The notes under the pieces were generated by a model. It had not been told where the DNA came from. It searched no databases and saw only the letters and a list, made by a program, of their open reading frames with translations. 64,000 bases of DNA from the NCBI GenBank assembly GCA_026388115.1, contig JAPLKK010000033.1, positions 2,470 through 66,469 on the forward strand. The letters are read 5' to 3'. Source of the stretch: Elusimicrobiota bacterium. Lineage in GTDB: Bacteria; Elusimicrobiota; Elusimicrobia; UBA1565; JACRDR01. Positions 1 through 64,000 of the stretch are shown one piece after another. The position numbers and the translations under genes are program-made. Every line of letters starts with the position of its first letter. Position 1 is the stretch's first letter.

Positions 1-127
1 TCAAAACGTACAAAGCGGAGGCGTGCCCCCTTTGCCGGCAGGGCAGCCCGGCCGTCAAGCCGGGAAGCCGGCCAATAGGAGGGGTGCCCGGCACCGCTCC
101 GCGGAGCCAGGCACCCCCCATAATCCA

Positions 128-1105
128 ATGACCACCATGCTCACTTACAAGAAAGCAGGCGTTGACGCCGAGCTCGCCGACAAGCTCGTCGAGCATCTTC
201 AGAAGAAATCGCCCGCCATCGGCGGCTTCTCCGGCCTTTTCCCCTTGAAGTTCGCGAGCGCGGGGGAGTACTGCCTGGTGGCCTGCACCGACGGCGTCGG
301 CACCAAGCTCAAGATCGCGTTCGTGCTGGACAAGCACGAGACGGTCGGCATCGACCTCGTGGCGATGTGCGTCAACGACCTCATCACCTGCGGAGCCAAG
401 CCCCTGCTCTTCCTCGATTACTACGCCACCGGCCGGCTCGACCTCGACAAGTCCAAGCGCATCATGGCCGGCATCCTCGAAGGCTGCCGGCAGGCGCAGT
501 CGGTGCTCTTGGGCGGGGAGACCGCGGAGATGCCGGGCTTCTATCCGAAAGGCGAGTACGACCTGGCGGGATTCTCGGTCGGCATCGTGCCCAGGAACGA
601 GGTGATCGACGGGCACAAGATATTCCCCGGCGACCTCGTGCTCGGCCTGCCGTCCTCGGGGCTCCACTCCAACGGCTTCTCGCTCGTGCGCCGGGTCTTC
701 AAGGGCCGCGACCTCAAGAAGTGGGGGCCGAAGCTGCTGACCCCGACGCACATCTATGTCCACGACATCGAGCTGCTTCAGCGCGGGTTCAAGGAGGCGG
801 GGCACATCATCCTCGGCCTCGCGCACATCACCGGCGCGGGCATCCCGGGAAACCTCCCCCGCGTGCTGCCGCGCGGCTGCAAGGCCGTGATCCACACCAA
901 GGCGTGGCACGTGCCGTCGATCTTCCAGGTCATCCAGGAGAAGGGCCGCGTTCCCGACGCCGAAATGTGGAACACGTTCAACATGGGCATCGGCATGTGC
1001 GTCGTGATCCGGCCCAACTCGCTGCAGCTCGCGCTGAAGATCCTGCCCCAGGCGCGCCTCATCGGCGAGATCATCAGCGGCCGCGCGGAGGTACTGCTCA
1101 AATGA
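128..1105 (+). CDS. purM: Phosphoribosylformylglycinamidine cyclo-ligase (AIR synthetase)
   Basis: The translation MTTMLTYKKAGVDAE...GTKLK...VAMCVNDL...GGETAEMPG is the canonical PurM sequence over its full length. The ORF-track start at 23 is an N-terminal over-extension; the start was moved to the ATG at 128. Confidence 0.9.
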   Translation: MTTMLTYKKAGVDAELADKLVEHLQKKSPAIGGFSGLFPLKFASAGEYCLVACTDGVGTKLKIAFVLDKHETVGIDLVAMCVNDLITCGAKPLLFLDYYATGRLDLDKSKRIMAGILEGCRQAQSVLLGGETAEMPGFYPKGEYDLAGFSVGIVPRNEVIDGHKIFPGDLVLGLPSSGLHSNGFSLVRRVFKGRDLKKWGPKLLTPTHIYVHDIELLQRGFKEAGHIILGLAHITGAGIPGNLPRVLPRGCKAVIHTKAWHVPSIFQVIQEKGRVPDAEMWNTFNMGIGMCVVIRPNSLQLALKILPQARLIGEIISGRAEVLLK

Positions 1106-1611
1106 AGCGCGCGTCTCTCATCGTCGCCGTCCTGCTCGCCGCCGCCTGCTCCCACGTCCTCGTCAAGCCGACGGACCGGACCGAGGTGATGATGCCTTCC
1201 GACAAGCACGCCGCCGTCGTGGACGTCACCGCGCGCGCCCTGATGAGCCGGGGCTGGCAGCTGCGCTCCCTGAACCAGAAATCCGCGCTCTTCGCCCGCC
1301 AGCCCGAGGGCAGCCTCCCCTCGGCCCCCTACAACGAGCTTCACGTGGCTTTCGCCGACGCCTACGAGGGCCTGCGCGTCTCCGCCCGCGTCACCGGCAC
1401 CGAGACCATCAACAGCGTCGAAGACGTCCTCGAGCTCGTCCGGGCGAAGGTGCGCAAGGGCATCACCCCTTCGCCGGCCAAGCCCGCCGGCCGCAGGCCT
1501 TCGCTTTCCGAGACGCCCGCGCAGAAGGCCCCCCAGCAGGCGGCCGGGCCGGACTCGGGCAAGGAAGAGCAGATCCTCGATGAGATGAAGAAGCGGGCGC
1601 TGAAGGAATAG
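1102..1611 (+). CDS. Lipoprotein of unknown function (signal peptide plus lipobox LAAAC)
   Basis: ATG at 1102 overlaps the purM stop. N-terminus MKRASLIVAVLLAAACSH is a type II signal/lipobox. It sits between purM and purNH in a reasonable coding frame. Confidence 0.55.
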   Translation: MKRASLIVAVLLAAACSHVLVKPTDRTEVMMPSDKHAAVVDVTARALMSRGWQLRSLNQKSALFARQPEGSLPSAPYNELHVAFADAYEGLRVSARVTGTETINSVEDVLELVRAKVRKGITPSPAKPAGRRPSLSETPAQKAPQQAAGPDSGKEEQILDEMKKRALKE

Positions 1612-1621
1612 GGGAGCCGGG

Positions 1622-3817
1622 ATGACCAAGATCGCGGTGTTCGCGTCGGGCGAGGGAACGAATCTCCAGGCGCTGCTGGACGCGACGAAGAGCCGCCGCA
1701 TCCGCGGCGAGATCATCCTGGTCGTCTCGAACAACGAGGACGCCGGGGCACTACGGCGCGCCGAGCGAGCCGGCGTCGAACGGCTGGTCCTGAAGCCGAA
1801 GGGATTCGCCACCGGCGAGGAGTACTGCGCGGCGCTGGCGGCCGAGTGCAAGAAGCGCAACGTCGAGCTGATCTGTCTCGCCGGATTCCTCCTGCATCTG
1901 AAGAGCCCGCTGCTCTCGGCCTTCCCCGGGCGCATCTTCAACATCCACCCCGCGCTCCTGCCGGGCTTCGGCGGCAAGGGGATGTACGGGCGGCACGTGC
2001 ACGAGGCGGTGCTGGCCGCTGGCGCCAAGGTCACGGGCTGCACCGTCCATTTCGTCGGCGAGAGCTACGATACCGGCCCCATCGTCTCCCAGACGCCGGT
2101 GCCCATCCTGCCGGGCGACACGCCCGCCACCCTGGCCGCGCGCGTGCGCGCGCAGGAGCACTGGGCCTATCCCGAGGCCGTGCGGCTCTTCTGCGAGGGC
2201 AAGCTCCGGATCGACGGCCTCTCCGTCTCGGTCCTGCCCTCCCACCGCGACGAGTCGCCGCGCGTGAGGCGCGCCCTGGTCTCGGTCTCCGATAAGGCGG
2301 GCTTGGCCGAGTTCTGCCGCGGCCTCTTCGACCTCGGCGTCGAGATCGTCTCCACCTCCGGCACGGCCCGCGCCCTGCGCGAGGCGGGCATCGAGGTGCG
2401 CTCGCTCGACACGGTGACGGGCTATCCCGAGATCCTGCAAGGCCGCGTGAAGACCCTGCACCCCAAGATCCACGGCGGCATCCTGCTGCGGCGGAACGAC
2501 CCCGAGCAAGCGCAGGAGGCGGCCGCCTTGGGGCTCGAGCCCATCGACATGGTCGTCGTCAACCTCTATCCTTTCGCCGCCGCGGCGGCGCGCGCCCAGT
2601 CGCCGTACTCCCGCGAGGTGATCGAGCAGATCGACATCGGCGGCGTCACCTTGATCCGCGCCGCCGCCAAGAACTTCGAGGACGTCGCGGTCGTCGTCTC
2701 GCCCGCCGATTACGGCGCCGTCTTGAAGGAGCTCGAGGTGAGCCAGGCGCAGCTCGCGCTGGAGACCCGCCGCCGTCTCGCCCTCGCCGCCTTCCAGCAC
2801 ACGGCCGGCTACGACGCGATGATCTCGTCGGCGTGGAACGAAGGCCAGAAGCCGCTGCCCGCGGCCGGCCTGGAGCGCTTTCCCCAGCGGCTCACCGTCT
2901 CGCTCGAGAAGACGCAGGACCTGCGCTACGGCGAGAACCCGCACCAGCGCGCGGCGCTGTACGCGCCCCGGGGCCGCACGAGCTTCGAGCAGCTCCACGG
3001 CAAGGAGCTCTCCTACAACAACCTGCTCGACGCCGCCGGCACCTGGGACGCGGCGAGCGAGTTCCCCGCGCCCGCCGTCGCCTTCTTCAAGCACGTGACG
3101 CCTTGCGGCATGGCGACCGGCAAGACCCTGCTCGAAGCCTTCGAGAAGGCCTGGGCCTGCGATCCGCTCTCCGCCTTCGGCGGCGTGCTCGCGGTGAACC
3201 GACCGTTCCCGAAGGAGGTCGCGGAGCTGTTGGCCAACCGCTTCGTCGAGGTGATCACCGCGCCCGAGTTCGAGCCCGAGGCATTGGCGCTCCTGAAGAA
3301 GAAGCCGAACCTGCGGCTTCTCGTGCGGCGCGAGCCGCCCTCGCACGACGTCCAGTTGCGCTCCGTCGGCGCCGAGGTGCTGGCGACCGAGCCGGACCGC
3401 ATGACCTTCGGCGACTCGCTCAAGGTGGTCACCAAGCGCGCGCCGACCAAGGAAGAGGAGGCGGCGCTGCGCTTCGCCTGGGTCGCCTGCAAGCACGTGA
3501 AGTCCAACGCCATCGTCCTGGCCGGCACCGACGCCACCGTCGGCATCGGCGCGGGCCAGATGTCGCGCGTGGATTCGGTGCTCCTCGCGGGAGTGAAGTA
3601 CCGGACCTATCTCAAGGACCACCCGGCCCCCGAGCCGCTGGTCCTGGCTTCCGACGCCTTTTTCCCGTTCAAGGACGGCCTCGAGGCCGCCGCGACGCTG
3701 GGCATCTCCGCCGTCATCCAGCCCGGCGGCTCGGTGCGCGACGCCGAGGTCATCCAGGCCGCCGACGAGCACAATCTGGCCATGGTCTTCACCGGCATGC
3801 GCCACTTCAGACATTAG
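1622..3817 (+). CDS. purH: Fused phosphoribosylglycinamide formyltransferase (PurN) and bifunctional AICAR transformylase/IMP cyclohydrolase (PurH)
   Basis: The N-terminal ~200 aa ([20 protein letters not shown]...[12 protein letters not shown]...) is PurN. After a ~20-aa linker comes [34 protein letters not shown]...[12 protein letters not shown], the PurH MGS-like and AICARFT domains. It is one continuous 731-aa frame with no stop. Confidence 0.85.
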
Positions 3818-3826
3818 GCCGTTGTT

Positions 3827-3865
3827 CCCTCTCCCGCGAAGCGGGAGAGGGCAGGGGTGAGGGCA
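3827..3865 (+). repeat. Short palindromic repeat element, type A (CCCTCTCCCG-N5-CGGGAGAGGG-CAGGGGTGAGGGCA)
   Basis: Read directly. It forms a perfect 9-bp stem hairpin plus a conserved tail. It lies between the purNH stop and the next start, and supplies a GAGGG Shine-Dalgarno 7 nt before ATG 3870. Confidence 0.8.
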
Positions 3866-3869
3866 AATT

Positions 3870-4415
3870 ATGATCCTGACAATCGCCGCGCTGACCGCCG
3901 TCCTTTCCGTCCCATCCTTCGCCCAGCCACCCAATCCGCCCGACAAGAAAGCCGAAAGCAATCTCCCCGCCCGCGCTCCCAAGAACAGGACTTTCTCCCC
4001 GAAGGCGCCCTCGACGGCGCTCTCCGACATGAACCTTAAGGTCTCCTTCAAGCTCAAGTTCAAGAGGCTCGAGAGCTCGGGAAATTTCACGGTCCAGAGC
4101 GGCACCCAGGCGAATTACGTCATCGGCGGCGACGATCCCGTTGAGGTAATCACCAAACAGGGCACGGGCATCGAGTTCAAGAAATACGGCACCATCGTGA
4201 ACATCCTCCCCGCCGTCGTGTTCGACAGCGACAAGGTGGACGCCCAGTTGCAGGCGGAGCTCTCGGGCCCGCAGGCGCCCGAGACCTCGCTCAAGGTCAA
4301 CCCCATCTCTACGTTCCAAATCCAGACTGAGTTCACCATCACCCTCGGGAAGACCATCGTCCTGGTGGACGAACCCGACCGCCGCGTCGAAATAAAGATC
4401 GAACCCGCACCCTAA
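3870..4415 (+). CDS. Secreted hypothetical protein
   Basis: Signal peptide MILTIAALTAVLSVPSFAQ. The frame is non-repetitive with an SD supplied by the upstream repeat. No recognised domain. Confidence 0.5.
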   Translation: MILTIAALTAVLSVPSFAQPPNPPDKKAESNLPARAPKNRTFSPKAPSTALSDMNLKVSFKLKFKRLESSGNFTVQSGTQANYVIGGDDPVEVITKQGTGIEFKKYGTIVNILPAVVFDSDKVDAQLQAELSGPQAPETSLKVNPISTFQIQTEFTITLGKTIVLVDEPDRRVEIKIEPAP

Positions 4416-4433
4416 GCCGTTTTTCGTCGTTCC

Positions 4434-4472
4434 CCCTCTCCCGCCGTTCGGGAGAGGGCAGGGGTGAGGGCA
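4434..4472 (+). repeat. Short palindromic repeat element, type A
   Basis: Near-identical copy of 3827-3865 (CCCTCTCCCGCCGTTCGGGAGAGGGCAGGGGTGAGGGCA), in an intergenic position. Confidence 0.8.
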
Positions 4473-4497
4473 GTCGCCGTTTTGTAGACTACACCCG

Positions 4498-5427
4498 ATG
4501 TTTCCGCAACTGGCCCTGGCGTTCGCTGTCGCGCTCCCGCTTTGCGCCTCCCCCCGCGATACTCAGCTATCGCTCATCATCGACGACCGCCCGCGCGCGT
4601 ACCTGCCCCACGTCCCCGCCCTTTCGCCCGATAGGCCCTTGCCGTTGGTAATAGTCCTCCACGGCGGCGGCCAATCCAGCAAGGGCGCGCAGAGGTTCAC
4701 CGGCTTCAACGACCTCGCCGACCGCGAGGGCTTCATCGTCGCCTATCCCGACGCGATCGCGCACAAGTGGAATGATGGGCGCGGGACCACCAAACCGGCC
4801 AAGGGAGGCGTCGACGACGTTCGCTTCATCCGCGAGCTGATCGCGCAAGTCTCGAAGGAGCACAGCGTCGACCCGCGCCGCATCTACGCCACCGGCCCTT
4901 CGAACGGCGGCTTCATGACCCATCGCCTAGCCTGCGAGCTGTCCGATGTCTTGGCCGCCGCCGGTCCGGTCATTGCGGGCTTCCCCTTGGACTATCGCGA
5001 CAGTTGCCGCCCAGCCAAGCCGATTTCGATCATCATGATCCAAGGCACCGCCGACAAGCTGGTGCCCTTCAACGGCGGGCAGGTCGGCGGCAAGGGCCAC
5101 TGGGGCGCGGGCGGCAAGACGGACTCCGCCGAGAGCACGCGCGCCTTCTGGGCTGAACGCGAAGGCTGCAAGGCGCCGCCGGAAACCGCCGACTTGCCGG
5201 ATGAGGCCAACGACGGCACGAAGGTCCGCAAGTACGCCTACACGAGCTGTCAGTCAGGCGTCGAAGTGGTCCAGTACATCGTCGACGGGATGGGCCACCG
5301 CTGGCCCACAAAACACGCGCCGCTCCGACGCCGCGGCCTGGTCACCTGGATGCTCGGCCCCACTACGACCAACATCGACGCCACCGAGACCGTCTGGGAG
5401 TTCTTCAAGGCCCATCCCAAGCCTTGA
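4498..5427 (+). CDS. Secreted esterase of the poly(3-hydroxybutyrate) depolymerase / LpqC family
   Basis: It has a signal peptide. The motifs VIVLHGGGQS, FIVAYPD and the nucleophile elbow GPSNGGFM (GxSxG) are typical of PHB-depolymerase-like esterases (PF10503). Confidence 0.65.
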   Translation: MFPQLALAFAVALPLCASPRDTQLSLIIDDRPRAYLPHVPALSPDRPLPLVIVLHGGGQSSKGAQRFTGFNDLADREGFIVAYPDAIAHKWNDGRGTTKPAKGGVDDVRFIRELIAQVSKEHSVDPRRIYATGPSNGGFMTHRLACELSDVLAAAGPVIAGFPLDYRDSCRPAKPISIIMIQGTADKLVPFNGGQVGGKGHWGAGGKTDSAESTRAFWAEREGCKAPPETADLPDEANDGTKVRKYAYTSCQSGVEVVQYIVDGMGHRWPTKHAPLRRRGLVTWMLGPTTTNIDATETVWEFFKAHPKP

Positions 5428-5528
5428 GAAGTTTACACGCCTTCGGCACCTTGAAGCTTGCGGCGGAGGACCAACACGTATGTTATGTATAATGAGTTTA
5501 CAAGATATATATCGTCTTGTACACACAC

Positions 5529-5559
5529 TTGACAAAAGATGCCATAAACACCATAATCT
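5529..5559 (+). promoter_or_regulatory. Candidate sigma70-type promoter (TTGACA, 18 nt spacer, ATAATC) in an AT-rich leader
   Basis: TTGACA is at 5529-5534 and ATAATC at 5553-5558, only about 8 nt before the ATG at 5566, so the transcript may be leaderless or short-leadered. An extended -10, TGTATAAT, also lies at ~5487. Confidence 0.35.
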
Positions 5560-5565
5560 TGGTGG

Positions 5566-6768
5566 ATGGATACACTTCTAGAGCTCAACGACCTCGCAAA
5601 GAAGCAAGCCGGGAGATACACCAAGAAGCGCCCGATCTTTGAGCGGCTAAAGGCGGACGAAGGGCGAGCCTTCTCGGGGATCATCGGTCCGCGGGGCGTC
5701 GGGAAGACCGTTCTGCTCCGCCAGCTCCTGCGCGAGGTTCCCGACGCGTTCTATGTCTCCGTGGACACCTTGGACGACGCGACTCTCTTCGAGACCGCAA
5801 AGAAGTTGGAAGAGCGTTACGGCGTACGCCTGCTGCTGCTCGATGAGATCCACTTCGCCAAGGGGTACGCCGAGGACCTCAAGAAGATCCACGACTTCCT
5901 CGGCCTGCGCGTCGTGTTCACGAGCTCGGTGGCGCTGTCGCTCGTCCAGAGCGCGCAGGACCTGTCGCGCCGGGCGGTCCTCCGCCGGCTCTGGCCGTTC
6001 ACGTTCCGCGAGTACCTCGACTTCGTCCACGGCAGGCCGCTGCGCGCGTTGAGCCTCGCCGATATCCTCGAGAAGCGTTGGGACCCCGAGCACCTTCGGC
6101 AGGGCCATCTCTTCGACGAGTATCTTACCGGGGGGCTTTTCCCCTTCCGCATGGAACAGCCGGAGACCAAGGCGGTCTTCGAGGCAATCCTTGAGAAGAT
6201 CTTCCAGCGGGATATCCCCCGAACGGCGGGGCTGCGGACGGACGAGCCCGCGCTCATCGAGAAGCTGGTCCGCTTCGTCGGAAAGTCGGCGTGCGACGAC
6301 ATCAGCTACAGCTCGCTCTCGAGGAACCTGGGAATCACCAAGTACAAGGCCGAGCAGTACGTCGCCTTGCTCGACAAAGCGTTCGTCCTCGACCCCGTCC
6401 TGCCGGCGGGGACCAACGTCCTGCGGGAGCCCAAGATACTGATGTCCTTGCCGCTGCGGCTGCTCTACAAGGAACGCGACGAGGCGATCGGAGGGCTGCG
6501 AGAGGACTTCGCGGCCGAGACGCTCAGGATGGCCGGGAAAGAGTTCCACTACCTCAAGAGCCCCATCGGAGGCAAGACCCCCGATTTCCTGGTGACCGAC
6601 CCGGACGGCGACGTCGTCGTCGAGGTCGGAGGCAAGGGGAAGGGCCGGCGTCAGTTCAAGGGCTACCAGGCGCGCAGAAAGGTGCTGCTGACCCCGTCGG
6701 ACTCTCTGGAGGGCGACCGGCGGCCGCTCTTCCTGCTGGGCTTCCTCCCGGCTTCTTGCGAGCCGTAA
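5566..6768 (+). CDS. AAA+ ATPase of the COG1373 / DUF4143 family (C-terminal restriction-endonuclease-like domain)
   Basis: Walker A GPRGVGKT and Walker B LLLLDEIH. The C-terminal DFLVTDPDGDVVVEVGGKG matches a PD-(D/E)xK-like DUF4143 tail. Confidence 0.8.
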   Translation: MDTLLELNDLAKKQAGRYTKKRPIFERLKADEGRAFSGIIGPRGVGKTVLLRQLLREVPDAFYVSVDTLDDATLFETAKKLEERYGVRLLLLDEIHFAKGYAEDLKKIHDFLGLRVVFTSSVALSLVQSAQDLSRRAVLRRLWPFTFREYLDFVHGRPLRALSLADILEKRWDPEHLRQGHLFDEYLTGGLFPFRMEQPETKAVFEAILEKIFQRDIPRTAGLRTDEPALIEKLVRFVGKSACDDISYSSLSRNLGITKYKAEQYVALLDKAFVLDPVLPAGTNVLREPKILMSLPLRLLYKERDEAIGGLREDFAAETLRMAGKEFHYLKSPIGGKTPDFLVTDPDGDVVVEVGGKGKGRRQFKGYQARRKVLLTPSDSLEGDRRPLFLLGFLPASCEP

Positions 6769-7268
6769 GGGCCGTCAGCGAACCCCGACTTTCCCCTCCA
6801 GATCCGCCGCGTGAGCGCCGAGCTCGCGCTCGCCCGGCATGAGGGACGCCTTCCTGCGCGGGCCACCGAACTTGATGATGAGGCCGGCGACCACCGCCGC
6901 AGCGGCGCCGATCGACAGCGTGGCGAGAAAACCGATCATCGGATCATTCGTCCCCACGAATCAAGCTTACTTCTGCGTAGCGCGACAGCCGATGATACCA
7001 ACTTGGTTTTCTGCCTTTCGGTGCTCCTGCTTTTTCAAGTGCTCTGATTGCATGGCCTATGTCATCGGCCAAATCGGCTGTCCAAACGACATCACAGACC
7101 TTGCGAGAGGTGCTGAAGGCTACTAATTGGAAGTCGCAGTCCCGAGGCCATTGTGGCGATTTAAGTTGGGTCCCGTGGTTTGTCTCGACAATCGTTGTTC
7201 CTGTTGCGTCGGTGTCGATAGCAATTGCTAAGTCGAGCATAAATTTCTTCTCTCTCGCATTCTGGTTG

Positions 7269-8024
7269 CTAGACGGTGGTGAGCCAAGAAGTTTGAACTG
7301 TGATTCTCTCTCTTTTCCTAAATCTTAGCGCACCTGACAGCGGGGCTTGATAAATTTCGTGGAATGGAGACTCCCGAAAGTTCTTCACAACGAATAGAAA
7401 GAACCTATCAGCCAAAGATGAAGCGGTCTCATACTCTTTCGGTGTTAGAGATACGCTCCCCGTCCGTTCCTTGAGACCTTTGACTTCGACAGCCAGAAAA
7501 TCTTTTCGGGCGTCTGTTTCGAGTCGAAAATCATAGCCGCAGCCAAGCCGTGTTGTGTTCTCTAGGGCATAACCCTTGAATTGAGGGATATCCTGCCGAA
7601 CCGCTTCGAAGTATTGTTCCGCGGCCAGACCCGTAATGAGGCGTTCGGCGAAGAAGGACTTGCGATCTTCCTTTCCTGATATTTCGCTCCAAGCATTTTC
7701 GTTGTATGAGACAAAAGACTTGATCAACATGGAAAATGTTTCGAGGTCCAAACCTTTATATTCCTCGAACATCTTGCGGCAATAGTCTCGCGTGGGTCGT
7801 CCGTGCCAACCCTTTCGGCGATTGGGAAACAGAGGGTCGAACTCGTCACGGTAATTCTTAATCGAAGCTGGCTTTGCTCCCAGCGCATATCCAACTGCGT
7901 TAAACGCCTCCGCGAAGCTTTCAAAGCCGAGTTTCTTCAAGCCAGTCGAATCATATTTCGAGAGATACAGGCCAACAAGGATGAGTTTCTCCCTGGTTGC
8001 GATTCGCTGTGGATTCAGGATCAT
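7269..8024 (-). CDS. DUF3883-like PD-(D/E)xK nuclease-fold protein in a low-GC islet
   Basis: The C-terminal GCGYDFRL...FLAVEVKGLKE...SLTPKEYETA...FFLFVV matches the DUF3883 pattern (GYDi ... iEVK ... Lt.nE ... YyLyvV). The N-terminal half is unrecognised. The surrounding ~1.3 kb is visibly AT-richer than the flanks. Confidence 0.55.
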   Translation of the reverse strand: MILNPQRIATREKLILVGLYLSKYDSTGLKKLGFESFAEAFNAVGYALGAKPASIKNYRDEFDPLFPNRRKGWHGRPTRDYCRKMFEEYKGLDLETFSMLIKSFVSYNENAWSEISGKEDRKSFFAERLITGLAAEQYFEAVRQDIPQFKGYALENTTRLGCGYDFRLETDARKDFLAVEVKGLKERTGSVSLTPKEYETASSLADRFFLFVVKNFRESPFHEIYQAPLSGALRFRKRERITVQTSWLTTV

Positions 8025-8277
8025 ATCGCCCGGGTTCTGTCTTTGTTCATCAAACAGGGGGACGTTTTCGCCGAAACTGGGCGGGAACTGTCAGGGAGCG
8101 CACGCTGGGAGAGTGTGGCAGTCAGCAACATTAGATTCAGGATCAGGCAAAGCGGATTGTGTGATTGTACCATACCCACTATGTGCGAATGAGTTGGCCC
8201 AAAAATGCATGTGAGAGAAACCCGAAGCAAGAAATTCGCCACGACTGGGAAGTGCTTTTGCCACAATCGCTCTTTAG

Positions 8278-8347
8278 GTAAGCAAGCCAAGCGGGGTTTG
8301 GGCCCTGGAAGACGGAAGCGTCTTCCGGGGTTTTCCATGCGGGGCTG
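8278..8347 (+). repeat. Upstream direct-repeat copy of the carA 5' end (gene fragment)
   Basis: GGTAAGCAAGCCAAGCGGGGTTTGGGCCCTGGAAGACGGAAGCGTCTTCCGGGGTTTTCCATGCGGGGC is about 90% identical to 8895-8964, the real carA start ([19 protein letters not shown]). The fragment's frame terminates after about 35 codons. Confidence 0.8.
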
Positions 8348-8428
8348 ACGGAGAGGCGAAGGGAACCTTTTCGCTCCTGATTCGTACTAGTGGGTGGGGG
8401 CCGCGCCAGGGGAGGGCCCGCGCTCCGC

Positions 8429-8457
8429 TTGACGGTAGCAGGGGGCGCTGATACACT
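8429..8457 (+). promoter_or_regulatory. Candidate sigma70 promoter (TTGACG, 17 nt spacer, TACACT)
   Basis: Read directly. It lies 7-20 nt upstream of the retropepsin-like ORF start codons (GTG 8464 / ATG 8479). Confidence 0.4.
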
Positions 8458-8463
8458 GACTTT

Positions 8464-8901
8464 GTGGCGCGAAAGAAGATGGGGACATTCCACGAGCCGA
8501 TCGAGGTTTTGAATCCGTCCAACCGGCGGCGCAAGATTTCACTGGATGCTTTGGTCGACACGGGCGCCGCCTACAGCTTGATTCCCGGAAGGCTGCTGCG
8601 CGGCATCGGCGTGAAGCCGTCGCGCACGGGCCGGTTCAAGCTCGCCGACGGACGGATCGTCCACCGCGGCGTAGGACTGGTCACCGCCCGCGTCCGGCGC
8701 GAGGAGACTCCGACATGGGTCGTATTCGGCGACGCGGAGTCCGACCCGCTTCTCGGAGCCTTGACGCTGGAGGAGCTTGGTCTGGGCGTCGACAGCATCC
8801 ATCGAAGCCTCGTCAAGGTTACGCCCTTGCCGCTGTCGGCCTGCTTGCGTCCAGCCGCGCCTACCTCCACAGGACTTTTGCTACACTCCCTGCCGAGGTG
8901 A
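8464..8901 (+). CDS. Retropepsin-like (clan AA) aspartyl protease family protein
   Basis: The active-site motif ALVDTGAAYSLIP (D-T/S-G-A) sits in a ~120-aa domain typical of bacterial retropepsin-like proteases (PF13650/PF13975). The likely start is ATG 8479. The C-terminal extent is uncertain because the frame runs into the carA start region. Confidence 0.6.
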   Translation: MARKKMGTFHEPIEVLNPSNRRRKISLDALVDTGAAYSLIPGRLLRGIGVKPSRTGRFKLADGRIVHRGVGLVTARVRREETPTWVVFGDAESDPLLGALTLEELGLGVDSIHRSLVKVTPLPLSACLRPAAPTSTGLLLHSLPR

Positions 8902-10032
8902 GCAAGCCGAGCGGGGTTCTGGCCCTGGAAGACGGAAGCGTCTTCCGGGGTTTTTCATGCGGGGCCGAAGGCGAGGCGGGCGGAGAGCTGGTCTTCAACA
9001 CCTCGATGACGGGCTACCAGGAAGTCCTCACCGACCCCTCCTATAAGGGCCAGCTTGTCGTGATGACGTATCCGCAGATCGGCAATTACGGCATCACCGC
9101 GGAAGATAACGAATCGAAAAAGCCATTTCTTGAGGCGTTCGTCGTCCGGGAGCTGTGCCGGCATCCCTCCAACTGGCAGTCGGTCGAGACGGTCGAGTTC
9201 TTCCTCAAGAAGCACGGCGTGTGCGCGATCGAGGGCATCGACACGCGCGCGCTGACGCTCAAGCTTCGCGATAAAGGGTCTTTACGCGCGATCGTATCCT
9301 CCGTGGACCTCGACGGCAAACGGCTGGTCGAGAAGGCGCGCGGGCTGCCGTCGATGGCCGGAAGCGACTTTGCGCAGACGGTGACTTGCGACAAGGCGCA
9401 TCCCTGGACGGAGAAGCTCCAGGCGGGACCCTCGGGCCTTGGCGAGTTCCTGGTGCCCGGGCGACCGCTGCATGTCGTCGTGGTGGATTTCGGCGTGAAA
9501 TACAGCATCCTCCGCTGCCTTGCGACGCTCGGTTTTCGCGTGACGGTCGTGCCGGCGAAAATGACGGCGGAGGAGATCCTCGCGCTCAAGCCGGACGGCG
9601 TGCTCCTCTCCAACGGCCCAGGCGACCCGGAACCGGTCACTTACGCCATCGAGACGATCAAGAGGCTCATCGAGACAGGCACGCCGCTGTTCGGCATCTG
9701 CCTCGGCCATCAGCTTCTTGGGCTGGCGCTGGGCGCAAAGACGTTCAAGTTGAAGTTCGGCCATCATGGCGCCAATCATCCGGTCAAAGATCTGACCACG
9801 GGAAAGATCGAGATCACGACGCAGAACCATGGCTTCTGCGTGGATATAGATTCCCTGCCGCGCGAGGTGAAGACGACGCACGTCAATCTCAACGACGGGA
9901 CCTCGGAGGGGATGGCGCACACACAGCTGCCGCTCTTCTCCGTGCAATATCATCCGGAGGCGGCGGCGGGGCCGCATGACACGAGGTATCTCTTCAAACG
10001 ATTTGGCGAGGTGATGGTAGAGAAGAAGATTC

Positions 10033-10040
<8 letters not shown>
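8898..10040 (+). CDS. carA: Carbamoyl-phosphate synthase small (glutamine amidotransferase) subunit
   Basis: GTG start giving [49 protein letters not shown], with the class I GATase triad region (GICLGHQLL...HHGANHPV). It overlaps the carB start by 8 nt. Confidence 0.9.
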
Positions 10041-13285
<3,245 letters not shown>

Positions 13286-13299
<14 letters not shown>

Positions 13300-14998
13300 T
13301 CGCCCGGCGGAAGAACTTGCGGATGGCGAGGCGGAGCTTGTCTCCGGGCGGCAGGCGGGCGAAGTTCGCGCGCAGGACGCCCTTGGTGAAGTAGGTCGGC
13401 TGAGAGACGTCGACAGGGACCTCGATCACCGCGGATCTCCCCCCGCGCGCGGTCCGGAGCGCCCGCTCGACCGCATAGGGAACCTCGTCGTCGGAACCGG
13501 CGAGGAAATACGCCGCGCGGCACAGGCGAGCCAGGCCCTCGATGCTGTAATCGGGCAGCTTCGTCGCGGCGGCGCGGCCGAGCGCGAGGCGCTGAAACTG
13601 GGCGATCTGCCCCAGCTCGCCGTCTTTCAGCGCGCAGACCACGACGGGGGCGCGCTCCTGGACGGACGTCATGAGCGAGAGCCCGGTCATGAGCAGGGCG
13701 CCGTCTCCGGCCACCGCGATCACGTCCGCCTCCGGACGCGCGAACTTGGCGCCGATGGCGGCGGGGACGGAGTAGCCCATGCACGAGAAATCCACCGGGG
13801 CCAGGAAGCGGCCGGGCTTGTCGAGGCGCAGGCGCTCCATCGCGAGGAAAAGCCCGTTGCCGCTGTCGGCGGTGTAAACGGCCCGGGGCGCCGCGCGCTG
13901 CAGCGCGTCGAAAAGAGCTTTCGGCGAAACGCGGCCCGGCTCGGCCTCGCCCGAAGCAAGCGCCTTGGCGTGGCCCTCTTTCAGGCGGCGCTCCAGCTCC
14001 TCCGGACGCGGGCGGGCCTCGACCTTGGGAAGCAGCGCGTCCAGGAACGCGCCCGCGTCGGCTTCGATCGCCAGGCTCGCCGGAAAATTCTTCCCAAACA
14101 CGCCCGCGTCCGCGTCGACATGGATGAGGCAGCGGGGCGCCGGCAGGTCGTAGCCGCCCGTCCCCACCTCGCTGAAGCGGCAGCCCAACGCCAGGATGAC
14201 GTCCGCGTGTTCCAGTTCGCGCGCGGCGAACCGCGGCGCGGCGCAGCCGGCCACGCTCCAGAGCCAAAGGGGATGCGTCTCCGGAAAGACGCCTTTGCCC
14301 TGGATCGTGGTGGCGACCGGGGAGCCGAGCCTCTCCGCCAGCGCCGTCAGCGCCGCCTGCGCGCCGCGCGCCCCGTAGCCGGCGCACAGCACCGGCCGCT
14401 TCGCTGCGCCAAGCAACCGGGCGGCCTCCTCGACCGCGGCCGGAGCGGGAGCGCGCGGCGCCGGCGGTTTGGCCGCATGCTCCATCTTCGGCCAGAGGTG
14501 CGACAACAGATACAGCTCCGCCGGCACCTCGACGGCGACGGGGCCGGCCGGCGCCGCCCGCGCCAGCTCGAAGGCCTCGCGGACGGCGCCGTAGAGTTCC
14601 CCGGCCGCTCTAGGACGCAGCACGGCCTTGGTCACGGGCTTGAGCAAGGCGGCCTGGTCGATGTCGTGAAGCTGGAAGGCGCGGCCGGAGTCGGAGCGGA
14701 CGGCGCAGGCGAGGACCACCATCGGCACCTGGTCCAGATACGCCTCGGCGACGGCGGAGAGGGCATGGGTCAGGCCCGCGCCGGGAACGAGGCTGACGAC
14801 GCCGGTCTCCTCCGAGGCGCGCGACACGCCGTCCGCCATGAAGGCGGCGGCCCGCTCATCGGTGACGAGCACGGCGCGCGCCTTCGAACCCGCCAGCGCG
14901 TCGTAAAGGGCGACGTTGTGGGTGCCGGGAACGCCGAAGACGCGCCGGACGCCCGCGTCCTCGAGAGCGCGCGCGACGATCTGCCCGCCGTCGAGCAT
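13286..14998 (-). CDS. Thiamine pyrophosphate-dependent enzyme (acetolactate-synthase-like family)
   Basis: N-terminal TPP_enzyme_N signature ([19 protein letters not shown]...FMADGVSRA), a central domain, and a C-terminal TPP-binding GDGA/L motif ([10 protein letters not shown]). Confidence 0.75.
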
Positions 14999-15045
14999 CA
15001 GCTGAACACCTCGTGCGACCGCGAGAGGACGGCCATGCGCCGAGT

Positions 15046-16497
15046 TTAGCGGGCGAGGGCGACTTTGTAAAGAGTCGGGCGCTGGTAGGAGAAGAACACG
15101 TCCTCGTAGGAGCCAGTCGTCCCGTCGGCGCGGACGAAAGAAGCGCCCGCGCGGCGGACGACGTCGGAGCCCTGGCCGTCGAAATCGGCGGTGCGCATCG
15201 AAGGGGCGTTCGAGAGCCGGATCTCGCCGACGCCGGCCTCCTCCAAGGAGACCGTGCGGGCGGTCAACGAGCCGCGCCGCATGCCCAGGCCGTACGCCTT
15301 CGCGAGGGCGGCGAGCGCGCGCGCATCGAGGCGGCCGCCGGCCAGGGTCCCCTCGGGCAGCACCCCTTCGCGCTCGGCCTTCTTGACCAGGCCCGCGAGC
15401 GCCTCGAAGCCGTCCACGAAGCCGTCCGGCCGGCCCCGGCCTTCGAGGTCCGTGCGGTCGCCGAAGAGCTGGCTTCCGTTGCCGCCCGCGACGCCGTCGC
15501 GGTTCCTGAACACGAGCACCCCCGTGCCCGAGCCGATGTCATGGATCGTCGAGATCCGCCCGTCGCCGGACAGGTCGAAGCGCGCGAACCCGTCGGAGAC
15601 GCGCACGCCGCGGCCGGACAGGTCGAAGACCAGCGGGCTCATGTGCGTGACCGTCTGGTTCCCCAGCGCGTCCTGGATGATGATGGTGTTGCGCTGTCCG
15701 AAATCCTTCGACTGGTCGTAGCCCCCGTAGATCCACTTCTGGCCGTTGCCCAAGTCGACGGCCGGCCGGCCCTGCGCATCGGTGGTGCAGCGCGTCCCCA
15801 GGCCGCTGCAATTAGCGAACATGCCGTGGCGCGCGTAGTCGGTGTTGATGTTCGCCATCGCCTCCCTGACGCCGACGCTTCCGCGGACGATGGCGGCGGC
15901 GAGGACGCTGCCCGCCAGCGCCGCCTTCCCCCGCAGGCCGGGCCCGCCCGCGTGCCAGAGCGAGGAGACGAAGTGCAGCCGCTTGAAGCCGGCGGGGTCG
16001 GCGTCGGAAGAGAGCCATTCGGAGCTCGCGGCCCGCAGGCTGGGCCGCCGCGCGACATGCTCCACCATCTTCTCCTCCGGCGCCGGCTGGACCGCGAACG
16101 CGGCGACGGCCGCGGGCGCCGCGCCAAGCGCGGGGAGGACCGGGGACTCGTTGACGATCGGGGCGGCGAGGGAGAAGGGCACGAGGCCGTCCTCGTATTG
16201 CGGCGTGAGCGCCTGGGCGGGGTCATAAGGCGCGAGGATCTCGGGTGCGGCGGCCGCGGGCAAGGCCGCCTCGGGGGCCGGTTGCGGCAGGGGGGCCGCG
16301 GAAGGCTCGACCGCCGGCTCGATGGCGGACTTCGGCGCCTCGAAGATGGCGAAAGAGGCGACGCCCGCGGCGAAAAGCAGTTGGGCCACGAACGCCGAAG
16401 GCGCGCTCAGCCGGGCAACGGTCCGCCGCGCCTGCGGGGCAGGGCGGGGAGCGGCCTTGGCCGCTTCGGCGAGTTCAACGTAGGCCAGGGTCTCCAT
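15046..16497 (-). CDS. Membrane-anchored hypothetical protein with a Pro/Ala-rich linker
   Basis: Start chosen at METLAYVELAEAA. It has one TM helix (SAFVAQLLFAAGVASFAIF) and a P/A-rich spacer before a non-repetitive C-terminal domain. No recognised family. Confidence 0.4.
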   Translation of the reverse strand: METLAYVELAEAAKAAPRPAPQARRTVARLSAPSAFVAQLLFAAGVASFAIFEAPKSAIEPAVEPSAAPLPQPAPEAALPAAAAPEILAPYDPAQALTPQYEDGLVPFSLAAPIVNESPVLPALGAAPAAVAAFAVQPAPEEKMVEHVARRPSLRAASSEWLSSDADPAGFKRLHFVSSLWHAGGPGLRGKAALAGSVLAAAIVRGSVGVREAMANINTDYARHGMFANCSGLGTRCTTDAQGRPAVDLGNGQKWIYGGYDQSKDFGQRNTIIIQDALGNQTVTHMSPLVFDLSGRGVRVSDGFARFDLSGDGRISTIHDIGSGTGVLVFRNRDGVAGGNGSQLFGDRTDLEGRGRPDGFVDGFEALAGLVKKAEREGVLPEGTLAGGRLDARALAALAKAYGLGMRRGSLTARTVSLEEAGVGEIRLSNAPSMRTADFDGQGSDVVRRAGASFVRADGTTGSYEDVFFSYQRPTLYKVALAR

Positions 16498-16649
16498 TTT
16501 CTCCTCTCTCGCCCATAGCATGCCTGTCCCAGGCAAAATGCCGTTAGCCTTTCGGTTAAAGTTTGGACATATAGGCCCTTGGACCTATTCGGCATAGGTC
16601 CCTAAGGCCCAGGGGAGCCGCCCCCCCTTCCTCTTATAATATCGATGTC

Positions 16650-17594
16650 ATGGGACGGTTCTGGAGCTTCCTCTCGGCGCTGACAATCCTCTGCGGCGCC
16701 GCCCTTTTGCCCGCAAAAGCCGCCGTCACCCTCGTCCAGCCGGTCGAACTGGACAATAAGATCGACGACATCAAAGACGCCCTCGCCGACGTCAACGCGG
16801 ACCCGGCCGGCCTGCACGTCAGGGCCCAGCGGATGTTCGACCAGGCGCAGGACACTCACCATATTCCGGTGACGGGCATCGGCGAATGGCAGCGGCCCGA
16901 GGCGCTCACCGCGGACCCGGCCGAGGAAGCCGACGTGGCCGCGACCCTGCGCAAGTTCAAGGGCCTCGTGACTTCCGAGCCGCCGCCGCCGATCGCCAAA
17001 TCGCCGGACGCGCACAACCGCATCCTCGAGGACTACGCCGCTTTCGAGGACCTCGTCGGGCAGGACCGCGTGAAGAAGGACACGGACGGCCAGCTCCCGA
17101 AGAACGCCGTCGCGGCCTATGTCTGGAACGTGGCCGAGAGCGCGAAAGACGGTGCGGTCGACGGGATGATGCTCGCCCAGCCGGCCCTCTTCAAGGCGGC
17201 GCGCAAGCTCGGCGAGTTCATCCTCCCCACCCTCGGCGCGCACGAGCCGCGCCACCGCATGGAGCACCTGCAGGACGCCAAGAAGCTCTCCGACCAGGTG
17301 CAGGACGAGGAGGTCGAGGCCTTCTACGACGAGGGCGCGCTCATGACCTGGATGGACCCCTCGGGCGAGAAGTTCATGTACCTGTGGACCGTCACCGTCG
17401 AGCGGCCCGACACGCCGAAGTTCGTCGTCGAGTACGTCAAGCACCTCGCCAAGGTGCGCTACGCCTACAGCCAGGGCCGCCCGGCGATCAAACAGCTCGT
17501 GCAGGAGCTGGGCTACGAGGACAAGCCCGGCCAGTACCAGGCGACCCAGCAGGCCGTGCAGGCGCCGGCGGCCGCCGGCCAGCCCGGCTCCTGA
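16650..17594 (+). CDS. Secreted hypothetical protein
   Basis: Signal peptide MGRFWSFLSALTILCGAALLPAKAAV, with a clean non-repetitive frame. Confidence 0.5.
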   Translation: MGRFWSFLSALTILCGAALLPAKAAVTLVQPVELDNKIDDIKDALADVNADPAGLHVRAQRMFDQAQDTHHIPVTGIGEWQRPEALTADPAEEADVAATLRKFKGLVTSEPPPPIAKSPDAHNRILEDYAAFEDLVGQDRVKKDTDGQLPKNAVAAYVWNVAESAKDGAVDGMMLAQPALFKAARKLGEFILPTLGAHEPRHRMEHLQDAKKLSDQVQDEEVEAFYDEGALMTWMDPSGEKFMYLWTVTVERPDTPKFVVEYVKHLAKVRYAYSQGRPAIKQLVQELGYEDKPGQYQATQQAVQAPAAAGQPGS

Positions 17595-18332
17595 TCAGCC
17601 GAGCGCGCTCACCGCGAAGGCCGCCGCGGTCCCCAAGACAGTCGCCACGACCGTTCCCGCCGTGCTTTGCTCGCTGTGGGCCTCGGACAAGAGATAGGCT
17701 CCGCCGATATACAGGATGAAGCCGGCGAAATATCCCAGGAAGATCGTCAGCGTCTGGGGCGAAGGCTGGATGAAGAAGGTCAGGATGACGCCCGCGATCG
17801 GCGCCAGCGCGTCCACGACCAGCAGGGCGGCGGCCCGCCGGTCTGAATTCTCCGAGTTGAGCATCACGGCGACGGTGTTCATTCCGTCGATGGCGTCGTG
17901 CGAGATGACCGCGACGCCGACGGTGATGCCGATCGCGTGGCTCACCTGGAACGCCAGGCCGAGGCAGATGCCGTCGGTCATGCTGTGGCCGATGAGCGCC
18001 ACCGCCGACAATATCCCCGCCTGCGGGTGGCGGTGCCCCGCGTCGCAGTAGCCCTCGCCGTGGTGGATCGCGATCGCGCGCTCCAGGACGTGAAAGATAA
18101 GATAGCCGGCGGCGAAAGCCATCATCGGCCCGCGGGCGGAGACGCCGAGGTCGCGCACGCGCGTCATGATCTCCGGGAGGATGTCGAAGGTCACCAAGCC
18201 GAGCATGACGCCGGCGGCCAGGCCCATCAGCAGGTGCATCCGCTTGCGCAGGCGGAACGCCCCCAGGCCTCCAAGGAGCGTGGAGACGAGCGAGGCCGCG
18301 CAAAAGCCCATCGGCAGAAGGTAGCGGTTCAT
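17595..18332 (-). CDS. zupT: ZIP-family zinc transporter (ZupT-like)
   Basis: Eight TM segments with His-rich motifs HHGEGYCDAGHRH and HSMTDG..SHDAIDG, characteristic of ZIP permeases. Confidence 0.85.
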   Translation of the reverse strand: MNRYLLPMGFCAASLVSTLLGGLGAFRLRKRMHLLMGLAAGVMLGLVTFDILPEIMTRVRDLGVSARGPMMAFAAGYLIFHVLERAIAIHHGEGYCDAGHRHPQAGILSAVALIGHSMTDGICLGLAFQVSHAIGITVGVAVISHDAIDGMNTVAVMLNSENSDRRAAALLVVDALAPIAGVILTFFIQPSPQTLTIFLGYFAGFILYIGGAYLLSEAHSEQSTAGTVVATVLGTAAAFAVSALG

Positions 18333-19198
18333 GACAAGGCAGCGCGCACGCCGCGCACGGCGCTCGAAAGGAGCAGGAGGATGAACGCCATGGCGACGAC
18401 CACCGGGCCGAGCGGCAGGTCATAGGTGTACGAGACGTAGAAGCCGCCGAAGGCGCTGATGCCGCCGAGAAGCGCCGACAAGACGGAGAACGACATGATC
18501 CCCCGCGACCAGGGCAATGCCGTCATGGGCGGAAGCACCAGGAAGCCGAAGATGACCAGCGGGCCGACCGTCATGACGCCCAAGGAGATCGTCAGCCCGA
18601 CGAGCGCGTAGAGGAGCACGTCCCAGAGCAGCACGTTGCGGCCCAGGGTCACGGCCATGTCCCGGTCGTAGGAAACGAGCAGGAACTCCTTCTGGAACAC
18701 CAGCATCGTGGCCGCCACGACGCCGAAGACGTCGAGCATGGCGTGGAAGTCGGCCTCGGAGATGGAGACGATCTCGCCCTTGAGCAGCCCCAGCATCTCG
18801 GTCTCCCCCGCCGCGTTCCAGGCGACGAAGAGGATGGAGGCCGCCCCGGCCGCCGCGTAGATGGCGCCGATGCGGCCCTCGGACATGCCTTGGCTGCGCC
18901 GCTCGAGCCAGGCAAGGATCAGGATCGCCAAGCCGGTGAAGATCAGAGAGCCGATGATCGCCAGATGCTTCTCCTGGCTCTCGCTGCCCGAGAAATAGTT
19001 GAGGCCCAGGCCCTGGAGCAGGAAGGCGAAAGCGATGCCTGCCGCCGAGACCTGAGGCAAGGCGACTCCCCAGAAGACGAGCCGCCTCAGCACGAAGTAG
19101 ACGCCGACGAGCGGGCAGACGAGGCCCACCACAAGGCTGCCGTACACCGCATGGTGCAGGAGGAAGTCGGGCTTGATGATCTCAAGGAGCTGGCTCAT
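18329..19198 (-). CDS. znuB: Metal ABC transporter permease (ZnuB/ABC-3 family)
   Basis: Start MSQLLEIIKPDF. It is polytopic and ABC-3-like. Its ATG overlaps the znuC stop (ATGA). Confidence 0.8.
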   Translation of the reverse strand: MSQLLEIIKPDFLLHHAVYGSLVVGLVCPLVGVYFVLRRLVFWGVALPQVSAAGIAFAFLLQGLGLNYFSGSESQEKHLAIIGSLIFTGLAILILAWLERRSQGMSEGRIGAIYAAAGAASILFVAWNAAGETEMLGLLKGEIVSISEADFHAMLDVFGVVAATMLVFQKEFLLVSYDRDMAVTLGRNVLLWDVLLYALVGLTISLGVMTVGPLVIFGFLVLPPMTALPWSRGIMSFSVLSALLGGISAFGGFYVSYTYDLPLGPVVVAMAFILLLLSSAVRGVRAALS

Positions 19199-19922
19199 CC
19201 CGCCTCTCCGTGGAAGATCTCCTTCAGCTCGCCGGTCAGCATCTCCTCGGTCGTCCCCATGGCGGCCTTGCCGTCGTTGCACCAGAGGATGTGCGTGAAC
19301 AAGCCCTTCTCGGCGCGGATGCGATGGCTGACCATGAGGATGGTCAGGCCGCGGTCCTGCTTGAGCTCGCCGAGGAGCTTGAGCAAGGCCTTTTGCGTCG
19401 TCACGTCGATGCCGGCCAAGGGCTCGTCCAAGGCGAGCACCTCGGGCTCGGCGGCGAGGGCGCGCGCGATGAGCACGCGCTGCTTCTGCCCGCCGGAAAG
19501 GTCGCTGTACAGCTTGTCGGCCAGCGTCTGCGCGCCCGCCGCCGCCAGGCAGTCCTGCACGAACCCGCGGCGGCCAAGGCCGCGCAGCCGCTGGAACAGC
19601 TCGACGTTGCGATAGGTGCCCATGGCCACCACGTCGAAAGCCGAGAGCGGGTAAAGCGGGTCGAGCCGTTCTTTTTGGGGAACGTAGCCGAAGCGCACCA
19701 AGCCGAGACCGGCCCCCCGTCGGACGAGTTGTCCCTTGAGCGGCGGGATCAGCCCCAGGAGCGTCCTGAGCAACGTGGTCTTGCCCGAGCCGTTGTGGCC
19801 CAGGATGCCGACGAACGAGCCCGCCTCGATGCCCGCGTCCACTCCCGCGAGCACGGCGTTCTTGCCGTAGCCCAACGAGGCGTGCCTGAACTTGAAGAGC
19901 GGCTCTATCAGGAAGGCTCCTT
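19195..19922 (-). CDS. znuC: Metal ABC transporter ATP-binding protein
   Basis: Walker A GHNGSGKTTLL, the ABC signature LSGGQKQRVLIARAL, and Walker B VLALDEP. The true start is probably a non-ATG codon near 19916-19922, abutting the znuA stop. Confidence 0.8.
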
Positions 19923-20846
19923 GCCCGTCACGGCGGTCACGATGTTCTTGAGGTTCTTCTCCTGGAGCTTCACCCAGGTCTTGGTGTCCGGCAGGGAATT
20001 CGCCATGACGCCGATGACGGCGATCTTGGCGCCCGTCTGCTCGGCGAGCCACTCGACGGTCTTCGTCTCGAAATGCTGCTCGCGGACGATGAGCTTCACG
20101 TTCTGGGCCTTCATCTCCTCGACGAGCCGCTCCAGGTGCGTCGGCGTGGGCGGCACGCCCGGCTTGAACTCGACCGTGTCGATGAAATCCAGGCCGGTGA
20201 ACTTGCCCAGGTAGGCCACGTCCTTATGGTAAGAGATCGCCTTGACGCCCTTGAGAGACGCGACCCATTTCCTCCACTCTGCGATCTTGGGATCCATCTC
20301 CGCGAGAAAAGCCTTGAGGTTCTTCTGGTAATCGGCCGCATGCGCCGGGTCGATGCGAGAAAACCCCGCCGCGATGTTGCGCGCGATCTGCGGGCCGTTC
20401 TGCGGGCCGAGGTTGTAGTGGGGATTGCCGTAGGGGTGCAGCTCCCCCTCCGCGCGGCTCAGCGTCTCCGGCTTCTCCAGGATCTGGACGCCTTCCGACA
20501 CGTCGATGCAGCCCGGGCCCACGCATTCGCGGATGGGATCGGTGCGCATCTTGGGGTTCACCGCCGCGTCGAGCAGGCCGGGCAGGAACGAATGCTCGAC
20601 GGTGAGGCCCAAGTAGATCACCGCGTCGGCTCGATTGAGCCTGGTCACGAAGCTCGGCCGCATGACGACCTGGTGGATGTCCTCGGTCCCCCGGGCCAGC
20701 GAACCCTGCACGTCGACATCATCGCCGCCGATCTGCGAGGCGATGTCGGCCAACTCCGGGATGGTGGCGAGCACCTTGAGCTTGGCCGCGTGCGCGGGCG
20801 CGGCAAGGGCGGCCAGCAGAGCCGCCGCGAAAATCATCCCATTCAC
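19908..20846 (-). CDS. znuA: Zinc/manganese ABC transporter substrate-binding protein (TroA/ZnuA family)
   Basis: It has a signal peptide. Cluster-9 solute-binding-protein signatures are present (His-containing ...HPYGNPHYNLGPQN..., ISYHKDVAYL). Confidence 0.85.
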   Translation of the reverse strand: MNGMIFAAALLAALAAPAHAAKLKVLATIPELADIASQIGGDDVDVQGSLARGTEDIHQVVMRPSFVTRLNRADAVIYLGLTVEHSFLPGLLDAAVNPKMRTDPIRECVGPGCIDVSEGVQILEKPETLSRAEGELHPYGNPHYNLGPQNGPQIARNIAAGFSRIDPAHAADYQKNLKAFLAEMDPKIAEWRKWVASLKGVKAISYHKDVAYLGKFTGLDFIDTVEFKPGVPPTPTHLERLVEEMKAQNVKLIVREQHFETKTVEWLAEQTGAKIAVIGVMANSLPDTKTWVKLQEKNLKNIVTAVTGKEPS

Positions 20847-20856
20847 GAGGCTCTCC

Positions 20857-22081
20857 TCAAGCTCCCCAGCGTCCGCGGAAGCCGTGGACGTGATAGCCGA
20901 TCACGCAAGTCCACTGTAGCGCGATCATGTGCCCCGCGCGCAGGGCGAAGAGGTCGTTGGCCCCGAAGTCCGTGCCGGCCACGCCGGTCACCGCCTCGCG
21001 GAAGTTGTTGACGGTGCGCGAGTACTGGAGCCGCACTCGGTTGAACTCCGTGATCTCGAAGGTGAGATAGCCGGCGAAGGTCTTCGAGACCTTCGCCCGG
21101 TCGCCGGGGAGCTCGGTCACGTCCACGAAGCCGCCGACGTGGGTGTCGCGGCCGAGCTTGGTCTCGATGTTCGAGTAGCCCGCGTAGGAATGCACGCGCC
21201 CGGCGGGGGCGCTCAGATCGGGCGCGTATGCCTCCTCGTTGTCCTGCAGCACCTCGGTCGTCCAGATGATCCCGTGGTAGAGGCCTCCGACCGGAGGCTG
21301 ATAGCGGACGGTCAGGTCCACGCCCGACAGCGCGCGGAAGCTCTTGTTCAGGGCGAGGCCTGCGCCGTTCACCGTCGAAACGACCTGACGTTTAGGCGTC
21401 CAGGCCGCGCTGGCGCCGAGGTCCGCGCCCCAGGAGTCGCCGAGGTCGCCGTAGCCGTGCAGGCGCCCCAGATAGGTGAACCGGTCCAGCGGCCGCGCCG
21501 GCTGATTGTCGGCGCGAACATTGCTGGCGCCGATCTTGTTGTAGGCGCCGACGTAGCCTTCCAGATAGAACGGCGTCGGGAAGAGAAAATTGACGTCCAA
21601 TCCGTCGGCGCGGCTCTCGGACCCGATGTAGGTCACCAGCGAATTCGGCCGATAGACCATCGGGAGCCCGTGATCGGCCGAAAGGCGCGAAGACGCGCCC
21701 GCCTCGAACCGTGAGATTATAGGGAAGGGACGTGGTTTGGGCGGCCGCCTCCTCCACGTCGACGCCGCCATCGAAGCCGGTGATGATGGCGAAGACTTTG
21801 GCGAACGGGTCCGCCGCCGCCTCCAGGTTCAACTCGGCCGCGCGGAAGTCGAAGGTCGCCTTGTCGCTCGTGTTGCGGAACACAGTGTCGAGCGCCATGC
21901 CCATCGCCGGGTTGAACGAGGAGATCGATGCCTTGGCCGGCGCGCCCTCGATGGCCGCGAGACGCTGCTCGAGCGACTTGATGCGCTCCTCGGCGCTCTG
22001 CGGCGCCTCGGCCGCGGGCATCTCCTGCCCGCGTACAGCCGGCGCGAAGCATAAGAGCAGCATCCAAATGAATTTATTCAT
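20857..22081 (-). pseudogene. Outer-membrane beta-barrel porin, reading frame interrupted by a frameshift near 21700-21725
   Basis: The upstream frame (signal peptide MNKFIWMLLLCFAPAVRGQ, coiled-coil, ...GFDGGVDVEEAAAQ) and the downstream frame (FEAGASSRLSADHGLPMVY... with an alternating hydrophobic beta-barrel pattern to the C-terminus) overlap by about 380 nt in different frames. The upstream frame becomes Arg-rich junk after the overlap. This is either a true pseudogene or a sequencing indel. Confidence 0.5.
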
Positions 22082-22139
22082 GACCCTTCGCAAAGAAAGG
22101 CCCTTTCCGGGGCCGGAGGAAGCTCGAATGATAGAAAAT

Positions 22140-22718
22140 TCAGCCAGCCGGCGGGCATCGAGGCTTTGACAGTCGCCGCAGGAAGAAGGCGCCGGCCAGG
22201 CCGAAGGCCAAGCCAAGGAGCGCGCCGCTGGTGACGTCGAGCGGGAAGTGGACGCCGACATACACGCGGCTATAAGCCACGACCACGGCCAAGCCGAAGA
22301 CCCAGGGAGCCGTCGCCGGCTCGACCAGGCTCAGAAACGTCGCTCCAGCGAAGCAATTAGCCGCATGGTTCGAGGGGAAGCTCATGCCGTACATGGGCTG
22401 GGTGCGCAAGACCGTCTCCACCCCCGCTTTCTGGGGCCGGGCGCGATGAAAATACGGCTTAATGATCCTGTGCGCGACCGAATCAGTCAGCCCGATGACC
22501 AGGACCAGGGTCAGGATGGCCTTTGCCGCTGCCCAGCCGCGCCTGTACACCCAGTAGGCCAGCGCAGCCGGCACGACGCCGAAAGCGACCAGCCGGACCT
22601 TGTGGAGATCGGTGACGACCGGCATGGTCTTATCAAGGAAAGAGCACGTCCAGACCTGGTTCACCTGATGGAAGAGCCAATGGTCCGCGCCCCGCAACGA
22701 CTGAAAAACGCTCAGCAT
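22140..22718 (-). CDS. PAP2-family phosphatase (phosphatidic acid / undecaprenyl-pyrophosphate phosphatase type)
   Basis: The three PAP2 motifs are KPYFHRARP, PSNH and SRVYVGVHFPLD, on a polytopic membrane protein. Confidence 0.8.
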   Translation of the reverse strand: MLSVFQSLRGADHWLFHQVNQVWTCSFLDKTMPVVTDLHKVRLVAFGVVPAALAYWVYRRGWAAAKAILTLVLVIGLTDSVAHRIIKPYFHRARPQKAGVETVLRTQPMYGMSFPSNHAANCFAGATFLSLVEPATAPWVFGLAVVVAYSRVYVGVHFPLDVTSGALLGLAFGLAGAFFLRRLSKPRCPPAG

Positions 22719-22848
22719 CGCCGAGAAATATAGCTTACCATTAAGCTACAATAGAAACCTCAGCCCGGTCGACCGCCCCCGAGATTCGGCGGCCGTCGAC
22801 CGCGCGACCTAACCTACAGCCACTACAGCGACGATCACATAATAACCC

Positions 22849-24381
22849 ATGGGAATACTTAGAACCCGCGAGGAATACCTGCCGGTCACGTGCGCCATCT
22901 TGAAGCCTGCGGACCGCGAAGCGTTCTTCTCCGCGATCAGGAAGCAATCGCACGGCAAGCCGGACCAGATCGCGAAGCTCTGCGAGGTCGAGACGGACAT
23001 GGTCAACGATTGGGTCGGCGGCAAATCCAACGTGCCCTACCATTTCCTTCAGATGCTGGCGCATCAATACAACGTTCCTTTGCCGCCGGTCGGGGAGCTG
23101 CGACGCGAATATCTGGCCGTCAGCCAGACCGCGGCGCGACGCGACATCGTCCCCGCCGCGGCGAAGGCCAAGGCGCAGCCTCAAAAAGAGGAGCGCCAAG
23201 GCCGGCGCGAACGCAAGCCGAAGGCCGAGAAGCCGAGGCGCGAGGAGCGTCCCCGGCGCGAGCGCGCGCCGCGAGGCGCGGCCAAGCCCAAGGCCGAACG
23301 GCCGCAGCCGCCGCAGCAGGCGCGCCCACAGCAACAGCAGGCGCAGCCGCCGCAGCCGCAGCAGGCGCACCCGCAGCAACAGCAGCCGCACCCGCAGCCG
23401 CCGCAGAAGAAGGCGCCGAAGGGGAAGGCCGAGCCGAAGGGCCCGCGCGTCCCGGAGCCGTCCGAATCCCTCGCTTATTGGGTCGGCGTGACCATCATGA
23501 CGGCGCAGCGGCAACCAACCGAGCTGGTCATGACGGCCGACCGGCGCATCGGTCAGAATTTCGCCGGCACCTGGGCCAACCTCACCCGCGAGCTGCTCGG
23601 CGTGAGGCCCTTGCTGAAGATGGTGGACAACGGCAAGGCCCAAGAGGCGCGCCTGCCCTGCGAAGGCTTCGAGGAATTCTTCGACCGCCTCGACCTCAAG
23701 CCCGACAGGAAGCCCGGCGAGGCCGGCGTGCCGCGGTGGGCCTGGTCCAACCCGGCGTGGAAGGTCGCGTGCGTGAAGGGGGTCGTGGACGCCTGCGCGC
23801 ATTTCCAGCGCGCCCCCGCGCTCACCCTCCACGCGCTGCCCGAGCGGCTCGCCAAGGCGCTCCAGAAGATGCTCCACGCCATGGGATTCACCGCCGAGGC
23901 GGCGGCCGACGGCACGGTCACCCTGCACGGCGTGGAGCTCTTGGACCGGTATTTCGATAAGATCGGCACCTCGAACATGAAGCTGCGCGACCAGTACAAG
24001 GCCTACAAGAACCCGCACACCGGCGGGCGGCGCCTGGCCGAGGAGGCCGAGAAGGAAGCGGTCGAGGCCGTCGGCCTCGGCCCCGGCACCGAAGAGGACG
24101 CCGAGAAGGACGAGGTGCGCGTCGTCGGCGAGGAGGTCGTGACGGTCGTGACGGCCGACGAGGAAGAGAAGCACGCGCACGAAGAAGAAGTGCTGGAGGC
24201 GGCGGCCGGTCTAGAGGCCAGCCCTGAAGAAAGCAGCGAAGCCGCTCTCGACGCGGCGGCCGCGGCCAAGGCGGCCGCCTCAGCCCAGCCGAGCCGATTC
24301 GGCGAACCGCCGCCGCAGCCCAAGCCGAAGCCGATCCTGCACCGCCGCCGCACCGTCTGGCGCGGCCGCCCGAAGAACTAA
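22849..24381 (+). CDS. Hypothetical protein: N-terminal HTH-like segment, K/R/Q/P-rich low-complexity linker, acidic C-terminus
   Basis: The 510-aa frame contains a helix-turn-helix-like stretch IAKLCEVETDMVNDWVGGKSN, a basic Q/P-rich stretch (aa ~95-190), then a globular region. No recognised family. Confidence 0.45.
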   Translation: MGILRTREEYLPVTCAILKPADREAFFSAIRKQSHGKPDQIAKLCEVETDMVNDWVGGKSNVPYHFLQMLAHQYNVPLPPVGELRREYLAVSQTAARRDIVPAAAKAKAQPQKEERQGRRERKPKAEKPRREERPRRERAPRGAAKPKAERPQPPQQARPQQQQAQPPQPQQAHPQQQQPHPQPPQKKAPKGKAEPKGPRVPEPSESLAYWVGVTIMTAQRQPTELVMTADRRIGQNFAGTWANLTRELLGVRPLLKMVDNGKAQEARLPCEGFEEFFDRLDLKPDRKPGEAGVPRWAWSNPAWKVACVKGVVDACAHFQRAPALTLHALPERLAKALQKMLHAMGFTAEAAADGTVTLHGVELLDRYFDKIGTSNMKLRDQYKAYKNPHTGGRRLAEEAEKEAVEAVGLGPGTEEDAEKDEVRVVGEEVVTVVTADEEEKHAHEEEVLEAAAGLEASPEESSEAALDAAAAAKAAASAQPSRFGEPPPQPKPKPILHRRRTVWRGRPKN

Positions 24382-24390
24382 AGTCTTTCT

Positions 24391-24464
24391 CCCTCTCCCG
24401 CCTAGGGCGGGAGCCTCCGCCGTTCCCCCTCTCCCGCGTTCGGGAGAGGGCAGGGGTGAGGGCA
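24391..24464 (+). repeat. Tandem pair of palindromic repeats (partial hairpin plus full type A copy)
   Basis: CCCTCTCCCGCCTAGGGCGGGAG is followed by CCCTCTCCCGCGTTCGGGAGAGGGCAGGGGTGAGGGCA. It lies between two convergent genes and is likely terminator-like. Confidence 0.8.
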
Positions 24465-24475
24465 AGCGCCGTTTC

Positions 24476-25057
24476 TTACTGCGGCTGTCCCTTCACAAAA
24501 TGCCCGTAGCACACGGACACGTAGCTTTCGTTGCCGCCGATCTGCACCTGCTCCCCTGAGCGCAGCACGCGGCCCTTGTCGTCGACCCGCAGTGTCATCG
24601 TCGCCTTTCGGCCGCAATGGCAGATGGTCTTGATCTCCGTCATCTCCTCCGCCCAGGCAAGAAGGTACTTGCTGCCTTCGAAGGGCTCGCCCATGAAGTC
24701 CGTCCGCAGCCCGTACGCGAGCACCGGCAGCCCCAGTTCAATCGAAATCCGCTTGAGCTGCTCGACCTGCGCCTTCCTCAAGAACTGCGCCTCGTCGATG
24801 AGCACGCAGCGTATCTTGCCGTTGCCCTCGACGGCCTTGGCCACGTGGGCGAAGAAATCGAACTTGTCGTCGAAGGATACCGCGTCCCGGCTGAGGCCGA
24901 TGCGGGAGGTGACCTTGCCCGTTCCGAACCGGGCATCGATGGTGGGAACGAACATCACCGTCGCCATGCCGCGTTCCTGGTAGTTGTAAGCAGACTGGAG
25001 CAGCCACGTGCTCTTCCCTGCGTTCATCGCCGAATAATAGAAGTACAGCTTCGCCAT
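24476..25057 (-). CDS. tdk: Thymidine kinase
   Basis: [17 protein letters not shown] (P-loop), VLIDEAQF, and the zinc-ribbon [12 protein letters not shown]...CYGH are canonical Tdk. Confidence 0.9.
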
Positions 25058-25391
25058 CGCGCCTCCGACCCGAACGGGCTCGCGCGGATTATACGTTTCC
25101 ATCCGCCTGCTCGGCTAAGGCTCCGTCCCGCCGAACGGTCATGCCTTAGTCAGGCCCCGCCCCGCGGCCCCTCTCTATTGCGCCGCAGTCGCGAATCCAT
25201 GAGGCATTCCCCGTCGAGGCCGGCCCACCATCATCCGAGCGTTGCTTGGTGATATATTTTCGCTGAGACCATCATCGCATCGCATCTTGAGCCAGCGAGG
25301 AGTATGCAGGGTTGTCCAGCGCACTCCTGCGGCTTGACTGAAACGCCCCCCTAGCATATGCTCCCTCCCCGTCGTTCCAGGAGGAGCCCCC

Positions 25392-25712
25392 ATGAAATAC
25401 TGGCAACAAGGAGACGTGCTGCTGCGCCCCGTAGAGCCCGATGCGATCCCGGAAGGCAGAGCCGTCAAGCCGGTCGATGGCAGCCTGATCCTCGCGCATG
25501 GAGAGGCGACCGGCCATGCGCATCGCATCAGCGCGATGGACGGTCTCACGCTCATCGATGCCCGAGGCAAAATGTTCCTCCGCGCCGGGGTCCCATTCAC
25601 CATCCTCCACGAGGAACACGGCCCCATCGAGCTGCCTCCCGGCGGATACAAGGTCTCTCGCGTCCTCGAGTATGACTACTGGGCCGAGCGCACCCGCGAG
25701 GTGGCTGATTGA
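25392..25712 (+). CDS. Small conserved hypothetical protein (106 aa)
   Basis: A strong RBS AGGAGG lies 8 nt upstream. The clean frame includes QQGDVLLRPV...GEATGHAHRI. Its stop overlaps the next start (ATGA). The family is not recognised. Confidence 0.55.
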   Translation: MKYWQQGDVLLRPVEPDAIPEGRAVKPVDGSLILAHGEATGHAHRISAMDGLTLIDARGKMFLRAGVPFTILHEEHGPIELPPGGYKVSRVLEYDYWAERTREVAD

Positions 25713-26671
25713 CGACGGCCTGGGTCCGCCATTCGCCGATCATCAAGCGTCTGGCGGGCATCGACCTCGGTCGCGCGGTGCTCGACAAGGAGGCCGCGGA
25801 GAGAGCCCTGAGCGAGCACCTAGACGCGCTCCTCCTGCCTACGCTGCCCGTGCGCTGGGTCGCCAACCCGGCGGCGGGCGGCGTAGAAGCGCATCAATCG
25901 GCGTTGCGGCAGGCCAGGGCCACCGGCAAGAGGGCGGTGCGTCACGCACGCTGGTCGGGCGCCGTCGCCTCCGTCCGCAGGCTCATCCGGACCTTCAAGT
26001 ATCCGGCCGCGACCGAGACGGCACGATATCGGATGCCTCCGCAGGTCCGGATGGTCGCACGCGGCGCCATAGCCGACACGGAGCGCGCGGCGAATTGGAC
26101 GGCGGAAGCGGATGACTTGGCGATCTTGGCCGCCACCGCGCAGGAGCGCGGGGCATTTCTAGAACCGTTCGCGCGCGCCTTCGAGGCGGGGCTCTTCCTG
26201 CTCTGGGTGACTCGCGCCGAGGTCATCGCCTGCCCCCGGCCCGTCGTGCATCTCCTGGCGGGCCGGCCGCACAATCCCGCCGGCCCCGCCATCGAGTGGG
26301 AAGGCGCAGCCCGCTATTGGTTCCTCCACGGTGCCGAGGTGCCCGACGACCTCGTCACCACTCCGGCAGACCAGTTCAATCCCAGGAGAATACTGCACGA
26401 GACGAACGCCGAGGTTCGCAAGGAGATCGCGCGGAAGGTGGGGATGCAAAGGATCGCCAAGGCGTTCGGCACGACAACGATTGACCGGGAAAGCTCCTAT
26501 GAGCTGCTGCTATTAAGGATCGATGGCATGAGGTGCGTGTACCTATCCATGCTCAATCCGAGCACGGGCGAGCGCCACATAGAGGCGGTCCACCCCAGCT
26601 GCCGGTCGGTGGCCGAAGCCTTGGCATGGAGGAACGGAGGGCTGTTCGGGTCCCCCCTTCGCCTGACCTAG
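25709..26671 (+). CDS. Hypothetical protein with a DUF6745-like C-terminal domain
   Basis: It is translationally coupled to the upstream gene. The C-terminal ...LRIDGMRCVYLSMLNPSTGERHIEAVHPSCRSVAEALAWRNGG resembles a conserved domain of unknown function that I recall ending in AW(T/R)xG. Confidence 0.5.
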   Translation: MTTAWVRHSPIIKRLAGIDLGRAVLDKEAAERALSEHLDALLLPTLPVRWVANPAAGGVEAHQSALRQARATGKRAVRHARWSGAVASVRRLIRTFKYPAATETARYRMPPQVRMVARGAIADTERAANWTAEADDLAILAATAQERGAFLEPFARAFEAGLFLLWVTRAEVIACPRPVVHLLAGRPHNPAGPAIEWEGAARYWFLHGAEVPDDLVTTPADQFNPRRILHETNAEVRKEIARKVGMQRIAKAFGTTTIDRESSYELLLLRIDGMRCVYLSMLNPSTGERHIEAVHPSCRSVAEALAWRNGGLFGSPLRLT

Positions 26672-26783
26672 CAATCGGGATCGGCCTCCGGCTCATCCCT
26701 TGAGACCAGCTGGGTCCATTATTGGGCGAAGCTTGCCCGTTCGGCCCAGGTCACTCCACCCGGCCCTCCGTATATTGTCGGGT

Positions 26784-27623
26784 ATGAACTCCTCCTGCCG
26801 TTGGCGCATCCCCTTGGCTCTTGTGTCCATCCTGGCTTGCCTAGCCGCGGCAACGGCACGGGCCGACGACACGGAGTGGCTGACGACCGGGTCAGGCGAG
26901 GATGCGAGCGCCCTCGCAAAGAACCTCACCAGTTCCATGCGCGGCCTCCATCTGACTGCGATGCCAACGGACGCGGCGCAAGCGCAGCCCGACTATCCGG
27001 GTTTCGGCAGCTTCAGCGACGGCTACAGCATGGGCATGCTGAAAGATTTCTCGGTCCGAGGCGTGTTCACGGACTCCGGCGAAGGCGAGCTTTGGCTGGG
27101 CCGGGAGTCCGCCCCCGCCTACCGGGGCTACGGCAAATTCATCAGAGGAATCAATCCTTGGCGGTTCAGCGCGGACCCGGGCAAGGCCTCGCGGATCGCG
27201 CCGTATCGCGGTCAGTACGTCGTGATCAAGTACCACCAAGTCGGCATCTTCAACCCGCTCAAGCGCGGCACGGGTCTTGAACTCGTGGAGATAGCCCCCG
27301 TTGACGGCGCCGCCCGGCCTCAAGAGACGTGCCAGGACGGCGTCAGCGGGCAGCCGGGGGATTTCCAAGCTGCGCGCGTCGTCGACGCCGGCACCAGCGC
27401 GGGACAGGGACCCATCTCCTACTCGATCATGCTCCAACTGGGAGATTCGGGCAAAGCCTTTCGCGATGCGTCCGTGCCGAACGACACGATGTTCCAATGC
27501 GCCTTGCGCTGGCTGAGATCGGGCGATAAGGCCCGGATATGGTACCGGCCGTCCTCCAAGAGAGACCCGCTGGGCCAGGATATGAGCGACATCTGGAAGA
27601 TCGAGCCGCTGCCTGCCCGCTGA
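26784..27623 (+). CDS. Secreted hypothetical protein
   Basis: Start moved to MNSSCRWRIPLALVSILACLAAATARA (signal peptide). The frame is non-repetitive. Confidence 0.5.
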   Translation: MNSSCRWRIPLALVSILACLAAATARADDTEWLTTGSGEDASALAKNLTSSMRGLHLTAMPTDAAQAQPDYPGFGSFSDGYSMGMLKDFSVRGVFTDSGEGELWLGRESAPAYRGYGKFIRGINPWRFSADPGKASRIAPYRGQYVVIKYHQVGIFNPLKRGTGLELVEIAPVDGAARPQETCQDGVSGQPGDFQAARVVDAGTSAGQGPISYSIMLQLGDSGKAFRDASVPNDTMFQCALRWLRSGDKARIWYRPSSKRDPLGQDMSDIWKIEPLPAR

Positions 27624-27690
27624 CCGACCAGAATCGGATTTCTCGACACGGCGCACGTTAGGTATACTGTCGTCCGCCGCGCCAGATTTT

Positions 27691-27781
27691 GGAGAGGTGC
27701 GTGAGCGGTTGAAACGGACGCTCTCGAAAAGCGTTAGGCGGCAACCCCGCCTCCAGGGTTCGAATCCCTGCCTCTCCGCCA
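27691..27781 (+). tRNA. tRNA-Ser (anticodon CGA)
   Basis: GGAGAGG acceptor stem, long variable arm, anticodon loop CTCGAAA, T-arm GGTTCGAATCC, 3' GCCA. It is near-identical in architecture to E. coli tRNA-Ser(CGA). Confidence 0.9.
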
Positions 27782-27785
27782 GTTT

Positions 27786-27822
27786 GCCGCCGGCTGACAT
27801 CAGCCGGCGGTTTTGTTTTGGC
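27786..27822. terminator. Bidirectional rho-independent terminator
   Basis: GCCGCCGGCTGACATCAGCCGGCGG hairpin followed by TTTTGTTTTGG, directly after tRNA-Ser and at the 3' end of the convergent WD40 gene. Confidence 0.6.
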
Positions 27823-29056
27823 GAAGGACTTTGACCGCCAGAACGAGGGCAACGATCACTAGAGCAGCAAGGGCGGCGACGACGAATTTGCCCTCACCCC
27901 CACCCTCTCCCGAAACGCGGGAGAGGGAGACCGGAGGCTTGCCCTCACCCCCCACCCCAGCCCTCCCCCACAAGGGGGGAGGGAGAACGACCCTGAGGGA
28001 GAGTTTAGCGGGTGGACGACCGCTGGCGCGCTGAGTCTTGCGCGCGGCAGGCGGCGCCGCGGCGGGCGGGGCCACAGCCGAGATCTTCATCGGGCCGACG
28101 GAGTCGCGCCCCCCCGCCGCGAGCGCGTCGCCCTCGGGAGAGAACACGAGGCGCTCGATGACCACCGGCCGCCCCGCCTGCGTCCAGCCGTCCGCCTTGC
28201 CCGCCCGCCGGCCCGTGCGGGCATCCGTGAAAAGCACGGCACCTTCCGCGTCGGAGTGGGCCAAGAGGCGGCCGTCGGGAGAGAAGGCGACCGCGTTCGC
28301 CGCGGCGACCGCTCCCGCGTCGCTCTTCCACTCCTCCTTGCGCGCCGAGAAATCCCACAATGCCAACTCCATGCGGGAGCCGCCGTCGCGAAGAAAGACC
28401 AGCTGGGTCCCGGCGGGCGAAAAGACGAGCGCGTGCATCCGCCCTCCCGAGGGAGCTTGGGCCGCGAGCGCGCCGGTGACCGCGTCCCAAACACGCAGGG
28501 ATCCGTCGCGGCAAGCCGCGACTACGATGAGGCCGTCAGGCGAGAAGGCGAAGGCTTCGGTCGCGGCGCACGAGCTTTCCAGCCTGGCGGCGGCCAGCCG
28601 GCGCATGTCGAAGAGCGAGAGCCCTCGGTCCTCCGAGTCCCACAGAAGACGATACCCTTCCGGCGACAAGAGCGCGCGCACCTCGCCTCGGTGCAGACCG
28701 ACATCGAGCGCGCGCTGAGTCCCGGTCGCCATGTCCCAATAGCGCAGGCCGCCCACGCCAGGCAACGGCGAGAGGATGGCGGCCTTGGGATCGGCGGCCA
28801 AGGCGACGAGAAACAGGCTCGCCGGCGCGGCGATCGCCTGCTTCTGCCGGCCCCCGTCCAGGTCCCACAGGCGCACTTCGGAGCCGCTTTCGCCGCCGGC
28901 GGCCGAGACCAGGGAACGGCCGTCCGGAGAGAAAGCGAGGCCCGAGAGCTTACCGCCGCGGCCGGACAGGGTGAGCCGCTCTTTGACAGCCACTTCGGCG
29001 GCCTGAGCCGACGCGGCGAATGCCGCCGTGAGAAACAACAGCGCGCGAAGCCTCAT
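27800..29056 (-). CDS. Secreted WD40/beta-propeller repeat protein with repeat-element-derived C-terminal extension and hydrophobic tail
   Basis: Start at MRLRALLFLTAAFAASAQA, followed by multiple LxFSPDG...WD-type blades. The last ~90 codons read through two palindromic repeat copies (27889-27983), then a TM-like FVVAALAALVIVALVLAVKVL plus RQNK. Confidence 0.65.
   Translation of the reverse strand: MRLRALLFLTAAFAASAQAAEVAVKERLTLSGRGGKLSGLAFSPDGRSLVSAAGGESGSEVRLWDLDGGRQKQAIAAPASLFLVALAADPKAAILSPLPGVGGLRYWDMATGTQRALDVGLHRGEVRALLSPEGYRLLWDSEDRGLSLFDMRRLAAARLESSCAATEAFAFSPDGLIVVAACRDGSLRVWDAVTGALAAQAPSGGRMHALVFSPAGTQLVFLRDGGSRMELALWDFSARKEEWKSDAGAVAAANAVAFSPDGRLLAHSDAEGAVLFTDARTGRRAGKADGWTQAGRPVVIERLVFSPEGDALAAGGRDSVGPMKISAVAPPAAAPPAARKTQRASGRPPAKLSLRVVLPPPLWGRAGVGGEGKPPVSLSRVSGEGGGEGKFVVAALAALVIVALVLAVKVLRQNKTAG
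27889..27927 (-). repeat. Palindromic repeat, type A, inverted orientation, inside WD40 gene 3' region
   Basis: TGCCCTCACCCCCACCCTCTCCCGAAACGCGGGAGAGGG is the reverse complement of the type A consensus. Confidence 0.8.
27941..27983 (+). repeat. Palindromic repeat, type B (CCCTCACCCC...CCCTCCCCCACAAGGGGGGAGGG)
   Basis: Variant hairpin CCCTCCCCC-ACAA-GGGGGGAGGG, preceded by the CCTCACCCC box. Confidence 0.75.
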
Positions 29057-29082
29057 CCGATCACCGCCGCCATTGTAGCATC

Positions 29083-29116
29083 CCCCCACCCCTCCCCTCC
29101 CCCACAAGGGGGAGGG
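29083..29116 (+). repeat. Palindromic repeat, type B
   Basis: CCCCCCACCCCTCCCCTCCCCCACAAGGGGGAGGG in the divergent intergenic region between the WD40 gene and the DUF47 gene. Confidence 0.75.
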
Positions 29117-29150
29117 AGAATCGAGAGTCAAATTTCGCTATCATCGCGCC

Positions 29151-29834
29151 ATGGCATTCTCGCTACTTCCCAAGGAAGAGAAATTCTTCGAGCTGTTCGA
29201 GACGCAGGCGGCCCACAACGTGGCGGCGGCGCGGGCGTTCAAGGAATTGATGCAGAAGTGGAACCCCGAGTCGGACATCTTCGACAAGCTGCGCGACATC
29301 GAGCACGAGGGCGACATCACGACCCACGAGGTCATCGACCGGCTCAACCGCACTTTCATCACCCCCTTCGACCGCGAGGACATCCACGCGCTGGCCGGCG
29401 AGCTCGACGACATCGTGGACCTGATCCAGTCGGTGTCGGCGCGCATGAAACTGTTCGGCATCGCGGCCATCCCGCCAGACCTCGTCGAGATGGCCGACAT
29501 CCTCGCGCAGTCCACCGAGAACATCCGCAAGGCGATGCATGAGCTCAAGGATTTCTCGAACCCGAGGCGCCTGCTCGATTACTGCATCGAGATCAACCGC
29601 CTCGAGAACGCGGGCGACCTTGCATTCCAGAACGCGGTCGGCCGCCTGTTCGCCAGCAACGCCGGCAAGCCCTGGCACGGCAACCAGGGGTGCTTCGCCC
29701 CGGACAGTTCAAACCAGATCCTCCGCACCATGAAAAACACCTTCTCTCACTCCCCCACCCCCACGTTGGGGAGATTATTTCTCGCGGTGAGACGGTCGTT
29801 TCCACCCGCGTGCTTTCCCCTCGCGCGGCGGTGA
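29151..29834 (+). CDS. DUF47 (PhoU-like, Pit-associated) family protein, C-terminus replaced
   Basis: MAFSLLPKEEKFFELFE...TFITPFDREDIHALAGELDDIVD...CIEINRLENAGD matches DUF47 for about 172 aa. The conserved C-terminal block (KWKEIY..DRCEDVAN) is absent in all three frames; the gene instead ends in unrelated sequence running through a repeat-like box. Confidence 0.65.
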   Translation: MAFSLLPKEEKFFELFETQAAHNVAAARAFKELMQKWNPESDIFDKLRDIEHEGDITTHEVIDRLNRTFITPFDREDIHALAGELDDIVDLIQSVSARMKLFGIAAIPPDLVEMADILAQSTENIRKAMHELKDFSNPRRLLDYCIEINRLENAGDLAFQNAVGRLFASNAGKPWHGNQGCFAPDSSNQILRTMKNTFSHSPTPTLGRLFLAVRRSFPPACFPLARR

Positions 29835-30688
29835 TATGGGCCGCGTTCTTCAACTTCATCGCCTTCCTCATCTTCCCGCTGCACGTGGCCAACACCGTCG
29901 GCAAGGGGATCGTGGACCCGGCGATCGTCGACAGCGCGGTCATCGCCGCGACGCTCGTCGGCGCATGCGTCTGGGACCTCTGGACGTGGTACGCCGGACT
30001 GCCGACCAGCTCCTCGCACGCCCTGATCGGGGGCTTTATCGGCGCGGCGCTCGTAAAGGTCGGCCCAAGCGCGCTCGTCCTGCCCGGCATCGAGAAGACG
30101 GTCGCATTCATGATCCTAGCGCCCTTGCTGGGCATGGCAGCCGCCTCGGTCATCGGCGTGGCGAACTACTGGATCTTCCGCAATGCGAGCCCCGGCCGCG
30201 TCGACCATATTTTCCGCAAGGGACAGCTTCTCTCGGCTGCGCTCTACAGCCTTGGCCACGGAGGCAACGACGCGCAAAAGACCATGGGCGTCATCTCGAT
30301 CCTGCTGTTCTCCGCCGGCCTGCTCGGCCCGAAGTTCTACGTACCGCTCTGGGTCGTGCTCTCCTGCCACGCGGCGATGGGCCTGGGCACGATGTTCGGC
30401 GGCTGGCGCATCGTGAAGACGATGGGCCAGCGGGTCGCGAAGCTGCGGCCCTTCGACGGATGTTGCGCCGAGACGGGCGGCGCCTTGACTCTGTATCTGG
30501 CCTCCGCCCTAGGCGTGCCGGTGAGCACGACTCATACCATCACGGGCGGCATCATGGGCGTGGGGGCGCTCCGGCGCTTCTCGGCGGTCAAGTGGGACGT
30601 GGGCGGCCGCATCGTGTGGGCGTGGATCCTCACCATCCCCGCCTCGGCGCTGGTGTCGGCCGCGTGCTACTGGGCAATCGCTAGATAA
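29690..30688 (+). CDS. pitA: Inorganic phosphate transporter PitA, N-terminus (TM1 and first GxNDxxN motif) missing
   Basis: From ...VVSTRVLSPRAAVIWAAFFNFIAF onward it is canonical Pit, including the second motif LGHGGNDAQKTMGVI. The first ~30 aa that should carry NGFHDAANAI are replaced by unrelated sequence (GTG-initiated MLRPGQFKPDPPHHEKH...) overlapping the DUF47 3' region. Confidence 0.7.
   Translation: MLRPGQFKPDPPHHEKHLLSLPHPHVGEIISRGETVVSTRVLSPRAAVIWAAFFNFIAFLIFPLHVANTVGKGIVDPAIVDSAVIAATLVGACVWDLWTWYAGLPTSSSHALIGGFIGAALVKVGPSALVLPGIEKTVAFMILAPLLGMAAASVIGVANYWIFRNASPGRVDHIFRKGQLLSAALYSLGHGGNDAQKTMGVISILLFSAGLLGPKFYVPLWVVLSCHAAMGLGTMFGGWRIVKTMGQRVAKLRPFDGCCAETGGALTLYLASALGVPVSTTHTITGGIMGVGALRRFSAVKWDVGGRIVWAWILTIPASALVSAACYWAIAR
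29751..29774 (+). repeat. Degenerate type B-like palindromic box (TCCCCCACCCCCACGTTGGGGAGA)
   Basis: CCCCACGTTGGGG palindrome with the CCACCCC box, located exactly at the DUF47/pitA disruption junction. Confidence 0.5.
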
Positions 30689-30690
30689 TC

Positions 30691-30724
30691 CCCCCACCCC
30701 GACCCTCCCCCACAAGGGGGGGGG
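30691..30724 (+). repeat. Palindromic repeat, type B
   Basis: CCCCCACCCCGACCCTCCCCCACAAGGGGGGGGG, immediately after the pitA stop and at the 5' truncation point of the next gene. Confidence 0.75.
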
Positions 30725-30746
30725 GCGCGCCTGCGCCTTCGATCTA

Positions 30747-31886
30747 TTGCGCAATCCGGACACGGAGTCGGTCCTCCTCGCCGACAGTTCGGCCGAAAAC
30801 CTGGCCTCCGCGAAATCGTGGCTGAAGACCGCCAAGGTGGAGACCGTCCGCGTCGACGCCGGCGACACCAAACGCATTGCCGAGCTGGCGCGCGGCAAAG
30901 ACGTGCTCATCAGCTGCGTCCCCTATTTCTTCAACCTCGAGCTGGCGAAAGCCGCGATCCACGCGAAGACGAATTTCATCGATCTCGGCGGCAATACGGA
31001 CATCGTCTTGAAGGAACTGGCGCTCACGAGCCAAGCCGAGAAGGCCGGCGTGACCCTGCTACCCGACGTGGGGCTCGGCCCGGGCATGCTCTCGACCATC
31101 GCGGCCCACGGCATCAGCCAGCTCGACAAGACCGACGAGGTGCATCTGCGCGACGGCGGCCTGCCGCAGAAACCGCGGCCGCCCATGAACTACCTGCTGA
31201 CCTTCTCGGAGCACGGGCTGATCAACGAGTACGTCGAGGACGCCTACGCCATCCGCGACTACAAGCGGGTCAAGGTGCCGGGCCTCTCCGAGGTCGAGGA
31301 GATCGACGTGCCGACTTTGGGCCGCTGCGAGGCGGCGCACGCCTCGGGCGGGCTCTCGACCTTGGCCCACACCTACGAGGGCAAGATCCGCACGATGGAC
31401 AACAAGCTCATCCGCTATCCGGGGCACATCGGCATCATCAACGCGATGAACGCGATGGGGTTCTTCGGCACCGAGAAGATCGCCTTGAGCGGCGGGAGCC
31501 TCAAGCCGCGCGATCTCAGCGCGAAGCTCTTCCGCCAGCACTTCGAGCGGCCCGCCGACAAGGACCTCGTCATCATCCACAGCACGGTCCGCGGCGTCAA
31601 GGACGGCCGGAAAGCCGAGGTCGTCTACGACATGCTCGACTACTACGACGACAAGAAGAAGATGACCGCCATGATGCGCACGACGGGATTCCCGGCCGCC
31701 ATCGTCGCCCAGATGCTGGCCTCCAAGGTCATCAACAAGCCCGGCGCCTTCCCGGTCGAGCTCGGCATCCCGCCGGAGCCGTTCTTCGCCGAGATGCACA
31801 AGCGCGGCTTCAACCTGTCCTGGAAGCTGAGCTTCCCCGAGGGCGCCGCCGCCAAGCCTCACCCGCACGCCAAGGCGGCGGCTTAA
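30747..31886 (+). CDS. Saccharopine dehydrogenase-family protein, 5'-truncated (NAD(P)-binding Gly-rich N-terminus absent)
   Basis: [14 protein letters not shown]...[47 protein letters not shown] and the rest match Sacchrp_dh. The first ~30 aa (GxGxxG Rossmann start) are missing. The ORF begins at TTG next to a repeat copy, and no upstream in-frame Rossmann segment exists. Confidence 0.6.
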
Positions 31887-31894
31887 CGCGCGAC

Positions 31895-32797
31895 GTGGCG
31901 GCCCAGCGCGTCGTCTCCCTGATCGCGTCGAGCACCGAGATCGTCTACGCGCTGGGCTTGGGCGAGCGCCTGGTGGGACGCTCGCAGGAGTGCGACTTTC
32001 CGCCGCAAGCGGGGCAGCTGCCGGCGCTCACCGCTCCCAAGCTCAACGTCAACACGTCGAGCAAGGGCATCGACGATCAGGTCCGCAAGCTCGCCGCCTC
32101 CGGCGCTTCCGCCGACGCGTTGGACGTCGAGAAGCTCAAGGCGCTCGCTCCCGACGTCGTCATCGCGCCGGCCCGGGGCAGCCTGTTCTCGGTGAGCCTC
32201 AAAGACGTGGAGGCCGCGCTGGGCGGCCGGGCGGACGTGAAGATCGTCGCGCTCGAGCCGAACCGGCTCGAGGACGTCTTCAACGATATCCGCAAGATCG
32301 CCGACGCGCTGGAAGCGGCCTCGGCGGGCGAGGCCCTCGTCCATCGCCTGCGCTCGCGCATGCACGCGGTGGCGGAGAAGGCCGCCGAGCTGCCGCCGGT
32401 CCCGGTCGCCTGCCTCAGTTGGCTCGACCCGCTGATGCTCGCGGGCGGCTGGATACCGGAGCTGGTGGCGATGGCCGGAGGGCGCAGCGTGGAGGCCGAG
32501 CGAGGCGGCGAGTGGAACGCCCTCGCCGGCTCCGCGCCGGAGGCCATCGTCGCGATGCCCTGCGGCTTCAATCTGATGCGCACGCGCCTCGAGATGTCCG
32601 CGCTCGCCTCGAAGCCGGAATGGTGCCGCCTCAAGGCGGTCCAGTCCGGCCGCACCTGCGCCGCCGACGGCAACCAATTCTTCAACCGGCCCGGCCCGCG
32701 CTTGGCCGAGTCGCTCGAGATCCTGGCCGAGATCCTGCATCCGAAGGAGTTCGCCTTCGGCTACCAGGGGACGGGCTGGGAGCCTTATCGTCTTTAG
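31895..32797 (+). CDS. BtuF/FhuD-like periplasmic-binding-protein-fold protein (cobalamin/siderophore-binding type), no signal peptide detected
   Basis: GTG start. [27 protein letters not shown] is the typical class III SBP N-terminus. No signal peptide is encoded in frame upstream. Confidence 0.55.
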
Positions 32798-32818
32798 AAA
32801 ACGCGCAAGGAGAGACCA

Positions 32819-33267
<449 letters not shown>

Positions 33268-33340
33268 CGATCGGTCGCCGCGAGACGGCGCGCGCGAAGA
33301 CTGGCTGAGAAAGACGGGAGACGCTGACGCGGCTCGAGCG

Positions 33341-33823
33341 CTAGCGCGAGTCGAGCTGCACGTCGCGGTCGATGTCTTCGAGCAGGCGGCGGCGGTGCAG
33401 GCCTTCCGCCCCTTCCTTGATGATACCGAGCTCGAGGTCCATGCTCCGCCCGAGCCAGCGGCGCAAGATGGGGCGCAGGACCTTGAGGGCCAGAGGAAGG
33501 TGATAGCTCTCCAGGTGCATGACGCGCGTGCCGCCGGCGACTTTCGTCAGCTCGAAGCCGCCCAGCCCTTTGCGGAAGGGGCCCTTCAGCATCTCGCTCT
33601 GGTAGCCGCCGTCACCGGTGTACACCATCTTGAACGAGCCGCTCCATGGAAAGCCGAAGTAGCGGCCGGACACCTCGGCGAGCGCCGTTTCGCCGTCCGG
33701 ATAGGTGACCTTGCACTGGTCGACCTTCTGTTCGTAGTCGGCGAGACGGGTCGCGTCGCGTAGATACTCAGAGACGCGTTCCTTCGGGGCGCTGACGAGG
33801 ATGTGTCGGGTGACGGTCAACAT
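33341..33823 (-). CDS. SRPBCC-superfamily protein (polyketide cyclase/START-like)
   Basis: The 160-aa product has the SRPBCC pattern (…RHILVSAPKERV…YEQKV…). Confidence is moderate. Confidence 0.6.
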   Translation of the reverse strand: MLTVTRHILVSAPKERVSEYLRDATRLADYEQKVDQCKVTYPDGETALAEVSGRYFGFPWSGSFKMVYTGDGGYQSEMLKGPFRKGLGGFELTKVAGGTRVMHLESYHLPLALKVLRPILRRWLGRSMDLELGIIKEGAEGLHRRRLLEDIDRDVQLDSR

Positions 33824-33833
33824 GGCCTTAAAG

Positions 33834-33907
33834 TGGAGCGGGCGAAGGGAATCGAACCCTCGTCTCTACCTTGGCAAGGTAGCATTCTACCATTGAACCA
33901 CGCCCGC
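33834..33907 (-). tRNA. tRNA-Gly (anticodon GCC)
   Basis: The reverse complement GCGGGCGTGGTTCAATGGTAGAATGCTACCTTGCCAAGGTAGAGACGAGGGTTCGATTCCCTTCGCCCGCTCCA folds as a cloverleaf with anticodon loop TTGCCAA. Confidence 0.9.
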
Positions 33908-34105
33908 GTCGGATTCTGAACGCCGACACGCGATTATATCAAAAGTCCGAGCCGGACGTCGTCAATCGTGACGAAGGGTCCGGATCTTGGCGCGATCGGG
34001 AATCTGCACCCTAGGGTCTATTCCTTAATAGGCCTACTACCGCGCCTGCGAAACCCCAAAGGCTCAATCGGACCCTCCCCCGCCTATCCTAGAATTGCTG
34101 CCACT

Positions 34106-37100
34106 ATGGTTAAGAATCTCCGCCGGTCGCGCATCCTCCCCATCTTCCTGGCCGCCAGTCTTCTTTTGAGCGGGCCCGCCGGCACGGGTTGGGCGCAGAC
34201 CGTCGGCGCCGCGGCGCATGGCGCCGCCTCGGCCGTGGGCATCTCCGCGGCGGCCGGCGCCCAGGTGGTCGCGCTCCCGCAGGCGAGCGTCCTGCCGCTC
34301 GCGCCTGTCGCCTTGCCCGGCGCCTTGCCGCTCGCCAATCCGTTCCCGCTTTCGGCGCCGCAGACCGCGCCGGCCGCCTCGGCGCAAACGGCCGAAGCCC
34401 TCGCGACGGCCCTGCCTCAAGCCGCCGCTTTGGCGCCGGCGGTCGAACGGCATCCCGTCATCGACCTCATCAACCGCCTCCAGCAGGCGGGCGTCGCCCT
34501 TCCCGAGACGATCGACTCGCCCGCGGACGCGGCCAAGCTGCGCGCCGCGGCCGAGGCCCTGCCCGCCGGCGGCATGCGCGACACGCTCGTCCGACTGGCC
34601 GTGGCGGTGGAGACGCCTCAGGGCCCGGCGCGGCAGGTCGCGCTGGACAACATCTTCGAGAACGGCGTCCCTCCGGCCGCGGCCGCTCCGCAGGCGGTCA
34701 AGCCGGGGCTATGGGAGCGCCTCGCGCAGTCCAAGCTCGTCCCCGCCTCGCTCAAGCGCTACGCCGCGGCCCGCGCAGAAGAGCGGCGTCCCAAGGCGCA
34801 GCCCGTCCCGGCGGATGCTTATAAGGTAAAGACCGACCGCCTGCGCTGGACACCCGACGCGGCCATGCTCGACCAGGCCGCGGCGCTCCCCGCGCCTGCC
34901 AAGGAAGTCGTCGGCCAGGACTTGGCGCTCGAGGCGCTGGAGTTCGGCCTCAAGATGTCGGGCGACGGGCACAACGTCATCATCACCGGCCCGGACGGCT
35001 CCGGCCGCGAGACCGCGACGCGGCGCATGCTCGAGCGCATCGCGCCCTCCATGGACACGCCGCCGGACCTCGTGGCGGTCACGAATCTCAAGCAGAAGGA
35101 GCAGCCGCTGGTGCTCGAGCTGCCGGCCGGCACCGCCGCGTCCTTCAAGGCAGGGCTGAACGGCCTGCTCTCCGCGTTCAAGAAGGGGCTTCCCGCCCTG
35201 CTCGGCTCGGGAGAAGCCGCGGCGAAGAAACACGAGATCCGCGACGCGTTCCAGGAGGCCGCCGCCGGGGCCGAGGCGAAGTTCCAGGAGCAGGTGTCGC
35301 AGGTCAAATTGGCCAACGGCAAATTCGGCGTGATGGCCAAGCCGCAAGAGGACGGCGAGGGGCACGTGACCCTCGTCATCGCCCCGACCTTCAACGGCGA
35401 GCCCCTCGCCAAGGGGGATGAGAAGGCGAAGATCGAAGCCGGCGCCTTCACGGCCGCGGAGTGGGAGCAGGCGATGAAGGAGCTCCCCGGCGTCGCCCAG
35501 CAGGTCAGCCAGCAGTACATGCAGCTGGCGCGGATGATCGCCGCCGCCGGAGCGCAGGCGCAGGGCGCCATCGTCGCCATCGACGCCAAGACCGCGGCGG
35601 CGGCCGTGCATCAGCTCGGCGCTCCGCTCAAGGCGCTGGCCCGGCCGGAGGCCGCGCACGACGACGCGCGCCACGCCGAGCTGCAGAAGCGCGCCAAGCT
35701 TTTGATGCAGGAGTTCGAGAAGACGCACGGCTCCAAGCAGGTGGGGCCGTTCCTGGTCGTCATCCGCATGGCGCAGACCAAGGAAGGCACCCAGCCGGTG
35801 CCCTCGCTGTCCAAGGACGGAAAGCCGGTCGGCCGCGAGACGCTGATGGGCATGATCTTCTCCGGCGAGATGTCCGAGGCCGACTGGGAGAAGATCCAAT
35901 CCGAGATCGAGACCTTCGTCACCGAATATCGCGACGGGCTCAAGAAGCTGACGGAACAGCTCGAGAAGGAGCACGGGGCGCTCCACGCCGGCGACCCGCC
36001 GCCCACCGCGGCGCAGGCCAAGGCCTCGGCCTATGTGGATATGCTCCTCGCGGACATCGCCAAGAACTACCAGGCGTTCCTGCCGCAGCGCGAGGAGGGC
36101 GGCAATCCCCTTGCCGCGCTCATGGCCGCCAAGAAGGGCGACCCGGCCGAGGCGTACGTCGTGAGCGTCCTCGCCGCCAACCAGCCCGGCTCGGGCGCGC
36201 CCGTCATCTTCGAGCGCTCGCCCAGCTTCGAGAACCTGTTCGGCTCCGTCGAGGGCGACGGCCGCGTCCTGATGATGCCGGGCGCCGGCATGGTCAAGGC
36301 CGACGCCCCGGGCGGCCCGGAGCTCAAGAGCGGCTCGTACGTGAAGGCCAACGGCGGCTTCCTCGTGCTCAACCTCATGGACGTCCTGCGCGAGCAGGGA
36401 ACCTGGGCCGCCCTGATGCGCGCCGTTCGCGCCGGCCAGGCCGAGATCGCGGAAGGCGGGGCCATGGGAGCCCTTGTAGGCGCCAACGCCAAGCGCCACC
36501 CGGTCCAGGCCAAGGTCAAGGTCGTGCTCATCGGCTCGACCTCGTTGAAGATGCTCCTTGCGGAACACGACCCCGACTTCGCCCGCCACTTCAAGGCCGC
36601 CTCGCAGTTCGAATCGTCCATGAACATGGCGGTCGAGAACATCGCCGGCTACCTCCACTTCATGAGGTCGATGGCAGAGACGTCCACCGCGGGCGTCCTC
36701 TCCATGACGCGCGACGCCATGGTCGAGGTTCTCCAGTACGCCGCGAAGCTCGCGGGCTCCAACGAGAAGCTGACGGCGAGGTTCAGGCCGCTGCTCGACC
36801 TCATGACCGAGGCGACCTACTGGGCGCGCCAGGCCGGCCATAGCGAGGTCACGGGCTCCGACGTGGCCGCCGCGATCCAGAAGAAGCTGGACTTCGAGGG
36901 CAGCGCGCGCCGCCACATGCAGGAGATGTACTCGAAGGACATCTTCCATATCCAGACCGAGGGCACGGCCGTCGGACAGACGAACGCGCTCACGGTCTAC
37001 GGCGACTTCGGCTTGCCGACGCGCGCCACCGTGACCGTGAAGGCCGGCGGTTCGGGCGTGACCGCGCTCGACGACAAGGCGGGCCTCGCGGGGCCGTTCT

Positions 37101-37642
37101 ACAAGCAAGGCGTCGCGGTGCTCGAGAGTTTCCTCGACCACGTCTTCGCCAAGGAGCGCGGCCTGCCGTTCGAGGTCCGCGTGAAGAAGGAGCAGCTGTA
37201 CTCTCAGATCGACGGCGACTCCTCGACCTCGACGAACATCTACGCGACCCTGTCGGCGCTGTCCGGCGTGCCGATCAAGCAGTCGATCGCGATGACGGGC
37301 TCGGCCGACCAGTTCGGCAACGTCCAGCCGATCGGCGGCGTGAACTACAAGATCGAGGGCTTCTACGACATCATCACGGCGAAGCTGAAGGCGGCGGGCA
37401 AGTCGCTCGACGGGACGCAAGGCGTGATCATCCCGGCGACGAACGTGCCGGACCTCATGCTGCGCGCCGACATCGCCCAGGCCGTCAAGGACGGCAAGTT
37501 CCAGCTGTGGGCCGTCACGCACGTCAGCCAGGGCATCGAGATCCTGACGGGCGAGGCGTACTCCGAGATCGTGCGCAAGATCCAGCTCCGCGCGGACAAG
37601 GTCCGCGGCGGTGGAAAGTCCGGCGCGTCGAAGCCGGATTAA
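34106..37642 (+). CDS. LonC/LonB-like (COG1067 'lon_rel') protease with signal peptide, degenerate AAA+ Walker A and intact Ser-Lys catalytic dyad
   Basis: Start chosen at MVKNLRRSRILPIFLAASLLLSGPAGTGWAQT (signal peptide). An Ala/Pro-rich linker follows. The AAA-like module has VVGQDLALEALEFG...ITGPDGSGRET (34988-35014) with Arg in place of the Walker A Lys. The C-terminal S16 domain has QIDGDSSTS (catalytic Ser codon ~37220) ...AMTGSADQFGNVQPIGGVNYKIEGF (catalytic Lys). Confidence 0.8.
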   Translation: MVKNLRRSRILPIFLAASLLLSGPAGTGWAQTVGAAAHGAASAVGISAAAGAQVVALPQASVLPLAPVALPGALPLANPFPLSAPQTAPAASAQTAEALATALPQAAALAPAVERHPVIDLINRLQQAGVALPETIDSPADAAKLRAAAEALPAGGMRDTLVRLAVAVETPQGPARQVALDNIFENGVPPAAAAPQAVKPGLWERLAQSKLVPASLKRYAAARAEERRPKAQPVPADAYKVKTDRLRWTPDAAMLDQAAALPAPAKEVVGQDLALEALEFGLKMSGDGHNVIITGPDGSGRETATRRMLERIAPSMDTPPDLVAVTNLKQKEQPLVLELPAGTAASFKAGLNGLLSAFKKGLPALLGSGEAAAKKHEIRDAFQEAAAGAEAKFQEQVSQVKLANGKFGVMAKPQEDGEGHVTLVIAPTFNGEPLAKGDEKAKIEAGAFTAAEWEQAMKELPGVAQQVSQQYMQLARMIAAAGAQAQGAIVAIDAKTAAAAVHQLGAPLKALARPEAAHDDARHAELQKRAKLLMQEFEKTHGSKQVGPFLVVIRMAQTKEGTQPVPSLSKDGKPVGRETLMGMIFSGEMSEADWEKIQSEIETFVTEYRDGLKKLTEQLEKEHGALHAGDPPPTAAQAKASAYVDMLLADIAKNYQAFLPQREEGGNPLAALMAAKKGDPAEAYVVSVLAANQPGSGAPVIFERSPSFENLFGSVEGDGRVLMMPGAGMVKADAPGGPELKSGSYVKANGGFLVLNLMDVLREQGTWAALMRAVRAGQAEIAEGGAMGALVGANAKRHPVQAKVKVVLIGSTSLKMLLAEHDPDFARHFKAASQFESSMNMAVENIAGYLHFMRSMAETSTAGVLSMTRDAMVEVLQYAAKLAGSNEKLTARFRPLLDLMTEATYWARQAGHSEVTGSDVAAAIQKKLDFEGSARRHMQEMYSKDIFHIQTEGTAVGQTNALTVYGDFGLPTRATVTVKAGGSGVTALDDKAGLAGPFYKQGVAVLESFLDHVFAKERGLPFEVRVKKEQLYSQIDGDSSTSTNIYATLSALSGVPIKQSIAMTGSADQFGNVQPIGGVNYKIEGFYDIITAKLKAAGKSLDGTQGVIIPATNVPDLMLRADIAQAVKDGKFQLWAVTHVSQGIEILTGEAYSEIVRKIQLRADKVRGGGKSGASKPD

Positions 37643-39051
37643 TCGGCGCCGCCGAGCTTCCTCAGCTCTTTCTGCGCCGAGCGCGCGGTCTCGGGCGACG
37701 GGTTGCCCTCGAGCGCCCTGCGGAAGAACTTGACCGCATAGCCGGTATTCTTCTCCTCAAGGAGGCAGAATCCCATCCCCGCGTAGGCGTCGGCCACGTA
37801 ACGGTCGCGCAGGCCGCTCTTGATCGCCATGGTCAGCGAGTCCATGAACGCGACTCGGGCCGCGCTGAAATCCTTCTGCTGCAGGCGCAGCCCGCCGAGA
37901 AGGCTCAGGCGGCGGATCTCGCGCGGGTCCGTCGGCACCAGCAAGGCCGTGGCCTCGCCCAGTTCGTCTTGCGCCTGGGCAAACATACCCAGCCTCAAGA
38001 ACTCTTCGGCCGCGTTGAGATGCTTCTCGATGCGTTCGTCGACTGACAAGCCCGCGAGGTCCCGCTCCGGGACCCGCACCGGCACGGCAGGTGCCTTCGC
38101 GCCCCCCCAGCGGAAGGTTGCGCTCAATCGGTGCGCAGAGCCCAGGTCGCCCAGCGGTGTGAACGCGTAATCGAGCTGGAACCCGTCATGCCGCCAGCCG
38201 AAGCCGGCCGTGATGCCGATGCCGGCGTCGTTGCGGCCGTTGAATCCCACGCGCGCCGCGAAGGAAGGGGCGAGCCAGCTTTCCGCGCCGAAAGAGAATA
38301 AAGCATTGTCGGAGCGCTCCTTGATCAGGTCGAGCTCGAACGTCACGGGCAAGGCCAGGAGATTATCTACCCAGTCGAAGGAAGCTGGAGCCTCGGCGCC
38401 TGAGCGGACCTCATAAGCCGCGCCGAGCCGCAATTGGGCTGGCAGCTTCTCGTTGGCGCTCTGGAAGCGCACTGTGGAGCCCATATTTTGCAGGGCCGCC
38501 GCGAAGAGCCAGCGCCGCCTGCCCGGCGTCGCATAGAGGATGCCGCCGTCGGCCGCGTAGGCCGAGCCTGAAACATTGTCGATCGACTCGCGAATGAACT
38601 TCACCGCGCCACCGACACGCAGGCCTTCGGCCACCTCCCGGCCCAATCCAAGCCCCAGCGCCGTGTCCGTGATACCGAAAGACGCGCCCGTGCCGTCGGG
38701 GTTCGACACGGTCGTCCGGGGAACGTGTCCGTAGGTCAGGTAATTGAGCTGGAGGCCGAGGCCCTGGGGCGTGGCGAAGCCGACGTACTCCTGCGTGATC
38801 GGCGAGACATACTGATTGTGCATCAAGGTCGCCTCGTAGCGCCCGCCTCGCCCGAGCGCGGCGGGATTGTAGATGAGGGCCTCGGCGTCGGAGGCGAGCG
38901 CCGCCTGGGCCCCTCCCATGGCCACGGCGCGCGCCCCCGCGTCGAGCGAAAGGAAATCGAAGGGCTCGGCCCCCGGGCTCGCAGCCAGCGCCCGGCCGCC
39001 CGCGGCGAACGCGGCCAGAGCCACCCCGATCGCTGCCGCAGTCCTCTTCAT
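37639..39051 (-). CDS. PorV/PorQ-like (UPF0164-type) outer-membrane beta-barrel protein with C-terminal TPR-like extension
   Basis: Signal peptide, then the family-defining LDAGARAVAMGGAQAALASDAEALIYNPAAL motif and an alternating beta-barrel pattern. The last ~130 aa form TPR-like helices. The ATG overlaps the stop of the upstream giant gene (ATGA). Confidence 0.6.
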   Translation of the reverse strand: MKRTAAAIGVALAAFAAGGRALAASPGAEPFDFLSLDAGARAVAMGGAQAALASDAEALIYNPAALGRGGRYEATLMHNQYVSPITQEYVGFATPQGLGLQLNYLTYGHVPRTTVSNPDGTGASFGITDTALGLGLGREVAEGLRVGGAVKFIRESIDNVSGSAYAADGGILYATPGRRRWLFAAALQNMGSTVRFQSANEKLPAQLRLGAAYEVRSGAEAPASFDWVDNLLALPVTFELDLIKERSDNALFSFGAESWLAPSFAARVGFNGRNDAGIGITAGFGWRHDGFQLDYAFTPLGDLGSAHRLSATFRWGGAKAPAVPVRVPERDLAGLSVDERIEKHLNAAEEFLRLGMFAQAQDELGEATALLVPTDPREIRRLSLLGGLRLQQKDFSAARVAFMDSLTMAIKSGLRDRYVADAYAGMGFCLLEEKNTGYAVKFFRRALEGNPSPETARSAQKELRKLGGAD

Positions 39052-41837
39052 CGAATGATCGCGAGCACGCGAGTGGCGCCCACTTGGCCTTGGCTCGTCA
39101 TGACCGCGATGTAACCTCCCGTCGCCACGTCGCGCCCGTCCTCATTGCGGGCGTCCCACTGCAGCCTGCCGCCGGCCTCGCTCGTCATCCGCTTGACGCG
39201 CCGCCCGCTCACCGTGTAGATGGTGACGACGGCTCCCGGAGGCAGCTTATTGAAAACGATGCCGGAGTCCGGGTCCGAGGGGCTGAAGGGGCGCCCCTCG
39301 TCCGGGTTGCCGCCGTTCGGCTTGAACGGCACTGGGTAGATCTGGACCTCGTTCAGGGCGGCGTGGGCGGGCGCCGCGAAGAGGCCGAAGAGGCTGAAGT
39401 GCGGCGTGTTGCCCGTGACCCGATGGTTCACCGCGTCCACGGTCGACAAGAAATCCTTGCGCCATTGCTCGGCGACCGGGTCATAGGCCCACATCTGCAG
39501 GTCCGCGGCGCGCAGACCCGTGCCGTCTACGATGCCGTCGTTGTCGGCGTCCGGGTATGAGATCGAGACCGCCGCGGTCATGCCGTTGACGAGCGCGCTC
39601 TGCCCGTTGTCGAGCGTGATCTCGACGTAATCGTTCGCAGGCAAAGGGTCAGCGTTGAGGACGCGCGCCAGAGCGCGCACGGCCGCCGCGGTGAACGCCG
39701 GCGCGTCGAGCGGGTTATTGACCACGGTGATCGTGACCGTCGAGGAAGCGAGCGCCCCGGCGGGGATCGCCACCGAGGAGAGCTGGCCCGAGCCCGCGTC
39801 TCCCGACTGGACGGTGGTCGCGGCCCCGTTATTGACCTTCTGCTGCGTCTGGACGCTGCCGCCCCCGAGGTCCGTCTCTTGGATGTCGGGCTGGGCCGGG
39901 TCCACGCCGACCGTGATAGCCGGCGGGGTCGCGTCGGCCCGGCCCGAGAAATCCGTGGCGAGGGCGCGAAGGTCATAGGAGCCTGGGGCGAGCAGGTTCG
40001 CGTTCCAATGCACGTACCATGGGGGCGCCGAGGCCGGGTTAGGATGGTTGAACTCGGCGGCGGCCAGCGCGGCCCAGACCGCGGCCGAGGACGGCTTGTA
40101 CTGGAACAGGACCTGGCGGGTCTGCGCGACGTCCCCTAGGACGATCTGGGCCTGGACGGTGATGCGGTTGCCGATGATCTTCTTCCCCGCCTCTGGCGTC
40201 GCGATCGCGGCGCGCACGCCGTCCAAGCTGTTGAGCGCGGCCGCGGCGGCCGACACGCCGGCGTCCTGCTCCTCGACGCCGCAACGATTGACGGCCCGCA
40301 GGCTGAAGCGGTAGGCGGGGCTGGAGACCAGGACGTCGGTGAGGTAGCCCGTCGCCGACGCCGGAAGCTCGGCAAGCGGTTGCACGTAATCGACCTGGCC
40401 GGTCCCCGCGTCGTAATAGAGCTTGTAGCCCGTGACGCCCTCGGAGGGCGATGGAGACCACTGCAGACGGATCCGATCGCTCGCCAGCGACATGGCGGAG
40501 AGCCGGCCCGCCGGAAGCGGCGCCTGGGCCTGCGTGACCAATTGGACCGGCGGGGAATAGTCGCTGGCGAGGCCGTCGCCGTTGATCGCGCGGATCTTCG
40601 CGAAGGCCGGCAGGCAGGCAAGCAGGTAGTAGTCCGTGGCCGAGGTACCGATGCCTTGGAAGACGCGGTTGAACGTCGCGCCGTCGGTGGAGACTAAGAG
40701 CTCGACCGGCGTTCCGGGTGGATCGGAGCCCATCGACCAGGCGAACGCCGCGCTGGTGATCTCGACATCGGCGACGGCCAGCGCCGGAGGGTCCGCCAAG
40801 GTGTAGGCCTGCGCCGGCGCCGAGCGGAGGCCCTCCCCCGTCGCGTTCACGGCGGAGACCACGAGGCGCTGCAAAGTGTTCGGCGCCAGGCCCCCTGACA
40901 CGAACGGCAGAGCGTCCGCGACCCCCGCGGATACCGTCGGATTGGAAGCGTAATAGAGCCGGTACTGCGATGCCCCGGCGACCGCGGTCCATGTCCACAG
41001 CAGGGCGGAGTCGCCGATCGCCGAGACGGACAGGCCCATGGGCGCGGGCGGGCCCGGATCCGCCGCCGTCGCCGCCGCGCCGGCGTACGCCGTGCCGATC
41101 CCGTCGCCGTTGACCGCCCGCACGCGGTAGGAATAGGCGGTCGAGGGCGACAGCCCGGCGTCAACGGCAGCAAGACCGGCGCCGGCCCATCTCTTGACGA
41201 AGCTCGCGCCGGCAGAGCGCTCCAGCTCGAAGATCGTCCCGTCGGGATCGTCGTTGCCCGACCACGCCAAGCTCGCGGAGACCGACGAGACCGCCGTGAC
41301 GGACAATGACGACGGCGCGCCGGCGAGCGTATAGCGCGAGGCGGAGCCCGAGTTCGCCAAACCGCCCGCGTTGAACGCCTGGACATGGTACGCCCCGTAG
41401 GGGAGATTGGCCTGCAGGCCTGACTGCACCCAAGTCGTCGCGGCAGCCGCCAGGTCCCCAGAGAGGTTGGAGGTGCCCGACATCACGCGGTAGCCTGCCG
41501 CGTCCGGCGCATGCGGTGTCCAGGACCATTCGATGGAGGCGCCATCGAGCGCGCGGGCGCCGAAGGCCGACGCGGGAACGGGCGCGCTCAGGTCGTTGGT
41601 GCGCGCGGCAAGCTCGGGAGTAAAGGCGCTCTTGAGCCCGGCGCCGTTGACGGCTCGGACCTGATAGAAGTAGCTCGTGCCGGGCGCGAGCCCCGTGTCG
41701 ATGAACGCGAAGGAGCTTTGCGAGGCGAGCGTCGAAGCGGGGCCGCCGGTGGAGCGCTGGAGCTCGTAGACCGTTTGAGCGGGATTGCCTCCCGCCGCCC
41801 AGGCGAGAGCCACGCTCGTGGGCGACTGGGCCGTCAC
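39048..41837 (-). CDS. C-terminal portion of giant surface protein: Fn3-like tandem domains plus T9SS-type C-terminal sorting domain
   Basis: It continues the same alternating Fn3 module architecture as the upstream 3531-aa ORF. The terminal ~70 aa, AVVTIYTVSGRRVKRMTSEAGGRLQWDARNEDGRDVATGGYIAVMTSQGQVGATRVLAII, match the Por secretion-tail / FlgD-Ig-like CTD. It starts in a +1 frame relative to the upstream ORF's TGA. Confidence 0.8.
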   Translation of the reverse strand: MTAQSPTSVALAWAAGGNPAQTVYELQRSTGGPASTLASQSSFAFIDTGLAPGTSYFYQVRAVNGAGLKSAFTPELAARTNDLSAPVPASAFGARALDGASIEWSWTPHAPDAAGYRVMSGTSNLSGDLAAAATTWVQSGLQANLPYGAYHVQAFNAGGLANSGSASRYTLAGAPSSLSVTAVSSVSASLAWSGNDDPDGTIFELERSAGASFVKRWAGAGLAAVDAGLSPSTAYSYRVRAVNGDGIGTAYAGAAATAADPGPPAPMGLSVSAIGDSALLWTWTAVAGASQYRLYYASNPTVSAGVADALPFVSGGLAPNTLQRLVVSAVNATGEGLRSAPAQAYTLADPPALAVADVEITSAAFAWSMGSDPPGTPVELLVSTDGATFNRVFQGIGTSATDYYLLACLPAFAKIRAINGDGLASDYSPPVQLVTQAQAPLPAGRLSAMSLASDRIRLQWSPSPSEGVTGYKLYYDAGTGQVDYVQPLAELPASATGYLTDVLVSSPAYRFSLRAVNRCGVEEQDAGVSAAAAALNSLDGVRAAIATPEAGKKIIGNRITVQAQIVLGDVAQTRQVLFQYKPSSAAVWAALAAAEFNHPNPASAPPWYVHWNANLLAPGSYDLRALATDFSGRADATPPAITVGVDPAQPDIQETDLGGGSVQTQQKVNNGAATTVQSGDAGSGQLSSVAIPAGALASSTVTITVVNNPLDAPAFTAAAVRALARVLNADPLPANDYVEITLDNGQSALVNGMTAAVSISYPDADNDGIVDGTGLRAADLQMWAYDPVAEQWRKDFLSTVDAVNHRVTGNTPHFSLFGLFAAPAHAALNEVQIYPVPFKPNGGNPDEGRPFSPSDPDSGIVFNKLPPGAVVTIYTVSGRRVKRMTSEAGGRLQWDARNEDGRDVATGGYIAVMTSQGQVGATRVLAIIR

Positions 41838-44800
41838 CGCGGCGCCGCGGGCGGGCCGGGCGACGACGTCATCGTCATCCCCGAGCGGACGAAGGCCGTC
41901 GGCACCCCGTCGCCGTTGAGCGCGCGGACCTGGTAGGAGTAGGCGACGAGAGGCGAAAGCCCCGTGTCCAGGTACGTCGTCGAGCGCACATTGGCCACGA
42001 ACAGGAAGACGCCGCCGGTCGAGCGGTCCACCTCATAGAGCGTGCCCGCTGGGTTCGAATTGGCCGACCATCTCAAGCTCGCCGTCGTCGACGCCGCCGA
42101 CACGACCAAGCCCGCCGGCGCCACGGCCAAGGTGTAAGCCGATACGGGAGGCAAGGAGACGGACGCGCCCCCGTGGTTGAAAACCTGCACGGTCATCGGG
42201 CCGTACTGCGTATTCGTGGACAAGCCCGTCTGCAGCCATACGACGGTGAACGGCGGCAGATCGCCGGAAAGGTTCACGCCCGCGCTGAGGACCCGGTAGC
42301 CGGTCTCGTTCATCGAGTTGCCGGTCCAAGTCCAGCGGATGGCGTTTCGGGCGACCGCCGCGCCCGAGACGTTGGTCGGCGCGGGCGGAGCGTCCGCCGA
42401 GGGAGTGACGACGGCCGCCGCCGGGGTGTAGGCGCTGAGCACGCCGTCCGCGTTGACGGCGGCCAGGCGGTAGTAGAAGGTCGTCGCGGGACTTAAGTAT
42501 CCATCGGTCGCCGCGGTGTCCAGCGTCGTGATCCAAGGCGAGAAATTCGCGGTCGCCCCCGTCGTCGACCTCTCAAGCCGGTAAGGCGTGCCGGATGGAT
42601 TGCCCGCGGCCGACCAGGAGAACGTCGCCGAGGTCGAAGAGATGCGGACTGCGGCGAAGCCGGCCGGCGAGGCGGCAAGGGTAGCGCGCGAGGCCAGGCC
42701 AGAATCGGCCGTGCCCCCCGAATTGAAAGCCTCGACGAGGCAAGGGCCGTAGATTCGGTTGGGCGACAGGCCCGTCTGAGTCCAACTGTTCAGGCTCGGC
42801 GGGAGGTCCCCGGAGATATTCGCCGTTCCTGCCAGGACGCGATAGCCGGCGGCGACAGCCGAGTTGACCGTCCATCTCCATTGCACCGCGCTCGTGCCCA
42901 AGGCGACCCCCGCAAAACCGGTCGCCGCCGCCGGCGCGCTGGCATCCGCCGTGCGCGCGGACGTCACCGTTTGCTGAGAGGTGTCCGAGGACGGGCTGAT
43001 CGCGACTATCGAGAAGAGGTACGTCGTCGCGGGCAGCAGTCCGCCGAACGTCACCGTGGCCGTCGCGGTCGTCTGGCTCAGGAACGGGGAGCCTGCGGTG
43101 GACGCGGAGACTGTGTATCGCGTGCCTTGAGGGTTGCCGTTGGTGGACCAAGATAGCGTCACGGACGTGGTGCTCACCGCGAGGGGATAGAACATCGTGG
43201 GAGGGGCGGCCAGCGTGCACGCGGAGGCGGCCGAGCTTGAAGTGCTGACGCCGCTCCCGTTGAAGGCCTGCAGCAGGTAGGGGCCGTAGCACGTGGCCGT
43301 GGACAGCCCATCTTGCATCCACGAGGTGGCGTCCGGGAACAGGTTCCCCGAAAGATTCGTGGCGCCGGCCATCACGCGATAGCCGAGGGCGTTGGTCGCG
43401 CCGCTCGACCAACTCCACGCGATGCGGGTGGTGGCTACGCCCTTGCCGGCGAACCCCTTGGGCGCGACCGGAGGGCCTTGTGCCGCGGTGAGCGTGGAGG
43501 CCATGACGCCGAAATCCGTGAATAGGCCTTCGGCGTTCTTGGCCCGCACCTGATACCAGTACATCGTCGAAGGGTTCAGCCCCGTGTCCAAGAACGTCGC
43601 CGCCGTCGTCAGCGCGATGGAGACGAACGTCCCGCTCGTCGAGCGCTGCAGATCGAAAAGCGTCGTCACCGGATTCCCATTGGCCGACCAGCTCAAGCCG
43701 ACGGCGGACGAGGACGCCGCGACCGCGGCCAAGCCGGAAGGCGCGGCCGCGAGGGTGTAGCGGGAGGCGGGGGCGGAAGTGGCGTTGGTCGCCCCGTTGA
43801 AGGCCGTCACCCAATACGGACCGTAGAGAGTGTTGGGCGTGAGGCCCGTCTGAAGGAAGGTGGTGGTGTTGCCCGCGAGGTCGCCGGACACGTTGGCGTT
43901 CCCGGAGATGACGCGATAGCGCGTCCCGAGGACGGACTTGTCGTTCCAGGACCAGAATATGCTGCGCGTGGAGACGGGCGTGCCCGCGAAGATCGACGGC
44001 GGAGCGATGAGCGGCGGCAGCGCGACCGGGCCCGCCAGCGCGCTGTCGATGGAGTCCCGATTCCTGCCCGCGACCTTGAAATAGTAAGTGGACAACGGAG
44101 CGAGGCTCGTGTCGGTGAAACTCGTCGCCCCCGTCGTCAAGAGGGAGCGCCAAGCGTAGCTCACGCCGTCGGTGGATCGAAAGATGTCCCAAGTCGTGCC
44201 CGCGGGGTTGCCGTTCGCCGACCAGCTCAACGTCGCGCTGCTCGGCCCGACCGGAGATATCGCCAGACTCGTTGGCGGCGCCGCCGATGTGGCCCCCGGA
44301 AATTGGTAAGAATCCGCCGTACCAGTCGAATTGAAAGTGCGGAGGAAGCGGTAGTAGGTGGTGTTCGTCGATAGGCCCACCTCCAGCCAACTCGTGGCGC
44401 TTGCCGGAAGATCCCCGGAAAGGTTGACCGTGCCGGACATGACGCGATAGCCCACGACGAGAGATGCGGGGGCGGGCCAGAACCAGAGCATCGAGCCGGT
44501 CCCCATGGCCCGACCGGAAAGCCACGACGCGATGGGCGGCCCGGCTGCCTGGATCGCGAACGGTCCGGCTGTCCGCACATTCCCGGCGCGGTCCCATGCC
44601 GTGAAGATCGCTTGATTGGTCGCCCCGCAAGGCGAGATTCCATTGCAGACCATGGAAGCGGCCGAGTTGGATAGGTTCAGCAGGGCCCCGGTCAGCGTTT
44701 GCGCCGCCGTCGTCCCGTCGGCACCGGACAAGGCGGATGCCAAAGGAGCGGCCCTTGCGATCCCACCATTAGTCCACGACCCGATGTACAGTTTCCCGTT

Positions 44801-47800
44801 GAAGGCCGCGAGGCTTACCAGACTACGCGGCGACCAAGGCCAGTTTACCACCAGCCAATTCACGCCGTCGGGCGTGGTGAATAGCGGCCCGTTTGAATTG
44901 GCCGCGTACAGTTTTCCGTTGAACGCGGACAGCGCCGTGATCGTCCCCTCTACGGTGGATCCCGCCGTCCAATTGAGCCCGTCGGCGGATGAGGCGATCT
45001 GGCCGTGGTAGTCGGTCCCGGCGTACAATCGTGCGCCGAATATCGCGAGGCTGTAGACATTCCCGTTCACCGCCGGGTGCGTCCAGCTCACGCCGTCAGC
45101 CGAAGCGTAAATCCCCCCGGAGCCTCCAGCATAAAGCTGTCCGTTGAATGAGATCAACGAGAGGATCGGAGGGCCGGGCGCAGGGTTTTGGTACCAGTTG
45201 ATGCCGTCGGGAGAACTGTACAGCGCCGAAGGTACCGCGCCCGTGCTCGCCGCGTAGAGCCTGCCGTTGAATGAAGCCAGAGCGGTGATGGAGGCGACGC
45301 CGTCCCCCGCCACCGCGTAGTTCCGCGTCCAGGCGCCACCTCCGCCCGTGCTGTATACGGCGGCGCCTGCGACGGTACCCGCATAGAGCCTTCCGTTGAA
45401 AGCCGCAAAACTCCTGACCGAGCGGCCGCTCGTGACGAATTCCGTCGACCAGGCGAGCCCATCCGAGGATGAGTAGACGGCGCCGCTATTCGCGGAGCCC
45501 GCGAATATCTTTCCGTTGTAGGAAGCCAGGCTCTGCACCCCGGAATTCCAATAGGGCCAGTCCATGTTGGCGAAGTCCTGCCACGCGCTTCCAGCCGACG
45601 ACGAGCACATCACCCCGAAGCCCTGCACGAAGCCCGGGGTGTCGTGCCCGTCTCCAACGAGCGCGAGCGCGTTCGCCGAGACCGCCAGGCCGCTGACCGC
45701 GTCCTGGACGCCGATCTGCACCGTCACGGTCGAGCGCAGGTCGTTCACCTGCGATTCGCTCACGGCCGCGCCGCTCGAATTGAGGCTCGCGAAAGCCCCG
45801 GCCTGGGCGGGAGGCGTGAAGTCGGTCACGAAGCTGAACGTCGGCGACCACGGCCCGACGCTGTCGCCGCTCAGCGCCACCCGCCAGTAGTACGTGGCGG
45901 CCTCAGTGAGAGTGAAAGTAGAGAGATAGGCCGCGTCCGCCGTCGGCAGGCCGGTACTCGCCACGACTGCCGGCGTCGAGATGCCGATGACGATGCTTGC
46001 CGGCGAAAAGCCGGGGTCGTTGTTCGACACTTGAAGGAGATAGGACGCGCCGGAGGACATGCCGGCCACGACCGCCGTGCTGGCGCCGATCCAATCGAAG
46101 TTGGGCTGGAGGTTCACGTAGGCGCCGTTGGCCGGGTAGGTCGGCAGGAGGCTCACCGGCGTGAGCGCGAGGGATACGGGGCCCGCGAAATCGGTCGCGA
46201 TCCCCTCGCCATTCTTGGCCCGGACCCAGTACGTGTAGGTGATGCCGGGCAGCAGAGCGTCGGTGAACGTAGGCGCCGCGCTCGATTGGAAGACGGCGGC
46301 CAGGGTCGTGCCGGTCGAGCGTTCAAGGTCCCATATGGTATTGGGCGGATTCCCGTTGGGCGACCAGGAGAGCGTCGCGCCGCCGGCGCCGAGGGGCGAG
46401 ATCGAGAACTGGGCGGGCGCCGCCGCCAAGGTGAAGCCCGAATTGGAAGACGAGTCCGCTGTGCCGGATGAATTGAAGGCGCGCGCGAAATAGGGACCGT
46501 AGCGGGTGTTGATCGACAGTCCCGTCTGCAGCCAGCTCGTCGTCCCCGCCGGAAGGTCGCCGGAGATGCTCGTCGATCCGGACATGACCCGTAGACCGGC
46601 CGCGTTCGGCACGCTGTTGACCCAGCTCCAGCGGATCGCATCCGGGCCGGCGGCGGCATGCGCGAACAAGCCCGGGGCCGTCGGCGCCGCGAGGTTCCAG
46701 CCCGAGACGTTGACGGGAACCGGACCGGCGAAGGCGGTGAAATAGCCGTCGCCGTTCTTGGCCCGGACCTTGTAGTAATAGGTCGCCGAGAGCGTCAGGC
46801 CGCCGTCGGCGACACTCGCCGCGACGCTGGATTGAAAGACCGGCGCGTATAGCACGCCGTCGGTCGAGCGTTCCAAGTCCCAGAACGTCCCGCTCGGATT
46901 CCCGTTCGCGTCCCAGCTCACGGTCGCACTGCTCGGGCCCACGGCGGTCGCCGCGAGATTCGCGGGGACCGCCGCCAAAGTGAAGGCCGAAGCGGACCAC
47001 GAGTCGGCGGCGCCGGTGGAATTGAAGATGCGCACGAAGTACGGTCCGTACCTCGTGTTCGTCGCGAGGCCGAGCTCCAACCACACCGTCGTGCCCGGCG
47101 GCAGGTCGCCCGAGATGTTCGTCGTCCCGGACATGACGCGAAATCCGGAGATCATCGTAGCGGTGCTGACCCACGACCATTGGATCGCATCCACGCCCAC
47201 GGCGCTGTGCATGTAGTTTGCCGCAGCCGGCGGCGGCGAGGACACCACGATCGCGTAAGGTCCGGCCGCGAGCACGTTCCCCGCGAGATCGGAGACGGTG
47301 AAGATCACTTGGTTGGTGGCCGCGCAAGGCGAGGCTCCGCCGCAGGTCACCGTATTGGATGAATTGTTAAGCGCGAGACCGAAGACGCTCAGCGTCTGCG
47401 CCGCCGTCGTGCCGTCCGCGCCGCCGAGGTTGGGGAAGAGCGGATTCTTTAGGATGATCCTGCCGTCATTGGTCCCGGCGTAGAAATTGCCGGAAAACCC
47501 CGCCAAGCTCGCGATCCCGCCTGCCGCGGCGGTGCTGAAGACGAGCATCCACCGCGCTCCATCAGGCGAGGCATAGATCGCGCCGTCGGGTCCCGCGCCG
47601 GCATAGAGCTTGCCGTTGAAGACGGCGAGGCTCCGGATCGCGGTCTCTCCGGTGCCGGTCAGGACCGCGGCCCAATCGGAGCCGTTGGCCGAAGCGTAAA
47701 CCGCGCCCGCCGGCTCGGTCCCCGCGTAGAACTTGCCGTTGAAGGCGGCCAGGGTCCGGATAGCCGTCGCCCCCGGCAACGATGCCTGGCTCCAGTTCAC

Positions 47801-50800
47801 GCCGTCGACGGAGGCGAACAGGATGCCGGCGCCTCCCGCGAAGAGCCTGCCGTTGAACGCGCCGAGCGTCCCGATGGAAGGACCCGGAGCGGGCACCCGG
47901 CTCCAACCGGCGCCGTCGGACGACGCATACAGCATCGACGCGGCGCTGTTCGAGGCGTATATCCTCCCGCCGAACACCGTCAGGCTCGCGATGCCCTGAG
48001 GCCCCGCCTGCGCCGGCGCGGTGTAAGCCGCCGACCAGGTGGTCCCGTTGAACGATGAGAATATCTTCCCGGCCCCATAGGTGCCGAAGAAGAGCTTCCC
48101 ATTGAATACGGCGAAGCTTTGGATCTGCGTCTCGCCGGCGCCGCCCGGGAACGTGCTGCTGAAGACAAGATTCCAGGTGACGCCGTTCGCCGAGGCATAC
48201 AATCCCGCGTTGTTCGCGGTCGCGGCGTACAATCTCCCGTTGAAGGAGGCAAGAGCCGGCACCGATACGGCCGCGGTGCTGGAAAAGGTGGGCGTCATGT
48301 AGTAGGAATCGACCCAACTCTTGCCTGCGTCGGTCGAATAGAGGACGCCGCAGCCCCCGCTCGAACCCGGGCCGTCATGCCCGTCCCCCGCGAATGCAAG
48401 GCGGCCTTGGGTGACCGCAAGACCGGTGCCGGCGTCTTGGACGCCGAGCCGGGCCGCTCCCCCGAACCCCGGATTGATCTGCGCCTCGCCGACCAGCGTG
48501 GAGGTCCCGCTGAGACTGGCGAAGGCCGCGGACTGAACGGGCGGCGTGAAGTCCGCGTAGAACTTGGACGCCTGCGACCATGCCCCGAATGCGCCGTTGT
48601 TCGCGGCGACGCGCCAATAGTAGGTGGTGTTGTCGGTGAGGGTGAAGGTGGAGAGGTACGCCGCGTCCGCCGTCCGCACGCTCGTGCTCGTCAAGACGGC
48701 CGGAGTGGATATGCTGATCACGATATTGGACGGCGTGAAAGCCGGGTCGTTGTTGGAGACCTGGAGATAGTACGCCGACCCCGCGGGCAGAGCGGCGGCC
48801 GAGGTGGTGCTGAGCCCGATCCAATCGAAGTTGGGCTGGATGTTGACATACGATCCATCGACTGGAAACGTCGGGACGGCGGTGGAGAGCGCCGGAAGGG
48901 TGATGACCGTGGCCGTGGCCGCGAACGCGGTGAAGAAGCCGTCGCCGTTCTTGGCGCGCACTTGGTAGAAATAGGTCGATGCGGGCAGCAGGCCGTAGTC
49001 CGTATAGCTCGCCGCCGCGCTCGACTGGAAGATGCTGTTGACGTTGATGCCGTCGCTCGAACGCTCAAGGTCCCATACGGTGCCCGCCGGGTCGCCGTTC
49101 GCCGACCAGCTCAACGTCGCGCTGCTCGCTCCGGCGACGCTGCCGGCGAAGCCGGCGGGCACCGCCGCCAGCGTATAGCCGGAAACGGAAGCCGAATCCG
49201 CCGTCCCGCTCGAGGTGAAGACTCGGACGACATAGGGACCGTAGCGCGTGTTCGTCGAAAGGCCGGTCTGCAGCCAGCCGGTCGCGTCGGGCGGCAGGTC
49301 TCCCGACACGTTCGCGCTCGCGGCCATCACGCGATAGCCGGACGGGTTCGGCGAGGCGCCGGTCCAAGACCATTGGATCGAATCGACGCCCGTCGCGCGA
49401 CGGGCAAAGCTCAGGGGCGCGCTCGGCATCGATGAAATGAGGACGGCGAACGGACCGGCCGTGAGCACGTTGCCCCCCAGGTCCGAGGCCGTGAAGAGCA
49501 CCTGGTTGGTCGCGCCGCACGGCGAGACCCCGCCGCAAACGACCGAATTCGACGAGTTCACCAAGCTGAGGTTGAAGGCGCTGAGCGTCTGCGCTCCGGT
49601 CGCACCGTTCGTTCCCGTGAGCCCGGCCTGGACCGGCGTGAACTGGTATATCTTTCCGCCGTCGGTCCCGGCATACAGCTTTCCGTTCAATGCCGCCAAG
49701 CCCTCGACTCCGCCTGCCGCGGCGCTGCTGAATACGGGCATCCATGTCGCCCCGTCCGGCGAGGCATAGATCCCCCCCATGTATGTCCCGGCATACAGCT
49801 TCCCATTGAAGACAGCAAGGCTCCGGATGGAAGCTCCGCCGGTGCCGGTCAGCGCCGGAGTCCAATCGACGCCGTTCGCGGAGCCGTAGACCGCACCGCT
49901 GGGCTCCGTTCCGGCGAACAACCTGCCGTTGTACGAGGCGAGACTCCGGATCGCGGTCGTTCCCGGTATCGAGGTCTGCCCCCAGTTGACGCCGTCGGCC
50001 GAGACGAAAAGCACGCCGTTGGCGCCCGCATAGAGCCTGCCGTTGAACACCCCGAGCGTGTTGACCGACGGACCCGGAGAGCCCACCGGGCTCCAGCTCG
50101 CCCCGTCACCCGAGACATAGATCACCGAGGTCACGCTGTTCACCGCGAACAGCTTCCCGTTGAACACGACCATGCTCTCGATGCCCTGCGCCCCGGCCTG
50201 GACCGGCGAAGTGAAGACAGCCGTCCAAGTGCTTCCGTCGGGCGAGGAGAAGATCTTTCCCTTTCCGTAGGTGCCGAAGTACAGCTTTCCATTGAAGGGG
50301 GCGAAGGATTGGATCTGGGTCTCGCCGGCTCCGCCCGGGAACGTGCTGCTGAAGACCTGGGTCCAGCTGCCGCCGCTCGCCGAGACGTACAATCCCGCGT
50401 TGTTCGTGGTGCCGGCATAGGCCTTGTTGTTGAAGGCCGCAAGGGCCAACACGTGAGTCGTGCTGCTGCCGGCAAAGACGATGTTGGGGCTCGGCGAATC
50501 GATCCAAGTCCGGCCGGCATTGGTGGAATACAGGACGCCGAAGGGGCTGCTCCAGCTGGAATAGTCGTGCCCGTCCATGGTGGGCGGGCTCGGAAAGACC
50601 GCGAGGCCGGTGCCGGCGTCTTGAACGCCGATCTGCGCGGTCACGTTGGCCGCCAAGCTCTGGAGCTGAGCTTCGCCCGCCGGCGGATAGGTCGAGACGC
50701 GGGTGCCGAAACCCGCGGCCTGAGCCGGCGCGGTAAAATCGGTCTGGAATCTCGCGGGAAAGAAACCCATGCCGGTCTGGATCAACCACGGTCCGAGCAC

Positions 50801-52429
50801 CTCGGACTGCGCGTCGGCCACCGCGACGCGCCAATAGTAGGTCGTATTGTCGGTGAGCGTGAACGTCGAGCCGTACGCTCCGTCCGCCGTCGGAAGGCCG
50901 GCGGCGACGACGACGGGCGTCGCTATGCTGATCACGATGCTCGATGGCGCAAAGGCCGGGTCGTTGTTCGAGACTTGGAGGAGATACAGCGCGCCGCCCG
51001 GCAGGCCGGCGGCCGAGACCGTGCTGAGGCCGATCCAATTGAAATTCGGCTGGACGTTCAAATACGCGTAGTTGGGCGGGTAGCTCGGCGCGATCGCCGA
51101 CAGGTCCGGGGGGAGCACGCCGCTCAGGGTCAGGCGGAGCGCGCGGTACGCGTTGGCCAGCCCCGCGCCGGCCGCCGCCGAGGCGCCGATGGCGTATGCC
51201 GAGCTTCTCAGATTGGTCTGCACCTGCGCCGGCGTCAGCGTCGGCATGGCCGAGAGCATGAGGGCCGCGATGCCCGCGACCAGCGAGGAGGCGTACGACG
51301 TGCCGGCCACGGAAACGTAGCCGCCGTTGAGGCCGGTGGTGAGGATCCCGTTGACGGCGTCGCCGCCCGGAGCGACGAGGCCGTTGGCGGCGAGCTCGGG
51401 GCCGCGGGACGAATAGGCGGCCACGGCGTTGGATATGTCCGTGGCGCCCACGGGGATCACATTCGCGCAATTGGCGGGGTTGTTGACCGCGTTCCCATCG
51501 TTTCCCGCGGAGGCAACGACGGTCATTCCCGCTGCGGAGGCGGCGTTGAGCGCGTTCTGCAGCGGCGCGCCGCACGGGCCCGCCGCGCCGAGGCTGAGGT
51601 TCGCGACGACGCGACCCGTCAAAGTCTCGGCGTAGCCAAGCGCGGCGATGACGGAAGCGTCCGAAGCGACGCAAGCGCTTCCCCCGCAGGAGGAGTCGCA
51701 GGAGCCGTCGCTCGGGAATACTTTCAGCGAGACGACCTTCGCCCCCCACGAAATGCCCGCGACACCGATCCCGTTGTTGGTCGAGGCGGCGGCGACGCCC
51801 GCGACCGCCGTGCCGTGGTAACAGGCCGGAACCGGCGGGTTCTCACCGACGCAGACGCCGCTCGAGCAGTCCTGGCTATGCGACGCGTCGATCTTAGCGG
51901 CAAGGTCGGGATGGTCGGCCTGTATGCCGGAGTCGATGATCGCGATCGAGACCGGATTGGTGTTCCCCGTCTCGTAGCTCCAGGCGGCGAGCGCGGCCAC
52001 GTTGTTCAAGTACCACTGGCCGCCCAGTTGAGGGTCGTTCGGGCTCAGCAGCGCCCGGTGGGCGCGGTTGGGATGGGCGTCGAGCACGCCGGGCAAGGCC
52101 TTCAATATCTCCAGCCCATTGGCGACGGGCATGCCCTCGGGCATGAAGACGAGGTGAGCGGCGCTTCGCCCGAGCCGCCGCTGCACCAACATCCCTGCGT
52201 TCCTCAACGCTTGCGCCCGTACCTTCGCGTCCACGCCCTCATCGAAGAGAACGAGTGCCTCCCCGGCGAGCACTTCCGCATTGCGAAAGGACGGCATGCG
52301 CTCGACGCGGCGCCTATGCGCCGCCTCGGCCGAAGCGGGAACGAGAGAGACGGCCGCCAGCGACAGGAGGGCGCCGACCAGGCGACAGGCGGCGGAACGG
52401 GCTGTTCGGCGGCCACAAAATCCAAGCAT
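41834..52429 (-). CDS. N-terminal portion of giant secreted protein: signal peptide, I9-like propeptide, S8 subtilisin domain, multiple BNR/Asp-box beta-propellers, Fn3 arrays
   Basis: S8 triad in IIDSGIQ (Asp), CYHGTAVAG (His), AGTSYASS (Ser) at ~51229-52039. It has dozens of S-x-D-G-x-x-W Asp-box motifs with FNGKLYAGT blades, and repeated Fn3 modules (LAAVP...SATLSWSANGNP...WDLERS). The 3531 codons run without a stop. Confidence 0.85.
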   Translation of the reverse strand: MLGFCGRRTARSAACRLVGALLSLAAVSLVPASAEAAHRRRVERMPSFRNAEVLAGEALVLFDEGVDAKVRAQALRNAGMLVQRRLGRSAAHLVFMPEGMPVANGLEILKALPGVLDAHPNRAHRALLSPNDPQLGGQWYLNNVAALAAWSYETGNTNPVSIAIIDSGIQADHPDLAAKIDASHSQDCSSGVCVGENPPVPACYHGTAVAGVAAASTNNGIGVAGISWGAKVVSLKVFPSDGSCDSSCGGSACVASDASVIAALGYAETLTGRVVANLSLGAAGPCGAPLQNALNAASAAGMTVVASAGNDGNAVNNPANCANVIPVGATDISNAVAAYSSRGPELAANGLVAPGGDAVNGILTTGLNGGYVSVAGTSYASSLVAGIAALMLSAMPTLTPAQVQTNLRSSAYAIGASAAAGAGLANAYRALRLTLSGVLPPDLSAIAPSYPPNYAYLNVQPNFNWIGLSTVSAAGLPGGALYLLQVSNNDPAFAPSSIVISIATPVVVAAGLPTADGAYGSTFTLTDNTTYYWRVAVADAQSEVLGPWLIQTGMGFFPARFQTDFTAPAQAAGFGTRVSTYPPAGEAQLQSLAANVTAQIGVQDAGTGLAVFPSPPTMDGHDYSSWSSPFGVLYSTNAGRTWIDSPSPNIVFAGSSTTHVLALAAFNNKAYAGTTNNAGLYVSASGGSWTQVFSSTFPGGAGETQIQSFAPFNGKLYFGTYGKGKIFSSPDGSTWTAVFTSPVQAGAQGIESMVVFNGKLFAVNSVTSVIYVSGDGASWSPVGSPGPSVNTLGVFNGRLYAGANGVLFVSADGVNWGQTSIPGTTAIRSLASYNGRLFAGTEPSGAVYGSANGVDWTPALTGTGGASIRSLAVFNGKLYAGTYMGGIYASPDGATWMPVFSSAAAGGVEGLAALNGKLYAGTDGGKIYQFTPVQAGLTGTNGATGAQTLSAFNLSLVNSSNSVVCGGVSPCGATNQVLFTASDLGGNVLTAGPFAVLISSMPSAPLSFARRATGVDSIQWSWTGASPNPSGYRVMAASANVSGDLPPDATGWLQTGLSTNTRYGPYVVRVFTSSGTADSASVSGYTLAAVPAGFAGSVAGASSATLSWSANGDPAGTVWDLERSSDGINVNSIFQSSAAASYTDYGLLPASTYFYQVRAKNGDGFFTAFAATATVITLPALSTAVPTFPVDGSYVNIQPNFDWIGLSTTSAAALPAGSAYYLQVSNNDPAFTPSNIVISISTPAVLTSTSVRTADAAYLSTFTLTDNTTYYWRVAANNGAFGAWSQASKFYADFTPPVQSAAFASLSGTSTLVGEAQINPGFGGAARLGVQDAGTGLAVTQGRLAFAGDGHDGPGSSGGCGVLYSTDAGKSWVDSYYMTPTFSSTAAVSVPALASFNGRLYAATANNAGLYASANGVTWNLVFSSTFPGGAGETQIQSFAVFNGKLFFGTYGAGKIFSSFNGTTWSAAYTAPAQAGPQGIASLTVFGGRIYASNSAASMLYASSDGAGWSRVPAPGPSIGTLGAFNGRLFAGGAGILFASVDGVNWSQASLPGATAIRTLAAFNGKFYAGTEPAGAVYASANGSDWAAVLTGTGETAIRSLAVFNGKLYAGAGPDGAIYASPDGARWMLVFSTAAAGGIASLAGFSGNFYAGTNDGRIILKNPLFPNLGGADGTTAAQTLSVFGLALNNSSNTVTCGGASPCAATNQVIFTVSDLAGNVLAAGPYAIVVSSPPPAAANYMHSAVGVDAIQWSWVSTATMISGFRVMSGTTNISGDLPPGTTVWLELGLATNTRYGPYFVRIFNSTGAADSWSASAFTLAAVPANLAATAVGPSSATVSWDANGNPSGTFWDLERSTDGVLYAPVFQSSVAASVADGGLTLSATYYYKVRAKNGDGYFTAFAGPVPVNVSGWNLAAPTAPGLFAHAAAGPDAIRWSWVNSVPNAAGLRVMSGSTSISGDLPAGTTSWLQTGLSINTRYGPYFARAFNSSGTADSSSNSGFTLAAAPAQFSISPLGAGGATLSWSPNGNPPNTIWDLERSTGTTLAAVFQSSAAPTFTDALLPGITYTYWVRAKNGEGIATDFAGPVSLALTPVSLLPTYPANGAYVNLQPNFDWIGASTAVVAGMSSGASYLLQVSNNDPGFSPASIVIGISTPAVVASTGLPTADAAYLSTFTLTEAATYYWRVALSGDSVGPWSPTFSFVTDFTPPAQAGAFASLNSSGAAVSESQVNDLRSTVTVQIGVQDAVSGLAVSANALALVGDGHDTPGFVQGFGVMCSSSAGSAWQDFANMDWPYWNSGVQSLASYNGKIFAGSANSGAVYSSSDGLAWSTEFVTSGRSVRSFAAFNGRLYAGTVAGAAVYSTGGGGAWTRNYAVAGDGVASITALASFNGRLYAASTGAVPSALYSSPDGINWYQNPAPGPPILSLISFNGQLYAGGSGGIYASADGVSWTHPAVNGNVYSLAIFGARLYAGTDYHGQIASSADGLNWTAGSTVEGTITALSAFNGKLYAANSNGPLFTTPDGVNWLVVNWPWSPRSLVSLAAFNGKLYIGSWTNGGIARAAPLASALSGADGTTAAQTLTGALLNLSNSAASMVCNGISPCGATNQAIFTAWDRAGNVRTAGPFAIQAAGPPIASWLSGRAMGTGSMLWFWPAPASLVVGYRVMSGTVNLSGDLPASATSWLEVGLSTNTTYYRFLRTFNSTGTADSYQFPGATSAAPPTSLAISPVGPSSATLSWSANGNPAGTTWDIFRSTDGVSYAWRSLLTTGATSFTDTSLAPLSTYYFKVAGRNRDSIDSALAGPVALPPLIAPPSIFAGTPVSTRSIFWSWNDKSVLGTRYRVISGNANVSGDLAGNTTTFLQTGLTPNTLYGPYWVTAFNGATNATSAPASRYTLAAAPSGLAAVAASSSAVGLSWSANGNPVTTLFDLQRSTSGTFVSIALTTAATFLDTGLNPSTMYWYQVRAKNAEGLFTDFGVMASTLTAAQGPPVAPKGFAGKGVATTRIAWSWSSGATNALGYRVMAGATNLSGNLFPDATSWMQDGLSTATCYGPYLLQAFNGSGVSTSSSAASACTLAAPPTMFYPLAVSTTSVTLSWSTNGNPQGTRYTVSASTAGSPFLSQTTATATVTFGGLLPATTYLFSIVAISPSSDTSQQTVTSARTADASAPAAATGFAGVALGTSAVQWRWTVNSAVAAGYRVLAGTANISGDLPPSLNSWTQTGLSPNRIYGPCLVEAFNSGGTADSGLASRATLAASPAGFAAVRISSTSATFSWSAAGNPSGTPYRLERSTTGATANFSPWITTLDTAATDGYLSPATTFYYRLAAVNADGVLSAYTPAAAVVTPSADAPPAPTNVSGAAVARNAIRWTWTGNSMNETGYRVLSAGVNLSGDLPPFTVVWLQTGLSTNTQYGPMTVQVFNHGGASVSLPPVSAYTLAVAPAGLVVSAASTTASLRWSANSNPAGTLYEVDRSTGGVFLFVANVRSTTYLDTGLSPLVAYSYQVRALNGDGVPTAFVRSGMTMTSSPGPPAAPR

Positions 52430-52642
52430 TTGATCCCGGCTATTCGGCTGGCTCCGCGAGTGAGGTACTGGATTTCAAAAAACTACGACCTGCCGGCCGA
52501 TTTAGCGTTTTATCTGAATTTAGGCGCAACTCTTAGGTTAGCCCCGGGGCGCCACCGAATCCCGAAGAAATTCCGACTTTCCTTAATACACTAAGCAGGC
52601 AAGGCTTCGGCCGTTGCGTTGCAAAAAGGTATAAAGACCCGC

Positions 52643-53047
52643 ATGGACATCAAGATCGCTTTCCCCGGAAACAAGAAGGTCTCGGCCGAGTTCGACGGCA
52701 TGACGGTGCTGACCGATCAGCCGAAGGAGTCGGGCGGCGACGGCACGGCGCCCAGCCCCTTCCAGCTCTTCTTGGCGTCGCTGGGGACCTGCGCGGGCAT
52801 CTTCGCGCTGAGCTTCTGCAGGAAACGCGACCTCTCGACCAAGGGGCTGGAGATCGTCCAGCACGTCGATTGGGACGACACCGAGCACCGCGCCACGAAG
52901 ATCACTTTCGACGTCATCTTGCCGGACGGATTCCCCGAGAAATACCGCGACGCGCTCGTGTCGGCCGTGAACCTATGCACGGTCAAGAAGCATCTGCTCC
53001 AGCCGCCCGCGCTCATCACGCGGACGCTGACCCGCGCCGCGGGCTGA
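52643..53047 (+). CDS. OsmC/Ohr-family peroxiredoxin-like protein
   Basis: MDIKIAFPGNKKVSAEFDG...APSPFQLFLASLGTCAG...NLCTVKKHL matches OsmC-like proteins. The ATG at 52643 was chosen over the TTG extension. Confidence 0.8.
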   Translation: MDIKIAFPGNKKVSAEFDGMTVLTDQPKESGGDGTAPSPFQLFLASLGTCAGIFALSFCRKRDLSTKGLEIVQHVDWDDTEHRATKITFDVILPDGFPEKYRDALVSAVNLCTVKKHLLQPPALITRTLTRAAG

Positions 53048-53056
53048 CCCGCCGGC

Positions 53057-53434
53057 TCAGCCCCACCAGACGCCGCAGCCTTGCGCGCGCAACTCGCTCG
53101 CCAGCCCAGCCTCACGCCGCTCCGCCTCCGCGCGCGTCCTCATCGGATTGTGATGTTCGTAAAGCTCGCGCTTGAGGAAGCGTCCATACTCCCGCACGTA
53201 GCGGTTCGATAGGTTGCGGGAAAAATCGCCCAGGGGCTTGGCGCAGATGCAGGAGAAGCGGATCACCGGCCCGTGGCACTCCTTGTGCTGGCGGTAGCGG
53301 CAATCGGGCTCATGAGCCGACTGGCCGACATAGTAGCAGGGCGCGTCCGAAGCGAGCCCCGGGTTGCGGTCGCGAAAGCGCGCGCTCTTCTTCACGGCGG
53401 GGTCGAGAGCGACGACGTACACGTAGTACGGCAC
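53057..53434 (-). CDS. Small GIY-YIG-like domain protein (tentative)
   Basis: YYVYVVAL ... CYYVGQSA ... RYRQH ... REYG is loosely compatible with the GIY / YIG / Arg / Glu spacing of GIY-YIG nucleases. The assignment is weak. Confidence 0.35.
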   Translation of the reverse strand: MPYYVYVVALDPAVKKSARFRDRNPGLASDAPCYYVGQSAHEPDCRYRQHKECHGPVIRFSCICAKPLGDFSRNLSNRYVREYGRFLKRELYEHHNPMRTRAEAERREAGLASELRAQGCGVWWG

Positions 53435-53444
53435 GCTCGCGACC

Positions 53445-54590
53445 CTAGTCTTCTTTCCCTGCCTTCACGCGCGGCGGGCGGCCGGAGGCGAGCCAGTTCA
53501 GATACTCGTGGATGAAGGCGTCCAGGTCGCCGTCCATCACGAGGTCGATGCGCGACGTCTCGCGGCCGGTGCGCAGGTCCTTGACCATCTGATAGGGCAT
53601 GAAGACGTAGGAGCGGATCTGGTGGCCCCAGGCGATGTCGCCCTTGTCGTCGTAATGCTTCTCGGCGGCGGCGCGCTTCTTGTCCAGCTGGATCTGGTAG
53701 AGGCGGGCCTTCAGCATCTTCATGCAGTTGAGGCGGTTCGCCAGCTGGGAGCGCTCGGTCTGGCAGGCGACGACGATGCCGGTCGGGATATGGGTGAAGC
53801 GCACCGCGGTCTCCACCTTGTTGACGTTCTGCCCGCCGTGGCCGCCCGCGCGGAAGGTGTCGACGTTGATCTCGGAATCGGCGACCTCGATCTCGATGTC
53901 CTCCTCGATGTCGGGGAGCACGTCCACGGAGGCGAAGGAGGTGTGCCGCCGCTTGGCGGAGTCGAACGGCGAGATGCGGACCAGGCGGTGCACGCCGATC
54001 TCGCTCTTCGTGTAGCCGTAGGCGTGGTCGCCGCGCACGAAGGCGGTCACGCTCTTGACCCCCGCCTCCTCGCCTTTCAGGATGTCGGTGATGACGAACT
54101 GAAAGCCGTGCTGCTCGCACCAGCGGGTGTACATGCGCAAGAGCATCTCCGCCCAGTCGCACGCCTCCGTGCCGCCGGCGCCGGCGTGGATGGAGAAGAT
54201 GGCGTCCATGCCGTCGAACTCGCCGGAGAGCTTGAGGCGGCTGTCCGTGTCCTCGAGCTGGCGCACCAGGCCATCGATGCCGCCGACCACCTCCTTCAGC
54301 TCGGCGGTGTCGTCGACCTCCTGGGCCAGCTCGATATGCGCCTGCAGGTCGCCGAGGGCCCGTGTGGCCTTGTCGAACTCGGCGACGAGCTTCTTGATGT
54401 CGTTGAGCTCCTTGGAGCGCTTCTTGGCCTTGGCGGAGTCGGCCCAGAACGCCGGCTGCGCCGCCTCCGCCTCCCGCGCCAGGATGTCCTGGCGCTTGAC
54501 GGGAACATGGATCAGCTTCTCCAGGCGCGCCAGCGTCTCGCGGCACTTGCCCAAGCGGTCGCCGGCTTCACGGAAAGCTGGGTCTGCCAT
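53445..54590 (-). CDS. prfB: Peptide chain release factor 2
   Basis: SPF tripeptide (RISPFDS) and GGQ ([12 protein letters not shown]) are present. The N-terminal region, including the segment homologous to the E. coli frameshift site, is encoded in frame, so no programmed +1 frameshift is needed. Confidence 0.9.
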
Positions 54591-54617
54591 CGACGTATTT
54601 TAGGATATCGGAAGGAC

Positions 54618-55560
54618 TTATGAACCCTCACCCCGACCCTCTCCCGCCGTTGGCGGGAGAGGGAGAGCGTGGTATACGGCGAGGGCTTCCTGCACGGTTC
54701 GGGCATGGAGGGCCACGGTGTCCTCGAGCTTGGGGGCATAGCCCCCGCCCAGCGTCAAGACGACCGGGATGCGCCGGTCCTCGCAGGCGGCGAACACGAA
54801 CTGGTCGCGCGCGGCGATGCCGTTGGCGGTCAGCTTCAGGCTCGCCAAGAGGTCGCGCTCGTGCACGTCCACGCCGGCCTGATAGACGACGAGGCCCGGC
54901 TCGTGACCGTCCAGAGCGGTAGGCAGGCGCGAGCGCAAGAGCTCCAGATACTCGATGTCGCGCGTCCCGGTGGGCAGCTCGATGTCCATCGTGCTCTTCT
55001 GGCGAGGCTGGGGATAGCCGTCCTTCTGATGCATCGAGAAGGTGAACACGTCCGGCTCGCCGGCGAAGATCGACGCCGTGCCGTTGCCCTGGTGCGCGTC
55101 GAGGTCGACGACGAGGGCGCGCCGCACGACCTTCTCGCGCCGCAAGGTCTCGATGGCGAATGCGATGTCGTTGAACATGCAGAAGCCCTCGCCATGGTCG
55201 CGGAAAGCGTGATGCGCGCCGCCGCCGATGTGCAGGCCCAGGCCGCCCTCGAGCGCCAGCCGCGCGGCCGCGAGGGTCCCCCCCGCCGCGAGCGCGTGCG
55301 CCTCCATCCCCGGGCGCGACCATGGCAGCTCCATCATGGTCTCCTCGTCCAAGGTGAGCGCGCCGGTGCCCGCGCGGCGGACCCAATCGGCGGCGTGCAC
55401 GAGCCCCAGCGCCTCGGGAGACGGCATCTCAGGCTCGACGCGCCGGTCCGCATCGAGCGCGCCCTCCGCCATGAGCTTCTCGGCGGTGCGCTGGAACTTC
55501 AGGGTGGGAAACGTGTGCGCGCCGATATCGACGGTATAACGCGCCGAAAAGACCCAGTGG
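54618..55560 (-). CDS. Histone deacetylase-family (AcuC/HDAC-like) protein
   Basis: Zinc/catalytic motifs HIGGGAHHAF, FCMFNDIAF, DLDAHQGNGT. The N-terminus ...LFHWVFSARYTVDIGAHTFPTLKFQR lies in frame upstream of the first ATG (55472), so the start is non-ATG and overlaps the tonB 3' end. The C-terminal PLPPTAGEGRGEGS is encoded by a repeat element. Confidence 0.7.
54625..54663 (-). repeat. Palindromic repeat, type A, inverted orientation
   Basis: CCCTCACCCCGACCCTCTCCCGCCGTTGGCGGGAGAGGG. It forms the last codons and stop of the HDAC-like gene and the spacer to the prfB start. Confidence 0.8.
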
Positions 55561-55572
55561 AAGAGGTTGGTG

Positions 55573-56379
55573 TTAGTCGTTGGTGAGCTGGAAGTAGACG
55601 GATTGCTTTCTGTGCGAGCGGACGGGAACCGACGCTCTCAGCTCGGGCTCGAAGCGCATGATCCTGCCGACGGACCTGGCGGCGTCGTCGAAAAAATCGC
55701 CGGCGGAGCCGGCGACCGCCACGTCCCGCACCACGCCGTGATCGTCGATATCGAGCTCAAGCACCACCTTGCCCTGCCGGCCGGCGCGCCGCTCGACCTC
55801 GGGGTACAGGCGCTTGAGGCTCGCCATCACTTCTTCCTTGTTGATCAGCCTGGGCGGGCGATTTACGAGGTCCCCCCCGGTGCCGGAGCCACCGGTCCCG
55901 AGACCTTGTCCGTTCATCCCACCGGGGCCCGTGCCGTCTTTGGAGGTGAAGGCGGGCCGCTGCACTGCCGACGAGCCGTCGAGCGTGGGCTTGTTCAGGA
56001 CCTTGGTGTCCGGGGTCGGCAGGACCCAAGGCTGGGGCTTGGCGCCGGTCACCGGGCCCTCCTCGGCCTGCTTCGGCACGTTCGAGGGCTTCGTCTGCTC
56101 GGGCGGCAGGGGCAAGGGGACGGGCGCGCGCTGGAAGGTCAGCGGCGCGGGAGCGCCCTTCATCGCTCCCGGCAGGCGGTGGTCGTTGGGGTCGCGCGGG
56201 CGGAACGGCGTGCGGATGTCGACGTCGATGACCTCCGGCTTGTACTCGCTGATGGGCGTCAGCGCGCGCTTGCGCTCGATCCAGCCGAACAAGAGCAGGT
56301 GAGCCGCCAATGAGACGCCGAGCGAGGCCCGAAAGAGCGCGGGACCGCGGACGGACCTGGCGGGCAGCGCCAGGGTCAC
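55573..56379 (-). CDS. tonB: TonB-family energy transducer
   Basis: N-terminal TM anchor, a Pro-rich spacer (PVPLPLPPEQTKP), and a C-terminal TonB_C-like domain (LKRLYPEVERRAGRQGKVVLELDIDDHGVV). Confidence 0.7.
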   Translation of the reverse strand: MTLALPARSVRGPALFRASLGVSLAAHLLLFGWIERKRALTPISEYKPEVIDVDIRTPFRPRDPNDHRLPGAMKGAPAPLTFQRAPVPLPLPPEQTKPSNVPKQAEEGPVTGAKPQPWVLPTPDTKVLNKPTLDGSSAVQRPAFTSKDGTGPGGMNGQGLGTGGSGTGGDLVNRPPRLINKEEVMASLKRLYPEVERRAGRQGKVVLELDIDDHGVVRDVAVAGSAGDFFDDAARSVGRIMRFEPELRASVPVRSHRKQSVYFQLTND

Positions 56380-56774
56380 GGCCGCACCTCAAGGCCGATG
56401 CGCTTGATGCCGGAGCCCTTGATCGTGTCGAGCACGCCGACGATCTCGCCGTAGGGCAGCTTCTCGTCGGCGGCCAGCGCCACGTGCGTCGCCGGCTCGA
56501 TGTCCAATAGGCGCTTGAGCTCGCGCTCCAGGTCGGGCAGCGTGAGCTTGCGGCCCTCGTAGATCAGCTCGTGCTTGTCGTTGAGCTCGACGCGCACGGT
56601 CTGCGTCGCCGCGCGCTCCGATTTGGCCGAGCGCGGCAGCTGGATGTTGAGGGCGCGGCGCGAGAGCAGCGGCGCCGTCGCCATGAAGATGATCAGCAGG
56701 ACCAGCACCACGTCCACCATGGGCGTGATGTTGATGTTGGTGATCGGGTCCTGGTCTTCGGCCGTCCCCGCCAT
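56376..56774 (-). CDS. exbD: ExbD/TolR biopolymer transport protein
   Basis: ITPMVDVVLVLLIIFM TM plus the periplasmic domain. Its start overlaps the tonB stop. Confidence 0.85.
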   Translation of the reverse strand: MAGTAEDQDPITNINITPMVDVVLVLLIIFMATAPLLSRRALNIQLPRSAKSERAATQTVRVELNDKHELIYEGRKLTLPDLERELKRLLDIEPATHVALAADEKLPYGEIVGVLDTIKGSGIKRIGLEVRP

Positions 56775-56777
56775 CGG

Positions 56778-57398
56778 CTACCTCGTCTTCAGCCGGGCCA
56801 GCAGGAGCCGGTTCAAGGACTCCATGCCGGCCGTAAGGTCCTTCACGCGCTTCTGATAGAAATTGTAGGCGACCACGCAGGGGATGGCCACGAAGAGGCC
56901 GACCGCCGTGGCCAACAGCGCCTGGGAGAGGCCCTGCATCACCGCCTCGGGGCCGGCGCCCGCGTTGGCCGAGAGATCGTGGAAGGCCTTGATGACGCCC
57001 AGCACCGTGCCGAAGAGGCCGACGAACGGCGCGTTGTTTCCGAGCGTGCCGAGGATCAGCAGCCGGTGCTCGACGTCCTGGCGGCAGGCGAGGCTCTCGG
57101 CGGCCATCACCTCCTCGGCCACGGCCGGCCCGGCCTTGGCGTGGGCGAGGCCCACGCACAGCACGCGGCTGGCCATGCCCGGCACCTTGGCCGCCTCCTT
57201 GGCGACCTCGGCGAGGTCGTCGACGCCGAGGCGCTGCTCCACGCAGCCGCGCAGCGATCGAAGCCCCTTGAGCTCGCGCATGAGGACGACGGCGCGCTCG
57301 ATGATGATGGCGAGGGCGAGCACCGAGCAGGCGAGCAAGAGATAGATGACCCAGTCGCCGCCCGTCAACGCGAGGCGCCGCAGTCCTTCGAGGTTCAT
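56778..57398 (-). CDS. exbB: MotA/TolQ/ExbB proton-channel protein
   Basis: Three TM segments with the conserved GTLGNNAPFVGLFGTVLGVIKAF motif. Confidence 0.85.
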   Translation of the reverse strand: MNLEGLRRLALTGGDWVIYLLLACSVLALAIIIERAVVLMRELKGLRSLRGCVEQRLGVDDLAEVAKEAAKVPGMASRVLCVGLAHAKAGPAVAEEVMAAESLACRQDVEHRLLILGTLGNNAPFVGLFGTVLGVIKAFHDLSANAGAGPEAVMQGLSQALLATAVGLFVAIPCVVAYNFYQKRVKDLTAGMESLNRLLLARLKTR

Positions 57399-58975
57399 TT
57401 GGGCTGCAGCCTGGCGAGGCGCATGAGCGCGCCGGCCATCTCCGCTTTGACGAAGTTGTTATGCTCGTTGCTCAGCGCCTGCAGGATGCGCGGGTAATCC
57501 TCGGCCACGCCGAACTTGCCGAGGGTGCGGATGGCGAGCGAGCGCACGACCCAGTCCGGGTCGTCCCAGTGGCGGATCAGCGTATCGCGCCCGGAGGCGT
57601 CGCCGCGGCGCAGCAGCACGCCGGCCGCGTACACCTGCAGGAACATGGAGGGATCCAGGCGCGACACGTTGCCGATATCCTCCATCGCCCCCTCCTTGCC
57701 CCACACCTCCAAGCCCTCCACCGCGGCGAAGCGCAGGGTGAAGTCCTGGGAATTGATGGCCTCCATGAACATCCCGCGGTCGCCCTGGTCCTGGTTGTAC
57801 GCCAGGGCCATGATCGCGGCCGCGCGCACGGTGGAGTTGGTCCCCGCGTGCGCCACGCTGAGGATCTGCTGGCGCAGCAGGAGGTCCGAGGAGCCGGCCA
57901 AGCCCTCGGTCAGCAGGAACGCGAGCTCCGTGTACCGGATCTTGAGCAGGAAGCCCGCGGGCGAGACGAGATTATTGAGCGTCTGCACGGATGGGTTCTG
58001 CTGCATGTCTTGCGTCGGCCGCCAATCGGGCGTCTGCAAGAGGCGCAGGAGGTTCACGTTGATGCGCGTATCGATGAGCGCCGTGGCCGGTATCGGCAGG
58101 CGCGGCTTGGTGACGATGAGGGGGTCGAGCTCGTCCTCGCCGGTGGGCGACACCGCGGCCGGCGTCGTCGCGGGCGTTTCCGGCGCCTCCTTCTTCGGGA
58201 AGAGCTTCAGCGCCGCGATCGCCATCTCGGCGACGACGAAATTGTTGGTCTGCTCGCGGCCCATGCGGTCGAGCATCAGGTCGTAGTCGTCGCCGATGCC
58301 GAAATCGCCCAGGTAGCGGGCCGCCATGGCCTTGGCGAGCCAGTCGCTCGAATCGAGCTGCTGCAGAAGGTACTCGCGCCCCTTGTCGTCGCCTCGGCGC
58401 AGGAGCGCCTGCGCGGCGAACACCTTGAGGATCGGCTGGTTGTCGCTGAGCATGACACGCTCAAGGATCTGCTTGACGTCGGGGTCCTTGTTCCAGGCCA
58501 TCAGCGCTTCCATGCCCCCCCAGCGCACCGCCGGGTCGGGATTGTTGACGGCCTCGTTGCACCACTTGCCCGCTTCGGGGTCCTTGCGCACGGCCAACTG
58601 CGACAGGCCGATGGAACGGATCTCCGGGTAGCGGTCCCAGCGCGCCAGCTCCAGCATCTGGTCGTGCAACCGCGGGTCCTCGGTAGGCGCCAGGGCCTCG
58701 GCCAGCGGGATGCCGAGGTGCATGTAGCGGTTGCGCAGGTGGTAGCCCATCGGCGTGCCCAGGGTGATGAGGTCCTTGAGCGCCGTATTCTTGTAATCGT
58801 CGTTCGTCGGCCGCGTGTTGTCCTTCACGTCCATGAGCTGCAGCAAGGTGGTGACGATCTGCGGGTCCGACTGCATGCTGGGACCGGCCGTGAAGCCGCT
58901 TCCCGGAGCCTGAGCGAAGGAGGCGCAGCTGAGATTCAGAAAGGAGCCGGCGAGCACGAAGGCTATCGATCGCAT
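57395..58975 (-). CDS. Exported HEAT/PBS-lyase-repeat protein
   Basis: Start at MRSIAFVLAGSFLNLSCASFAQA (signal peptide). Multiple HEAT-like repeats are present (..DPAVRWGGMEAL.., ..VRAAAIMALA.., ..DWVVRSLAIRTLG..). Its stop overlaps the exbB start. Confidence 0.6.
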   Translation of the reverse strand: MRSIAFVLAGSFLNLSCASFAQAPGSGFTAGPSMQSDPQIVTTLLQLMDVKDNTRPTNDDYKNTALKDLITLGTPMGYHLRNRYMHLGIPLAEALAPTEDPRLHDQMLELARWDRYPEIRSIGLSQLAVRKDPEAGKWCNEAVNNPDPAVRWGGMEALMAWNKDPDVKQILERVMLSDNQPILKVFAAQALLRRGDDKGREYLLQQLDSSDWLAKAMAARYLGDFGIGDDYDLMLDRMGREQTNNFVVAEMAIAALKLFPKKEAPETPATTPAAVSPTGEDELDPLIVTKPRLPIPATALIDTRINVNLLRLLQTPDWRPTQDMQQNPSVQTLNNLVSPAGFLLKIRYTELAFLLTEGLAGSSDLLLRQQILSVAHAGTNSTVRAAAIMALAYNQDQGDRGMFMEAINSQDFTLRFAAVEGLEVWGKEGAMEDIGNVSRLDPSMFLQVYAAGVLLRRGDASGRDTLIRHWDDPDWVVRSLAIRTLGKFGVAEDYPRILQALSNEHNNFVKAEMAGALMRLARLQPK

Positions 58976-59012
58976 CGAATGGCGCCCGAGGCGCAAAAAG
59001 CATTGTAATTCT

Positions 59013-59867
59013 TCACGGTTTCGGAAACAAGGAGCAGGCACGCAGGTCTCTTACGAACCCCTCCTTCATCGGCGCGCCCGGCCAGGGCAGCCACCCCGGC
59101 TCGGGGGCGAACTCGACGGAGGTGCCGCCGCAGCGCGCTTCGATCCAGCCCGGACGGCCGGCGGAAAGCGTCCAGCCCTTGAGCCAGAGCTCGCCGGGCC
59201 TCATCCCGTCCACGAAAACGACGGCGGCGCGAGGATGAAGGAGCAGCACGGCCGCTCTGGCCGCGCTGAGCCGGCACGCCCGCGCGCGCCGGACAACGAG
59301 GTCATGGCAGGCGCCGCGGCCGATGAGGGCCGCCTCGCGGCGCAACGCCCGCCGCGCCCGCGCCCGCCGCGCCAAGAGCCCAAAGCGGCCGAGGATGAGC
59401 GCGAGGAAAGCGGCAACGACGCTTGCCCTCACCCTACCCTCTCCCGAACGTCGGGAGAGGGAAAGAGGCCGTTCTCCCTCTCCCACCGAAGGCGGGAGAG
59501 GGCCGGGGTGAGGGCAAATCCTCCACTGTCCGAACCGCTCTCGCACCGCTTCCAGCCGGCCCGAGCCGTCCGCGGCTTCGAAGGACACGCGCGCTCGATT
59601 CCAGTCCTCCATCGCGAGCCCCACCCGGCTCCCCGGCCGCGCCTCGGCCGGGATGCGCTCATGGCGCCAGCCCTCGCCGGGCCACGATGCCACGCGTTGG
59701 GCCAGATACGGCTCGTTTCCATACAGATAAGCGACCCGCTCCAACCCGTCCGGACCGCGCGCGGCCTCGGATATCACGATGGCCGGATCCAGCCGCCCGG
59801 GGCCGCCGACCCTGTCGAGGGGCCCGCCAGGCTGGGAAAGGAAAAGCGCCAGAGCCGCGGTGATCAT
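59013..59867 (-). CDS. Hypothetical protein carrying an in-frame inverted pair of palindromic repeats (low confidence)
   Basis: The 284-codon frame from MITAALALFLSQP has GC-rich third positions and continues through 59424-59516 (31 codons of repeat-derived PHPGPLPPSVGEGERPLSLSRRSGEGRVRAS). It has no recognisable domain and could be non-coding. Confidence 0.25.
   Translation of the reverse strand: MITAALALFLSQPGGPLDRVGGPGRLDPAIVISEAARGPDGLERVAYLYGNEPYLAQRVASWPGEGWRHERIPAEARPGSRVGLAMEDWNRARVSFEAADGSGRLEAVRERFGQWRICPHPGPLPPSVGEGERPLSLSRRSGEGRVRASVVAAFLALILGRFGLLARRARARRALRREAALIGRGACHDLVVRRARACRLSAARAAVLLLHPRAAVVFVDGMRPGELWLKGWTLSAGRPGWIEARCGGTSVEFAPEPGWLPWPGAPMKEGFVRDLRACSLFPKP
59424..59516. 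repeat. Inverted pair of type A palindromic repeats (59424-59461 inverted, 59476-59516 direct)
   Basis: TGCCCTCACCCTACCCTCTCCCGAACGTCGGGAGAGGG ... CCCTCTCCCACCGAAGGCGGGAGAGGGCCGGGGTGAGGGCA. Confidence 0.8.
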
Positions 59868-59924
59868 CGCCCGGTTCGACACCGGAGAGGTTGATTTGTT
59901 CCCGGTTGCGGCTATACTGGGTGC

Positions 59925-60647
59925 ATGGGAAGAGCACAGGGCGCGCTGCTCGGGCTGCTGAGCCTGGCGGGCGTGGGCGCCTTCGCGGCCTACAAGAAGC
60001 TCGGCTCCGTCATCAAGGACCGGCTCGAACGCTACGCGTCCAAAGCCGCCGGCACGGCGGTCTCCGTGCGCGAGGTCTCGGTCAACCCGTGGACCGGCGC
60101 GGGGAGCATCCGCGGATTGGTCATCGGCAACCCCGCCGGCTTCAAGACGGAAAGCGTTTTTCGCGTCGACGATATCCGCGTCCGGCTGGAGCCGAAGACG
60201 CTCCTGAGCGGGACCATCCGCATCAAGGAAATGGTGCTCGACAGCCCCGTGCTCACCTGGGAGCTCGGCCCGGGCGGAGGAAACCTCGGACGCATCCGGA
60301 AGAACCTCGAAGCCCGGACCGGAACGAAGGTCAAGAACGGGAAAAGAGCCGTCAGCGAAACCTCCGAGCGAAGGCTCATCGTCGAGCGCTTCGTCCTCAG
60401 GAACGCGCGGCTGCGCGTCGCCCGCTCGGGCCTGGACGGCCCGGTGCTCCTGCCCATGCCGGATCTCAAGCTCGAAGGCCTGGGGGAAGGACGCGGAGGC
60501 GACAGCGCGCAGCAGATACTTTCGCAGATCCTCGACGCGACGATCCGCTCGGGACTCGACGCCGCGGGCGGGGCGGGCGACGTCCTGCGTTCGGCGGGAA
60601 AGGCGATCTCGAAGACGCTGGGGAGTCTTTTCAAGAAGAAGAGCTGA
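59925..60647 (+). CDS. AsmA-like / DUF748-type membrane-anchored protein
   Basis: N-terminal anchor LLGLLSLAGVGAFAAY. The repeated ...VSVREVSVNPWTGAGSIRGLVIGNPAGFK... / ...IRIKEMVLDSPVLTWE... pattern is typical of AsmA/DUF748 N-terminal regions. Confidence 0.45.
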   Translation: MGRAQGALLGLLSLAGVGAFAAYKKLGSVIKDRLERYASKAAGTAVSVREVSVNPWTGAGSIRGLVIGNPAGFKTESVFRVDDIRVRLEPKTLLSGTIRIKEMVLDSPVLTWELGPGGGNLGRIRKNLEARTGTKVKNGKRAVSETSERRLIVERFVLRNARLRVARSGLDGPVLLPMPDLKLEGLGEGRGGDSAQQILSQILDATIRSGLDAAGGAGDVLRSAGKAISKTLGSLFKKKS

Positions 60648-60660
60648 TTTTTCCGCCCAC

Positions 60661-61188
60661 ATGCCGCCTTTGAAGGACGCGCTGCGCCGTGCGCTCGCCA
60701 AGCAGAAACCCCGCCGGGAGCCGATGGATGGATCGATCCGCGCGGCGGTGCTCGTGCCGATGCTCGGCGGCCGAGAGCCGCGGCTCCTCTTCATAGAGCG
60801 CACGGCCCACGCGCTCGACCCGCACTCCGGGCAGATCAGCTTTCCCGGCGGCCGCTGGCACGCCGGCGACACCGACGCCGTGGCGACGGCCTTGCGCGAG
60901 GCGGAAGAGGAACTGGGGCTCGGCAGGGATGCGGTCGAGGTGCTCGGCTGTCTCGCCGAGCGGCGCACGATCACGGGCTTCGCCATCACGCCGGTCATCG
61001 GCTGGATCGAGACCTGCCCGCCGCTCACGCCGCAGGCCGCCGAAGTGGCCGACTGTTTCCAGGTGAGCATCGGCGAATTGTCAGGGACCCGCGAGAACGG
61101 ACGCCTCGAGTATCATGCGGACGGCCGGGTGATCTGGGGCGCGACGGCGCGGATCACGTCGGAGCTGCTGGAGCTTTTGGCTAAATAA
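60661..61188 (+). CDS. NUDIX hydrolase, CoA pyrophosphatase-like
   Basis: Nudix box GGRWHAGDTDAVATALREAEEELGL. An upstream AAVLVPM... region is as in NudL-type CoA pyrophosphatases. Confidence 0.75.
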   Translation: MPPLKDALRRALAKQKPRREPMDGSIRAAVLVPMLGGREPRLLFIERTAHALDPHSGQISFPGGRWHAGDTDAVATALREAEEELGLGRDAVEVLGCLAERRTITGFAITPVIGWIETCPPLTPQAAEVADCFQVSIGELSGTRENGRLEYHADGRVIWGATARITSELLELLAK

Positions 61189-62698
61189 CCAGCGCGGCTA
61201 TCGCCGCGACCAACGCGAGCCAGCCGAACCAGTCGCCGGCGCGGGAATAGAGCGAGCGGCGAGGGAACGGATCGACGCTCGGGACCGAGCCGTAGAGCAC
61301 TCCCTCCCGCATCAAGTCCAGTCTCGCCGTGACGCGGCCCCAGGGATCGATGACCGCCGAGATGCCCGTGTTTCCCGCGCGGATCACATAGGCGCGGTTC
61401 TCGATCGCGCGGAAACGGTTGGCGTAGAAGTGCTGTAAGGGTCCCCAGGTGTCCTTGTACCACCCGTCGTTGGTGAGGTTCGCGAGCACGCGCGCGCCCG
61501 CCTGCACGTTCACGCGGCTCCAGCGAGGAAAGATCGCCTCATAGCACAGCGTGACGCCGACGGGGCCGATCGGGGTCTCCAGCGGAGGCTGCTTCAGCGC
61601 TCCAGGGGTGAGATCGCCCATCTGCCCCAGGATGCCGATCCAGCCCTCCAGGTATCGGCGGAAGGGGACATACTCGCCGAAGGGCACCAGCTCGCGCTTA
61701 TGATAGACGCCCGCGATGCGGCCCGACGCGTCGACCAGCACCGCCGAGTTGCGGTGAAAGCCATTCTGGTCGGTCAGCGCTCCGGCTAGCTGGGCCACGC
61801 CGCTGCGCGCGGCCCAAGACGAGACCCAGACCCGATTGTCCTCGAGCCAGCCGGGGACGGAAGTCTCCGGCCAGACGATCAGCGCGGGCTTGGCCTGGGC
61901 GGCTTGGGCAAGCAGGCGGTCGAAGCTCGAACGGATGCTCACGACCTCGCCCTCGTCCCACTTGCGATATTGGTCGACGTTCGGCTGGATGATCGCGACC
62001 AAGTACTCCCTCCCCCCTCGTGGGGGAGGGTTGGGGTGGGGGGTAGGCGCCGTTCGCAATGAGATCGTTCCGGCCAGCCACCAGGCGGCGATGAGGGCCA
62101 CCACGACCACAGCGTTCCTTAAAAGAACGACGCTTTCCCTCACCCCCGCCCTCTCCCCTTTGGGGGAGAGGGCGCAAGCCAAAACGCCGTTTGCGGCGAC
62201 GATGAGGAAGCCGAGGGCGTGGGGGCCGAACCAGGAGGCCGGCTGCAGCAGCGTCAAGAAGCGCCATTGAGTATAGCCGAGGAGGTCGCAGCCGACGCGC
62301 GGAGTCCAGCGGGCGAGCGCGAACTCCAGGGCGGCCCACAACGCCGCGCAAGCCCAAGGCCGCAGCGCCGCCGGAAGGCGGGCGAGCCGATAGACGCCGG
62401 CGGCGAACACCGCCCAAGCGGCCCCCTCGAAGGCCGCGAGCGCGGCCCAGGCCAGCAGGGACACCGGGACCGGCACGCCGGCGAAGCGGCAGGTGAGATA
62501 GATCCAGTGAAGCAACAGGGCGAAGAAGGCGGCGCCCGCGACCCAGCCGAGCGCGGCCGCGCGCCAAGCGCTCTTGGCCCCGCGCGCGGCGAGAAGCAGC
62601 GGGACCAAGCCGATCCACGCGAGCGGACAGAGGCTGGGCTTAGGGAAGCAGAGGGCGAGGAGGACTCCCGAGAGGACGGCGGCTAAGAGCCGTGGCAC
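61181..62698 (-). CDS. lnt: Apolipoprotein N-acyltransferase with two in-frame palindromic-repeat insertions
   Basis: N-terminal polytopic membrane domain and C-terminal CN-hydrolase domain (LVAIIQPNV..., WPETS, catalytic-Cys region VTLCYEAIFP). LSPKGERAGVRES and LRTAPTPHPNPPPRGGREY are encoded by repeat copies at 62138-62173 and 62008-62044. Confidence 0.85.
   Translation of the reverse strand: MPRLLAAVLSGVLLALCFPKPSLCPLAWIGLVPLLLAARGAKSAWRAAALGWVAGAAFFALLLHWIYLTCRFAGVPVPVSLLAWAALAAFEGAAWAVFAAGVYRLARLPAALRPWACAALWAALEFALARWTPRVGCDLLGYTQWRFLTLLQPASWFGPHALGFLIVAANGVLACALSPKGERAGVRESVVLLRNAVVVVALIAAWWLAGTISLRTAPTPHPNPPPRGGREYLVAIIQPNVDQYRKWDEGEVVSIRSSFDRLLAQAAQAKPALIVWPETSVPGWLEDNRVWVSSWAARSGVAQLAGALTDQNGFHRNSAVLVDASGRIAGVYHKRELVPFGEYVPFRRYLEGWIGILGQMGDLTPGALKQPPLETPIGPVGVTLCYEAIFPRWSRVNVQAGARVLANLTNDGWYKDTWGPLQHFYANRFRAIENRAYVIRAGNTGISAVIDPWGRVTARLDLMREGVLYGSVPSVDPFPRRSLYSRAGDWFGWLALVAAIAALVI
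62008..62044 (-). repeat. Palindromic repeat, type B, inverted, in frame inside lnt
   Basis: CCCTCCCCCCTCGTGGGGGAGGGTTGGGGTGGGGGG. Confidence 0.75.
62138..62173 (-). repeat. Palindromic repeat, type A variant, inverted, in frame inside lnt
   Basis: CCCTCACCCCCGCCCTCTCCCCTTTGGGGGAGAGGG. Confidence 0.75.
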
Positions 62699-64000
62699 TT
62701 TTTGTACTTCTTGCCGCTGCCGCAGTAGCAGGGGTCGTTGCGGCCGATCTTCTCGATGCCGGCGGGCACGGCGGACTTGCGCAAGAGCGAGCCCGGCGCT
62801 TTCGCGGCCGGCCTCGGCGGCGCGCCGTTGCCGTCGCCTTTGGGCGCCGTCGTACCCTCGGGACCGCTCAAGGTCACGTGCGGCAGCGGCGGAGGCGGCG
62901 CCTTGGGCGCCTGGATCTTGAACAGGTACTCCACCGTCTGCTCGCTGATGCGCTCCAACATCCGGTTGTAGATCTCGTAGGACTCCTTCTGGTACTCGAT
63001 GAGCGGGTCTTTCTGCCCGTAGGCGCGCAGGCCGATGTATTTCTTGAGGTGGTCGAGGTCGTAGAGGTTGTTCTTCCAGGCCGTGTCGAGCATCTGGAGC
63101 AGCACCATGCGCTCCACGTCCTTGAAGTCGAAACCGGCGAACTCCTGGGTGCGCGAGGCGTAGCGCGCCTCGATCTTCTCCAGGAGCTCGTCCTTCAGCG
63201 TCTCCTGGTCGATCCTGTAGAGCTCATCTTGGGTGATGCCCCACTCGACGCCGAAGGTGCGCCCCAGCCACGCCCCCAGGCTCTCGACGTCCCAAGCCTC
63301 CGCGTGCTTGTTCTTGGGAGCCCAGACGTCGAGCTTATCCTCGAGCCCCTCGGCCATCATCTCGTGGATGATGGGCGTGACATCAGCGCCGTCGAGGATC
63401 TCGTTGCGGCGCCTGTAGACCCGCAACCGCTGCAGGTTCAAGACCTTGTCGTAGTCGAGGAGCTGCTTGCGGATGTCGAAGTTGTGCGTCTCGACGCGGC
63501 GCTGGGCGCCCGCGATCTGGCGGCTGACGAGGCCGGACTCGATGACCTCGCCCTCCTCCATGCCGAGCTTCTCCATGATGGCGGAGAGGCGGTCGGAGCC
63601 GAACAGGCGCATCAGCTCGTCGTCGAGCGCGAGGTAGAAGCGCGAGGAGCCGGGGTCGCCCTGGCGGCCGCAGCGGCCGCGCAGCTGGTTGTCGATGCGC
63701 CGCGCCTCGTGGCGCTCGGTGCCGAGGATGTGCAGGCCGCCCAAGGACACCACGAGCTTGGCGTCCTCCGCGTCAGCCGGGCTGCCGCCCAGGACGATGT
63801 CGGTGCCGCGGCCGGCCATGTTGGTCGCGATGGTCACCATGCCGGACCTGCCCGCCTGGGCGATGATCTGCGCTTCCTGCTCGTGGTACTTGGCGTTCAG
63901 GACCTGGTGGGGGATGCCTTTCTCGCGCAGGATGCCCGCGAGCTTCTCGGATTTCTCGATGGAGCGCGTGCCGACAAGCACCGGCTGGCGCTTCCTCCAT
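62683..64000 (-). CDS. secA: Preprotein translocase subunit SecA (3' portion; gene continues beyond window end)
   Basis: ...VLVGTRSIEKSE...TNMAGRGTDIVLGG...DELMRLF... and the C-terminal zinc-binding [20 protein letters not shown]. The frame is open to position 64000. Confidence 0.9.
   Translation of the reverse strand, partial: WRKRQPVLVGTRSIEKSEKLAGILREKGIPHQVLNAKYHEQEAQIIAQAGRSGMVTIATNMAGRGTDIVLGGSPADAEDAKLVVSLGGLHILGTERHEARRIDNQLRGRCGRQGDPGSSRFYLALDDELMRLFGSDRLSAIMEKLGMEEGEVIESGLVSRQIAGAQRRVETHNFDIRKQLLDYDKVLNLQRLRVYRRRNEILDGADVTPIIHEMMAEGLEDKLDVWAPKNKHAEAWDVESLGAWLGRTFGVEWGITQDELYRIDQETLKDELLEKIEARYASRTQEFAGFDFKDVERMVLLQMLDTAWKNNLYDLDHLKKYIGLRAYGQKDPLIEYQKESYEIYNRMLERISEQTVEYLFKIQAPKAPPPPLPHVTLSGPEGTTAPKGDGNGAPPRPAAKAPGSLLRKSAVPAGIEKIGRNDPCYCGSGKKYKKCHGS

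Follow-up and report, generated by a model that had tools for sequence, protein, structure and literature searches.

The 64-kb window, i.e., the entire stretch of 64,000 nucleotides of Elusimicrobiota DNA analyzed here, contains on its minus strand a giant gene for a multidomain protease and, overlapping its end, a gene for a predicted outer-membrane barrel, which together probably constitute a two-gene surface-display cassette resembling the PorZ-PorQ anchoring pair. Type IX secretion (T9SS) and the associated C-terminal domain (CTD)/PorV logic are seen as a hallmark of the Bacteroidota/FCB superphylum. The present locus, together with dozens of related ones, places both cargo-side components, i.e., a PorZ/PorU-like CTD and a PorV/PorQ-family barrel, in a deep-branching and largely uncultured phylum, where the two appear to be hard-wired as a translationally coupled pair serving very large and diverse surface proteins. 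The locus and its surroundings comprise the following features:

39048..52429, minus strand: giant protease gene locus, made up of ORF1 and ORF2 in different frames
52429..41834, minus strand: ORF1, 3531 aa, ATG start
41837..39048, minus strand: ORF2, 929 aa
41839..41840, minus strand: deletion junction, at which positions 2401-2668 of contig L001 are missing in the window
37639..39051, minus strand: gene for a 470-aa PorV/PorQ-family barrel with TPR domain, its ATG overlapping the TGA of the giant gene (ATGA)
52430..52594: presumed promoter region, AT-richer and intergenic, separating the giant gene from the OsmC-like gene
52595..53047, plus strand: OsmC-like gene, divergent from the giant gene

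A promoter scan found no sigma-70 consensus, so that the designation of 52430..52594 as a promoter is presumptive only, and terminator-like matches were present only at background level. An ExbB-ExbD-TonB module is also located near the giant gene.

A coding GC3 signature of 0.85-0.86 is displayed along the full length of the giant locus only by the minus-strand frames of ORF1 and ORF2. The coordinates and the total size of 4460 aa given in the first-pass annotation are exact (ORF1 3531 aa, ORF2 929 aa); it had treated the two as one gene of ~13.4 kb with a continuous architecture. The continuity is borne out, as ORF2 begins partway through an Fn3 module, without an N-terminus of its own, and the domain architecture runs on over both ORFs; in the window, however, the two are out of frame with each other, overlapping at GTGA. 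An independent assembly, Logan contig L001 (SRR25046533), is 100% identical to window positions 33217..44239 except for 268 extra bp, which fall at 41839/41840, the remaining ~11 kb being identical. The frame is shifted by the 268-bp deletion such that ORF1 terminates at TGA 41836..41834, and the loss takes out one A-type Fn3 module, equivalent to aa 3531-3619 of the intact protein. Since the 268 bp of L001 restore a single uninterrupted ORF and one Fn3 module (A-type HMM score 104.6 bits), the length of the intact protein comes to 4,549 aa rather than 4460 aa. The orthologue of locus L005 (5077 aa) is collinear with it, at 52% identity over aa 2637-4549, the restored Fn3 module included. Judged from these sequences, the two ORFs are in their intact form one gene with one architecture, which is split in the window by a 268-bp deletion. 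The following parts can be distinguished within this architecture:

52322..52429, minus strand: Sec-type signal peptide, aa 1-36, read from the sequence and ending in ...PASAEA
52067..52276, minus strand: N-terminal pro-domain, aa 52-121, fervidolysin N-pro-like (PF22148)
51179..51952, minus strand: Peptidase S8 catalytic domain, aa 160-417 (PF00082)
51932-51934, 51815-51817, 51500-51502 and 51296-51298, minus strand: catalytic codons of D166, H205, N310 and S378, respectively
49430..51088, minus strand: supermodule 1, aa 448-1000 (internal HMMs; DUF6242 match)
48896..49426, minus strand: an A-type Fn3 module followed by a B-type one, aa 1002-1178 (internal HMMs; PF00041)
47237..48874, minus strand: supermodule 2 (pre-module, 7-bladed propeller, post-module), aa 1186-1731 (internal HMMs)
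46163..47233, minus strand: four Fn3 modules, aa 1733-2089 (internal HMMs)
44540..46144, minus strand: supermodule 3 (pre-module, 7-bladed propeller, post-module), aa 2096-2630 (internal HMMs)
41840..44539, minus strand: ten A/B-alternating Fn3 modules, aa 2631-3530, reaching the break (internal HMMs)
40236..41837, minus strand: six more Fn3 modules, aa 3621-4154 in intact numbering, the first without its leading strand in the window
39366..40235, minus strand: cell-proximal 'base', a conserved region of ~290 aa, aa 4155-4444 in intact numbering
39051..39365, minus strand: CTD, 105 aa, ending in ...LAIIR, a FlgD-Ig / T9SS type-A-like beta-sandwich

The signal peptide is predicted to be cleaved just ahead of AHRRRVE, and the A-x-A / AH.RR.E junction is also conserved in the Elusimicrobia homologues P0004 and P0005. 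The propeptide had been taken for an I9 domain, an assignment that has to be dropped: Inhibitor_I9 (PF05922) matches nowhere in the protein, even at E <= 10, and the pro-domain instead attains 21.0 bits against PF22148 (Fervidolysin_NPro-like), exactly the cut-off of 21. The complete subtilisin triad that had been proposed is indeed present, with D166 (IIDSG), H205 (YHGT), the oxyanion residue N310 (AGND) and S378 (GTSYA) occurring in order and aligning with the solved subtilases 7w2a and 1dbi. With a PF00082 score of 142.7 bits over aa 160-417 (gathering score 21.8), the protein can be assigned to the Peptidase S8 (subtilase) family. The nearest relatives of the protease are Elusimicrobia S8 peptidases. 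Short Elusimicrobia S8 peptidases (P0005, P0006 and P0009; ~557 aa) consist of a signal peptide, pro-domain, S8 domain and CTD (FlgD_ig) only, their S8 domain being 39-46% identical to that of the giant protein and their CTD ending in ...AVIR (P0005, P0006) or ...AVIH (P0009). Unlike the giant protein, they possess no stalk, no insert in the CTD and no adjoining PorV-like gene; the last point implies that the CTD does not depend solely on a cis-encoded partner. A 415-aa neighbor of P0005, with a faint TPR match, was considered as a candidate PorV-like barrel and rejected.

Three supermodules are interspersed with Fn3 modules in the stalk, the first of which comprises an Fn3-like/Ig-like pre-module (aa 448-611), a 7-bladed propeller (aa ~625-936) and a 66-aa post-module (aa 935-1000), while supermodule 2 shares 72.7% DNA identity with supermodule 1 over 1.5 kb. 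Internal HMMs predict three propellers of seven blades each, i.e., 21 blade repeats, among which 18 shortened Asp-box motifs ([ST]x[DNSG][GA]xxW) are found, and an additional motif-bearing strand, read from the translation, precedes the first blade of each propeller. The blades are Asp-box-like, and their designation as 'BNR' in the first-pass annotation finds no confirmation: PF02012 (BNR) has no match in the propellers, which instead match DUF6242 (PF19755) with 129.3 bits against a cut-off of 29. Matches to the BamI_Bacteroidota and F510_1955 propeller models fall under the cut-off, and the sole natural PDB protein matched by the propeller sequence is a DUF6242-domain protein (9his_H). As for the Fn3 modules, of which about 20 had been reported, the internal HMMs correct the count of canonical ones to 22 for the window and 23 for the intact allele, besides three Fn3-like pre-propeller modules; PF00041 is matched above its gathering score by both ORF1 (197.3 bits) and ORF2 (112.5 bits). 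The base is 45-59% identical to the same region of L003, L005, L006 and L008, is common to other CTD-bearing giant proteins with differing passenger domains, and has only a weak match to Big_3_3.

The protein terminates in a CTD that carries, in its KPNGGNPDEGRPFSPSDPDSG region, an insert of 14 residues when compared with PorZ. A terminal Por-secretion-tail/FlgD-Ig domain had been claimed, and such a domain is present and belongs to a family with type-A homology, but the claim had been made to depend on HMM thresholds which this copy does not reach (TIGR04183 17.8 against 23; FlgD_ig 23.6 against 27); PF18962 gave no match for this copy at E <= 10. When 40 relatives are considered, TIGR04183 is matched by 38 at E <= 0.01 (best 5e-7), PF18962 by 19 and the PorZ C-terminus by all 40. 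The CHU_C/type B model yields 13.9 bits for the present copy and matches 20 of the 40 relatives at E <= 0.01. At E <= 1e-3, an exhaustive search with the CTD retrieved 2,275 cluster representatives. These include proteins of up to 5,913 aa, the CTD match lying at the very C-terminal end and reaching the final residue in nearly all of the best 150 matches. The passengers upstream of the CTD are unrelated among these proteins, while an [IV][IVL]R ending is found in 116 of 121 CTD proteins. The family profile matches residues 669-758 of PorZ (5m11; E 4e-8), which also ends in ...FAVIR, and residues 1083-1154 of PorU (6za2; E 9e-4). Foldseek searches with a moderate-confidence AF2 model of the CTD (mean pLDDT 61.5, core ~80-87, the N-terminal half of the CTD-region model being unreliable) returned PorZ (5m11) as the best match with E 8.8e-6, beyond which FlgD, PorU and the RemA/NucA CTDs all have E > 1e-2. 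Judging by the profile matches, the CTD family and the type-A CTDs of T9SS are homologous, those closest to the family being the retained CTDs of PorZ and PorU. The PorZ CTD is uncleaved, and PorQ and PorV hold PorZ and PorU, respectively, on the surface (PMC8545088, PMC5562754).

The product of the downstream gene scores 151.3 bits against the PorV/PorQ family model NF033709 (cut-off 90), the match extending over positions 4-325 of the 326-position model, and its homologue in L003 scores 168.4 bits; NCBI annotates the 470-aa protein as 'PorV/PorQ family protein'. It falls short of both equivalog cut-offs (PorQ, NF033711, 105.5 against 220; PorV, NF033710, 50 against 250), with the PorQ model outscoring the PorV model, while homologues of the barrel match PF03687 (UPF0164). 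A phmmer search against PDB sequences returned nothing useful, and a predicted structure was therefore needed. The AF2 model (pLDDT 89.2) exhibits 14 strands and C-terminal TPR helices at aa 337-465, and its best Foldseek match is PorV in complex with the RemA CTD (8gl6_F; E 1.6e-14, target-normalised TM-score 0.63), with FadL and TodX ranking next. The protein is accordingly placed in the PorV/PorQ family, as a predicted 14-strand FadL-like outer-membrane barrel.

The giant gene and the barrel gene overlap by 4 nt in the window, and this pairing of a CTD protein with a barrel is recurrent. A CTD gene followed by a barrel gene is also found in L003, L005, L006/L007, L011, L012 and the P0142 locus, with passengers that are unrelated, e.g., Kelch, beta-helix and NosD. 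The metagenome scan for the barrel was seeded with an 11-sequence alignment, a 37-sequence alignment being too diverse, and revealed a CTD-ending ORF on the same strand and at most 150 nt upstream of the barrel at 52 of 72 testable loci (34 of 37 among closer homologues); the exact 4-nt overlap occurs at 22 of the metagenome loci. A profile search of genome contigs yielded one true relative, in an Elusimicrobia groundwater MAG (L003). An ...[IV][IVL]R ending followed by a barrel-TPR gene may thus serve as a rule for recognizing surface-displayed giant proteins in Elusimicrobiota.

Genes for giant surface proteins that adjoin a gene for a dedicated anchoring barrel are known from type B CTD cargo, e.g., SprB-SprF of Flavobacterium johnsoniae, where the barrel, a member of the PorP/SprF family, anchors the cargo via its CTD. 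The present locus differs from that pair in that its barrel belongs to PorV/PorQ, not PorP/SprF, and in its type of CTD, type B matches being weak. In the PorZ-PorQ and PorU-PorV pairs of Porphyromonas gingivalis, a protein with a CTD in the form of a 7-strand beta-sandwich is held on a PorV/PorQ-family barrel (PMC5562754, PMC8545088; 5M11, 6ZA2, 8GL6). PorZ, like the giant protein, joins 7-bladed propellers to a CTD, and it shares the ...VIR ending with the CTD family. The differences are nevertheless considerable: the phylum is Elusimicrobiota and not Bacteroidota, the cargo and barrel genes are coupled one-to-one, the barrel bears a C-terminal TPR domain and misses the equivalog cut-offs of PorQ and PorV proper, the CTD has its 14-residue insert, and the passenger is ~4,400 aa in size with a protease at its head. 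Furthermore, neither Sov/SprA, a PorU sortase nor PorK/L/M/N-like proteins were found in the 64-kb window, where, of the T9SS core (SprA/Sov, PorK/L/M/N or GldK/L/M/N, PorU and PorV), only the PorV/PorQ-family gene is represented. A 14-strand FadL-like barrel with an alpha-helical TPR extension at its C-terminus, as observed here, has been described for the FadL-like/UPF0164 proteins of Treponema pallidum, although these are interpreted as FadL-type importers (PMC8407342). The giant genes of Omnitrophota and Elusimicrobia reported by West-Roberts et al. (bioRxiv 10.1101/2023.11.21.568195) likewise encode predicted surface proteins of several thousand residues, some with an N-terminal S8 domain; they are, however, much larger (the public set being cut at at least 10,624 aa) and are described beside type II secretion-like loci, with PorV and type IX unmentioned.

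It is proposed that Sec would carry the giant protein over the inner membrane, and that the subtilisin-type protease would face outward at the far N-terminal end of a stalk composed of three 7-bladed propellers, 23 Fn3 modules and three Fn3-like pre-modules, which might measure ~100 nm if extended. The barrel gene is translationally coupled to the giant gene; by analogy with PorZ-PorQ and PorU-PorV of Porphyromonas, the CTD would stay on the protein and dock on its cognate barrel, which would thereby tether the giant protein to the outer membrane, while the periplasmic TPR domain would touch periplasmic partners during or after export. In this scheme we infer that the CTD binds the barrel and is retained, as well as the topology and the protease substrates. 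The multidomain architecture, with the parts listed above, supports the earlier description of a probable secreted cell-surface protease or adhesin. A bolder and decidedly tentative extension is that Elusimicrobiota perform CTD-dependent surface display without the Bacteroidota T9SS core, with a cognate TPR-armed PorQ-like barrel that receives and permanently anchors its giant cargo, possibly energised by ExbB-ExbD-TonB. Such a system would be related to the T9SS attachment complex, either as a minimal version or as an ancestral one, but lie outside FCB.

The first-pass annotation had envisaged export by a T9SS-like route, i.e., ordinary T9SS cargo, in which case a complete type IX system would be encoded elsewhere in the genome and the CTD would be a transient sorting signal, bound by a PorV-type shuttle and cut by a PorU-like sortase, with the protein then linked covalently to a surface glycolipid or set free. 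This agrees with the homology between the CTD family and TIGR04183/PF18962 and with the adjoining PorV/PorQ-family gene, whose product has a fold nearest to PorV. The phylum also has CTD proteins whose genes adjoin no barrel gene, which suggests that common machinery serves them in trans. It is nonetheless an unlikely account. T9SS has been reported only in Bacteroidota/FCB (PMC4793230, PMC11205867, PMC12398890), Elusimicrobiota lies outside the phyla known for it, and a literature search linking Elusimicrobia with T9SS or with FlgD-Ig CTDs returned no relevant paper. The core genes are absent both from the window and from the listed called genes of the related loci examined, so that no machinery was found for the translocation step. 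Moreover, the nearest CTDs, of PorZ and PorU, are both uncleaved, and a single PorV serves ~30 cargos in P. gingivalis (PMC5562754), whereas here each cargo gene is translationally coupled to a barrel gene of its own. Should the remainder of the T9SS be present in Elusimicrobiota genomes, the known phylogenetic range of this system would widen; should it be absent, a simpler route of anchoring or secretion would be indicated, with a bearing on the evolution of the T9SS attachment complex. It is also conceivable, though very improbable, that the barrel imports hydrophobic nutrients in the manner of FadL/UPF0164 proteins and that its adjacency to the giant gene is mechanistically meaningless. 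The ranking of FadL and TodX as next-best structural matches, the PF03687 matches of barrel homologues and the periplasmic TPR extensions of the T. pallidum FadL-like proteins (PMC8407342) are in line with such a function, but chance adjacency is at odds with the pairing at 52 of 72 testable loci, 22 with the exact overlap and with unrelated passengers, while the best sequence model for the barrel is PorV/PorQ and its best fold match is PorV with a bound CTD substrate.

The anchoring-pair reading concerns the intact gene, whereas the window copy, being disrupted, may be non-functional, and as written its N-terminal product would be without an anchor. It is quite possible, if somewhat short of probable, that this is a genuine loss-of-function allele of this genome, whether a pseudogene or a variant within the population, in which the 268-bp deletion is real, cuts off the protease-stalk protein ahead of its anchor and leaves ORF2 unexpressed; alternatively, the deletion is an error in the deposited MAG assembly. 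The same split is present in the deposited NCBI record, where ORF2 is annotated on its own as the 921-aa MCX5787554.1, the length of 268 is not divisible by 3, and the ends of the deletion share only ~1 nt of microhomology and no k-mer able to mislead an assembler. Collapse of Fn3 repeats as the cause of the split was rejected on account of this minimal microhomology and of the divergence of the internal DNA repeats, which share 70-78% identity; exact repeats reach at most 35 bp, in a pair at 49128 and 44244, the latter being where contig L001 ends. Against a genuine inactivation, SRR25046533 carries the intact allele with flanks that are otherwise 100% identical, a consensus or assembly error may account for the missing 268 bp, and both ORFs are elsewhere free of extra stops or shifts, so that an inactivation, if there was one, would have to be of very recent date. 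A joining of ORF1 and ORF2 by a programmed ribosomal frameshift where they overlap at GTGA, to which the 4-nt overlap and the uninterrupted architecture might point, is exceedingly improbable and was rejected: a slippery heptamer is absent at ...CCG CGG TGA CGG..., the join would omit a whole A-type module and disrupt the A/B alternation, and the intact allele and the collinear L005 orthologue account for the split as a deletion. Users of the deposited MAG should be aware that it splits the giant gene by a 268-bp deletion which the independent assembly does not have. Exact-sequence look-ups with ORF1, the release factor and the 921-aa annotated ORF2 gave no match, while that with the 470-aa barrel protein led to other assemblies.

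Two open reading frames (ORFs), overlapping by four bases (GTGA) in separate frames, represent the giant gene in the window, and a barrel gene follows them directly:

Window 52429..41834, minus strand: ORF1, 3531 aa, ATG start
Window 41837..39048, minus strand: ORF2, 929 aa
Window 41839/41840: deletion junction, where 268 bases of the Logan contig L001 are missing
Window 37639..39051, minus strand: barrel gene, whose ATG overlaps the TGA of the giant gene

The two ORFs sum to 4460 aa, in agreement with the size and coordinates proposed in the first-pass annotation. At a window G+C of 67% spurious ORFs are plentiful, and a full-length coding signature (GC3 0.85-0.86, GC2 <=0.60) is present only in the ORF1 and ORF2 frames. 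ORF2 lacks an N-terminus of its own and starts within an Fn3 module (VTAQSPTSVALAW...), while ORF1 terminates in a linker between modules (...SSPGPPAAPR, then the stop), and thus one architecture indeed spans both ORFs, although the single gene that had been claimed is, as written in the window, in two frames.

An intact allele certainly exists. Contig L001 (SRR25046533, 11,291 bp) matches window 33217..44239 at 100% identity apart from 268 extra bases, insertion of which makes the reading frame continuous and adds 89 codons for a full A-type Fn3 module (SVFSGLALSPTSALWTWTAH...TLAAVPGTLA). At 104.6 bits the module scores on a par with its siblings, and it restores strict A/B alternation in a reconstructed protein of 4,549 aa. 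The orthologue encoded by a 5,077-aa gene on locus L005 (52% identity) is collinear from aa 2637 to the end, including the module missing from the window, and the identical 470-aa barrel sequence is present on two Logan contigs.

As carried in this window the giant gene is interrupted, and the 268-bp deletion may be a genuine variant or may come from a fault in the deposited assembly; the NCBI record is split likewise, its 125,525-bp contig listing ORF2 as a hypothetical protein of 921 aa, MCX5787554.1 (NTX64_03455). Repeat collapse was rejected as the cause, since the internal repeats, at 70-78% DNA identity, are old and the deletion ends share ~1 base. The longest exact repeat of the giant gene, and the sole one of at least 31 nt, comprises 35 bp (49094-49128 and 44210-44244, minus strand) in B-type Fn3 modules, and it is because of this repeat that k-mer assemblies break at 44244, where L001 ends. 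A programmed frameshift joining the two frames at their overlap is unlikely, as the overlap lacks a slippery site and joining the frames there would omit a module. The N-terminal 1,000 aa have their closest homologue in P0004 (900 aa, from an Elusimicrobia MAG; 48% identity), which turns arginine-rich in mid-propeller and looks out of frame; therefore, frameshifts or assembly errors seem to affect the giant-gene family in other MAG records as well.

In substance and coordinates the window copy had been described largely correctly, and several labels are corrected below. The intact protein comprises the following features:

aa 1-36: Sec-type signal peptide, with predicted cleavage at ...ASAEA / AHRRRVE
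aa 52-121: pro-domain, with a Fervidolysin_NPro-like match exactly at cut-off
aa 160-417: Peptidase_S8 domain, 142.7 bits
aa 448-1000, 1186-1731 and 2096-2630: three supermodules
aa 4155-4444: base, with no clear family assignment
last ~105 aa: C-terminal domain (CTD)

The signal-peptide cleavage junction is kept in Elusimicrobia homologues. The Inhibitor_I9 model does not match the pro-domain, for which the earlier label of I9 propeptide is accordingly dropped, while the subtilisin triad is complete as claimed: D166, H205 and S378, together with N310, align with solved subtilases. Three ~557-aa Elusimicrobia proteins (P0005, P0006 and P0009, from loci L009 and L010) are 'minimal' versions of the giant protease, with signal peptide, pro-domain, S8 domain and FlgD_ig CTD and without the insert; P0005 and P0006 end in ...AVIR, nearly the ...FAVIR of P. 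gingivalis PorZ.

Each supermodule consists of a 155-aa Fn3-like/Ig-like pre-module, a seven-blade propeller (~38 residues per blade) and a 66-aa post-module. Across the 21 blades, 18 motifs fit [ST]x[DNSG][GA]xxW, one residue short of the canonical Asp-box S-x-D-x-G-x-T-W. In the translation an extra motif-bearing strand precedes blade 1 of every propeller (LYSTNAGRTW and counterparts), which would be compatible with N-to-C 'velcro' closure. The earlier BNR label is not borne out by Pfam BNR, which has no match to the propellers; these match DUF6242 instead (129 bits), and the sole natural PDB protein matched by their sequence is a DUF6242-domain protein. The intact allele has 23 Fn3 modules (2 + 4 + 17), alternating between A-type and B-type, and the window copy has 22, where about 20 had been reported. 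The base shares 45-59% identity with other giant proteins of Elusimicrobiota. A 443-aa WD40 beta-propeller protein (window 27800-29131, minus strand), matching many eukaryote-type WD40 families below cut-off, is unrelated in sequence to these propellers.

The first-pass annotation had made its T9SS-type CTD subject to HMM thresholds, and this copy falls below every curated one (TIGR04183, 17.8 against 23; FlgD_ig, 23.6 against 27) and is not matched by PF18962; its top match is the final 70 residues of the PorZ model (31.5 bits). By that standard this sequence does not carry an established T9SS label, while its family gives a clearer answer. At E <= 1e-3 an exhaustive phmmer search with the CTD returned 2,275 cluster representatives, of which 310 reached E <= 1e-10; the aligned region sits at the very C-terminal end of proteins that range from a few hundred residues up to 5,913 aa; taxon-named relatives are all Elusimicrobiota, or just 'bacterium', and 116 of 121 CTDs end in [IV][IVL]R. 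Among 40 sampled CTDs, matches were obtained to the PorZ C-terminus in 40, TIGR04183 in 38 (best E 5e-7), FlgD_ig in 37, CHU_C in 20 and PF18962 in 19. The first PDB match of a profile built from these 40 is PorZ (5M11, residues 669-758, E 4e-8), also ending in ...FAVIR, followed by PorU (6ZA2, residues 1083-1154, E 9e-4), and PorZ is again the top structural match of the AF2 model of the CTD, of which the core alone is reliable. Unlike PorZ, the Elusimicrobiota family has a 14-residue insert (region KPNGGNPDEGRPFSPSDPDSG).

The 470-aa barrel product, which NCBI labels 'PorV/PorQ family protein [Elusimicrobia bacterium]', scores 151.3 bits against the family model NF033709 (cut-off 90) with the whole model covered, and 105.5 and 50 against the PorQ and PorV equivalog models, respectively, both under cut-off. 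Its model (pLDDT 89.2, high confidence) has 14 strands followed by a TPR helical domain (aa 337-465), which should be periplasmic because an even-stranded outer-membrane barrel has its C-terminus in the periplasm. By structure the model is closest to PorV of the Flavobacterium T9SS-RemA-CTD complex (8gl6_F, E 1.6e-14), with FadL and TodX ranking below. A LonB/LonC-like AAA+ protease gene (1,224 aa, window 33968-37642, plus strand) is convergent with the barrel gene, the 3' ends overlapping by 4 nt, likewise in Logan contigs L001 and L002.

Base, CTD and barrel travel together across differing passengers. Taking barrel homologues first, the gene directly upstream in L003, in L005 (Kelch, 5,077 aa) and in L006/L007 (FG-GAP/Kelch, 4,360 aa) is a CTD-ending giant with the 4-nt overlap seen in the window, while in L008 the two genes are close by and not adjoining. 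In the reverse direction, from CTD proteins, the genes for P0175 (beta-helix, 5,913 aa) and P0174 (2,868 aa) each overlap a downstream barrel-TPR gene by 4 nt, and the gene for an 827-aa NosD-type protein, a candidate CTD protein, overlaps a TPR-less barrel gene in the same way. Of 80 metagenome loci fetched with a barrel profile, 72 had enough upstream sequence for testing; an ORF that has the CTD at its end (E < 1e-5) and its stop <=150 nt upstream of the barrel on the same strand was present in 52 of these 72 (34 of 37 among closer barrel homologues), and the exact 4-nt overlap in 22.

In P. gingivalis the barrels PorV and PorQ hold PorU and PorZ on the cell surface (PMC5562754), and the PorZ CTD, unlike those of cargo, escapes cleavage (PMC8545088). 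As PorZ and PorU have the CTDs nearest to the Elusimicrobiota family, and PorQ and PorV are nearest to the partner gene, an anchoring mechanism is proposed. Sec would export the giant protein, which would cross the outer membrane via some channel; by analogy, a retained CTD would keep it non-covalently on its own barrel, and the Fn3 modules and propellers, by estimate ~100 nm long (assuming ~3.5 nm per Fn3 module), would project the protease from the cell. The protease might serve to scavenge extracellular protein, to attack other cells on contact or to process its own stalk. No PorV-like gene adjoins the short S8-CTD protease genes in loci L009 and L010, which suggests that trans-acting machinery also recognises CTDs, and a full T9SS-like system may therefore exist. 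The T9SS is considered confined to Bacteroidota/FCB (PMC4793230, PMC11205867, PMC12398890); our literature search returned no paper linking it with Elusimicrobia, and within the 64-kb window there are no further T9SS-type genes beyond the barrel. The T9SS interpretation is partly supported, on better grounds than those originally offered: the CTD family and the coupled barrel speak for it, and the sub-threshold scores of this CTD against it. Giant genes of Omnitrophota and Elusimicrobia, some with N-terminal S8 domains, have been reported beside type II-like loci, in a report that leaves PorV unmentioned (bioRxiv 10.1101/2023.11.21.568195).

The named homologues and the nearest genomic relative (L003, a groundwater MAG) are all Elusimicrobia/Elusimicrobiota MAGs, and the window carries ordinary chromosomal genes (purM, purH, carAB, znuABC, thymidine kinase, PHO4, LonC-like protease, RF2, Lnt, SecA). 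A further block (window 55576-59041) lies ~3 kb upstream of the giant gene:

Window 57395-59041, minus strand: HEAT repeats
Window 56781-57458, minus strand: MotA/ExbB
Window 56379-56777, minus strand: ExbD
Window 55576-56379, minus strand: TonB_C

The same HEAT-HEAT-ExbB-ExbD-TonB block occurs in locus L011 (2412-5847), immediately upstream of the 5,913-aa CTD giant, and could reflect a functional tie to the cassette or plain conserved synteny. At window 3861-8024, a 184-aa ORF with just a partial Secretin domain (30.8 bits) precedes a lower-GC stretch (6001-8000, GC 0.57 against ~0.67 elsewhere) holding an AAA_14/DUF4143 ATPase (5566-6768) and a NOV_C protein (7269-8024, minus strand); the region looks like an inserted island beside a truncated secretin gene.

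Follow-up and report, generated by a model that had tools for sequence, protein, structure and literature searches.

In-frame BoxC/PIT/TM_ECO repeat copies in two loops of an apparently functional Elusimicrobiota lnt gene

The apolipoprotein N-acyltransferase gene, lnt, is taken to be essential in Elusimicrobia, an assumption carried over from proteobacteria. In the Elusimicrobiota bacterium studied here its reading frame contains two copies of a dispersed repeat, raising the question of what these copies are, when they arrived and why they persist. The DNA analyzed, referred to as the window, is a stretch of 64,000 nt (GCA_026388115.1, contig JAPLKK010000033.1, forward-strand positions 2,470-66,469). 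The explanation that we regard, taken as a whole, as very likely is that copies of the BoxC/PIT/TM_ECO repeat lie in frame in a functional lnt as tolerated passenger DNA, probably generated or mobilised by DUF559 units.

The lnt gene and its two repeat copies

The lnt gene (61181-62698, reverse strand) is an uninterrupted open reading frame of 505 aa that starts with GTG, overlaps the 3' end of secA and has a translation running ...ACALSPKGERAGVRESVVLLRNAVVVVALIAAWWLAGTISLRTAPTPHPNPPPRGGREYLVAIIQPNVDQ...; an exact-protein look-up for this Lnt returned no record. The product has the Pfam domains LNT_N (aa 10-171) and CN_hydrolase (aa 234-473), matches PDB structures of E. coli Lnt (E = 2e-34), and gives an AF2 model with a mean pLDDT of 88.9 and a TM-score of 0.84 to E. 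coli Lnt 8b0l. The catalytic triad E278/K334/C385 does not vary across the ortholog alignment, whose 80 invariant columns are all retained, and the protein thus shows the two domains, the Glu-Lys-Cys triad and the eight-helix fold of the Lnt class. Since both Pfam domains and the triad are conserved, the model agrees with the E. coli structure, and dN/dS outside the inserts is 0.14, lnt looks functional.

The repeat in lnt is, by its sequence, a member of the known BoxC/PIT/TM_ECO family, elements of 35-50 nt that consist of a 9-10-bp G+C hairpin and a third G-rich block. The published TM_ECO pattern is 5'-CCCTCNCCC N3-6 GGGNGAGGG N3 GGGNGAGGG, with one mismatched triplet allowed (Holder 2015, PMC4666352). 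When the window was scanned with the pattern CCCTCNCCC-N3-9-GGGNGAGGG-N3-GGGNGRGGG, 10 exact matches were found, compared to 0.00 expected from 100 shuffles. A looser 20-mer search gave 13 matches (0.65 expected), one of which, at 14755, has three mismatches and no hairpin and was dismissed as chance. The recognisable copies number 12 in 64 kb.

Site 1 (core 62137-62172, reverse strand; aa 176-188; sequence CCCTCTCCCCCAAAGGGGAGAGGGCGGGGGTGAGGG) matches the TM_ECO pattern exactly. On the coding strand its core reads as a hairpin, CCCTCTCCCC-CAAA-GGGGAGAGGG, followed by CG and then GGGGTGAGGG, and is translated as ALSPKGERAGVRE; the RNA hairpin is predicted at -35.8 kcal/mol (z = -4.1). With the family-specific flank (AAAGCGTCGTTC), which recurs in intergenic copies (...GGGGTGAGGGCAAGCGCCGTT...), the element extends to ~51 nt (62123-62173, reverse strand; aa 176-192). 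It is located in the cytoplasmic H6-H7 loop, equivalent to the position between P194 and L195 of E. coli Lnt, where the model has a pLDDT of 68 (aa 181-190).

Site 2 (core 62008-62042, forward strand; aa 219-231; sequence CCCTCCCCCCTCGTGGGGGAGGGTTGGGGTGGGGG) is inverted relative to site 1 and departs from the pattern by one A-to-G substitution only, in its third block (GGGTGGGGG). Its lnt-strand sequence, CCCCCACCCC-AA-CCCTCCCCC-ACGA-GGGGGGAGGG, is translated as TPHPNPPPRGGRE; its subtype, CCCTCCCCC/GGGGGAGGG, is also that of the copies at 27949, 29083 and 30691. With its flank (GAACGGCGCCTACC) it likewise spans ~51 nt (62006-62056, reverse strand; aa 215-231). It is located in the periplasmic linker L2 (as defined in PMC5500888), between H7 and beta1 of the nitrilase-like domain, at the equivalent of E. 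coli E219-K220; no secondary structure is predicted there, and the pLDDT is 52, falling below 50 at aa 224-228. Tryptic peptides expected to span the inserts include GERAGVR and TAPTPHPNPPPR. The two copies are arranged with their tails inward, as in a DUF559 unit or a MITE, an arrangement with a chance expectation of 1 in 4.

Between the two elements lie 94 nt of native lnt (62043-62136, reverse strand; ...NAVVVVALIAAWWLAGTISL...) that encode H7 and align with the H7 of all orthologues, with L202, G210 and L214 conserved or nearly invariant. A composite element enclosing H7, either a DUF559 unit or a MITE, was rejected on the grounds that this intervening DNA is native and conserved; the lnt copies are single termini and not units bounded by terminal inverted repeats.

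An earlier note on this DNA had described two Lnt segments as translated repeat copies placed in linkers, with the frame and both Lnt domains preserved. All of this is borne out by the cores and the continuous frame, in which no frameshift occurs, and by the variable, poorly conserved surroundings of both sites, whose pLDDT is well below the model mean. Mapping onto the E. coli Lnt structure, which the note had proposed, assigns one copy to a cytoplasmic loop and the other to a periplasmic linker. The placement of both copies between the last transmembrane helix and the CN-hydrolase domain holds for site 2 but not for site 1, and H7 is not the last such helix, as a further helix, H8, follows the hydrolase domain. 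The note had recognized a real repeat family but missed its identity as BoxC/PIT/TM.

Five of the 12 copies in the window lie within coding sequence: two in lnt, two in a WD40-repeat gene and one at the 3' end of an HDAC-like gene. The WD40 pair is a tandem (27891-27983, reverse strand), in frame in a linker upstream of a conserved C-terminal membrane anchor; the gene itself (27800-29056, reverse strand) encodes a product with 100% identity to the NCBI-annotated protein P0121. An orthologue with 78% identity (P0122/L125) has a single element at the same place, with the frame kept into ...RQNKTAG and the stop, so that element number differs, 1 vs 2, between the orthologues. The HDAC-like gene (54618-55472, reverse strand) receives its last ~14 codons from an element at 54625-54663 (reverse strand; ...PLPPTAGEGRGEGS and the stop), its stop codon at 54618-54620 lying immediately outside. 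The intergenic copies include an inverted pair between divergent genes (59429-59514, no strand assigned), one copy at 3827-3863 (forward strand), and others at 4434-4470, 24427-24462, 29083-29116 and 30691-30724. A search of Rfam in E-value mode over 58.5-64 kb found no known RNA family, only sub-threshold chance matches to microRNA hairpins, and intrinsic terminators were ruled out, as the hairpins lack a T-run and terminator prediction called nothing at them.

Timing, constraint and rival explanations

Both inserts are present in the 96% identical orthologue P0001/L001 and absent from the 70% identical P0002/L002, where the order secA-lnt-NUDIX-DUF748 is kept. With one exception, the remaining orthologues examined are without inserts and have unrelated sequence at the sites; in P0094/L123 an independent element, in opposite orientation, occupies the same Lnt loop. 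The alignments show that the lnt copies were acquired in the common ancestor with the 96% relative, after the 70% relative had split off, and the lineage specificity proposed earlier is thus confirmed.

The mode of acquisition is less simple than an insertion. Compared to the nearest insert-free orthologue the net gain is only ~8 codons (+24 nt) per site, less than the ~17 codons of the element, which implies that native loop sequence was replaced or lost or that the ancestral loops were shorter; because of this shortfall, simple insertion accounts for the sites only if native loop was lost as well. No empty site was found in a close relative, the nearest insert-free orthologue being only 70% identical. 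The TM_ECO polymorphism between adk and hemH of E. coli likewise yielded no clean empty site or target duplication footprint and is a block replacement, in which a 155-bp TM-containing block gives way to an unrelated block of ~50 bp in about half of 5,426 genomes.

The reading favoured here is that the inserts are passenger DNA which the gene tolerates. Whichever of its six frames is read, the element has hardly any stop codons (63 of 72 frames are open across the 12 window copies), and its peptides are short, rich in Pro, Gly, Ser, Arg and Glu, and likely flexible. Strong purifying selection on lnt would let only those copies survive that are in frame and in loops tolerant of indels. Both sites are length-variable, poorly conserved linkers, with lengths of 5-27 residues at site 1 and 13-35 residues at site 2 across 120 orthologues. 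Whole-lnt dN/dS relative to L001 is 0.17, made up of 0.43 inside the inserts and 0.14 outside, and dN is 0.086 inside and 0.014 in the rest of the gene. Within the inserts the reading frame is the only thing conserved.

These rates bear on the best surviving rival, exaptation, in which the peptides, or strong mRNA hairpins around the H7 codons, are under selection for some role, for example setting the pace of translation while H7 enters the membrane or changing the L2 brace. Both sites have been kept in two lineages, base pairing between the two inverted copies, enclosing the H7 codons, is predicted (-107.9 kcal/mol, z = -4.1), and the same Lnt loop gained an element independently in P0094. 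However, the inserts have three times the dN/dS of the remainder of lnt, a 9-nt in-frame indel at site 2 of L001 destroys one arm of the hairpin, every other orthologue except one dispenses with inserts, and recurrence is explained equally well by permissiveness of the loop; exaptation is therefore considered unlikely. The earlier note had left it open whether the gene tolerates the insertions or has been selected to keep them; toleration agrees with these observations, and selection finds no support in inserts that evolve faster than their surroundings and have lost a hairpin arm in L001.

Much less probable still is that lnt is a pseudogene or decaying paralogue, in which insertions would accumulate unfiltered by selection. 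Repeats usually disrupt the genes they enter, and essentiality in this phylum is an assumption, but the 505 codons are uninterrupted, the triad and invariant columns are retained, dN/dS relative to the close relative is low, lnt keeps its syntenic neighbours secA and the NUDIX gene, and the length of the L001 indel is a multiple of three. Slightly less credible again are chimeric joins induced by repeats: the sequence comes from a MAG, and assemblers can be misled by short dispersed repeats, but L001, from a different assembly (ENA) and another sample, carries the two elements at identical codon positions and with substitutions of its own, and lnt is colinear with its orthologues on both sides of and between the copies. 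Chance resemblance of a native low-complexity Pro/Gly linker to the repeat, conceivable in a G+C-rich genome with Pro/Gly-rich linkers, is effectively refuted by a three-block pattern that specifies 27 bases and never occurs in 100 shuffles, by family-specific flanks common to lnt and intergenic copies, and by the unrelated sequence of orthologues at both sites.

DUF559 association and wider occurrence

For the tolerated passenger copies in lnt a possible means of movement is suggested by the association of the hairpin with DUF559 genes, as small DUF559 (Vsr-like PD-(D/E)XK nuclease) units have this same element as their terminal inverted repeats. In 828 kb of TM-selected loci all six DUF559 ORFs adjoin an element, and a hairpin lies within 200 nt of DUF559 at 74 of 80 loci (58 of 62 clusters); in these loci hairpin density is 2.55/kb near the DUF559 gene vs 0.08/kb elsewhere. 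The architecture of the units is consistent, with the hairpin outside and the tail inside. No DUF559 gene is present in the 64-kb window or in L001, L002 and L123-L126, and an ORF between two elements (3870-4415), considered as a candidate nuclease, was rejected as a small secreted protein. We know of no transposition activity for DUF559, and the literature searches made here found no paper tying DUF559 or YcjD to BoxC/PIT/TM. DUF559 genes are among the enriched candidates for 'programmed inversion' flanked by inverted repeats (PMC9881135), which is consistent with repeats flanking DUF559. The association points to a route in which the lnt copies were probably generated or mobilised by DUF559 units bearing the same element at their termini, in a relationship that would resemble REP-RAYT.

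The core motif was found in many phyla in a scan made in this analysis, and in-frame copies occur in other phyla in Mfd, LigA, a P-type ATPase, YgiQ and an RND pump. A broader proposition, to which we give somewhat less than an even chance, is that BoxC/PIT/TM repeats are the terminal inverted repeats, together with MITE-like and solo derivatives, of pan-bacterial DUF559 mobile units that colonise linkers of conserved genes in frame, either as solo repeats or as whole DUF559 units, with lnt, metG, priA, hrpA, mfd, ligA and a P-type ATPase gene as examples. If true, a process like that of the Rickettsia palindromic elements (RPEs) would operate across phyla, beyond Rickettsia. Should the DUF559 association hold, it would also offer a testable candidate enzyme behind the BoxC/TM repeats.

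The repeat family and in-frame palindromic insertions were known already; the present locus shows BoxC/TM in frame in a constrained membrane enzyme, in which the same loop was entered twice independently, and, with the in-frame copies in further housekeeping genes of several phyla, extends the Rickettsia type of 'selfish DNA in proteins' to a pan-bacterial element. The H6-H7 loop and the L2 linker are naturally permissive sites that may help tagging or engineering of Lnt, an antibiotic target. For annotation, the peptides GERxGVR, GEGxGEG, PSPxPSP and PHPxPLP within proteins are signatures of BoxC/TM.

Comparison with known systems

The Lnt of the window resembles that of E. coli (PDB 5n6h, 8b0l and others; PMC5500888) in its fold, as given by the TM-score above, in its E-K-C triad, and in having eight helices and a nitrilase-like domain in the periplasm. 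It differs in sequence, with 27-28% identity, and in a repeat-derived excess of ~11 residues in the H6-H7 loop and ~9 in L2.

The BoxC work of the 1990s and the PIT work of Maher and colleagues in 2000 are credited in Holder et al. 2015 (NAR 43:10126, PMC4666352). Unlike E. coli K-12, where 23 of 23 TM_ECO copies are reported to be intergenic, the window has 5 of 12 in coding sequence, and its density of ~0.19/kb compares with 0.005/kb in K-12 and ~0.03/kb in the richest genome surveyed; the host here is an elusimicrobiote, whereas the survey reported TM_ECO from 262 proteobacterial genomes (PMC4666352). In other respects the elements agree: the same three blocks are present (CCCTCNCCC, loop, GGGNGAGGG, N3, GGGNGAGGG), identical in block sequence to E. 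coli copies, for example CCCTCTCCCTGTGGGAGAGGGCCGGGGTGAGGGC, and copies are dispersed, multiple, of two subtypes and occasionally in inverted pairs. They also decay locally, being mutated or partly deleted, as at site 2 of L001. An intrastrand purine-motif triplex has been shown in vitro with E. coli oligonucleotides, not in vivo; for lnt site 1 the prediction is of the Watson-Crick hairpin. To our knowledge, no mechanism of origin, spread or mobility has been known for BoxC/PIT/TM since the 1990s.

The RPEs, reportedly the subject of Ogata et al. in 2000, offer the nearest parallel for in-frame residence. They are palindromic repeats found in frame in unrelated housekeeping genes, with nearly half of them in ORFs (MITE review, PMC10969869). 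The lnt copies share with them a position in frame in a conserved ORF with its domains intact, short added peptides in fold-compatible loops, and lineage specificity, with orthologues that lack them. The parallel is one of analogy only, as length and composition differ grossly: RPEs measure ~100-150 bp, occur in AT-rich genomes and are confined to Rickettsia, whereas the element described here has a length of 35-50 nt, a very high G+C content and a distribution across phyla.

For mobility the nearest parallel is the REP/REPIN sequences and their RAYT (IS200/IS605-like) transposases, said to have been treated by Nunvar in 2010 and by Bertels and Rainey in 2011. The flanked gene differs, being DUF559 (Vsr-like PD-(D/E)XK) and not a Y1 HUH transposase, and the DUF559-linked hairpin is unrelated in sequence and has no GTAG head. 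The two systems are nevertheless alike in having a short hairpin repeat in hundreds of dispersed copies, inverted doublets without an ORF, and inverted copies around a single small nuclease-type gene.

Two repeat copies in the lnt reading frame

The lnt gene of the window (61181..62698, minus strand, GTG start) is a 505 aa ORF whose translation reads exactly as given in the earlier note, and both Lnt domains are preserved, as claimed there: Pfam finds LNT_N at aa 10-171 and CN_hydrolase at aa 234-473, the E278/K334/C385 triad and 80 invariant columns of the orthologue alignment are kept, and the product matches the Lnt structures of E. coli and P. aeruginosa (E about 1e-34). Against the 96%-identical relative P0001 (locus L001), dN/dS over the whole gene is 0.17. 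At its 3' end lnt shares 8 nt (61181-61188) with the 3' end of the convergent NUDIX gene (60661-61188), and at its start 16 nt with the secA stop region; L001 has the same close packing.

The segments previously read as translated repeats coincide with two inverted G+C-rich hairpin repeats, and the feature is real. Both are TM elements (a G+C hairpin plus a third, G-rich block, or tail); the site 1 core lies at 62137-62172 on the minus strand (CCCTCTCCCCCAAAGGGGAGAGGGCGGGGGTGAGGG) and the site 2 core at 62008-62042 on the plus strand (CCCTCCCCCCTCGTGGGGGAGGGTTGGGGTGGGGG), in inverted orientation with 94 nt between them. With an extra flank common to several window copies, both lnt copies included (…GGGGTGAGGG-CAAGCGYCGTT…), each element occupies ~51 nt, or 17 codons, at aa 176-192 and aa 215-231. 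Folding prediction gives strong RNA hairpins (-35.8 kcal/mol, z = -4.1), and the inverted copies are predicted to be able to pair as RNA around the codons of helix H7 (-107.9 kcal/mol, z = -4.1); no T-run was found at the lnt hairpins.

In the Lnt fold (Wiktor 2017, PMC5500888) there are eight helices, H1-H8, and the N- and C-termini are both cytoplasmic; the nitrilase-like domain, in the periplasm, is placed between H7 and H8, its beta1 being connected to H7 by a linker, L2. In the HMMER alignment site 1 falls between E. coli P194 and L195, which is the cytoplasmic H6-H7 turn, and site 2 between E219 and K220, within L2. The earlier placement of both inserts between the last transmembrane helix and the CN-hydrolase domain is therefore half right: it holds for site 2, but site 1 is cytoplasmic and precedes H7, and the last helix is H8. 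An AlphaFold2 model of the window Lnt (23 sequences; mean pLDDT 88.9, pTM 0.90) has a TM-score of 0.84 on E. coli Lnt; the first insert is partly modelled as an N-terminal extension of H7 (aa 181-190, pLDDT 68), and aa 221-230 (pLDDT 52) are without secondary structure.

Age of the inserts and constraint on them

The window is part of an Elusimicrobiota MAG. Its nearest Lnt is P0001, which comes from a separate ENA assembly and carries the two elements at identical codons; in the next nearest, P0002 (70%, L002), which shares the secA-lnt-NUDIX-DUF748 synteny, the sequence at either site is unrelated and shorter. The elements therefore entered lnt between these two nodes. Alignment with orthologues, the check proposed in the earlier note, bears out that the segments are lineage-specific, the inserts being common only to P0001 among the best 120 Lnt orthologues. 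Relative to L002, which at 70% identity is too distant for insertion boundaries or target duplication to be read, the net gain at each site is 24 nt; because this is less than the element length, either some of the native loop sequence was lost or exchanged, or the loops were shorter in the ancestor. Across the family (120 orthologues) the site 1 interval spans 5-27 residues (median 18) and the site 2 interval 13-35 (median 15); the window has 22 at each.

In L001 a 9-nt in-frame insertion destroys the C-rich hairpin arm of site 2. The inserted 9 nt (GGGGGTGAT-like, about 2370-2420) resemble the site 1 tail block and replace part of the C-rich arm, a change that may reflect template switching or gene conversion between the inverted copies.

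Against L001, dN/dS is 0.14 outside the inserts and 0.43 inside (34 codons), with dN of 0.014 and 0.086, respectively. What is conserved in the inserts is the reading frame, and neither the peptide nor the hairpin. TM elements are also intrinsically ORF-friendly; 63 of 72 frames across the 12 window copies are stop-free, the stop codon is confined to the G-GGG-TGA-GGG frame of one subtype while the other subtype is open in all six frames, and translation yields peptides with much Pro, Gly, Ser, Arg and Glu. On the most economical reading, the lnt inserts are tolerated selfish or neutral DNA, with selection for frame and loop position filtering which copies persist. The earlier note had allowed either tolerance or selection to keep the inserts: they are indeed tolerated, in-frame, lineage-specific and in linkers, but positive retention, like exaptation to a role, is without support, given the higher dN/dS inside the inserts and the hairpin arm lost in L001.

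The TM family and its copies in other genes

The 20-mer consensus has 13 matches in the window vs 0.65 expected, and the full three-block pattern 10 exact matches vs 0.00 expected; 12 copies are recognisable in total. Full-text search with the two hairpin arms found Holder et al. 2015 (PMC4666352), in which TM_ECO, a G/C-rich 'triplex motif' earlier named BoxC or PIT, is defined as 5'-CCCTCNCCC N3-6 GGGNGAGGG N3 GGGNGAGGG and has 3,610 copies in 262 proteobacterial genomes. Site 1 matches this pattern exactly, and site 2 differs by one change in the third block. E. coli K-12 has 23 copies, 'always located intergenically'; five inverted pairs combine type A with type B, an intrastrand triplex formed in vitro and none was detected in vivo, promoter or terminator activity is absent, and the element is locally unstable, some copies being mutated or deleted (PMC4666352). 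The hairpin is also described in 100 copies at gene 3' ends in an Enterobacter genome (PMC2869309), and Rfam has no corresponding family. The E. coli adk-hemH intergenic region (L208/L209) occurs in two alleles, one with the 155-bp block that contains TM_ECO no. 6 and one, present in about 46% of 5,426 complete genomes, with an unrelated block of ~50 bp instead; this is not simple presence/absence of the element, and no clean insertion footprint was found at this locus.

TM density is about 0.19 per kb in the window vs 0.005 per kb in E. coli K-12. Scanning GTDB, one genome per species, with CACCCC-NN-CCCTCYCCC-N3-10-GGGRGAGGG gave at least 120 loci, and the range of the element is far wider than proteobacteria because the matches listed span Bacteroidota, Alpha-, Beta- and Gammaproteobacteria, Dehalococcoidia, Verrucomicrobiota, Planctomycetota, Myxococcota, Acidobacteriota, Omnitrophota and others. 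Upstream bases left unspecified are also conserved in these matches (CCCT or CCCC).

Five of the 12 window copies lie within coding sequence. In a WD40-repeat gene (27800-29056, minus) tandem elements (27891-27927 and 27949-27983) are in-frame in a linker upstream of the conserved C-terminal membrane anchor, with a further copy (29083-29116) just upstream of the gene start; a 78% orthologue has one copy at the same place, in frame (L125 4140-4178), so TM copy number varies in a coding linker. In an HDAC-like gene (54618-55472, minus) the last ~14 codons of the C-terminal tail (…PLPPTAGEGRGEGS, then stop) come from an element at 54625-54663, and the orthologue on the Elusimicrobia-like contig L123 ends about 13 residues earlier. 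The same contig encodes P0094, a 47%-identical Lnt with a TM copy (8562-8594) at the same H6-H7 position in opposite orientation and frame (…ALYPSPQPSPKGRGSF…, PSPQPSPKGRG); this element, the sole copy in the 16.9 kb of L123, was acquired independently of the window copies. Other repeats in the window include a very long ORF, of about 3,500 codons between stops (41834-52474 and 39048-42032, both minus), with many diverged internal repeats (periods about 120, 540 and 2,190 nt), which probably encodes a giant repeat-rich surface protein, and a 21-24-nt tandem repeat (GCAGCCGCCGCAGCAGGCGCA…, 23301-23411) encoding a Gln/Pro/Ala-rich low-complexity stretch inside ORF 22846-24381 (plus).

About 10 of 134 matches in the 120 GTDB-scan loci listed fall within long conserved genes and in their reading frame (those for Mfd, LigA, a P-type ATPase, YgiQ, an RND pump, MetRS and PriA). 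Solo or paired in-frame elements occur in mfd (L007), ligA (L054) and genes for a P-type ATPase (L089), YgiQ (L086) and an RND pump (L051), gene identities that are provisional readings of the translations, in hosts from unrelated phyla. The TM family is known and in-frame palindromic insertion is a known kind of event; this in-coding behaviour is undescribed for the family.

DUF559 genes and their possible part in the spread of TM elements

In MetRS (L005) and PriA (L115) two inverted TM elements flank an in-frame DUF559 domain (Pfam E-values 3e-30 and 4e-37), and a third in-frame TM-DUF559-TM unit lies within hrpA (L174). DUF559 is a Vsr-like PD-(D/E)XK nuclease domain; no activity is known for it, and the literature searches made on DUF559/YcjD found no paper linking it to the BoxC/TM element. 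In metG of L005 (a Variovorax MAG), priA and hrpA the host frame runs through the nuclease domain; the inserted domain is intein-like in this respect but shows no obvious splicing motifs.

Each of the six DUF559 ORFs or fragments in 828 kb of TM-selected loci adjoins a TM element. In the reverse test, on 80 metagenome DUF559 loci (L128-L207; 62 clusters at 80% identity), a TM-type hairpin lies within 200 nt of the DUF559 gene in 74/80 loci (58/62 clusters) and on both sides in 41/80 (35/62), with 2.55 hairpins per kb near the gene vs 0.08 elsewhere in the same loci (32-fold). YcjD-like DUF559 genes with inverted TM flanks, hairpin outside and GGGTGAGGG tail inside, are recorded for L128-L207, E. 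coli K-12 ycjD (L127 1700-2261), L003, L019, L037 and L042. Because this layout is constant ([hairpin – spacer – GGGTGAGGG], 20-70 nt, DUF559 ORF, [CCCTCACCC – spacer – hairpin]), the TM element is the terminal inverted repeat of a ~0.5 kb unit. The C-terminus of E. coli YcjD (…NRRSPSP and stop) falls inside a TM hairpin, and about 170 bp past the ycjD stop comes TM_ECO no. 9, beside a second DUF559 3'-end fragment. In the A+B inverted doublets of E. coli the tails also point inward, and these doublets look like derivatives of DUF559 units that lack the ORF. The lnt elements (62006-62173) likewise have their tails facing inward, as in a DUF559 unit or MITE, yet enclose native H7 codons; the 64-kb window contains no DUF559 gene.

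The DUF559 association is an unexpected lead on the spread of the TM family: from it we infer, by analogy with REP/RAYT, that DUF559 units may generate or mobilise the solo repeats. In its in-frame insertion the TM element follows the same pattern as the Rickettsia palindromic elements (PMC10969869), from which it differs in having a different sequence and a pan-bacterial range.
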